Below are positions 1 through 33,013 of a DNA stretch of 33,013 bases, in pieces. The notes beneath the pieces are model-generated. The model had not been told where the DNA came from. It did no database searches and saw only the letters and a list, made by a program, of their open reading frames with translations. A program made the translations under genes and the position numbers. Every line of letters starts with the position of its first letter. Positions within the stretch are counted from its first letter, which is position 1. Source of the stretch: Planctomycetota bacterium (lineage in GTDB: Bacteria > Planctomycetota > UBA1135 > UBA2386); NCBI GenBank assembly GCA_947501605.1, contig CANMWZ010000044.1, forward strand, positions 1 to 33,013, in the 5' to 3' direction.

Positions 1-65
1 GCCGTCATCCGCGAAGGCGACGAACGGTGGGGGCCGCGATGACTGGTTCCTGGATCTCGCAAACG

Positions 66-1115
66 ATGAAATCTCGACTTGTCCATGCGTCTCTTCTCGT
101 CCTCTTCGCTGCATGCCACAGCGCGCCCGTGTCCGAGGCCTCGCCGGCAGCCGAGGCAGCTGCGGCGTTCCTGTCGTCGCTGACCAGTGACCAGCGCACG
201 GCGGCCTGCGCCCCGACCGACGATCCCTCGCGAACCGTCTGGGGCTTCGTTCCGGCGCAGTATCCGGGCGTGATGTTCGGCGACCTCGACACCGAGCAGA
301 AGCACCGCGCGATCGCCCTGCTGCGCACCGTGCTGCGCGACGATGGCGTCGACACCGTGCTGGCGATCGTCGCTCTCGAAGACGTGCTCCGCGCGATCGA
401 GACCGAGAACGGCCAGAACGCGTCGCACCGCGACCCGAATCGCTACTGGATCCAGGTGTTCGGTGTGCCTCTGCCCGCGAGTGCTTGGGCGTTTCGTTTG
501 CAGGGCCATCACGTGTCGTTGCACGTTGCGTTCGATCGTGGTCGCTTGGCTGGCGTCACGCCGATGTTCCTCGGCGCCAATCCGCACCGGATCCCGTCCG
601 GCCCTCGGGAGGGCGAACGCGTACTCGCTGCCGAGGAAGACCTCGGGCGCGAGCTCCTTGCCATGCTCGACGAACAGCAGCGCGCGGTTGCGATCGTCGA
701 GGCCGTTGCGCCGCCCGATATCATCCTAGGTCCGCAGCGGACCGCCGCGGATGCGGGCCCATCGCGGGGGCTCGCCTACGCTGCCATGACTGCGCCGCAG
801 CGAGAGGCGTTGCTCCGTCTCGTCTGCCACTACGTGCACCGCGAGCAGCCACAGTTCGCCGAAGCCGACCTCGCGCGCATGCGCGACCGCGGCCTGGATG
901 CGATCACCTTCGCATGGGCTGGCGGAATCAAGCGCGGGGAGGGGCACTACTACCGCGTGCAGGGCTCGACGTTCGTGATCGAGTACGACAACACCCAGAC
1001 GAACGCCAACCACGTGCACACCTGCTACCGTGACCTCGAGCGCGACTTCGGCGGCGACTGGTTGCGAGAGCACTTGGCTCGCGACCACGGCGCGATCCAG
1101 CGTTCGGACCTCTGA
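66..1115 (+). CDS. DUF3500 domain-containing lipoprotein (putative metalloenzyme)
   Basis: Lipobox-like LLVLFAAC after ATG at 66 (alternative ATG at 39). Family-type motifs W.FRLQGHHVSLH, TPMFLGANP, YYRVQG..FVIEYDNTQ..ANHVH. Confidence 0.8.
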   Translation: MKSRLVHASLLVLFAACHSAPVSEASPAAEAAAAFLSSLTSDQRTAACAPTDDPSRTVWGFVPAQYPGVMFGDLDTEQKHRAIALLRTVLRDDGVDTVLAIVALEDVLRAIETENGQNASHRDPNRYWIQVFGVPLPASAWAFRLQGHHVSLHVAFDRGRLAGVTPMFLGANPHRIPSGPREGERVLAAEEDLGRELLAMLDEQQRAVAIVEAVAPPDIILGPQRTAADAGPSRGLAYAAMTAPQREALLRLVCHYVHREQPQFAEADLARMRDRGLDAITFAWAGGIKRGEGHYYRVQGSTFVIEYDNTQTNANHVHTCYRDLERDFGGDWLREHLARDHGAIQRSDL

Positions 1116-1162
1116 CCCGGCTCGCGCTCGCGCCATGCAAGGCGAAGGCGCATCATGGGCGC

Positions 1163-1558
1163 ATGTCCGAGGACCCCTTCGACACTCCGCCACATCGCAT
1201 CCGCGTTCGCTACTGCGAGACGGATCGCATGGGCATCGCGCACCATGGCAGTTACGTCGCTTGGTTCGAAGAGGCCCGCACGGAGTGGTTGCGGCACCGC
1301 GGCAAGACGTACCGGCAGATGGAGGACGAGGGCAACCTGCTGCAGGTCGTCGACTTCGCCGTCCGTTACCGCAAGCCTGTCGATTACGACGACGAAGTGC
1401 TGGTGCACGTCCGGGTGAAGGAACGCGCCAATGCGGCCGTGACGCTCGAGTACCGGGTCGAGCGCGCCTCCGACGGGGCGTTGACGGCAACGGGTGAGAC
1501 GCGCCTCGCGTGCGTTGGCCGCGACGGCAAACTCCGCCGCCTGCCAAGTGAGCTTTGA
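1163..1558 (+). CDS. Acyl-CoA thioesterase, 4HBT/YbgC family (hotdog fold)
   Basis: RVRYCETDRMGIAHHGSYVAWFEEARTEWL is the classic YbgC/FcbC motif; 131 aa. Confidence 0.9.
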   Translation: MSEDPFDTPPHRIRVRYCETDRMGIAHHGSYVAWFEEARTEWLRHRGKTYRQMEDEGNLLQVVDFAVRYRKPVDYDDEVLVHVRVKERANAAVTLEYRVERASDGALTATGETRLACVGRDGKLRRLPSEL

Positions 1559-1829
1559 CCGCTCGTTCTACAACGCAACGTCGCTACGCGGGCGGCGACG
1601 GAACCGCTCGCGAACCGGCCGCCACCTGCAATCGACCGTCGTCGTCTACGAAGCTCGCGCCGCGACGGTGGGCGCGAACTCAAGTCCTGCGGCGGTTGGC
1701 GCCGATGCACGGTGGTCCGCATCGAAACTTCATGATCGTCGCCAATCCAGCCACTCGTTGCGCGGGCGTTGCCGCCGCTTTGTCGACAGGCGCGCGCCGC
1801 ACCGTCGACTGCCGTCGCGAGGACGCGGC

Positions 1830-3317
1830 GTGAAGCAGGGGACGCTTCCGCAGCGGTTGGCCTTCGCTGGTCGCATGGTGCTCCTGGTGGGCTCCTTGCT
1901 CGGCGGCTGCACTGCTGTTGTGTTTGCGTGGTGGCCGAAGACCGTTGACACCTTCGAGGCTTGGCTCCGCGAGCGCCACACGGCGCCGTTCGATGAGGCA
2001 TGGGCAGAAGCGGTGGCCGCGCGCGCCGCGGCGGACTCTGGGCGCGAGCGCGCACTGCTGGTCGCGCTGTCCGAGCGGGTCGGTCCGACGGCCCAACTCG
2101 ATCGGCGCCGACCGATGGCGGTGAAGGTACAGAATCGCCTCGTCGAGTTGCATCGTGAGGCAGGCGACAGCCGCAGTGCCCTCGTCGGCCTTCGGCGCCT
2201 CCGTGCGATCGACCCCAATTCGGTGCTGATCGCGCGCGATCTTGCGGTGCAGTTGTTCTCGGATCCGGGGACGCGTGCCGAGGCCTACACCTTGTTGCTC
2301 GGGGATCCGGCCGTCTACGGCAGCGGCTTCGCTTGGCGACTGCCGGCGCAGGCGGAACTCCTGAGTCCGTTGGTCGATGCGCTGGCTAGTGATGGTCGCC
2401 TGGACGAAGCTCGCAAGCTCGTCGTCACCGCGGCGTCCTGGCCCGAGCCGAAGTGGTGGTCGATCTACTGGTGGGACAAAGAGTACGACCCCCTGAAAGT
2501 CGCCGGGTGCCAGCCTCGGGTTCGCGCGGATTCTGTGCTCCAGGTCGACTTCTTCGGGCGCGACGCGATTCGGGGCCTGCGCATCCTGCCGCCGGCGTTC
2601 GCCAGCTGCTGCCTTTCCGACCCGAAGTGGTGGGTGCGCGAAGCTGGCGATGCCGAGTTCCAGCCACTGCCGATGCGCCGCGGGGCGACGCAGAATCTGC
2701 GCGAGGTCGGCTCGACGCTCGAGCTCCTCGGCAACGCTGACCCGATGGTGACGTTCGAGCTGCAGCAACCGCTGCCGGCCGGCGAGCGTGAGTTTCGCTT
2801 CACGGCAGACTTCAAGGACACCGCCCCGGAGTGGTTGGCGCGCCTCGCGTTGACGAAGTGCGGGCCGCAGCTCGCCGACGGCGATGGGGCGGCGGCAAAG
2901 ACCCTGGCCGAGCTGCGCCGAGTCGGATTCGCGTCACTCGTTCTCGAAGCGTTCTGGGAAACCGCTCCGGGCGGGTTCTCGACCGGGGACAAGGTCCGTG
3001 TCCCGCTCGCAGCCTCGCTGCAGCGAGATGGCGGCGCAAGCTTTGCCGTCGATGTGCCGCTGCCTGCAGAGTGGACTGTCTTGCGTCTCGATCTTGGCAC
3101 CGGCGAGTTCGCGACCTGGCGGTTCGACTGCATGGAACTGCGCGACGAGGGTGGAGTGGTTCTGTCCCCCGCGCCACTGCAGGACGCGGCGCTGCATGAC
3201 GTGGAATGGAAGGACCACGAACTCATCGCCACGGGTGTCGATGCCCAGCTCCAGTTCGTACGGCCAGCGGGCACCGAGCGAGCTCGCGTGCTGCACGTGG
3301 AGGGCCTGATCCGATGA
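1830..3317 (+). CDS. Hypothetical membrane-anchored protein: N-terminal TM, TPR-like helices, two beta-sandwich-like domains
   Basis: GTG at 1830 preceded by GAGGA. The upstream extension of the 1494 ORF is Arg-rich and looks non-coding. Hydrophobic segment MVLLVGSLLGGCTAVVFAWW. Stop overlaps the next start (ATGA at 3314-3317). Confidence 0.7.
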   Translation: MKQGTLPQRLAFAGRMVLLVGSLLGGCTAVVFAWWPKTVDTFEAWLRERHTAPFDEAWAEAVAARAAADSGRERALLVALSERVGPTAQLDRRRPMAVKVQNRLVELHREAGDSRSALVGLRRLRAIDPNSVLIARDLAVQLFSDPGTRAEAYTLLLGDPAVYGSGFAWRLPAQAELLSPLVDALASDGRLDEARKLVVTAASWPEPKWWSIYWWDKEYDPLKVAGCQPRVRADSVLQVDFFGRDAIRGLRILPPAFASCCLSDPKWWVREAGDAEFQPLPMRRGATQNLREVGSTLELLGNADPMVTFELQQPLPAGEREFRFTADFKDTAPEWLARLALTKCGPQLADGDGAAAKTLAELRRVGFASLVLEAFWETAPGGFSTGDKVRVPLAASLQRDGGASFAVDVPLPAEWTVLRLDLGTGEFATWRFDCMELRDEGGVVLSPAPLQDAALHDVEWKDHELIATGVDAQLQFVRPAGTERARVLHVEGLIR

Positions 3318-6151
3318 GTTCGTTGCGCAACTCGCTCGCCGTCTGCTGGCACTGGTCATGGATCTTCACGCTGCCGATGGTGGTGATGTTCGTGCACTGG
3401 GGCCTGCGCACCGGTCAGCAGTTCGCGCAGTTCGGATTGCGCATCGATATCGCGCCGTTCGAGTTCACCCTGCGGGAGACGGGCAAACTCGAGTTCGCCC
3501 ACATGCTGCGCAGCCTCGGCCTGCAGTTCTCCGGCACGGTCCCGCGTGACGACGACGGGTGCACACTGCGGACCGTCGAGTTGTTCTTGGGTGACGAGGA
3601 GATCGAGACGCTCGACGCCGACCTGCCGTACTCGGGCGAGCACAACCAAGGCGGCCGCCTCCGCTTTCAAGGCACGGACTACGACGTCAGTCTGCGCTAC
3701 CGCGGCGACACCGTGCTGCACTGGGGCTACTTCAAGAAGTCGTTCCGCGTCACCACCAAGAAGGGGCAGCTGGTCGAGGGCATGCGCAAGTTCAACCTCG
3801 TCGTCGGCAAGACCGACGAGCAGCTGAACAACCATCTCTCCTACCGCCTCGCCAACCGCCTGGGCCTGATCACGCCGACGTGCGAGCTGGTCCGCGTGTT
3901 CGTGAACGGCACGTACCACGGTCTCTACGAACTGACGGAGCAGCTCGAAGAGGGCACGCTGCGTCGCCACGACCGCATGCCCGGCGACCTCTACTCGGGC
4001 GAGATGATCATGCTCGACAACATCGAGGGCACGACGAACCGTGTGTTCGAGTACCCACGGGTGTGGAGCAAGGTTGCGGCCAACAACCACTACGAACTCG
4101 CAAGTCGTGCCCCGCTGGAGCGACTGCACGCGATCCTGCAAGGCAATCCCGATGAGTCGAGCCTCGCGGCTCTGGCGCAACTGGTCGATCTCGATCGGTT
4201 CGCGCGGTTCTCGGCGCTGGAAGTCTTGACGCAGACGCAGCACAACGACCATCGGCACAATTGGCGGCTGTTCTGGGACCCGTGGCGCTTGCGCTTCGAA
4301 CCGGTGGTGTGGGACATCGTCGGCTGGCACGAGTCGATGCGACCAGAAGGCAACCAGGGCGTCGACCTCGAGATCATCAGCAGCCAGCTGCACGAGTGGC
4401 TGCACATGCACGCGGAGTTCCTGCGAGCGCGGTATCGCCACCTGCATCACTTCTTCGCCGGCGGTCACGACGATGCGTTCTTGGCGGAAGCCGAACGCGA
4501 ACTGGAACAGGCCCTTCTGGCGCTGCGCGCGGACCCCAACGCCATGCCGCAGAACGCCAACCGGATCGTCGCGGCGATGGCGGACTTCACGGCGTTCATC
4601 CACCGCGCCTTCCGCGCCGTCGAAGCGAACTATGTGAACGGGACGGAGACGCTCCGCTGGTGCCCGGCGGCCGCCGGCGGCGCGATCGATCTCGAAGTCG
4701 CGACGCGGCGCCCGATGAATGCGGTCGAGATCGACTTCGACGGCCCGCAGATGCCGACGAGCGTCAAGTTGGTGCTCCTGCGCGACGGCGCCGAGCAAAC
4801 AACGGATCTCACGTCGCATTCGTCGCTGTCGACCGGCGCGTTGCGCGTTCCGGTGGCATTGATCTCCGAGTTGGCCCGCGAGTTCGAGTATCGCGGTCGA
4901 GCCAACAGTCTGCGCAACTCGCGTCGTCGTGTGGTGGCGACCTCGCTGCGCCTCGTTCTCGACGGCGTCGATGTCGGCCGCATCCGCGAGGTGTGGGCTC
5001 TGCGCGACGAAGGCCGCGACCCGTTCCAACGAACGGCAACACTGAGTCGTCGGCCCGTCGGTACGCTCTTCCAGCTAGCGACGCCACCGAACACGACCTT
5101 TCGATCCCTTGCTGGTGAGATTGCGATCAAGGGCGTCACCGAGGTGGTAGATCCCGTGCGCATCGCGGCGGGTACGACATTCCGGCTGGATCCGGGCGCA
5201 TCGCTGCTGTTTCGCAACCGCGTGATTGCGGAGGGCACCAAGGAAGCGCCGATCCGATTCGAACCGACCGAGGGCGGACAGGCTCCGTGGGGCACGATCG
5301 CGATCAACGGGCCGCAGTGCGCCGACTCGGTGTTTCGCTGGTGCACGGTTCGCGGCGGCAGTGGCTACAAGGTCCCGCTCGAGGAGTACTGCTCGATGTT
5401 CTCGGTGCACAACTGCACTGGCATCCGCATCGAGGACTGCGCGTTCTCGGAGAATCGCGAGTACGACGACATGATTCATGTGATGTACTCCGAGGTCGTG
5501 TTTGACCGCGTGACGTTGACGGCGGCGCGGGCGGACGCGCTCGATTGCGACATCAGCACAGTGATCATCAAGAACAGTTCGTTTCCGCGCAGCGGCAACG
5601 ACGGGGTGGACTTGATGACGACGCGCGCACTCGTCCTCGACTGCACCTTCGAAGGCAACGGCGACAAGGGCATCTCGATCGGCGAGGGATCGCGACTGAT
5701 CGGCTTGCGCAATCGTTTCCGTGGTTGCAGCAAAGGGATGGAAGCCAAGGACGGCTCGATCGCGTGGCTCGCCAACTGCGATATCCGTGGCTGCAAGAAA
5801 GCACTGAACGCCTACAAGAAGAACTGGCGCTATGACTCAGGCGGCTACATCACGGTCACCAAGTCTTTCGTCGGCGAAAACGGTTCGCTGCCGACCGCTG
5901 ACGTCTGGTCCCGTGCCCAGTTGCTCGATTGCCAGGTGAAGGGCGAGCTCGTCGCGGACTACGACCAGGAGTACGTCGACGGCTCGAGCACTCGCATGCG
6001 CAACACCGCGCGCCTCGTCGACTGCGACGGTGGTCCCGGCCCGAAAATGCGCCTGCCGCTGCCGTTCCCTCTGGAACTCGGGATGCTCGAGCCACTCGCG
6101 AGTTCGGAGTGGGGCACCGTTCGTAGCGATGTTCGTGGAGGTGTCCAGTGA
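3314..6151 (+). CDS. CotH kinase family protein with C-terminal right-handed beta-helix (pectin lyase-like) domain
   Basis: ATG at 3314 in ATGA overlap; N-terminal TM. CotH motifs RYRGD...KKSFRV, VFVNGTYHGLYELTEQ, HNDHRHNW.LF, EPVVWD. C-terminal beta-helix repeats (DALDCDIS, GNDGVDLM, GDKGISIGEGS, KGMEAKDGS). Confidence 0.85.
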   Translation: MSSLRNSLAVCWHWSWIFTLPMVVMFVHWGLRTGQQFAQFGLRIDIAPFEFTLRETGKLEFAHMLRSLGLQFSGTVPRDDDGCTLRTVELFLGDEEIETLDADLPYSGEHNQGGRLRFQGTDYDVSLRYRGDTVLHWGYFKKSFRVTTKKGQLVEGMRKFNLVVGKTDEQLNNHLSYRLANRLGLITPTCELVRVFVNGTYHGLYELTEQLEEGTLRRHDRMPGDLYSGEMIMLDNIEGTTNRVFEYPRVWSKVAANNHYELASRAPLERLHAILQGNPDESSLAALAQLVDLDRFARFSALEVLTQTQHNDHRHNWRLFWDPWRLRFEPVVWDIVGWHESMRPEGNQGVDLEIISSQLHEWLHMHAEFLRARYRHLHHFFAGGHDDAFLAEAERELEQALLALRADPNAMPQNANRIVAAMADFTAFIHRAFRAVEANYVNGTETLRWCPAAAGGAIDLEVATRRPMNAVEIDFDGPQMPTSVKLVLLRDGAEQTTDLTSHSSLSTGALRVPVALISELAREFEYRGRANSLRNSRRRVVATSLRLVLDGVDVGRIREVWALRDEGRDPFQRTATLSRRPVGTLFQLATPPNTTFRSLAGEIAIKGVTEVVDPVRIAAGTTFRLDPGASLLFRNRVIAEGTKEAPIRFEPTEGGQAPWGTIAINGPQCADSVFRWCTVRGGSGYKVPLEEYCSMFSVHNCTGIRIEDCAFSENREYDDMIHVMYSEVVFDRVTLTAARADALDCDISTVIIKNSSFPRSGNDGVDLMTTRALVLDCTFEGNGDKGISIGEGSRLIGLRNRFRGCSKGMEAKDGSIAWLANCDIRGCKKALNAYKKNWRYDSGGYITVTKSFVGENGSLPTADVWSRAQLLDCQVKGELVADYDQEYVDGSSTRMRNTARLVDCDGGPGPKMRLPLPFPLELGMLEPLASSEWGTVRSDVRGGVQ

Positions 6152-6897
6152 CCAGTGAAGGCACGACGAAGCTCCACTTCTTGCGGTTCGAGTTCAAGTA
6201 CGTGCTCGACCAGGATCTGCGTGCCGCAGTCGAGGCCGAGCTGCAGCACTTCGTCCAGCTCGACCCCCACGTGCAGAAGCAGCCGAACCATCTCTACTTC
6301 GTCCGGAGTCTGTACTTCGATGACGCGGCGATGTCGGCGTTCCATGCCAAGACCGACGGCATGCTGACGCGTTCTAAGTTTCGGGTGCGCACGTACAGCC
6401 GAGCGGTGGATGCCCCGGCGCCGTGGTTCTTGGAGATCAAGGGCCGGCACAATCAGCTCGTGTTCAAGCACCGGACGCCGATCCTCGGTGACTTCGACCG
6501 GAGCGCCGATGGCGAACACCTGACCAAGGTGCTGGTGAAGCACGGCCAGCCTGGGGCTGTCCGCGACCAGTTCGAGTTCAGTGTGTTCCGGCACGGCATC
6601 CGTCCGGTCGCACTCGTCGACTACGTGCGTCGCCCGTACGTAAGCAGGTTCGACCCCGACTTTCGGCTCACGTTCGACAGCAGTTTGTCCACGTGCGCGA
6701 CCGACACGATGTTCCCCGACCCTGCTGCGCGAACGCGTCTGGTGATGCGTGGCTACACGGTGATGGAAGTTAAGTTCCGCCACCATGTGCCGGCGTGGTT
6801 CCACCGCATCCTGCAGGCCTACGAACTGCGCCGCCGCTCGATCTCCAAGATCTGCGAAAGCACCGTCGCACTTGGTCTCCAACCTGCTGACGTCTGA
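6148..6897 (+). CDS. VTC domain (polyphosphate polymerase-like, CYTH/TTM fold) protein
   Basis: GTGA overlap with the upstream stop. Motifs RFEFKY, VRSLYFDD, RSKFRVRTY, FLEIK, Y.RRPY, RLTFD, VMEVKF, ISK. Confidence 0.9.
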   Translation: MTSEGTTKLHFLRFEFKYVLDQDLRAAVEAELQHFVQLDPHVQKQPNHLYFVRSLYFDDAAMSAFHAKTDGMLTRSKFRVRTYSRAVDAPAPWFLEIKGRHNQLVFKHRTPILGDFDRSADGEHLTKVLVKHGQPGAVRDQFEFSVFRHGIRPVALVDYVRRPYVSRFDPDFRLTFDSSLSTCATDTMFPDPAARTRLVMRGYTVMEVKFRHHVPAWFHRILQAYELRRRSISKICESTVALGLQPADV

Positions 6898-6917
6898 CTC
6901 CGACCCGAGACCCGATC

Positions 6918-7628
6918 ATGTTGAACGCACTCGTAATCCAGTTGCCGCAAGGCGTGCCGCAGCAAAGCGTCGAGACCGTGATGAGTCTCGACATGTTCTC
7001 CGCCATCGCGCGGACCGTCACCGCGATGCTGATTGGACTGGTGCTTGCACTCGTCTATCGATCGACCCACAAGGGACTGTCGTACTCGCAGTCTTTCACG
7101 CAGACGATCGTGTTCATCACCGTGATCGTGGCGCTGGTGATGATGACCGTGCGCAACAGTCTCGCGACCGCGTTCACGCTGGTCGGAGCACTGTCGATCA
7201 TCCGGTTCCGCACTGTCGTCAAGGACACCCGTGACACCTCGTTCGTGTTTGCTGCCCTCGCTCTGGGCATGGCCGCGGGCCTTGGCTTCTGGGAGCTGGC
7301 AGGTCTCGGCACGATCGCGATGGCGGCGCTCGCCCTCGGCCTGTACGCGACCAATTTCGGCGCGCTCTACAAGAGCGAGTTCATCCTTCGCTTCACCTTC
7401 GACCAGAACAAGGACAGCGCCGCCTACTTGACCAAGATCAGTGAGTTCGCCAAGCGGTCGAACATGCTGCATATCGAGCCGTCGGGCGATAGCCGCAGCC
7501 TGCGTCTCACCTACGACATCACGCTGGTGAAGGACGCTTCCGCCGAGGCCATGACCGGTGCGTTGAGTCGCGTCGACGGCGTGTCCGACGTGGTGTTGAT
7601 CGTCAGCAAGAACGACGTCGACTACTAA
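6918..7628 (+). CDS. DUF4956 domain membrane protein (MgtC/SapB-like TM region plus C-terminal ACT-like domain)
   Basis: Motifs SYSQSF, LVGALSIIRFRT.VKD.RD..FVF, LALGMAAG; several TM helices; typical position next to a VTC gene. Alternative start at ATG 6981. Confidence 0.9.
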   Translation: MLNALVIQLPQGVPQQSVETVMSLDMFSAIARTVTAMLIGLVLALVYRSTHKGLSYSQSFTQTIVFITVIVALVMMTVRNSLATAFTLVGALSIIRFRTVVKDTRDTSFVFAALALGMAAGLGFWELAGLGTIAMAALALGLYATNFGALYKSEFILRFTFDQNKDSAAYLTKISEFAKRSNMLHIEPSGDSRSLRLTYDITLVKDASAEAMTGALSRVDGVSDVVLIVSKNDVDY

Positions 7629-7657
7629 TCGCGCCGCGCGCTCGTTGGCGGCGCGCC

Positions 7658-7686
7658 TTGACATCCACGCGGCGGGCGCCTCGATT
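7658..7686 (+). promoter_or_regulatory. Candidate sigma70 promoter (TTGACA-N17-TCGATT) directly upstream of ATG 7693
   Basis: Perfect -35 hexamer at 7658-7663, 17-nt spacer, imperfect -10 at 7681-7686, then 6 nt to ATG. An 8-bp GC stem (7630-7637/7648-7655) precedes it. Confidence 0.4.
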
Positions 7687-7692
7687 GTGATC

Positions 7693-8694
7693 ATGGTCCG
7701 CGTCTTGTTCTTGGCTCTGTGCCTGCCAGCCTTGCTGCTGCAGTCGTGCAGCAAGGCGCAAGAGGCGACGTCGGCAGGCTCGACGACTGTCGCCGCCGCG
7801 GTTGCGCCGTTCGACTTTGCGGCGCCGGTGTCGGTGCTGCCGTTGCCGAAGTCGTTGCGTGAGATCTCCGGCTTGATCGCGCTCGACGGCGAGCGCGTAG
7901 CCTGCATTCAGGACGAGAAGGGACAGTTCTTCGAAGTGCGATTGAACGACGGCGTCCTGCTGACGAAGGTGCGGTTTGGCCCCGACGGTGACTACGAGGG
8001 CTTGGCGCGTGTTCCGGGCGCCTGGTTCGCGGTGCGCAGCGATGGCGTCTTGCTGCGCATGCGCGAGGTCGATGGTTCGCTGCAAGCGGCGGAGGCCTTT
8101 GTGTTGGCGCTGCCGCAACGCGACTGTGAGGCGTTGTGTGTCGATCGCGACGGCACGCGCCTTTTGGTCGCCGGTAAGGCGCAGCCAGAAGGAGGCGCGG
8201 CCGAGCAGGACCGCCGGTTCGTGTACGCGTGGGATCTTGCTACGGCACAACTGGTCAGCGAGCCGGCCCTGCAGTTGTCGGTCGAAGCGATCTTGGCCGC
8301 AGCCGTCGCGCGCGGACTGACGACGCCGACCAAGGCCAGCAAGTCGAGCCAGGGTGTCCCAGTGGCTGGCCCAAGCGACGATCCCGAGGTGGCTGCCTTG
8401 GCGACGGCGCCGCCGCCGCGAGCGCACCTTGCGCTGCGCATAACCGAGCTTGCCGTCAACCCTTCGACCGGCGATGTCTGGATCCTGTCGGCTCAGGATC
8501 GAGTGCTGTTGGCGGTCGATCGCCGCGGCGCTCTGGTCTGGCTGCACACCTTCGCCGAAGCGTTGCTGCCGCAGCCGGAGGCGCTTGCCTTCCTGCCTGA
8601 CGGCGACCTGCTGGTCGCCAGTGAAGGACGCGACGGACCTGCGGTGCTGGTGCGGTTTGCCGCCCGCCGGCTGCCCGGGGCGAGTTCGAAATGA
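7693..8694 (+). CDS. SdiA-regulated/YjiK-like beta-propeller lipoprotein (phytase-like esterase superfamily)
   Basis: Lipobox LLLQSC; motifs LREISGL, IQDEKG, GDYEGLA, DCEAL, PQPEALAF..GDLLVASEG. Confidence 0.75.
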   Translation: MVRVLFLALCLPALLLQSCSKAQEATSAGSTTVAAAVAPFDFAAPVSVLPLPKSLREISGLIALDGERVACIQDEKGQFFEVRLNDGVLLTKVRFGPDGDYEGLARVPGAWFAVRSDGVLLRMREVDGSLQAAEAFVLALPQRDCEALCVDRDGTRLLVAGKAQPEGGAAEQDRRFVYAWDLATAQLVSEPALQLSVEAILAAAVARGLTTPTKASKSSQGVPVAGPSDDPEVAALATAPPPRAHLALRITELAVNPSTGDVWILSAQDRVLLAVDRRGALVWLHTFAEALLPQPEALAFLPDGDLLVASEGRDGPAVLVRFAARRLPGASSK

Positions 8695-8764
8695 TACCGG
8701 GGCCGGGTGCTGTGCTAACCTCCGCCTCTCGGTTGCCGCGGTTCCGCGGCCAAGGAGTTTGCTC

Positions 8765-9190
8765 ATGAAGTCCCTCTTCGCGTTCGCCTTCCCCCTGTTG
8801 CTCACCGCCGTGGCGGGGGCCCAGACCTGCAACTTCCAACTCTTTGGTCGCCCTTGCGGCGGCAATCTCGCCGGCCAGCAGGTCACGACGCCCACGGCCC
8901 AGGGCATCCGCTTCGATGGTTCGGGACTGGCGCCAGGGGCCATTGCGATCCTGGTGCTCGGCCAGCAAGCCGCGGCGCCCATCGCCCTGCCGGGCTCGAC
9001 CTGCCAACTCCTCGTCCAGCACAGCAACACGGTGGTGGCCCAGGCCGATCGCACCAATGCCGTGATGTTCCGGTTTCCGATGCCGGCCCGGCTGCCGATC
9101 ACGGCCGACTTCCAGATCGTCACGATCGGCTTCACGCGCAATGGGCGCATCGCCGAGTCGACCAACGGCGTCACGATCGCCTGCCGCTGA
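8765..9190 (+). CDS. Small secreted beta-rich hypothetical protein
   Basis: AAGGAG RBS upstream and an extended -10-like TGCTAACCT at 8713-8721. Signal peptide MKSLFAFAFPLLLTAVAGA/Q; Cys-containing FGRPCGG and PGSTCQLLV. Confidence 0.75.
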   Translation: MKSLFAFAFPLLLTAVAGAQTCNFQLFGRPCGGNLAGQQVTTPTAQGIRFDGSGLAPGAIAILVLGQQAAAPIALPGSTCQLLVQHSNTVVAQADRTNAVMFRFPMPARLPITADFQIVTIGFTRNGRIAESTNGVTIACR

Positions 9191-9309
9191 TTGTCAACCT
9201 GCCCGGGTCGCGACGCAGAGCCGGGGCACGGCTCTGGTCATCGTGCACGGCATGCGGTCGAATGCGAACCTCCCTCGCGTGTCGAGGTTCGCACACGTAA
9301 CCGCGCTGC

Positions 9310-9831
9310 ATGACTCTGACGCCAGAAGTTGCCTTCGAACAGCATCGCGAGCGATTGCTGTCGGTGATCTACCTGCGCATGGGGCCGCAACTCCGGACGC
9401 GCATGGACGCCGAAGACGTCATGCAGGAAGTCGCGATCGAGGCGATCAACTCATGGCACACGCTGTCGGAGCCGCAGAACGCCGGCGCCTGGCTCGTGAC
9501 CCTGGCCAAGCGCAAAGTCGCCCGCATCCTGCGTGATCAGATTGGCGTGGCGGCGCGCAATCCGAATCGAGAACGGCAGGTGCTCACCGATTTGCCGATC
9601 GCCGATCGCCGCTCCGGTCCGGTTACGGCGGCGGACCGTCGCGATCGTCTCGAATTGCTGGGGCAGGCACTCGAGCGACTGTCCGAGGACTATCGCGAGG
9701 TCGTGTTGCTGACCAAGATCGAGGGCTTGCCGGCCAAGGAAGTTGGCGTCCGCATGGACCGTTCCGAGAATGCCGTCAATCTGCTGTTGAGCCGCGCCCT
9801 CAAGCGTTTGGCCGAGGAGCTCAAGCTGTGA
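9310..9831 (+). CDS. ECF-type RNA polymerase sigma-70 factor
   Basis: Sigma2 region DAEDVMQE...AWL..LA and sigma4 region LERLSEDYREVVLL..IEGL..KEV...M.RS..AV..LL.RA; 173 aa. Confidence 0.9.
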   Translation: MTLTPEVAFEQHRERLLSVIYLRMGPQLRTRMDAEDVMQEVAIEAINSWHTLSEPQNAGAWLVTLAKRKVARILRDQIGVAARNPNRERQVLTDLPIADRRSGPVTAADRRDRLELLGQALERLSEDYREVVLLTKIEGLPAKEVGVRMDRSENAVNLLLSRALKRLAEELKL

Positions 9832-12425
9832 CCGGGGACGGCCCGCACGAGCCCGAGGCAGCGCCGCTACCTGACAACGACTCCAGCATGGTCGACGGCC
9901 GCATGGCGGATCTGCTGGCCTCGGGCCGCACTGGCTCGGATGTGCGCCGAGAGCTGGAGCAGACCACGACACCCGAGGGCGAGGATCTGCTCAGTCGGCT
10001 CAATGCGCTGGACTTCCTCACCGGCATCGTTGGCGAGGCCTCGGACATGCCCGAGCGCCTGGGCGACTACCGCATCACCGGTCTGCTCGGCCGCGGTGGC
10101 ATGGGCACGGTCTACCTGGCCTATCAGGAAGAGCTCGAGCGCGAAGTCGCGTTGAAGGTGTTGGCGCCGGCGTGGTCGTCGGACCCGACGATGCGTCAGC
10201 GCTTTCGCGCCGAGGCTCGAGCGACTGCCGCGCTGCACCATCGCCACATCGTCCCGATCTACGACTATGGCGAGGCCCAAGGGCGCTTGTTCTTCGCCAT
10301 GGAACGCGTCGACGGGCTCAGCCTCGACAAGCACATCAACGCGGCCCGCCGCCGCAACGAGCGGCCGCTCGAACCGCGCGAGGCTGCTCGGCGTTTTGCC
10401 GGCGTCGCCGACGCGCTCGGCCTCGCGCATCGCCGTCGGTTGCTGCATCGCGATGTGAAGCCAGGCAACATCCTGGTCGCGACGGATGGCACCTTGGCGC
10501 TGACGGACTTTGGCCTCGCCAAGGCGCTGGACCAGGGGTCGATGCGGCTCACGTCGAAGAGCGGCGGGTTTCTCGGGACTCTGCACTACAGCTCACCCGA
10601 GCAGGCGATGGGCGGCAACTTGACGCCGGCGAGCGACCTCTACTCGCTTGGTGTCACGATGTACGAGGCCGTCAGCGGCGAGCTGCCGCTATCGGGCAAG
10701 ACCACCGAGAACGTGCTGCAGCAGATCCTCTACGGCTCGCCACGGCGTCTGCGCGACGTCTTGCCAAAGCCGCCGAAGGACCTCGAAGCCGTCATCGACA
10801 AGTTGCTGAGCCGCGAGCCAGGCGATCGCTACCAGGACGGTGAAGAGCTGTCGCGTGATCTCGCGCGCATCGCCGACGGCGAGCCGGTGCACATTCGCAA
10901 GCTGCCCATGGTGGTGCGCCTGCTTCGTCGCGTGCGCAAGAACCCGGTGTTGGCCGGCGCGATCATCGCAGCGTCGGTGCTGCTGTTGGTCACGGTGCTG
11001 CTCGTGCGCGTCTTGCGCGAAGAGAAAGGGCAGAGCTTGCTGTCGCGGCACCAGGTCAACCTCGTCAACGTCGCCAATCAGGTGCGCGCTGAAATGGGAT
11101 CGCCGTGGGGGCCAGCGCCGATGTTGCAGTGCCTCATCGGCGGCGAGCCGGTACCGGTCGTCGCGGCGAGCGAAGGCATGGTGGCGATGCTCGCGCGCCT
11201 CGCTGCCGAAGTGCCCGACGACATCATCCCGCAGCGCATGCTGGCCGGCTACCAGTCGGACCCGCTGCCGGCTGCCAGCGAGTTGCTTGCCCGTGGGCAA
11301 GGGCTCGAAGCACTGGCGTTGTACGACGCCGCGATCGGCAGCGAGGTTTCCATGCGCACGTTCGCCGACCTGTCGGTGGACCTGCGCCTGTACTCGCTCT
11401 ATCTCGGCCGCGCCTGCGCCTTCCTGACGGCTTCCGTGATGCGGCCGATCGATGCGCGTCGCGACCTCGACCTCGCTTCGTTTCTCCGGCCGAGCTCGGT
11501 CTTTCCGCGCGCACTCGCAGTCGTTTTGCGCCTCAGCGAGGCTGCCGACGTCGACGCCGAGTTGGCTGAGATCGAACGTGAGTTGCAGAGTGCGGGTGCG
11601 GACCGTCGTGCGGTAGTGGGACGTCTGCTCCTGGCGATGGCGTCGCTCCGCGTTGCGGTCGACGCCAACCTGATGCCATTCCCGATGTCCTTTGGCGAAC
11701 GTGAGCGCGTGCACGACCTCGGCGCCCGGCTCGCCGACGTACAGCCGAACGCCCCTGCTGGGAACGGCGCCCCGACCGGGTGCGCGCGCGAACTACACGC
11801 GCTCGCGCTGCAGTTCGCCAACAGCCTCGGCTCGGCCCAAGCAACCGCGCCATTGGCGGAACAGCTACGGGCGCGAGTCCAGCTCTCGGTGCACCCGCAA
11901 TCGGCGCTGCAAGGCTACTTCGGTGCCGTCCAGTTGCTCGAACGACCGCGTTCGTCCGCGCCGTTGCTCGATGCCATTGGTCAGCAGATGACGCCGGCCC
12001 TCGAACTCGCGTCCTGGGCCGTGGTGCAGCAGCTTGCGCCGCCGCCGGAATTGCTCGGACGCCTGATCCCGCGCTTCCTGCGCTTCGTCGATGACCACGC
12101 GGATCTCGACGGCATCGTGCCGGTCGCCGCGGGACTTGCCCTGGCGTCGCGCTCGGATCGCGCCGCTGAGTTTGCTCGCACTTGGCGCGTCGCCGACTCG
12201 GATGACCCAGGCGCCTTGCGCTGTCGCCTCGAGCTGTCGCTGCGCGAAGGGAACCTCGATGCGGGGCTCGATGACGCGATGGAGTTCGTCCAACGATCGC
12301 GCGATCGCGCCGAGGCAATCAAGATCGTGGTCCGCACGTGTGGCGCGATGAGCGCGGATGCGCCCGAGGCCACTCGCAAAGGCATCGACGACCTCGGCGC
12401 CCGCTTCGAGGAACTGCTGCGATGA
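9828..12425 (+). CDS. Hanks-type Ser/Thr protein kinase with TM helix and C-terminal helical/TPR-like domain
   Basis: GRGGMG, VALK, HRDVKPGN, DFG, GTLHYSSPE, SDLYSLG; TM VLAGAIIAASVLLLVTVLLV; GTGA overlap with the sigma gene. Confidence 0.92.
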   Translation: MTGDGPHEPEAAPLPDNDSSMVDGRMADLLASGRTGSDVRRELEQTTTPEGEDLLSRLNALDFLTGIVGEASDMPERLGDYRITGLLGRGGMGTVYLAYQEELEREVALKVLAPAWSSDPTMRQRFRAEARATAALHHRHIVPIYDYGEAQGRLFFAMERVDGLSLDKHINAARRRNERPLEPREAARRFAGVADALGLAHRRRLLHRDVKPGNILVATDGTLALTDFGLAKALDQGSMRLTSKSGGFLGTLHYSSPEQAMGGNLTPASDLYSLGVTMYEAVSGELPLSGKTTENVLQQILYGSPRRLRDVLPKPPKDLEAVIDKLLSREPGDRYQDGEELSRDLARIADGEPVHIRKLPMVVRLLRRVRKNPVLAGAIIAASVLLLVTVLLVRVLREEKGQSLLSRHQVNLVNVANQVRAEMGSPWGPAPMLQCLIGGEPVPVVAASEGMVAMLARLAAEVPDDIIPQRMLAGYQSDPLPAASELLARGQGLEALALYDAAIGSEVSMRTFADLSVDLRLYSLYLGRACAFLTASVMRPIDARRDLDLASFLRPSSVFPRALAVVLRLSEAADVDAELAEIERELQSAGADRRAVVGRLLLAMASLRVAVDANLMPFPMSFGERERVHDLGARLADVQPNAPAGNGAPTGCARELHALALQFANSLGSAQATAPLAEQLRARVQLSVHPQSALQGYFGAVQLLERPRSSAPLLDAIGQQMTPALELASWAVVQQLAPPPELLGRLIPRFLRFVDDHADLDGIVPVAAGLALASRSDRAAEFARTWRVADSDDPGALRCRLELSLREGNLDAGLDDAMEFVQRSRDRAEAIKIVVRTCGAMSADAPEATRKGIDDLGARFEELLR

Positions 12426-15268
12426 TCGACCGCAAACTCGGGATCTTCCTGGCTGCGCTCGTGCTCGTTGCGATCGCCACGGTGACGTGGTGGGTCGTGC
12501 ACGATGCCTCGAACGCACCGTTCGACGATCCGGTGCCGGCTCAGCCGACGGCCAGCGGTCAGGTGACCCCGCTCGCACCTGCCATTGCTCCCGCCCCGGC
12601 CCCACTGTCCAAAGATCGCAGCGAGACCGGCCTGCTCGGCGTCGTGCTGCAGCCCGACGGCCGTCCTGCCGCTGGGACCACGGTCACTCTGTTCCGTCAG
12701 CAGTCGGCATGGCCCGAGTGGCGCCGTGAGCCGATCGAGTCGGTGGAGACTGGCGGCGACGGTGCGTTTGCGTTTGCCACTCCGCGCGCACCCCACCTGC
12801 TGGTCGGCTTCGAGCACCCTGACTTCGCCGGTGACGTGCAGGAGGCTCCTGCATCGCTGCGCGAACTGGTGCTGCATCTGCAGCGCGGCTTCGACGTCGA
12901 GGGCATCGTCACCAACGATGCCGGCCTACCGATGCCGAACGTCCGGGTGTCGCTGGAGTCGACGTTGGTCGACGAGCGAGTCGTGAGCGCGACCGACACC
13001 AGCAGTGCTGGCCGGTTCCGCTTCCGCAACGTGGCGATGGGGACCATGCGTGTGGTAGCGCGGCATGAATGGTGGCAGCCAGCGGTGCTCGCCAACGTGG
13101 TCGTCGGCTCGTTCGTCCGCACTCTCGAACTGCGCTTCTCCCGCCCGGCGCTGGCGCTCGAGGGGCGCGTTATGTCGTCGGCAACGCAGGAGCCGGTCGC
13201 CGGCGCTCTGGTGCTGGCGTTGCCGCCGGTGCATCGTCTGGGTCGCAACGAGCCAGCCACGACGACCACGTTGGCCGATGGTTCCTTCCGGCTGGCCGGG
13301 CTTGCGCGCGGCGTTCTGCGCCTCGAAGTGCGGCACCCGGACTACGCGACTGTCGGTCGCTCCGTTGCTGTCGGCTCCGGCTTCGCGCCGCAGACCTTCG
13401 ATCTGCTGCCGCGCGGCGAGGTGCGCGGCCGCCTCGATGCGGCCGACAGCGAACTGTTCCAGGGCGCGGTGCTGACGCTGCGCAGCGCGGTCGATGAACT
13501 GGTGACCACGGAAGTGCAAGCCGACGGCTCGTTCGTGTTTTCGCGAACCGTCACTCCCGGCGCTGCCTCGCTTTCGGTCGCCGGCGGGCGCTTCGCCTTC
13601 GCGTCGGGTTCGAGCGTCTTGACCATCAAGGTAGAAGAGGCCGGCGTTCCTTTGGTGCTGGATGTGCTGAGCCCGGCAATCGTCACGGCGCGCGTCGTCG
13701 ATGCGGCCGGTTTGCCGATCGCGGGCGCACGCATCACCGCGCCCGCAACCGGGATGCTGCTCGACCGCCTGTCGCGCGCCGGCAACGCACTGCTCGATCG
13801 CAACATCGGCAAGCTCGGGGACCAGTTGACGCGTTCCGCTGCCGGCGAACCCGAGCCCTTGCTCGCGGTGACGGACGACAAAGGGCGCTTCCGCGTCGCC
13901 GGACTCGCCCCCGGCGCCGTCACGTTGCGAGCCGCCCGCGAAGGCTACGGCAGCAGCCAAGTCGAAGTCGTGATGCCGTTGTGCGGCGAAACCTTGGAGG
14001 CCGCCGCGATCTCGTTGCCTGATGGCTGTCGGATTCGCGGCCGCGTGCAGCGCGGTGGGCGGCCGATGCCAGGTGTGCAGGTCGGCGTCGTCGTTGATGG
14101 CCTTGCCGTCACCGCGGTGACCGGGCTCGACGGCACCTACGAGCTTGTTGATCTGTTGCCCGGTGAGTACCGCGTTTCGGCTCGCTACTCGACGTTTCCC
14201 TCGGTCAAGGCCCGCGATGCCGCGAAGGCAGATGCTCGCACCCCGGTGGTCGTCGATCTCGAACTGCCGGCAGGCCGCACGATTCGCGGGATCGTCACCG
14301 GGACCGACGGGCAACCGGTCGAGGGCGCGGTGGTGCTGATCCGTGGCGAGCAGGTCAACCCCGTGCTCTGCGACAGCAACGGCGTGTTCGAACTCGAAGC
14401 CCCCAATCGCGAGGTCGAACTCGTGGTCGGGCAATCGGACCGCGGCGCGCGCAAGATCGTGCCGGTCAAGATCGGCGATGACCGCGTCAACATCGCGATC
14501 GAGGCAATGCCCGACAGCACGGTCACTGCGCGCGTGCTCGGGTTGCCCGGTCGCCGAGCGATCCCTGGTGTGCTGATGCGCGTTGCTCGCGACGCGGGCG
14601 ATGCCGCCGCTTCGTCGCGGTGGCTCGATCTCGACAGCGGCAATTTGCGCAATCCGCTCTATCCCGCAGGCAAGTCGACGGTCGTCTTCTGGGCCGAGGG
14701 CTATGCGCCCGTCGCTCGGGAAGTCGAGGTGGCGGCTGGCCAAGAACTCGATCTCGGCGAACTGCTGCTGGAGCCAGGCTGCGTGCTACGAGGCGTCGTT
14801 CGCGATGAGCAAGGGCGACCCATTGCCGCCGCTGAGGTCTTCCTCGGCGAAGAGTCCGACTTCATGGAGTACCAGGCGCGAACCCGCAGCGACGAGCGCG
14901 GTGAGTTCGAAGTTCGCGGCGTATCGAGCGCGGCGGCGACGCTGCTGGTCCGCGCTCAAGGCTACGCCTGGAAGGCCGTGCCGCTGCGCTTGCCTGCCGA
15001 CGTGCTCGCAGAGGATCGGCTTGCAGTGTGTGCGGAGCGCGGATCGGCGATCGAAGTCAAGGTGGCCGGCCGCGACGTCGAAGGCTCGATGCTCGTGCTC
15101 CGTCGCGGCGGCCGGGTGGTGGCGACGGCGGAGGTCGACGACAACGGCGTGGCGCTCTTTCAGAACCGCGGCCCGGGCGACTATGTCGTGCAACGCTTTG
15201 GCGACGAGGCGCAGCAGGCGATCGTGCAGGTTCGCGGGTCGGGCGAAGTCTTGCGCGCCGAGCTCTGA
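12422..15268 (+). CDS. Membrane-anchored carboxypeptidase regulatory-like (transthyretin-like beta-sandwich) repeat protein
   Basis: ATGA overlap at 12422; N-terminal TM. Multiple repeats of G.V...G.P..GA.V and T...G.F.l..l..G...l.a...gy. Confidence 0.85.
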   Translation: MIDRKLGIFLAALVLVAIATVTWWVVHDASNAPFDDPVPAQPTASGQVTPLAPAIAPAPAPLSKDRSETGLLGVVLQPDGRPAAGTTVTLFRQQSAWPEWRREPIESVETGGDGAFAFATPRAPHLLVGFEHPDFAGDVQEAPASLRELVLHLQRGFDVEGIVTNDAGLPMPNVRVSLESTLVDERVVSATDTSSAGRFRFRNVAMGTMRVVARHEWWQPAVLANVVVGSFVRTLELRFSRPALALEGRVMSSATQEPVAGALVLALPPVHRLGRNEPATTTTLADGSFRLAGLARGVLRLEVRHPDYATVGRSVAVGSGFAPQTFDLLPRGEVRGRLDAADSELFQGAVLTLRSAVDELVTTEVQADGSFVFSRTVTPGAASLSVAGGRFAFASGSSVLTIKVEEAGVPLVLDVLSPAIVTARVVDAAGLPIAGARITAPATGMLLDRLSRAGNALLDRNIGKLGDQLTRSAAGEPEPLLAVTDDKGRFRVAGLAPGAVTLRAAREGYGSSQVEVVMPLCGETLEAAAISLPDGCRIRGRVQRGGRPMPGVQVGVVVDGLAVTAVTGLDGTYELVDLLPGEYRVSARYSTFPSVKARDAAKADARTPVVVDLELPAGRTIRGIVTGTDGQPVEGAVVLIRGEQVNPVLCDSNGVFELEAPNREVELVVGQSDRGARKIVPVKIGDDRVNIAIEAMPDSTVTARVLGLPGRRAIPGVLMRVARDAGDAAASSRWLDLDSGNLRNPLYPAGKSTVVFWAEGYAPVAREVEVAAGQELDLGELLLEPGCVLRGVVRDEQGRPIAAAEVFLGEESDFMEYQARTRSDERGEFEVRGVSSAAATLLVRAQGYAWKAVPLRLPADVLAEDRLAVCAERGSAIEVKVAGRDVEGSMLVLRRGGRVVATAEVDDNGVALFQNRGPGDYVVQRFGDEAQQAIVQVRGSGEVLRAEL

Positions 15269-15279
15269 ATCACAGCCAC

Positions 15280-16548
15280 TCAGCGGGCGGCGACCTTCTG
15301 TAGCCACGCCCGGAACGGTGCCTCGAACTCCTCGATGCGCTTGCCCATGTCCTTGTCGAACAACGTCGAACTGTCGCCGCGCTTGTCGCCGAGCGCGGAT
15401 CGCACGTAGGCGAGGAACCGGACGCGTGTGTCGGGCAGGTTGTCCTCTCGCAGCAAGAACTGAGTGAACATCGCGGCGGTGCTCCACAACGTCTGCGTCG
15501 GAGCATCGTCGAGCAGGTAGTAGCCGCCGTACATCGGTTGGTGCAGCAAGCGCGCTAGGTCCAACTCGCGCGTCATGGTCTGCGCGGCGTGCAAATCCTG
15601 GGTTCGCACCTCGCCGGGCTCAGCGAAGCCCGCGTCGCCCTGCATCGTCAGTTCCGCGAACATCGGCAGACCGATCTCCAGCCAAGCACAGGTGCGGTCG
15701 CGGTCGTCGCGCGCATTCGACTGACCGATCAGCGTGCGGTAAAGCAGTGCCTGCGTGCCGACGAAGAACAGCCGTTGTGGTCTTGCCTGTGCCGGACTGG
15801 CAAAGAAGGTCCGGGCAACATCGCCGTGCGGCGCCGGTACGTAGTAGGGCAGCGGACGGTAGCCCCACTTGGCAAAGTCAGCGACGGCGTAGGTGACGTT
15901 CACGTCGATCGGCTGCAGCACTTCGTCGAGTTGCAGGGCCTCCCCAAAGGCATCGCGCCAGAAGACTCCGAGTCGTTCGAGGTCAAACAGCGCCGCCACG
16001 CCGGCGCGTAGGTTGCCGTCAAGGCGCAGGCGGAAGCGCTCGCCCGACAACGTGATCGGGTCCTGCGACAAGGCCTGTTCGAGTTGGGCCGCCGACAGCC
16101 AGCGCTCGCCGTGGGGCCACAGCCACTGGCCACCGCGTTGGCGGTGACCGAGCCGGTGGTGCGCGTGCTCGTCCTCGCTGGCGAGGCACACGTGCATCGC
16201 ATGCAGTTGCGCGAGGTTTGGCAGGCCGTGAGCGTCAGCCCACTCGATCAGAATTGCCTGCGCGGCCGACTTGCCCGCGAGCTTCTTTCGCTGCCGCAAG
16301 AACTCAGCGATGCGCGATGCCAACAGGTCCATTTCGGCAACATCGGCGCGTTCGATGCGCACGCGCTTGCCGCCCTGGACCACGAGCAGCGGCCCCGGGG
16401 CGAACGGCGCGACCACGCGTCCGGTCACGGTCTTGCCAGTCTTCAGCGTGACGACATCGCGGAGGTCGCCCTGAGCGGTTGCGGTTGCGACCACCGCCGC
16501 AGCGAACGCAGCGAGCCACCAGAGCCTCGGAGGCGACGATTGGAGCAT
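15280..16548 (-). CDS. Secreted hypothetical protein, DUF1570/peptidase MA-like but lacking HExxH
   Basis: Signal peptide ending ATA/Q; D.V.LKTG..V.G N-terminal motif; AWLEIGLPMFAE resembles the gluzincin W..EG.A...E helix. Confidence 0.6.
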   Translation of the reverse strand: MLQSSPPRLWWLAAFAAAVVATATAQGDLRDVVTLKTGKTVTGRVVAPFAPGPLLVVQGGKRVRIERADVAEMDLLASRIAEFLRQRKKLAGKSAAQAILIEWADAHGLPNLAQLHAMHVCLASEDEHAHHRLGHRQRGGQWLWPHGERWLSAAQLEQALSQDPITLSGERFRLRLDGNLRAGVAALFDLERLGVFWRDAFGEALQLDEVLQPIDVNVTYAVADFAKWGYRPLPYYVPAPHGDVARTFFASPAQARPQRLFFVGTQALLYRTLIGQSNARDDRDRTCAWLEIGLPMFAELTMQGDAGFAEPGEVRTQDLHAAQTMTRELDLARLLHQPMYGGYYLLDDAPTQTLWSTAAMFTQFLLREDNLPDTRVRFLAYVRSALGDKRGDSSTLFDKDMGKRIEEFEAPFRAWLQKVAAR

Positions 16549-16574
16549 CCGCGCATACTACTTCGCCACGCGTT

Positions 16575-18251
16575 TCAGCGGGGGGCGAGCAGTCGGGCGT
16601 AGTGATGGCGGCTGATCGGCACCGCCAGCGACATCAGCAGACCGCCGAGGCCAAACGCGATGAGGAGGATGGGCGGCCACAGTTCGGTCATCGCCGCGCG
16701 CACCTCGTGGACAGGGTGATGGTGGAAGCGCTGGAGCAGCCAGATCCAGCCGAAGAACGCCGGCGAGACCGCGAAGTAGAACGAGAACACCAAGACCACG
16801 GAGCCGACGAGGCCGCGGGAGCCCTGCGACAGTCGCCCGTCGATCTCGGGGCGCACGAGCCAGGGCCATGTGCCGACCGTGGCGACGGTCGCCAAGGCGA
16901 TCATGCTGCCAGCGCAGGCCAGGAGCACGAACGGGACGCATGCCGCCATGCCGGCATCGAGCCACTGCACGCCGGCCCATAGGGACAGCAGGAGCGGCCA
17001 GGTCATCAACACGGCGATGCTCTGCAGCTTGGCGAACAGCAGCGTCGTGGTCTGCAGCGGCGCTTGCAAGTAGAGCGGCCACTGCGCACCGTCGGCGGCT
17101 GAGAAGCGGCCCATGTGGGTGTACAGCAGCATCAAGACCGCGAGGAACCAGAGTGTCGTCATCGCCGCCACCTGGCGGAGTTCGGGCGGCATCTGGTCAC
17201 CAGCGAGGAAGCCGCCGACAAAGGTCCCCTGCGCCGCGAACACGTGGACCATCGCGCCGACGAGCAGCATGTGCACCAGCGCTCCTGGCTGTTGCAGGAT
17301 CTGCGCGAACTCCTTGCGCCGCAGCACTGCAATCGGACCGGCAGGCCAGCGCGAACGCCGCCGAGGCCGCTGCGCGCGTGCGAGTTCGTGGTTCTGAACG
17401 GCGCCGGCGTGCAATGGCGCCACCGCGAGGATCAAAGCGAGCATCAAGGCGGTGGGGGCCAGCACCGAGAACCAGTGCGCAGTCGTGGCCGTGCCATCAA
17501 CCGCATTTGCGAGCAAGCGCGCCGTGGCCCCGGTCAGTCGCCCAGCCTCGCGACTGCGTTGGGCTGCGTTCACGACCTCTTGGGCCGAGCTGGCGCCGCC
17601 GAAGAACACCTGGGCCAGCAGGAACACCGGGAAGCCAAAGGCTGCAAGCGCCGAGGTTGTCGACAGCACGAGCCGTGTCCAGGCTCCGCGCGCGAGACTC
17701 AGCAACAGGATCTGCAAGGCCAGCACGAAGCACAGAGGAGGCAGCACGACGGACGGCACCGCCAAGCCGACGGCGACCCAGGCTCCGGGGGAAGCGTCGG
17801 TGACGAGCAGCATCTGCACGAGCAGCGGCAGGCACAGCCCTGACGCCCACAGCACCGCCGTCGCGGCGGCTCTGAGGAGGACTTGCAACGCGGCCCGTCC
17901 GCGGCGGATCGGGGCGGACTGCCAGAGCACCAGCTCGGGCGCCTCGAACAACTGCCGCTGCGCTAGCGCAAAGCCGATCCAGCCGGCGACCACGGGGCCT
18001 GGGGCCAGGGCGTGGCCGAACAGATACGCCAGTGGATCGCCGCCGTTGTCGAGCAGCGACAGCATGTGGCGGTGCTGCAGCAGCATTGCGCCGAGCATCC
18101 AGTGCATTGCTGCGAGTACGACCGGCGGAGCGAAGCGGCCGATCAGCGCCGCGCGCCCGTCGGTGCGGAAGCCGTTGGCCAACGCCTGGAGGTCAGCGCG
18201 CAGCAGACCCATCGCCGTTCTCCATCTCGGGTCGTGCAGCGTCGCCGCCAC
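16575..18251 (-). CDS. ABC transporter permease (putative exporter, about 12 TM)
   Basis: Many hydrophobic helices; two related loops (ELVLWQSAPI and QWPLYLQAPL); directly follows the ABC ATPase. Start may instead be ATG 18212. Confidence 0.75.
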   Translation of the reverse strand: MAATLHDPRWRTAMGLLRADLQALANGFRTDGRAALIGRFAPPVVLAAMHWMLGAMLLQHRHMLSLLDNGGDPLAYLFGHALAPGPVVAGWIGFALAQRQLFEAPELVLWQSAPIRRGRAALQVLLRAAATAVLWASGLCLPLLVQMLLVTDASPGAWVAVGLAVPSVVLPPLCFVLALQILLLSLARGAWTRLVLSTTSALAAFGFPVFLLAQVFFGGASSAQEVVNAAQRSREAGRLTGATARLLANAVDGTATTAHWFSVLAPTALMLALILAVAPLHAGAVQNHELARAQRPRRRSRWPAGPIAVLRRKEFAQILQQPGALVHMLLVGAMVHVFAAQGTFVGGFLAGDQMPPELRQVAAMTTLWFLAVLMLLYTHMGRFSAADGAQWPLYLQAPLQTTTLLFAKLQSIAVLMTWPLLLSLWAGVQWLDAGMAACVPFVLLACAGSMIALATVATVGTWPWLVRPEIDGRLSQGSRGLVGSVVLVFSFYFAVSPAFFGWIWLLQRFHHHPVHEVRAAMTELWPPILLIAFGLGGLLMSLAVPISRHHYARLLAPR

Positions 18252-18993
18252 CGTCGGTGAGGCGCAGGAAGATCGCCTCCAGCGAGTCCTCGCCCCGTTG
18301 CGCGCGTAGCTCGGCCACCGTGCCTTCAGCCTTCAGCTGCCCTCGATCGAGGATGCCGACGCGGTGGCAGATCTGTTCCGCCGCTTCCAGGACATGCGTG
18401 CTGAACAGGATCGTCGTGCCGCGTTTCGACTCTTCCAGCATCAAGTCCTTGAGGGCGCGCGCACTTCGCGGATCGAGTCCGGTCGTCGGCTCGTCGAGCA
18501 GCAGCACGCGCGGCGCGGTGGTCAGGATCGCGGCGATGTGGATCTTCTTGCGAGTGCCGTGCGAGTAGCTGCGGCAGAGGTCCTCGGCGCCGTCATTCAG
18601 GTAGAGCTGATGCAAGAGGCGGTCGCAGCGTTCGTCACGCGTCTGGCGATCGACGCGCCACATGCTCGCGACCAAGGCGATGTACTGCCGCCCCGTGAGG
18701 TATTCGTAGAGTGGCGGTGTATCGGGCACGAGCCCGATGATCTGCTTCAACGCAGCCGGGTCGCTGCCGTACTCGCGCCCATCGATGCGAACGGTGCCCT
18801 CGCTCGGCCGCAGCATGCCTGCAAGCATGCGGATGCTCGTGGTCTTGCCAGCGCCGTTCGGGCCGAGGAAACCGTAGATCTCCCCGGGCGCGATCGCGAG
18901 ATCGAGGCCGCGCACTGCCCACTTGTTGGCGAAGTGGCGGCCGAGCCCGTTGGCTTCGATGGCGGCGCCGTGCCTCGATGGCTCGAGGGTCAT
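18193..18993 (-). CDS. ABC transporter ATP-binding protein (ABC-2 type)
   Basis: Start MTLEPS at 18993 in ATGA overlap with xth. Walker A GPNGAGKT, signature variant YSHGT, Walker B LLLDEP, H-loop STH. Confidence 0.92.
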   Translation of the reverse strand: MTLEPSRHGAAIEANGLGRHFANKWAVRGLDLAIAPGEIYGFLGPNGAGKTTSIRMLAGMLRPSEGTVRIDGREYGSDPAALKQIIGLVPDTPPLYEYLTGRQYIALVASMWRVDRQTRDERCDRLLHQLYLNDGAEDLCRSYSHGTRKKIHIAAILTTAPRVLLLDEPTTGLDPRSARALKDLMLEESKRGTTILFSTHVLEAAEQICHRVGILDRGQLKAEGTVAELRAQRGEDSLEAIFLRLTDGGGDAARPEMENGDGSAAR

Positions 18994-19760
18994 TCGGCGA
19001 ACACCGCGGTCACGGGAGCGTGGTCGCTGGGCGTCTTGCGCGCGCGCATGTCGGTGTGCACGACGACGTCGATGCAGGTTGCGGCCAGAGCCGGCGTGCC
19101 GAAGATGTAGTCGATCCGTAGCCCCTCGTCCTTCTTGCTCTGCCCCTGGCGGTAATCCCACCAAGTGTAGATCCCGGCATCCTGGTGATGCTTGCGCATC
19201 AGGTCTTCGAGTCCGAACGCGAGCACCGATCGCAGTGCGGTGCGCTCTTCGACCGAGCACAGGATCTTGTCGCGCCAGGCGTCGGGGTCATGCACGTCGC
19301 GATCATCCGTGGTGATGTTGAAGTCGCCGAGCAGAGCGAGCTTCTCACCGGTGGAGTACTTGGCGTCGAGGAAGGCACGGAGCCGCCGCAGCCAATCGAG
19401 CTTGTAGCGGTACTTGTCGCTGCCGACCTCTTGTCCGTTGGGCACATAGAGATCGAGGAGCATGAGGTCGCCGACGATGCAGCCGAGCGCGCGACGCTCG
19501 GCATCGGGAGGATCGTCGGGCAGGTTCTGCACCACGGCCTCGATCGGGTGACGCGACAGAATGGCGAGCCCGTTGTAGCTCTTCTGACCGAACACCTCGA
19601 GGTTGTAGCCCTCGTCCTCCAGCGGTTCGCGCGGGAACTGGTCGTCGACGACCTTGGTCTCTTGCAGGCAGAGGATGTCGGGGCGCTGCTCGCGCAGGAA
19701 GTCGATCACGTGCACAAGGCGCGCACGGATGCCGTTCACATTCCAGGTGGTGAGCTTCAT
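18990..19760 (-). CDS. xth: Exodeoxyribonuclease III (AP endonuclease)
   Basis: MKLTTWNVNGIRAR, LCLQETK, GDFNI, YTWWDYR, GLRIDY, SDHAPV. Confidence 0.95.
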   Translation of the reverse strand: MKLTTWNVNGIRARLVHVIDFLREQRPDILCLQETKVVDDQFPREPLEDEGYNLEVFGQKSYNGLAILSRHPIEAVVQNLPDDPPDAERRALGCIVGDLMLLDLYVPNGQEVGSDKYRYKLDWLRRLRAFLDAKYSTGEKLALLGDFNITTDDRDVHDPDAWRDKILCSVEERTALRSVLAFGLEDLMRKHHQDAGIYTWWDYRQGQSKKDEGLRIDYIFGTPALAATCIDVVVHTDMRARKTPSDHAPVTAVFAE

Positions 19761-19834
19761 CTCGGGGTCGAGCGGCGCGGCATCCTACGCCCACGGCGGC
19801 GCGAAGCACCTTCGCCGTGGCTGCAGTTCCGTTC

Positions 19835-22753
19835 CTATTGCGGCAGGCCCTGTTCGCGCAGTCGTTCCAGTGCTGCCGCGGCCTCGCGGGCGAAGGCCGG
19901 TTTCGACTGCTCCGCGGTGCGCTGTTGTGCCGTCGCGAGCGCATGCTCCCAGACCAGCTTGGCAAACAAAGCCGCGCCTTTGTCGGTGCCGAGGCAATGC
20001 GCAATCTTGGGTTCGATCTCAGCGAGGGTTACCAGCCCGTCGAGGTCGGACTGCCGTTCGATCGACTGCAGCTCACGAAGCAACTGCTCGGCGGCGGCGC
20101 GAGCCACTTTCGGCACCGCCTGCGTTGCCGTCGCCAGCGGATGCGCGTCGGCCATCACCGGCCTGTCATCGGTGAGCTGGAGCGCGACAAGGGCCACGGT
20201 GACGATCGCGGCGATGGCGACGCCGGCGAGGCGGTAGCGGCGGCGGCGCCTCGATTCTTGGCGAGTGCGCAGGCCGAAATCGCGGACCAGACCGGCGTGG
20301 CGGCGGCGCCAGTGGTCGAGCAGTCGGCTCAAGCGACCTGGGAGTTCGCCGCTCTGGCCCCAGCCCTTGCTGAACTCTTCGAGGTCGCGCAATGCTCGCT
20401 CGGCGATGCGAGTGCTGGCGCCGACGTCGAGCGTCTGGTCGAGTTCGGCTTCGGCCTGCTGCGACTGTTCTTGGACGAGGCGCAGTTCGACGTCGCGCAG
20501 GTCGCGTGCATGGAGCGCGCTGCGGTCTTTTTGCGTGTGCACCACCAGAAACTGCAGGCAGTCGCGCTGTTCGCGAAGGACCTGTTGGCGGTCGTGCGGC
20601 GTGCTCGACGGATCGTCTTGCATCGCGGCATAGCGCGATTGCAATTCGTGATTGCGCTTCTGTGCCTCCTCGATCTCCTGCTTGCGGCGGCGCGCTTCGA
20701 CGAGGCGCTTCTTCAAGTGCGCGGCCTGCCGGTCGTGCAAGTCGTCGCTGGTCTCGATGTGCTGCGCTGCGCGTTCCATATCGAACAGGCCCGTAGTCCA
20801 ATGGCCCTTGGCGAGCGCTTGTTCGGCACCGCGCGCGAGGCGGTCGCGCGTTGCTTGCGCTTGTTCGATGCGAAGGCGGAGCGACTCGATGCGATCCAGC
20901 AAGGCGCTGCGCGAGCGCTGCGGGCGATCGATGATGGCCTCGAAGGCGCGAAACGTGTCCAGGCGTCCGAGCAGCAACTGCAGCGGCCGAACAGGAACCG
21001 GCTCTTTCTGCAGCGTCTCGTTGGCTTCGGTGAGGAGGTGCCATGCCTCGTCCGTGACTTTGCCCAGCATGCGATCGAGACTGTCGAGTCCCGGCGCGAC
21101 GCGCCCGCGCATTGCCGGGAACTCCTCGTTGAGGTTGCCGAGTGCAAGGTGCAGGCTGCGCAGGCCGAGTGAGCGTGCGCCGCTGCGTTCACCAGCGACG
21201 GTGTGCGCTACCGCCTCGGCGCACGCATGGACGAACGCGAGCAGTGCGACCGGGTCTTCGTCGGGCACCAGATCCTTCAGCCGCTCGATGTTGGCACGCG
21301 CCCCTGCCACTCGCTCGAGGTAGAAGGCAAGGCGATGCAGTCGGTCGCGATGCCGGGCGACGGCTTCGGCCGTGCCGCCGAAGTTCGCACCGATGCGCTC
21401 GACGACGGCGGCGGCATCGTCGAGCGCGAGCGCTTCTTCAGCCGCGTGCAGCGTGTCGAGTAGCTGACGATGTTCGGTCTCAGACGCGACCAGGCGTTGG
21501 GCTTCCTGCTGCAGGCAGGTGCGGGGCGAGCGCTGCAGCAGCGATGGCATGGTCGCAGGCGTGGTATCGATGCGGCCCAGTGGCCCTGGCAACGCGCTGC
21601 AGAGGTCGACGAGTCGGTGCAGCGTCTGCAGCAGTTCATGAGCGCGCGCGAACTGCTCCTTGCGAGCGAGTTCGGAGACGGTCGGTAGTGCCTCGGCGAT
21701 GCAAGGAAGCGCCTTCTGCTTGCCGCGGTGAAGGGCGGCGATGACGGCGCTGTGGCGGGGAAATCGCCGCGCCGTCGCCATGGCAATCGCCAGCGAAGCG
21801 GCGAACTGTTCTGGAGTGGTGGCGGCGATCGTGGGGCTGGCGGCGAAGACCTCGGGTCTTCGCGCCAGCAGTTGTTGCCGCCGGCGCAGGGCCCTCGAGA
21901 TCGGCAAACGGTCGCTCGCAAGCGTCATCGAGCTGGCTGCCGCCAACGTGCGCTCGCAAACCGCGAGGTCGCCGCTCAGCAGCGCGTCGCGCGCTGGCTC
22001 CAGCGGGTCATGTTGAAGTCGCTGGCCGATCTCGGTGAGCGCTTCCACGACGGTCGCTGCTGACGGACGCGCCGTCGGCGAGGGGGACAGGCACGATTCG
22101 ATCAACAGTTGGAGTTCGGGGTCGTGGATCTCGATCGCCGATGGTTGCGCTAGCGGACCACAAAGCAGCCAGCGGAGAGTGGCGCCGATGCCATAGACAT
22201 CGAACGCAGGCGTCAGTGGCGCCGCGACCAGCGCCTCGGGGCCGGCGAACCCCGCGGTGCCAGCGCAGGCGCCCTGCATCGTTGGGCCAGCATGTTCGAA
22301 GTCGAGCAGCAGCGTCGTCGTCGCGGTCGCCAGCAGATTGGCCGGCTTGATGTCGCCGTGGCACATGCCGTGCGGAATGTCGAGTGCGCGCAGGGCGTGC
22401 ATCGCCATCAGCGTTCGCGCCACCGGCACTAGCAGCGCACAGGCGGCGGCGCCCGTCTGCGCCCCACGCTCGCCGACGAGTTGGTCGAGGCTCGTGCCTT
22501 GCTCATAGCGCGTGGCGACGAATGGCCGACTCGTCGCCGCGTGCATGCCCGAAAACAGGTACTCGACGACGTCGAGTCCGCGCAGGCGGCGGCCGAGCAG
22601 AAACTCGCGCTCGGCATCGGTCGGACTGCCGCGCAACCACAGCTTGTGGACCTCCAGTCCGCCCGACGCCGGATGCCGATGCAGCAGCAGGGTCCGTTCG
22701 AGGCTGCATTGCAGCAGTTGTTCGGTGCCAGTTTCCGGGCCGGGCAGGGACAT
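19835..22753 (-). CDS. Atypical Ser/Thr kinase-domain protein with long alpha-helical region and C-terminal TM
   Basis: HGDIKPANLL, LLDFE, GTAGFAGPE, DVYGIGA, RPSA in the N-terminal ~250 aa; coiled-coil-like middle; RRRRRYR followed by TM LAGVAIAAIVTVALVALQL. Confidence 0.8.
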   Translation of the reverse strand: MSLPGPETGTEQLLQCSLERTLLLHRHPASGGLEVHKLWLRGSPTDAEREFLLGRRLRGLDVVEYLFSGMHAATSRPFVATRYEQGTSLDQLVGERGAQTGAAACALLVPVARTLMAMHALRALDIPHGMCHGDIKPANLLATATTTLLLDFEHAGPTMQGACAGTAGFAGPEALVAAPLTPAFDVYGIGATLRWLLCGPLAQPSAIEIHDPELQLLIESCLSPSPTARPSAATVVEALTEIGQRLQHDPLEPARDALLSGDLAVCERTLAAASSMTLASDRLPISRALRRRQQLLARRPEVFAASPTIAATTPEQFAASLAIAMATARRFPRHSAVIAALHRGKQKALPCIAEALPTVSELARKEQFARAHELLQTLHRLVDLCSALPGPLGRIDTTPATMPSLLQRSPRTCLQQEAQRLVASETEHRQLLDTLHAAEEALALDDAAAVVERIGANFGGTAEAVARHRDRLHRLAFYLERVAGARANIERLKDLVPDEDPVALLAFVHACAEAVAHTVAGERSGARSLGLRSLHLALGNLNEEFPAMRGRVAPGLDSLDRMLGKVTDEAWHLLTEANETLQKEPVPVRPLQLLLGRLDTFRAFEAIIDRPQRSRSALLDRIESLRLRIEQAQATRDRLARGAEQALAKGHWTTGLFDMERAAQHIETSDDLHDRQAAHLKKRLVEARRRKQEIEEAQKRNHELQSRYAAMQDDPSSTPHDRQQVLREQRDCLQFLVVHTQKDRSALHARDLRDVELRLVQEQSQQAEAELDQTLDVGASTRIAERALRDLEEFSKGWGQSGELPGRLSRLLDHWRRRHAGLVRDFGLRTRQESRRRRRYRLAGVAIAAIVTVALVALQLTDDRPVMADAHPLATATQAVPKVARAAAEQLLRELQSIERQSDLDGLVTLAEIEPKIAHCLGTDKGAALFAKLVWEHALATAQQRTAEQSKPAFAREAAAALERLREQGLPQ

Positions 22754-22947
22754 AGTGGCGAAGTGCGGTTCGGTGCGGCGCAGGTCGGCGAGCCGGCCGC
22801 AAGGCTTGGCTGTCGCTGGCTGCTCGGCCTAGCTTGCAGGGTGCCGCACTCTACCAACCTTCGGCTCAGTCGGGACTTGGGACCATCAGTGGCGGGATCC
22901 CGACAGGGAGCTCCACAAGTCTGCCAACGTCGACGATAATCCGACGC

Positions 22948-24804
22948 ATGCCAATCCTGCTCGAAATCACCGATCGCACCGGCTTCCGCGAAATGCAGAT
23001 CGTGGCCGAGGCCTTCTGGTTGGGCGGCCCGAAGTCCGGCTGCGAGGTTCTGCTCGATGTGCCGGATGTCCATGGCCGCGTGCTCGAGGTCGCCGTCGAC
23101 GCTCAGGGCCGCCTTCGGGTGCGAGCCGAACCAGGCCTACCGTTCCCAGTTCGTTGTGCGACCGGCTCGGTGGGAGCGCGGTTCGAGCACTTCCTCGACG
23201 GCGACGTGCTCAATGTCGGTCCCGCCTTGGTGAAGCTGCGCTTTCAGTCCGAGGCTGGCGAAGGCACCGCGCAGGAACTCGATCCGGCGACGCTGGCGCT
23301 GGTGCCGGGTTCGCCGGTCGGGGCGTGGTACCAGACCTTCATGGACATGGCCGATCATCTCGAAGGCCTCGAGGCCGCGGATCGCATGGTGGCGGCGGCC
23401 ATGGCGGCGATCGTGCGTGCAACCGGCGCCGATCGCGTGCACGTCGTCCTCGACAGTGATGCGGACGGCACCGGCGATTCGTTCTACTTGAGTCGGCCGG
23501 ACGGCGGCCGCGCCTTTCGCGTGAGCCGCTCGGTCGTCAACCAGGTGCGCGAGACCGGGCGAGTGGTGCACGTGCCGCTCGCCGCCGCCGACCCAGTGGT
23601 GCGCAAGTACCAGAGCGTGCGCAGTGAGGGCATCAGCGCCGCGGTTGCACTGCCGGTGCAGGCATTGGGCAAGGTGCTGGGGGTGATGTACGCCGATTGC
23701 GTGCGCGACGGCGCCGTGCTCACCGCCGAGGACCTGCAGCGCGTGGCGTTCGTGAGCCGAATGCTGGCGTCGTCGTTGGGCAATCGTGTGCTGGTCAAGC
23801 ACTTGCTCGATCACGACCACCAGTCCGCGGCGCTGCACACAGCGCTCGTGTCGCACAGCCCGTCGTGCAGCGACATGGTGCAGCGCGTGAAGCTCTACGC
23901 GCCGGCTGACTACACTGTGTTGCTGCGCGGCGAGACGGGCACCGGCAAAGAAGTGGTCGCCCGCGCGCTCCACGACCTATCGCGCCGCAGCAAGGGCCCG
24001 TTCGTCCCGGTCAACTGTGCCGCCATCCCAGAACAACTGATGGAGAGCATGCTGTTTGGTCACGAGAAGGGCTCGTTCACCGGCGCGGCCCACACGCGTC
24101 GCGGGCACTTCGAAGAAGCACACGGTGGCACCATCCTGCTCGACGAGATCGGCGACATGGCCCTGGAGCTGCAAGCGAAGATCCTGCGCGTGCTGCAGGA
24201 TCGCGTGGTGCAGCCGATCGGTGGTCGACGACAGATCAAGATCGACGTGCGCATCCTTGCCGCGACGCACCAGGACCTGGAGCAGATGGTGCGCGCTGGG
24301 CGTTTCCGCGAGGACCTGTACTACCGACTGCGCGAGTTGGAGATCCTGCTGCCGCCACTGCGCGAGCGCATGGAGGATCTGGAGATGCTGAGCGGGCGCT
24401 TCCTCGCCGAAGCGGCAGAAGAACTCGGTCTCGGACACTTGCAGACGATGCATCCAGACGCCTTCGTGCGCCTGCGGCGGCATCCGTTCCGCGGCAACAT
24501 CCGCGAACTGCGCCACGTGCTGAAAGGCGCCGCCTTGCGCGCGGCAGGCGGCACGATCCTGGCGTCGCACTTGGATCTCGATCGACCGGAGTTGCGCGCG
24601 TCAGCCGTTGGCGTCGACATGGTCGCCGACGCGGGCACCGCGGGGCTGACCTGGAAAGAGCGACTGGAGGCGCAGGAGAAGCAGGCGCTGCAGCGCACGA
24701 TGGAGGCTGCGGGCGGCAATCTGACGAAAGCGGCGGAGATGTTCGGCGTGCCGCGGACGACGTACCGGGAGAAGTTGGTGCGGCACGGACTGCTCACGGA
24801 CTGA
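22948..24804 (+). CDS. Sigma54-dependent Fis-family activator (bEBP) with FHA-like and GAF domains
   Basis: ATG 22948. Walker A GETGTGKE, GSFTGA loop, Walker B LLDEIG, FREDLYYRL, GNIREL, HTH GNLTKAAEMFGVPRTT. GAF motif SAAVALP..GKVLGVMYAD. Confidence 0.92.
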   Translation: MPILLEITDRTGFREMQIVAEAFWLGGPKSGCEVLLDVPDVHGRVLEVAVDAQGRLRVRAEPGLPFPVRCATGSVGARFEHFLDGDVLNVGPALVKLRFQSEAGEGTAQELDPATLALVPGSPVGAWYQTFMDMADHLEGLEAADRMVAAAMAAIVRATGADRVHVVLDSDADGTGDSFYLSRPDGGRAFRVSRSVVNQVRETGRVVHVPLAAADPVVRKYQSVRSEGISAAVALPVQALGKVLGVMYADCVRDGAVLTAEDLQRVAFVSRMLASSLGNRVLVKHLLDHDHQSAALHTALVSHSPSCSDMVQRVKLYAPADYTVLLRGETGTGKEVVARALHDLSRRSKGPFVPVNCAAIPEQLMESMLFGHEKGSFTGAAHTRRGHFEEAHGGTILLDEIGDMALELQAKILRVLQDRVVQPIGGRRQIKIDVRILAATHQDLEQMVRAGRFREDLYYRLRELEILLPPLRERMEDLEMLSGRFLAEAAEELGLGHLQTMHPDAFVRLRRHPFRGNIRELRHVLKGAALRAAGGTILASHLDLDRPELRASAVGVDMVADAGTAGLTWKERLEAQEKQALQRTMEAAGGNLTKAAEMFGVPRTTYREKLVRHGLLTD

Positions 24805-24811
24805 CCGATAC

Positions 24812-25240
24812 TCAGTTGGGCTGAGCCAACCTGCGGACCTGTTCGGGCACCGCGACCGGCCGTCCCGTAGTCGGAGCCAAGAACACCAATCCCGTTTTCG
24901 CCTCCGCGATCAGCGCGCCGTCGGCCACGCGCGACACCCGATAGCCGAGGTCACACGAAACGCGCGCGACGTCGAACACTCCGACCTCAAAACGCAGCCG
25001 ATCTCCCGCAAACGCTTCCCTGCGATAGGCGATGGCGACGTCGGCGAGGATCAGCCGGGTTCCCGCGGCATCCGCCTCGCTCAGTCCGTGCTGGCGGAAG
25101 AACCGCCACCGGGCCTCGTGGAGCAAGCTCAGCAGCGCGTCGTTGCCCAGGTGGGCGCCATAGTTCATGTCGGTCACGCGAACGTCGATCTCGGTGACGA
25201 ACGGCAGCGACTCGGGAAGTTGGAGGACGATACGGGCCAC
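24812..25240 (-). CDS. Thioesterase family protein (hotdog fold)
   Basis: GTG 25240 gives MARIVLQLPE; motif VRVTDMNYGAHLGND.LL.LLHEAR. Confidence 0.88.
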   Translation of the reverse strand: MARIVLQLPESLPFVTEIDVRVTDMNYGAHLGNDALLSLLHEARWRFFRQHGLSEADAAGTRLILADVAIAYRREAFAGDRLRFEVGVFDVARVSCDLGYRVSRVADGALIAEAKTGLVFLAPTTGRPVAVPEQVRRLAQPN

Positions 25241-25312
25241 GCGCAAACCGTAAGCTCAGCCCTTCTTGCTTTGCATCGACATGCGGCTGTTCGTCGGTAG
25301 CATGCGCGGCTC

Positions 25313-26227
25313 ATGACCCCTCGCGCACCGGCCACACTGATGGTCGTCGGCGACGTGCACCGTTTCTGGCGCGCGTTCGACGCCGACTTCCTCGCGCGCG
25401 AGCGGCCGGCGCTGACGATGTTTGTCGGCGACCTCGGGGACGAGGATGTCGAGATCACCAAGACGCTCGCCGCGTTGACGCTGCCCAAGGTGGTCATGCT
25501 CGGCAACCACGACGCTTGGCAGAGCTTTCAGAAGCGGACGGCGACGCCCAAGCTGCGCGAGATCCTGGCGGTACTCGGAACCGACCACCTTGCCTACGAG
25601 GTGCGCGAAGTGCCTGAGGCCGGCGTGTCGGTCATCGGTGCGCGGCCGTTCTCGTGGGGTGGGCCGAGCTTGCGGAGTCCGGAGCTCTACCAAGAACTCT
25701 ATGGCGTCCACACGCATCGGTCGTCGGCGGCAAAGATCGTCGAGGCCGCGCGACGAGCCCAGCATCGCGACCTGATCATCCTCGCGCACAACGGTCCGCT
25801 CGGGTTGTCGCAGGACGCGCACGACATCTACGGCAAAGACTTCGGCAAGCCCGGTGGCGACTGGGGCGATCGCGATCTCGCCCTCGCCCTGCAGCGCATC
25901 GAGGACCTTGGCATGCGCGTGCAGATGGTCATCGCCGGCCACATGCACAACTCGCTCGTGCAGCCGCGCGGCGAGCAGCGGGTTCGCTTCTGTCGCCTCC
26001 ACGACACCATGTACATCAACCCCGCCGTCGTACCGCGTGTTCGCGAGGGGCAACTTGGTTCGGAGTCGTACTTCGTTCGCACGCGTTGGCTAGACGGCAA
26101 GTGCCTCGAGGTCGAGGAGGTCTGGGCCGACGTGCGTGGTCTTGCGCGCTACGCCAAGCCGGCGCCATTCCTGGAACTCGGTCACGACCGCGAGCCGTTT
26201 GCCGAGGAAGAAGAGAGCGACGAGTGA
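25313..26227 (+). CDS. Calcineurin-like metallophosphoesterase, TIGR04168-like
   Basis: GDVH, VGDLG.E, GNHD, AHNGP.GL, GGDWGD.DL, GHMH metal-binding motifs. Confidence 0.85.
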   Translation: MTPRAPATLMVVGDVHRFWRAFDADFLARERPALTMFVGDLGDEDVEITKTLAALTLPKVVMLGNHDAWQSFQKRTATPKLREILAVLGTDHLAYEVREVPEAGVSVIGARPFSWGGPSLRSPELYQELYGVHTHRSSAAKIVEAARRAQHRDLIILAHNGPLGLSQDAHDIYGKDFGKPGGDWGDRDLALALQRIEDLGMRVQMVIAGHMHNSLVQPRGEQRVRFCRLHDTMYINPAVVPRVREGQLGSESYFVRTRWLDGKCLEVEEVWADVRGLARYAKPAPFLELGHDREPFAEEEESDE

Positions 26228-27405
26228 ACGCTTCGGAGTCGGCGGACGTGGTGGTCATCGGCGGCGGCATCATCGGCTGTTCGGTGGCGCTGCACCTTGC
26301 GCGTGCGATGCCGACGTCGCGCGTGATCGTGCTCGATCGCGGTTCGATCGCCGGGGCCACGTCGAGCAGCTGCATGGGCCATCTGATGGTCACTCCAGAC
26401 TCAGCCGCGGAGTTCGCGCTGTCCCATCGCAGCGTCAAGCTCTGGGGCGAGCTGAACGAGCAGATCGGCGGGTTTGACTACAACCCTACTGGTGCGCTCT
26501 ATCTGGCAGACACCGCCGAGGATCTCGCATTGCTGCCTGTACTGCAGAAGCAGTTTGCCGATTGCGGCGATCGGGCGCAGGTGCTCGATCCAAAGCAACT
26601 GCGCGCAATGGAGCCAGGGTTGGCTCACGATCTCCCCGGGGCGTTGTTCTACCGCGGTGATGGCGTCGTGTTGCCGATGACTGCGTGCAGTGCGATGTTG
26701 CGCCTCGGCCAGCGTCACAATGCACGGCTGCAAGCGCGCCCCGGCACGACCGTGACGGGCTTTGACTACCACGGCGGCAAGGTGACCGCGGTCAAGACGA
26801 CGAATGGCACGATCGCGACCGGCAACGCCGTCATCGCGTGCGGGGTGTGGACGCCTGCTGTCGCCAAGCTCGCGGGGTTGCCCGATCTGCCAATCGTGCC
26901 GCGTGCCGGCAACTTGGCGATCACCGCGCACCATGCGACCCCGATCCGCACCCAGCTGCTCGAAGTGTCCTACATTCGCTTTGCGCACGGCACGGCGCAG
27001 GCCGATCCGCGCAAGACCAACGCGGACACCGGTGGCCACGCGGTCAACATGCAGCCGCAGAGTCTCGGCGGCTGCCTGATCGGTTCGACGCGGCAGTTCC
27101 GAGGCATGGACACGACGATCAATCGCGAACTGCTGCATCGCTCGCTACAGCGCGCCATCCGCTATGCACCATCGCTTGCCGATCTGCCGATCGTGCGCAC
27201 CTGGGTCGGGCTGAGGCCGTACTCGATCGACAAACACCCGCTGATCGGGCCGTGGCCGGGGACGCAGGGGCTGTGGATCGCGAGTGGCCACGAAGGGCTC
27301 GGCATCAGCCTGTCGATGATCACTGGCGAGTTGCTGACGCAGCAAATGACCGGGCAACAGTGTTCGGTCGATCCGACGCCGTATCTGCCGGGGAGGTGCG
27401 CGTGA
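26224..27405 (+). CDS. FAD-dependent oxidoreductase, DAO family (D-hydroxyproline dehydrogenase beta subunit/HcnC-like)
   Basis: GTGA overlap; GGGIIG dinucleotide-binding motif; GAT...MGHL, N.QP...G..LIGSTRQF, W.GLRP, GHEGLG. Confidence 0.88.
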   Translation: MNASESADVVVIGGGIIGCSVALHLARAMPTSRVIVLDRGSIAGATSSSCMGHLMVTPDSAAEFALSHRSVKLWGELNEQIGGFDYNPTGALYLADTAEDLALLPVLQKQFADCGDRAQVLDPKQLRAMEPGLAHDLPGALFYRGDGVVLPMTACSAMLRLGQRHNARLQARPGTTVTGFDYHGGKVTAVKTTNGTIATGNAVIACGVWTPAVAKLAGLPDLPIVPRAGNLAITAHHATPIRTQLLEVSYIRFAHGTAQADPRKTNADTGGHAVNMQPQSLGGCLIGSTRQFRGMDTTINRELLHRSLQRAIRYAPSLADLPIVRTWVGLRPYSIDKHPLIGPWPGTQGLWIASGHEGLGISLSMITGELLTQQMTGQQCSVDPTPYLPGRCA

Positions 27406-27776
27406 CCGGCGATTCGAAGCCCGGGGGCCGAAGGCACGGCCATGCAGAAGGCCTTGACTCCAGAATGGGCGGCGTCGACCGCGGCGCTGCCGTGACGTTC
27501 ACGTTCGAAGGCAAGCCCGTCGCCGCGCACGAAGGCGAGAGCCTGGCGATGGCGCTGTGGAGCAGCGGCGTTCAGACTCTGCGCAACAGCAGTCGCGACG
27601 GCGCTCCGCGCGCGATCCTGTGCAACATGGGCATCTGCTACGAGTGCATCGTGCGCATCGACGGACGGCCCGTTCGCGCCTGCATGACCGAAGCAAAGGC
27701 CGGCATGGTGGTCCTACTGGGCGGCAGCGAGCCCGGTGGATGGAAGCCGATGGACACCATGGTGGGGGACTCGTGA
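27402..27776 (+). CDS. 2Fe-2S-binding subunit (HcnA/sarcosine oxidase alpha N-terminal-like)
   Basis: GTGA overlap; GESLA.AL, CNMGICYEC...RAC four-Cys motif. Confidence 0.88.
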   Translation: MTGDSKPGGRRHGHAEGLDSRMGGVDRGAAVTFTFEGKPVAAHEGESLAMALWSSGVQTLRNSSRDGAPRAILCNMGICYECIVRIDGRPVRACMTEAKAGMVVLLGGSEPGGWKPMDTMVGDS

Positions 27777-29206
27777 GTGCGCCCGCGGTGATCGACGCGG
27801 ATGTCGGCATCGTCGGTGCCGGGCCCGGCGGCATGGCCGCCGCGCTGCGGCTCGCGGATGCGGGGCTCGCGGTCGTAGTGCTCGACGAGGGCATGCGGCC
27901 CGGCGGTCAGATCTTTCGCCAGTTGCCGGCGGGCTTCGTGTCGACCGCGCATCCGTCCGAGCCGCCGAGCCATCAGCAGGGTCACGAACTCCTGCGCAAG
28001 CTCCAGCGCAGCAAGGTCCGCGTCGAAGCGCGCGCGACAGTTTGGGACGCGGCGGCCCCGACCGGCCCAGGTCCTGTGCCGCACACGGGTGCCGCTGCAC
28101 AGGCGGGCAAGTTGTGGTTCGAACAAGATGGCGCGTCGCGGCTGCTGCGCTGCAAGGCGATCGTGTTGGCTCCCGGTGCCTACGACCGCTGTGTGCCGTT
28201 CCCAGGTTGGACCTTGCCTGCTGTCATCACGCTCGGTGCAGCGCAGGTGATGGTCCGCGGCTTTGCGATTGCGCCGGGCACGCGCGCGGTCGTCGCCGGC
28301 AGCGGACCACTGCTGTTGCCGACGGTCACCGCGATGCTGGCTGCCGGCGTCGAGGTGGTGGCCGCCCTCGAAGCCGCGCCGCGGCTGGCAGTGCTGGCTG
28401 CGATCCCCGGTGTGCTGCGCAGCGGTGCGCGGCTGCGCGAAGCGTTTTGGTACGCGCGGCAGCTACTGAAGGCGGGCGTCCGCTTGAAGTTCGGCCACGC
28501 GGTGTTCGCCGTCGAAGGCAACGGTCGCGTCGAGCGTGCAGTGATCGGCAAGGTCGATGCCGCGGGCATGCCGCTGCGGCACACTGCGCGCACGGTCGAG
28601 GCCGATGTCGTTTGCACTGGCTTTGGTCTCGTGCCCTCGATCGAAATCGGCCAGAAGCTCGGCTGTGCCACGGTGTGGAACGAGACCAGTGGCGGTTGGT
28701 GCCTCGAGGCCGGTCCCTTTGGTCAGACCTCGGTGCAGAACGTCTTTGCTGCGGGCGAGATCGCTGGCATCGGCGGCAGCGAGGTCGCGATCGCCGACGG
28801 CGAAGCGGTCGCCGGCCTCATCGTTGCCAACTTGCGGGGCGCACCAGCGCCGCTGCCGCTCAGTTCCCGGCGCCAGTCCGCACGTTCGGCTGCATTTGCC
28901 ATGCTGCGAGCGTTCCATGTTCGCCCGGGCCTGTTCTCGCTGGCTCAGCCCGACACGATCGTCTGTCGCTGTGAAGACGTGACGGTGCAGTCCGCACGGG
29001 CCGCGGCCTTGGTGCACGGGTCCACGTTGCGCGGGATCAAGATGGGGTGTCGCGCCGGCATGGGGCCGTGCCAGGGTCGTCTTTGCACTCCCAATGTACA
29101 GGCGCTGGCGAGCTCTGTCGGGGCTGCAAAGTGGGACCTTCCGACCGTGCAGGTGCCATTGAAGCCAGTGGCGACTGCGACGATCCTCGACGCGCCGAAG
29201 GGCTGA
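27773..29206 (+). CDS. FAD/NAD(P)-binding oxidoreductase with BFD-like 2Fe-2S domain (HcnB/OoxA-like)
   Basis: GTGA overlap; VGAGPGGM, GGQIFR, PFPGWTLP, CRCEDV, RAGMGPCQGRLC. Confidence 0.88.
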   Translation: MSAPAVIDADVGIVGAGPGGMAAALRLADAGLAVVVLDEGMRPGGQIFRQLPAGFVSTAHPSEPPSHQQGHELLRKLQRSKVRVEARATVWDAAAPTGPGPVPHTGAAAQAGKLWFEQDGASRLLRCKAIVLAPGAYDRCVPFPGWTLPAVITLGAAQVMVRGFAIAPGTRAVVAGSGPLLLPTVTAMLAAGVEVVAALEAAPRLAVLAAIPGVLRSGARLREAFWYARQLLKAGVRLKFGHAVFAVEGNGRVERAVIGKVDAAGMPLRHTARTVEADVVCTGFGLVPSIEIGQKLGCATVWNETSGGWCLEAGPFGQTSVQNVFAAGEIAGIGGSEVAIADGEAVAGLIVANLRGAPAPLPLSSRRQSARSAAFAMLRAFHVRPGLFSLAQPDTIVCRCEDVTVQSARAAALVHGSTLRGIKMGCRAGMGPCQGRLCTPNVQALASSVGAAKWDLPTVQVPLKPVATATILDAPKG

Positions 29207-29260
29207 GGCGCTCACCGGCTTGCGTGCGCTGCATGGAGCGCGCGGCTATAACGCCGCGCC

Positions 29261-30049
29261 ATGAAGCTCCTGCGCTCGCTCGCGTTCCTGTCCCTGTTCG
29301 TGTTTTCAGCCTGTTCGTCGACCGTGAGGATCGAGAAGCCCGTGGTCGATCAGGCCCCGCCCCCAGTCGCCGCCAAGGGCGACACGGACTCGGTCGAAGA
29401 CAAGGTGACGCAGCTCAACAAGGAGACCCGCAAGAAGGAGCGCGAACTCAGCTATGCCAGTGCCAGCAGAGGGACTTCTGGTCTGGAGCGGCAACTGCGC
29501 ACGATGACGTGCGAGGCCGAAGTGCACAGCGCCGAGCTGGCGCTGGTGAAGGCCCAGACGGATCTCGAGCAGCACCTGAAGGAGACTGCGCCGCGCGAAC
29601 TCGAGGAGCACCGCATGCGTCTCGATCAGCAGACCTACCGCGCCGAGGAAGCCAAGGACGAGCTCGCCGAGCTCGAGTCGATGTACGAGGCCGACGAGTT
29701 TGCCAAGGCCACCAAGGAACTTGTGATCAAGCGTGGCCGCCGACAGATGGAGATGGCGGACCGGGGCCTCGCGATTGCGCGCCGCGAGTTTGTCGAGTTC
29801 GAATCGCACACCATGCCACAGCAAGAACGCGAGCTGCGCCAGAAGCTGGCCGACGCCGAGCGCGCGCGGGAAAAGGCTCGGCTCGAGATCGACAAGATGC
29901 GGCTGGAGCAAGAGCTCGCGGCGCGTCAAGAGGACGACAGGACCAACGACCTGCAGGAAGAAGCGAATGAACTGCGTCAGAAGCTGGAAAAGGCAATGCG
30001 CGAAGCGACGGGGACGAAGGAAAAGGCGATCACTGAGGCGGCCAAGTGA
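29261..30049 (+). CDS. Coiled-coil lipoprotein
   Basis: Lipobox VFSAC; highly charged heptad-rich helical sequence; GTGA overlap with the next gene. Confidence 0.8.
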   Translation: MKLLRSLAFLSLFVFSACSSTVRIEKPVVDQAPPPVAAKGDTDSVEDKVTQLNKETRKKERELSYASASRGTSGLERQLRTMTCEAEVHSAELALVKAQTDLEQHLKETAPRELEEHRMRLDQQTYRAEEAKDELAELESMYEADEFAKATKELVIKRGRRQMEMADRGLAIARREFVEFESHTMPQQERELRQKLADAERAREKARLEIDKMRLEQELAARQEDDRTNDLQEEANELRQKLEKAMREATGTKEKAITEAAK

Positions 30050-31236
30050 GCGCACGATTCGCAGTAGCCGCAGCGCTCGCATTCGGTGTGGCGGTGGTTC
30101 CGTGTGTCCGTGGGCAGGAGGATGGTCGCATCGTGCAGGAAAAGGCGAAGGCCGCGGCGGTGCTGCCGTCGGCCGCCGATCCGAGTGTCGAAGCCGCTCG
30201 TGCCGGCACGGATCGCGCGCTGGCGTTCTTGGTTGCGACGCAAAACCAGGATGGATCGTGGGGGTCGCATTCGGCCGACAGCCAGTTTGACGCCGGGTTC
30301 GCCACCGAGACTTACTACTGCTTCCAGATGGGGGCGCACTGTCTTGCTGTGCTCGCGTTGCGGCGCGCGCCGGAGACGCAGGAGCGGCGTGCGGCGCTCG
30401 ACAAGGGCGTGCGCTGGCTCGTGACCACGGCGCTGCCGATGCGCGGCAGCAACTGGGACAACGACGCCGTTTGGGCCTGGCTCTACGGCACTGTCGCCGC
30501 GACCGAGCTTCAGGGCGATCCGCGCTTCCAGAGCGACGAATGGCGCGCGCCGGTAGTGCAGCGCGGCAAGGAGTTCGTGCACTGGTTGGAGCGCAACCAA
30601 GTGCCCGGCGGCGGCTTTGGCTACTACGACGATCCCACCTTCTCGCGGCGGCCAAAGTGGGCAACGAGTTTTTCGACCAGTGCCGTGCTGCCAGCGCTCG
30701 GCGTCGCGATGCAGCTTGGTTGGTGCTCTGATCCCGACACCGCGGAGCGAGCCTCGAGTTACATCCGTCGGTGCCGCTTGCCGAGTGGCGCCTACGAGTA
30801 CGACCTCAATCCGATCCCGCGCGTCCACGGCGGCGAGGAGATCAACAACGTGCGCGGCAGCCTGGGTCGCATCCAAGTCAGCAACTGGGCGCTGCACCAG
30901 TTCGGCGACAAGGACACCACGGTCGATCGGATCCGCACCGGGGTCGAGCAGTTTTTCGAGCACCACCGCTTCCTCGCCGTCGCGCGCATGCGACCAGTGC
31001 CGCACGAGGCCTATTACGCCAACGCTGGCTACTTCTTTTACTTCGGCCACTTCTACTGCAGTCAGACGATCGAACTGCTGCCGGAGGCCGAACGCGAGGG
31101 CTTCCACGTGCAGTTGCGCGAGAAGCTGCTGCTGACGCAGCGCCGCGATGGTTCGTTTTGCGACTTCCAAGGGACGAGCTACATGACGACATCTTCGACC
31201 GCATTTGCCGCGATGGCTCTGCTGGCTGGGCTGTAG
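30046..31236 (+). CDS. Secreted prenyltransferase/squalene-cyclase repeat (alpha/alpha toroid) protein
   Basis: Signal peptide; QW-type repeats L...QNQDGSW, L...[26 protein letters not shown]. Confidence 0.75.
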
Positions 31237-31259
31237 CCACGACACCCGCCGACTGTGAC

Positions 31260-31646
31260 ATGACGACGCCCACCACCAACGATCTGCAGCAGATTGCGCA
31301 GAAGCTCGGCATCCCGAGCGCCAAGCGCCACCTGTTCCTCTGTTGCGATGCCAAGAAGGCCAAGTGCTGCGACCCCATCGAGGGGCAGAAGGCTTGGGAC
31401 TACCTGAAGCGGCGACTGAAGGAACTCGGTCTCAGCGAGCAGGGTGGAATCCAACGCAGCAAGGCTGATTGCCTGCGCGTGTGCACCGGCGGTCCAATCG
31501 CGGTTGTGTACCCAGAGGGTGCCTGGTACCACGGCTGCTCGGAGAAGGTGTTGGAGGAGATCCTCCAACAGCACCTCATCGGCGGCCGGGTCGTGCGCGA
31601 GCACCTGATCACCGAGCGCCCACTCGGCGGCGGCTCCGACGCATAG
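31260..31646 (+). CDS. Thioredoxin-like [2Fe-2S] ferredoxin
   Basis: RHLFLCC...[23 protein letters not shown]...HL.GG. Confidence 0.9.
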
Positions 31647-31670
31647 CCAACGCGTCAGCGCCGCGCTGCG

Positions 31671-32051
31671 TCAGTGCTCCGTGTGATTGGACTCCGTGTG
31701 CCGCGACTCGGCCTGGCGGGGCGTGCGTGTGCGATCGAGCAGTGGTGCGTCCGCCAATCTCGCAATCGCGGCCATCGTGGCCTCGAGCTCCGCTTCGGTC
31801 GCGACCTTTCGCGTGCGGCCGACTACCTGACCGCGCTTGTCGTGCAAGACGGCAAAGTGGCCGTCATCACCCTGGTGGCGCGCCCAACGGTCGCCGGCGC
31901 GGACCGACTCGCGCGCATGCTGAACCTCGAGTTGGACGGTGACCTTGCCATGGTTCGGCAGGCCATCGAGCACGGCCTGGCCTGCGTTATCGAACAACCG
32001 GAACACGAAGCGCTCGTGCCCCTCCTGATGGATCTCGTATCGGGCGGTCAT
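31671..32051 (-). CDS. YegP/DUF1508 family protein (tandem domains)
   Basis: ATG 32051 with GGAGG RBS; RYEI....RFVFRL....GQ.VL repeated as HFAVL.DKRGQVVGRT. Confidence 0.7.
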   Translation of the reverse strand: MTARYEIHQEGHERFVFRLFDNAGQAVLDGLPNHGKVTVQLEVQHARESVRAGDRWARHQGDDGHFAVLHDKRGQVVGRTRKVATEAELEATMAAIARLADAPLLDRTRTPRQAESRHTESNHTEH

Positions 32052-32291
32052 GGAACATCCTCCGGGACACGCGACGGCTGCGCGATGGGCGATGTTCCGT
32101 TCGAGTGACGCAGTCGGGCAACATGGGGCAGGATTTGCTCGAATTACGGAAAACGGCGTGGGTGCCAGTGCGTAGCACACGGCCCCGCCGCGCCTTGGTG
32201 GCAGGTCTGGCGGCTCGCGGCGGGAGTCTGCTGCGATCCGTGCCGTCGGGCTCGACCGCGCGCCAGTCTCGCGCATACCCTGTTCGCCCCC

Positions 32292-33013
32292 ATGGCGGTG
32301 TCCACCAGCGCGAATTCCAAGAGTCAAGACGGCGCCATCGCGCGCGTGCTCGAGGACGTGTTCGGCCTCGATTCGCTGCGACCGCTGCAGGCCGAGGCCA
32401 TCGCGGCTGCCGTTCACGGACGCGATGCGCTCGTGGTCCTGCCGACCGGCGGCGGCAAGTCGTTGTGCTACCAGCTGCCGCCGCTGGTCACCGACCGGTT
32501 GACCATCGTCGTGTCGCCGTTGATCGCGCTGATGAAGGACCAGCTCGACGGCCTGCGGCTCCTGGGCTACCCGGCCGCCGCCGCGCACAGCAACCTGTCG
32601 CCGCAGGAGAAGCGCGACCTCAAGCGCGACCTCGAAGGCAACACGCTGCGCCTGTTGCTGGTGGCCCCTGAGCGCTTGTTCCTCGAAGGCTTCCTCGTGC
32701 AGTTGGCGCAGCTCGAGATCGGCGCCATCGCGATCGACGAAGCGCACTGCATCAGCCAGTGGGGGCACGACTTCCGCCCCGAGTACCGACGTCTCGCCGA
32801 GTTGCGCGAGGTGTTCCCCAACGTGCCGTTCCAAGCGTTCACGGCGACGGCGACGCCGCGCGTTCGCGACGACATCGTGCAGCAGTTGCAGCTGCGCGAG
32901 CCGGAAGTCCTGGTCGGCACCTTCGATCGGCCCAACCTGACCTATCGGGTGTTGCCGCGCGTCGATCTGGTCGATCAGGTCGCCGAAGCCGTGCAGCGCC
33001 ATCCGGACGCGGC
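32292..33013 (+). CDS. recQ: ATP-dependent DNA helicase RecQ (5' part, runs off window end)
   Basis: Absent from the ORF track because it has no stop in the window. Translation gives VFGLDSLRPLQ, LPTGGGKSLCYQLP, VVSPLIALMKDQ, AIDEAHCISQWGHDFRPEY, FTATAT, FDRPNL. Confidence 0.95.
   Translation, partial: MAVSTSANSKSQDGAIARVLEDVFGLDSLRPLQAEAIAAAVHGRDALVVLPTGGGKSLCYQLPPLVTDRLTIVVSPLIALMKDQLDGLRLLGYPAAAAHSNLSPQEKRDLKRDLEGNTLRLLLVAPERLFLEGFLVQLAQLEIGAIAIDEAHCISQWGHDFRPEYRRLAELREVFPNVPFQAFTATATPRVRDDIVQQLQLREPEVLVGTFDRPNLTYRVLPRVDLVDQVAEAVQRHPDA

Follow-up and report, generated by a model that had tools for sequence, protein, structure and literature searches.

A CotH kinase-VTC-DUF4956 operon of a planctomycete as a candidate polyphosphate-fuelled system for phosphorylation outside the cytoplasm

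A four-gene operon encoding a membrane-anchored TPR protein, a CotH kinase fused to a beta-helix, a VTC enzyme and a DUF4956 membrane protein was found in a 33,013-nucleotide stretch of Planctomycetota DNA (the window, meaning the whole stretch that was analyzed) from source genome G000, which is 91% complete. In other genomes, operons containing VTC and DUF4956 also carry an unrelated histidine dikinase with a signal peptide, an association that is new here. The explanation to which we tentatively lean is that polyphosphate made by the VTC protein crosses the membrane via DUF4956 and fuels the exported kinase.

Table 1. Genes of the operon and the gene downstream of it (window coordinates)
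Feature	Position	Strand	Details
Membrane-anchored TPR accessory protein gene	1830-3317	+	GTG start, 495 aa
CotH kinase-beta-helix gene	3314-6151	+	ATG start, 945 aa
VTC gene	6148-6897	+	GTG start, 249 aa
DUF4956 gene	6918-7628	+	ATG start, 236 aa
Lipoprotein-like gene	7693-8694	+	333 aa; lipobox-like N-terminus; weak phytase-like / SdiA-regulated match

The tight packing of four co-oriented genes reported in a preliminary description of this locus was confirmed by the ORF coordinates, with an ATGA overlap (3314-3317), a GTGA overlap (6148-6151) and a 20-bp gap (6898-6917) at the three junctions. GC content at the third codon position was 0.80 to 0.86 for the four ORFs, and the starts at 1830 and 3314 matched those of homologues. 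DUF4956 followed VTC in all 23 related loci, 19 of which also had CotH and 12 a first-gene homologue, a recurrence indicating that the arrangement is a real operon rather than a chance one. Contigs from four public RNA-library runs (three studies) matched the window, mostly at 99% identity or above, and spanned the first two junctions. These contigs support the assembly; as they cover genes and gaps alike, they do not demonstrate expression. Some RNA-library runs may derive from the source sample. Four listed RNA-library runs contained next to none of the sequence words of the window, and a scan for promoters and terminators returned no more signals than shuffled sequence. The downstream lipoprotein-like gene was retained beside the locus in close relatives only (e.g., L021, L028 and L063); it is possibly cotranscribed with the operon and at most a candidate member of the system.

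Pfam matches upheld the earlier assignment of three of the products to the CotH, VTC and DUF4956 families. The VTC protein (E = 2e-31) stands alone and is soluble, having neither a signal nor a membrane helix. A single-sequence search against solved structures gave no significant match, while a profile matched chains of Vtc4, Vtc2 and Vtc3 only, the best being Vtc4 structure 3g3q (E = 2.8e-15). The substrate and metal ligands of Vtc4 are K200, R264, R266, K281, Y359, R361, E426, S457 and K458 (bioRxiv 2023.01.27.525886). When mapped by hand counting on an alignment with 8i6v, all nine were found to be kept in the window protein (K17, R79, R81, K98, Y159, R161, E207, S233 and K234), and they were invariant wherever aligned in 83 rows of VTC sequences, which include a few duplicate loci, with the exception of S233 (79 of 82); a second conservation set comprised 43 sequences. 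K234 corresponds to K458, by which catalytic Vtc4 differs from Vtc2/3; residues equivalent to Vtc4 R196, K294, R373 and K428 were likewise conserved. Judged from these alignments, the active site is of an intact Vtc4 type, with polyphosphate synthesis from ATP as a prediction only. At the position of Vtc4 T198 the family has an invariant glutamate, E15, which belongs to the ExExK metal motif and is absent from Vtc4; its retention resembles hydrolytic tunnel enzymes and may count against the preferred explanation. No measured activity of any bacterial VTC was found in the literature searched. The source genome also encodes PPK1 and PPK2, which was counted in favor of the preferred explanation. 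An ABC-ATPase-VTC fusion was seen as one protein on a single contig and was not used as evidence.

The DUF4956 protein (E = 9e-15) has five helices of the MgtC/SapB type (residues 26 to 145) followed by an ACT-like C-terminal domain (residues 151 to 231), and carries an invariant R96-F97-R98 with acidic residues at 103 and 106 where helix 3 meets the cytoplasm. Its AlphaFold2 model had a pLDDT of 81.4 overall and 87.5 for the membrane part, and the C-terminal domain matched ACT folds, including the C-terminal domain of MgtC (7qa5; Z = 8.9, rmsd 3.0, 86 residues aligned). MgtC matches were obtained for 35 of 40 DUF4956 members (E = 0.34 for the window protein and 8e-7 for the best member), and the NCBIfam MgtC/SapB model matched at E = 7e-6, with 25.7 bits against a cutoff of 214. 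On these scores, DUF4956 is a distant relative of MgtC/SapB that falls below the family cutoff rather than a member.

Vtc1 belongs to the DUF202 family, and the preliminary description had proposed that VTC and DUF4956 form a split version of the VTC complex. HHalign of the membrane part gave 89% against four MgtC proteins and 0.3% against two bacterial DUF202 proteins (a shallow template), and DUF202 was not among the best 25 of 38 families listed for DUF4956 members. Conserved basic residues are found in loops on the cytoplasmic side and at the end of a helix rather than in a transmembrane ladder such as that of Vtc TM1, and few charged residues lie within the helices. Searches of solved structures with the single sequence and with a profile gave no significant match. 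Among the matches listed for fold searches with the full and membrane-only models there was no Vtc1, Vtc3 or Vtc4 chain, although a missing match does not imply a different fold; the membrane-part model matched generic helical bundles best, with archaeal virus coat proteins reaching a Z of 9.3, a value that such bundles commonly span. DUF4956 is hence MgtC-like with no sequence kinship to the Vtc channel, and a "split VTC complex" is an analogy at best.

VTC and DUF4956 were tightly linked. Across 61 related genomes, each of the 61 VTC genes had DUF4956 within 5 kb. Outside this set, two VTC genes lacked it in the retrieved flanks. Conversely, 6 of 70 DUF4956 genes had no VTC in their flanks; a hidden divergent VTC was sought beside these and not found, and two of them (L044 and L045) adjoin CotH in genomes with no VTC match. 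The VTC tree shared 33 of its 37 well-supported splits with the DUF4956 tree (distance r = 0.94), a congruence that adjacency alone could yield. No VTC-DUF4956 fusion was found in a weak search among longer VTC relatives. Modeling of VTC on oligomeric DUF4956, suggested in the preliminary description as a check, lent weak support to an interaction. The prediction with three DUF4956 copies scored 0.38 (runs of 0.02, 0.38 and 0.53) against 0.00 for the best control, with at least 40% of contacts shared between runs and a partner pLDDT of at least 70. In the calibration, 116 of 157 solved pairs passed the mark, as did 2 of 215 mismatched ones; scores of 0.60 or below account for only 18 of the 157 solved pairs but for both mismatches, and this job is unlike the calibration set.

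The kinase contains a CotH domain (residues 127 to 335; E = 7e-21) and a right-handed beta-helix (residues 697 to 837; E = 2e-10), the latter unnamed in the preliminary description. Its only hydrophobic helix is N-terminal (residues 8 to 27; mean hydropathy, 1.57) and looks like an uncleaved anchor, with a slight charge bias around it. The catalytic domain is predicted to face outward from the inner membrane, in line with the exported CotH-type kinase of the preliminary description, with the difference that the protein is apparently anchored. Nearly all module kinases that were complete had a single N-terminal hydrophobic segment, as determined with a hydropathy script and by eye; in the beta-helix type, most basic residues flanked it on the N-terminal side, and the lamin-tail type had cleavable-type signals. 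Retained residues include R130-G131, K141-K142-S143, E209, D312, H315-N316 and W333-D334. The protein matched Bacillus cereus CotH (5jd9) at E = 7.5e-9 with a single sequence and 2e-30 with a profile; W333 and D334 aligned with the WD of 5jd9, and D312 lay one residue off its aspartate in the pairwise alignment; of 41 beta-helix kinases, 21 have D at this position. From their spacing, residues equivalent to D228 and D251 of Bacillus subtilis CotH and W245 of the B. cereus protein are inferred. The adenine-stacking position was aromatic in 36 of the 41 beta-helix kinases. Some module kinases (L026 and L027) have lost catalytic residues.

The first-gene protein has an N-terminal membrane helix (residues 10 to 36, by hydropathy), a TPR region at about residues 100 to 195 and a beta-rich C-terminal part whose family was not recognized. 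The Pfam match to TPR_14 was weak (E = 0.004), but a profile of 16 homologues matched TPR structures across the same positions. An Atlas search with this protein, including the C-terminal part, returned unnamed clusters and no named family, with all TM matches below 0.5. The homologues are fast evolving, with no invariant column in the alignment, and in related loci they lie directly upstream of a CotH-beta-helix gene. This protein is probably a scaffold for the kinase; its gene is outside the conserved core of the system.

Co-occurrence of CotH, VTC and DUF4956, which the preliminary description had set as a check, was supported in two lineages. Among 201 Planctomycetota genomes, 54 carried both VTC and CotH, 7 VTC only, 10 CotH only and 130 neither; Fisher tests on such counts ignore kinship and hence overstate the association. 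In a class sample of 151 genomes around a genome titled Gammaproteobacteria, VTC was found in four, the seed included, and DUF4956 in exactly these four, with CotH in each locus. Absence of a Pfam CotH match is unreliable, since CotH-beta-helix proteins beside VTC were missed by Pfam in G043, G050, G056 and G364. Despite long flanks, 10 of 60 VTC loci had no co-oriented kinase within 5 kb, one of them in a congener whose synteny matches apart from the missing first two genes; all 10 had CotH elsewhere in the genome. Only 4 of the 61 VTC genomes of the phylum sample had neither CotH nor the dikinase, including one with a degraded locus and one with a locus at a contig end. Genomes with one to four VTC-DUF4956 pairs had as many as 26 CotH matches. 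HlyD adaptors followed 13 of 60 VTC loci, phosphate porin O/P genes flanked 2, and glycan-biosynthesis genes were frequent neighbors. In other genomes, the kinase slot was occupied by a CotH with lamin-tail domains together with an HlyD adaptor.

The alternative partner is unrelated to CotH and combines a signal peptide, EF hands, a His motif and PPDK_N, an AMP/ATP-binding domain. Every genome found to carry it, 13 of the 61 relatives and 11 of the 201 genomes of the phylum sample (with G014 counted in both), also has VTC; it is not encoded in the source genome. The dikinase gene directly followed DUF4956-VTC in G005, G014, G021, G233 and G277, of which G277 and the single-contig, 94%-complete G014 lacked a Pfam CotH match; 7 of 48 metagenome dikinase loci had VTC and/or DUF4956, in three arrangements. 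It lay away from VTC in 9 of the 13 relatives carrying both, which was counted against the preferred explanation. The presence of the pair beside two unrelated exported phosphotransferases suggests a general supply unit for such enzymes and, by extension, a way in which bacteria may fuel extracytoplasmic phosphorylation.

The preliminary description held bacterial VTC and DUF4956 to be uncharacterized. No activity for either, nor any link to exported dikinases, was found in the literature searched, in which few subscription journals were covered; the triad itself, however, is already in print as accessory genes of pel loci, with no proposal of mechanism or transport. A cotH-polyphosphate polymerase-DUF4956 set was described for Gram-positive pel loci (Whitfield 2020, PMC7112168); SIR_1594/1593/1592 of Streptococcus intermedius are the same set (Raju, bioRxiv 2024.04.20.589940, PMC12345266), and NELoc-2 of Clostridium perfringens is a further case (PMC11677781). 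The authors of the work on pel loci could not find the set elsewhere. The CotH of S. intermedius and relatives is secreted or at the surface (Raju et al.). In S. intermedius, deletion of DUF4956 or CotH lowered aggregation by more than 50% in one medium, no decrease was reported for VTC deletion, and Pel levels shifted in opposite directions in the DUF4956 and CotH mutants (PMC12345266). PMC6514570, PMC8250860 and PMC10657179 contributed nothing, the "VTC" of PMC6514570 being another domain.

In the preferred explanation, VTC and DUF4956 would act together at the inner membrane as a supply unit for extracytoplasmic phosphotransfer. Cytoplasmic VTC would make polyphosphate from ATP, as its complete Vtc4-type active site suggests. 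It would then dock on a DUF4956 oligomer at the basic loops and ACT domains of the oligomer's cytoplasmic face, and the oligomer would hand the chain to the outer face, steps consistent with the weakly scoring model. There the anchored CotH protein, placed by its sequence, would spend high-energy phosphate in a putative transfer to a glycan or glycoprotein of the envelope; the most plausible way would be to recharge an adenine nucleotide bound in its pocket instead of leaving that pocket unused. The beta-helix may hold the substrate and the TPR protein may act as scaffold, with the kinase as an exchangeable client whose place is taken elsewhere by a lamin-tail CotH plus HlyD adaptor or by the exported dikinase. 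More generally, VTC-DUF4956 could be a bacterial and archaeal "power line", an MgtC-derived channel with a Vtc4-type polymerase, in which one to a few pairs supply polyphosphate in trans to dozens of CotH proteins and dikinases that would phosphorylate glycans or proteins at the surface, although this too falls short of an even chance. Polyphosphate as the donor and its direct use by CotH are made doubtful by the adenine-stacking aromatic, the ATP-grasp nature of the dikinase and the S. intermedius deletions. DUF4956 without VTC (6/70), CotH without VTC (10/201) and kinase-less VTC loci (10/60) were also counted against it. Bacterial CotH kinases number in the thousands and, like a large family of exported dikinases, are located where little ATP is presumed to be available. 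If correct, the proposal would add a route by which energy and phosphate cross the bacterial membrane, give bacterial VTC proteins and an MgtC-fold protein their first activity, provide a convergent parallel to the yeast VTC machine and explain the presence of these accessory genes in Gram-positive pel loci.

The adenine-stacking aromatic of CotH and the AMP/ATP binding of PPDK_N make both clients look nucleotide dependent, as would be expected if ATP itself crossed, or was exchanged for ADP/AMP. DUF4956 would then be the essential exporter or gate, VTC an accessory loader, energizer or regulator, and the clients ordinary outer-face ATP enzymes. The shared phenotype of the DUF4956 and CotH deletions, the DUF4956-CotH loci of L044 and L045 and the literature tying MgtC to ATP synthase and phosphate control all fit. 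We nevertheless consider ATP export unlikely: a mere loader would not need the catalytic residues kept in nearly all 83 VTC sequences, VTC-less DUF4956 genes are a minority, no transport by an MgtC-type protein was found in the literature searched, and HlyD-type adaptors would suit an extruded polymer better than a free nucleotide. It is similarly improbable that nothing is transported and that DUF4956 is a regulatory adaptor coupling a cytoplasmic VTC (polyphosphate maker or triphosphate hydrolase) to the condition of the envelope or of the kinase on its outer face, with the kinase living on ambient envelope ATP. The MgtC homology and ACT domain, the few charges within the helices, the retained E15, the catalytically degenerate module kinases and the opposite Pel changes agree with such regulation, and Raju et al. 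suggest that polyphosphate remains cytoplasmic. It leaves unexplained, however, why two unrelated exported ATP-fold phosphotransferase families are largely limited to VTC genomes and recruited to the operon, why so few pairs accompany so many CotH proteins, and why HlyD and porin genes are neighbors. Least likely is export of polyphosphate as an end product (an envelope polyanion, a cation or mineral store, or a counterion for a cationic exopolysaccharide) that CotH attaches, trims or regulates without being fuelled by it, which the Vtc4-type site, the HlyD and porin O/P neighbors, the glycan-biosynthesis and pel linkage and the pairs with no nearby kinase would allow but which is opposed by the CotH genes elsewhere in all 10 kinase-less genomes and the scarcity of VTC genomes with neither kinase.

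Of the known systems, the pel accessory set is alike in its three contiguous families in the order CotH-VTC-DUF4956, and in its secreted or anchored CotH, cytoplasmic VTC and MgtC-like membrane protein with an ACT domain. The window differs in having CotH fused to a beta-helix rather than FN3 and a TPR anchor protein in place of a DUF4832 hydrolase, and in that the triad lies in a Planctomycetota genome and is not contiguous with pelDEAFG; no pel family was found among the 23 window ORFs scanned, nor PelG in the 91%-complete source genome. Bacillus CotH (5jd9/5jda) shares the kinase motifs and adenine-stacking tryptophan position, and uses ATP as donor and coat proteins as substrate; the window protein is, in contrast, membrane anchored, 945 aa long, fused to a beta-helix and from a nonsporulating lineage. 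A B. subtilis control gave no match to VTC or DUF4956; the Corynebacterium glutamicum and Bacteroides thetaiotaomicron controls have CotH, VTC and DUF4956. MgtC/SapB shares with DUF4956 the five-helix membrane domain and ACT-like C-terminal domain, whereas DUF4956 has its own invariant RFR...D..D loop and genetic ties to VTC and exported kinases. The dikinase has the order of alpha-glucan water dikinase, with the His motif upstream of a C-terminal PPDK_N (ATP-grasp) domain, although the GWD1_pHisD match was weak and below the cutoff (E = 7.8e-4, in one of four dikinases scanned); it differs in being bacterial and in having a cleavable-type signal peptide and EF hands. Relative to the eukaryotic VTC complex (Vtc4/Vtc3/Vtc1; 3g3q, 7ytj and 8i6v; PMC9911596 and bioRxiv 2023.01.27.525886), the window VTC has neither an SPX domain nor a fused membrane domain, carries the extra E15 and has an MgtC-like rather than DUF202-like partner with no basic ladder in its helices. 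Common to both are the tunnel enzyme with its nine ligands and a small membrane partner that is always adjacent, and the coupling of synthesis to translocation may be alike.

The four-gene layout of the preliminary description was reproduced in full, down to the coordinates, the ATGA and GTGA overlaps and the 20-bp gap (see the table). The loci closest to this operon were Planctomycetota titled. Among 23 related loci, all 23 had VTC followed by DUF4956, 19 had a CotH gene and 12 had the accessory gene. Contigs from RNA libraries (four runs) backed the assembly of the operon, not its transcription. At positions 9056-9057, AA in the window, contigs of three RNA-library runs carried GG, which probably reflects strain variation. 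A lipoprotein-like gene with a weak phytase-like or SdiA-regulated match (window 7693-8694) lies immediately 3′ of DUF4956 in this genus. The window also encodes an ECF sigma factor with a coupled membrane Ser/Thr kinase and carboxypeptidase-regulatory repeat protein (9310-15268). Further on, the gene for a protein whose kinase domain scored as degenerate runs divergently from that of a GAF sigma-54 activator (19835-24804).

Coordinates of the operon genes (window) and of the exported dikinase family (within each locus)
Feature	Position	Strand	Content
Accessory gene	1830-3317	+	membrane helix and TPRs
CotH gene	3314-6151	+	Pfam CotH and right-handed beta-helix
VTC gene	6148-6897	+	Pfam VTC
DUF4956 gene	6918-7628	+	Pfam DUF4956
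Dikinase family	L051:8317-10710, L057:4560-6911, L062:7974-9359, L109:9345-11792, L178:7757-10054, L179:6789-9218, L113-L160

Among 61 related genomes, VTC was present in 40, DUF4956 in 45 and CotH in 44. Linkage was tight, with DUF4956 at most 5 kb from all 61 VTC genes; nine of the 70 DUF4956 matches were without VTC (three at contig ends, two adjoining CotH and four alone). Of the 60 VTC loci besides the window, 40 had a CotH-type gene in the same orientation no more than 5 kb away (including a beta-helix in 25), 3 had a dikinase and 17 had neither, 7 of these being at contig ends. An HlyD adaptor was present at 13 of the 60, neighbors having been scanned for selected loci only. The VTC and DUF4956 trees, built on 73 loci with the exclusion of short fragments and five duplicates, were congruent, sharing 33 of 37 supported splits, and partner types grouped by clade.

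A phylum sample of 201 Planctomycetota genomes (completeness of at least 90%; eight also among the 61 relatives) contained 54 with VTC and CotH, 7 with VTC only, 10 with CotH only and 130 with neither. The co-occurrence expected in the preliminary description was thus found, CotH accompanying VTC in 54 of 61 VTC genomes, although p values for co-occurrence are overstated because the genomes are kin rather than independent. The seven VTC-only genomes comprised two with a dikinase, one with a CotH-beta-helix gene missed by Pfam, one degraded locus, one contig end and two with VTC lacking DUF4956 in the flanks. Loci L175:7662-8501, L173:2059-2889 and L174:7470-9078 represent two VTC genes without DUF4956 in the flanks examined and one fragmented DUF4956-VTC among transposase-like ORFs. 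In 151 genomes from the class of a Gammaproteobacteria-titled seed, VTC and DUF4956 occurred in the same four, seed included, all with CotH in the locus; CotH matched in 10 of the 151, 7 over the cut-off. The same three of 14 control genomes had VTC and DUF4956, and CotH was found in those and B. subtilis only.

A congener locus, L063 (G002:C160:1-10000), had the window order of DUF3500, thioesterase, VTC, DUF4956, lipoprotein and Ser/Thr kinase genes, without the TPR and CotH genes. The genome of the window, G000, contains two further CotH genes besides the operon copy. Both observations fit service by VTC-DUF4956 in trans. CotH was expanded in G024, G017, G016, G009, G309, G350, G362 and other genomes, with up to 26 matches and up to 70 first-look candidates versus one to four VTC-DUF4956 pairs per genome. 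Phosphate-selective porin O/P genes lay inside or directly 3′ of two CotH-VTC-DUF4956 operons (L039:1448-2599 and L162:4697-5686), the latter with a 2109-aa CotH carrying lamin-tail, Calx-beta and Ig-like domains. At L041, L042, L043, L052-L054, L163 and L176, the module was inside glycan-biosynthesis clusters (GtrA, flippase, O-antigen ligase, rml genes and glycosyltransferases), also in small CPR-titled genomes.

The window CotH aligned with B. cereus CotH and retained the RG, KKS, hinge E, D-x-x-H-N and WD motifs. W333 aligned with the WD-motif tryptophan which, assuming a one-residue numbering offset, is reported to stack on adenine (bioRxiv 469122). An aromatic residue occupied this position in 36 of 41 beta-helix kinases and, if histidine is counted, in 21 of 23 others. 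By script and by eye, a single N-terminal hydrophobic segment was seen in almost every complete module kinase, resembling an anchor in beta-helix kinases and a cleavable signal in the others. On the basis of these segments CotH is probably outside the cytoplasm, as previously proposed, and the retained motifs and W333 position indicate that it can probably still bind nucleotide. Three CotH-beta-helix proteins in otherwise intact operons lacked the adenine-position tryptophan (L026:6969-10001, L027:7005-9971 and L029:6556-9366); two had also lost the catalytic aspartate and asparagine. All three are possible pseudokinases.

The new point of this analysis is that the slot of a missing CotH can be filled by an unrelated exported phosphotransferase, giving VTC-DUF4956 two unrelated exported clients. 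This dikinase has a signal peptide, EF hands or different modules at its N-terminus, a His motif (44 of 48 loci) and a C-terminal PPDK_N ATP-grasp domain, the domain order of glucan-water-dikinase, with a weak GWD1_pHisD match. The dikinase was carried by 13 of the 61 related genomes and by 11 of the 201 in the phylum sample (8 genera), and every carrier had VTC. The gene was directly 3′ of DUF4956-VTC in five genomes (G005, G014, G021, G233 and G277), and no Pfam CotH match was found in G014 or G277. It lay away from VTC in 9 of the 13 relatives and had VTC or DUF4956 nearby in 7 of 48 metagenome loci, of which two pairs were near-duplicates and many were short. It was absent from G000. One member, L138, had a weak type IX sorting-domain match.

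A VTC profile (43 homologues) matched yeast Vtc4 at E 2.8e-15. Nine Vtc4 residues hold triphosphate and Mn (bioRxiv 2023.01.27.525886); their window equivalents, K17, R79, R81, K98, Y159, R161, E207, S233 and K234, were invariant wherever aligned (83 rows), save S233 (79 of 82). K234 corresponds to Vtc4 K458, which is absent from Vtc2 and Vtc3. Where Vtc4 has T198, the aligned VTC rows have an invariant E15, which lies in the ExExK metal motif known from hydrolytic tunnel enzymes (PMC9582702). The retained ligands, tempered by E15, make the window VTC a likely polyP polymerase. PPK1 and PPK2 are also encoded in G000, so VTC would be dispensable for ordinary storage polyP. P0001, in which an ABC-transporter ATPase is joined to a VTC domain (526 aa), was seen on a single contig and could reflect an assembly error or a chance fusion.

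In the models (pLDDT 81 and 87.5), DUF4956 had five helices plus an ACT-like domain. The MgtC C-terminal domain (Z 8.9) was one of many ACT folds that this domain matched. Pfam MgtC was matched below cut-off by 35 of 40 members, and HHalign gave 89% versus MgtC and 0.3% versus two DUF202 proteins. The invariant charges R96, R98 and acidic 103 and 106 (82 of 82) were grouped at the cytoplasmic end of helix 3, and the helices had no basic ladder like that of Vtc TM1 (PMC9911596). These features argue against the earlier proposal that the pair is a split VTC complex. For VTC on a DUF4956 trimer, modeling gave a score of 0.38 (runs 0.02, 0.38 and 0.53) versus 0.00 for the best control. In a calibration set unlike this job, such low scores were obtained for only 18 of the 157 solved pairs and for both of the mismatched pairs that passed (2 of 215). 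Contacts agreed by at least 40% and partner pLDDT was at least 70. Docking of VTC on DUF4956 is weakly supported by this model.

A supply function for VTC-DUF4956, polyP or ATP taken together, appears somewhat likelier than not. Our tentative reading is that VTC would make polyP, which would cross the membrane through DUF4956 and fuel the exported kinase, probably via bound nucleotide. Export of ATP, with VTC as an accessory, is unlikely, although it best fits the VTC-less DUF4956 loci and the deletion data of Raju et al. (PMC12345266), in which loss of DUF4956 or CotH lowered aggregation by >50% in artificial sputum with opposite effects on Pel, and no decrease is reported for loss of VTC. 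Regulation without transport, as suggested by the MgtC likeness, seems improbable. PolyP as end product is less probable still.

Our literature search found no activity for bacterial VTC or DUF4956 and no tie to exported dikinases. The triad itself is already known and widespread: cotH, polyphosphate polymerase and DUF4956 are listed as pel accessory genes (Whitfield 2020; PMC7112168), and C. perfringens NELoc-2 contains VTC and CotH (PMC11677781). Raju et al. describe the same three proteins, with MgtC and ACT domains, suggest that polyP remains in the cytoplasm and found no such set outside pel loci (bioRxiv 2024.04.20.589940; PMC12345266). Compared with the pel accessory set, the window copy is a beta-helix, TPR variant located outside any pel locus.
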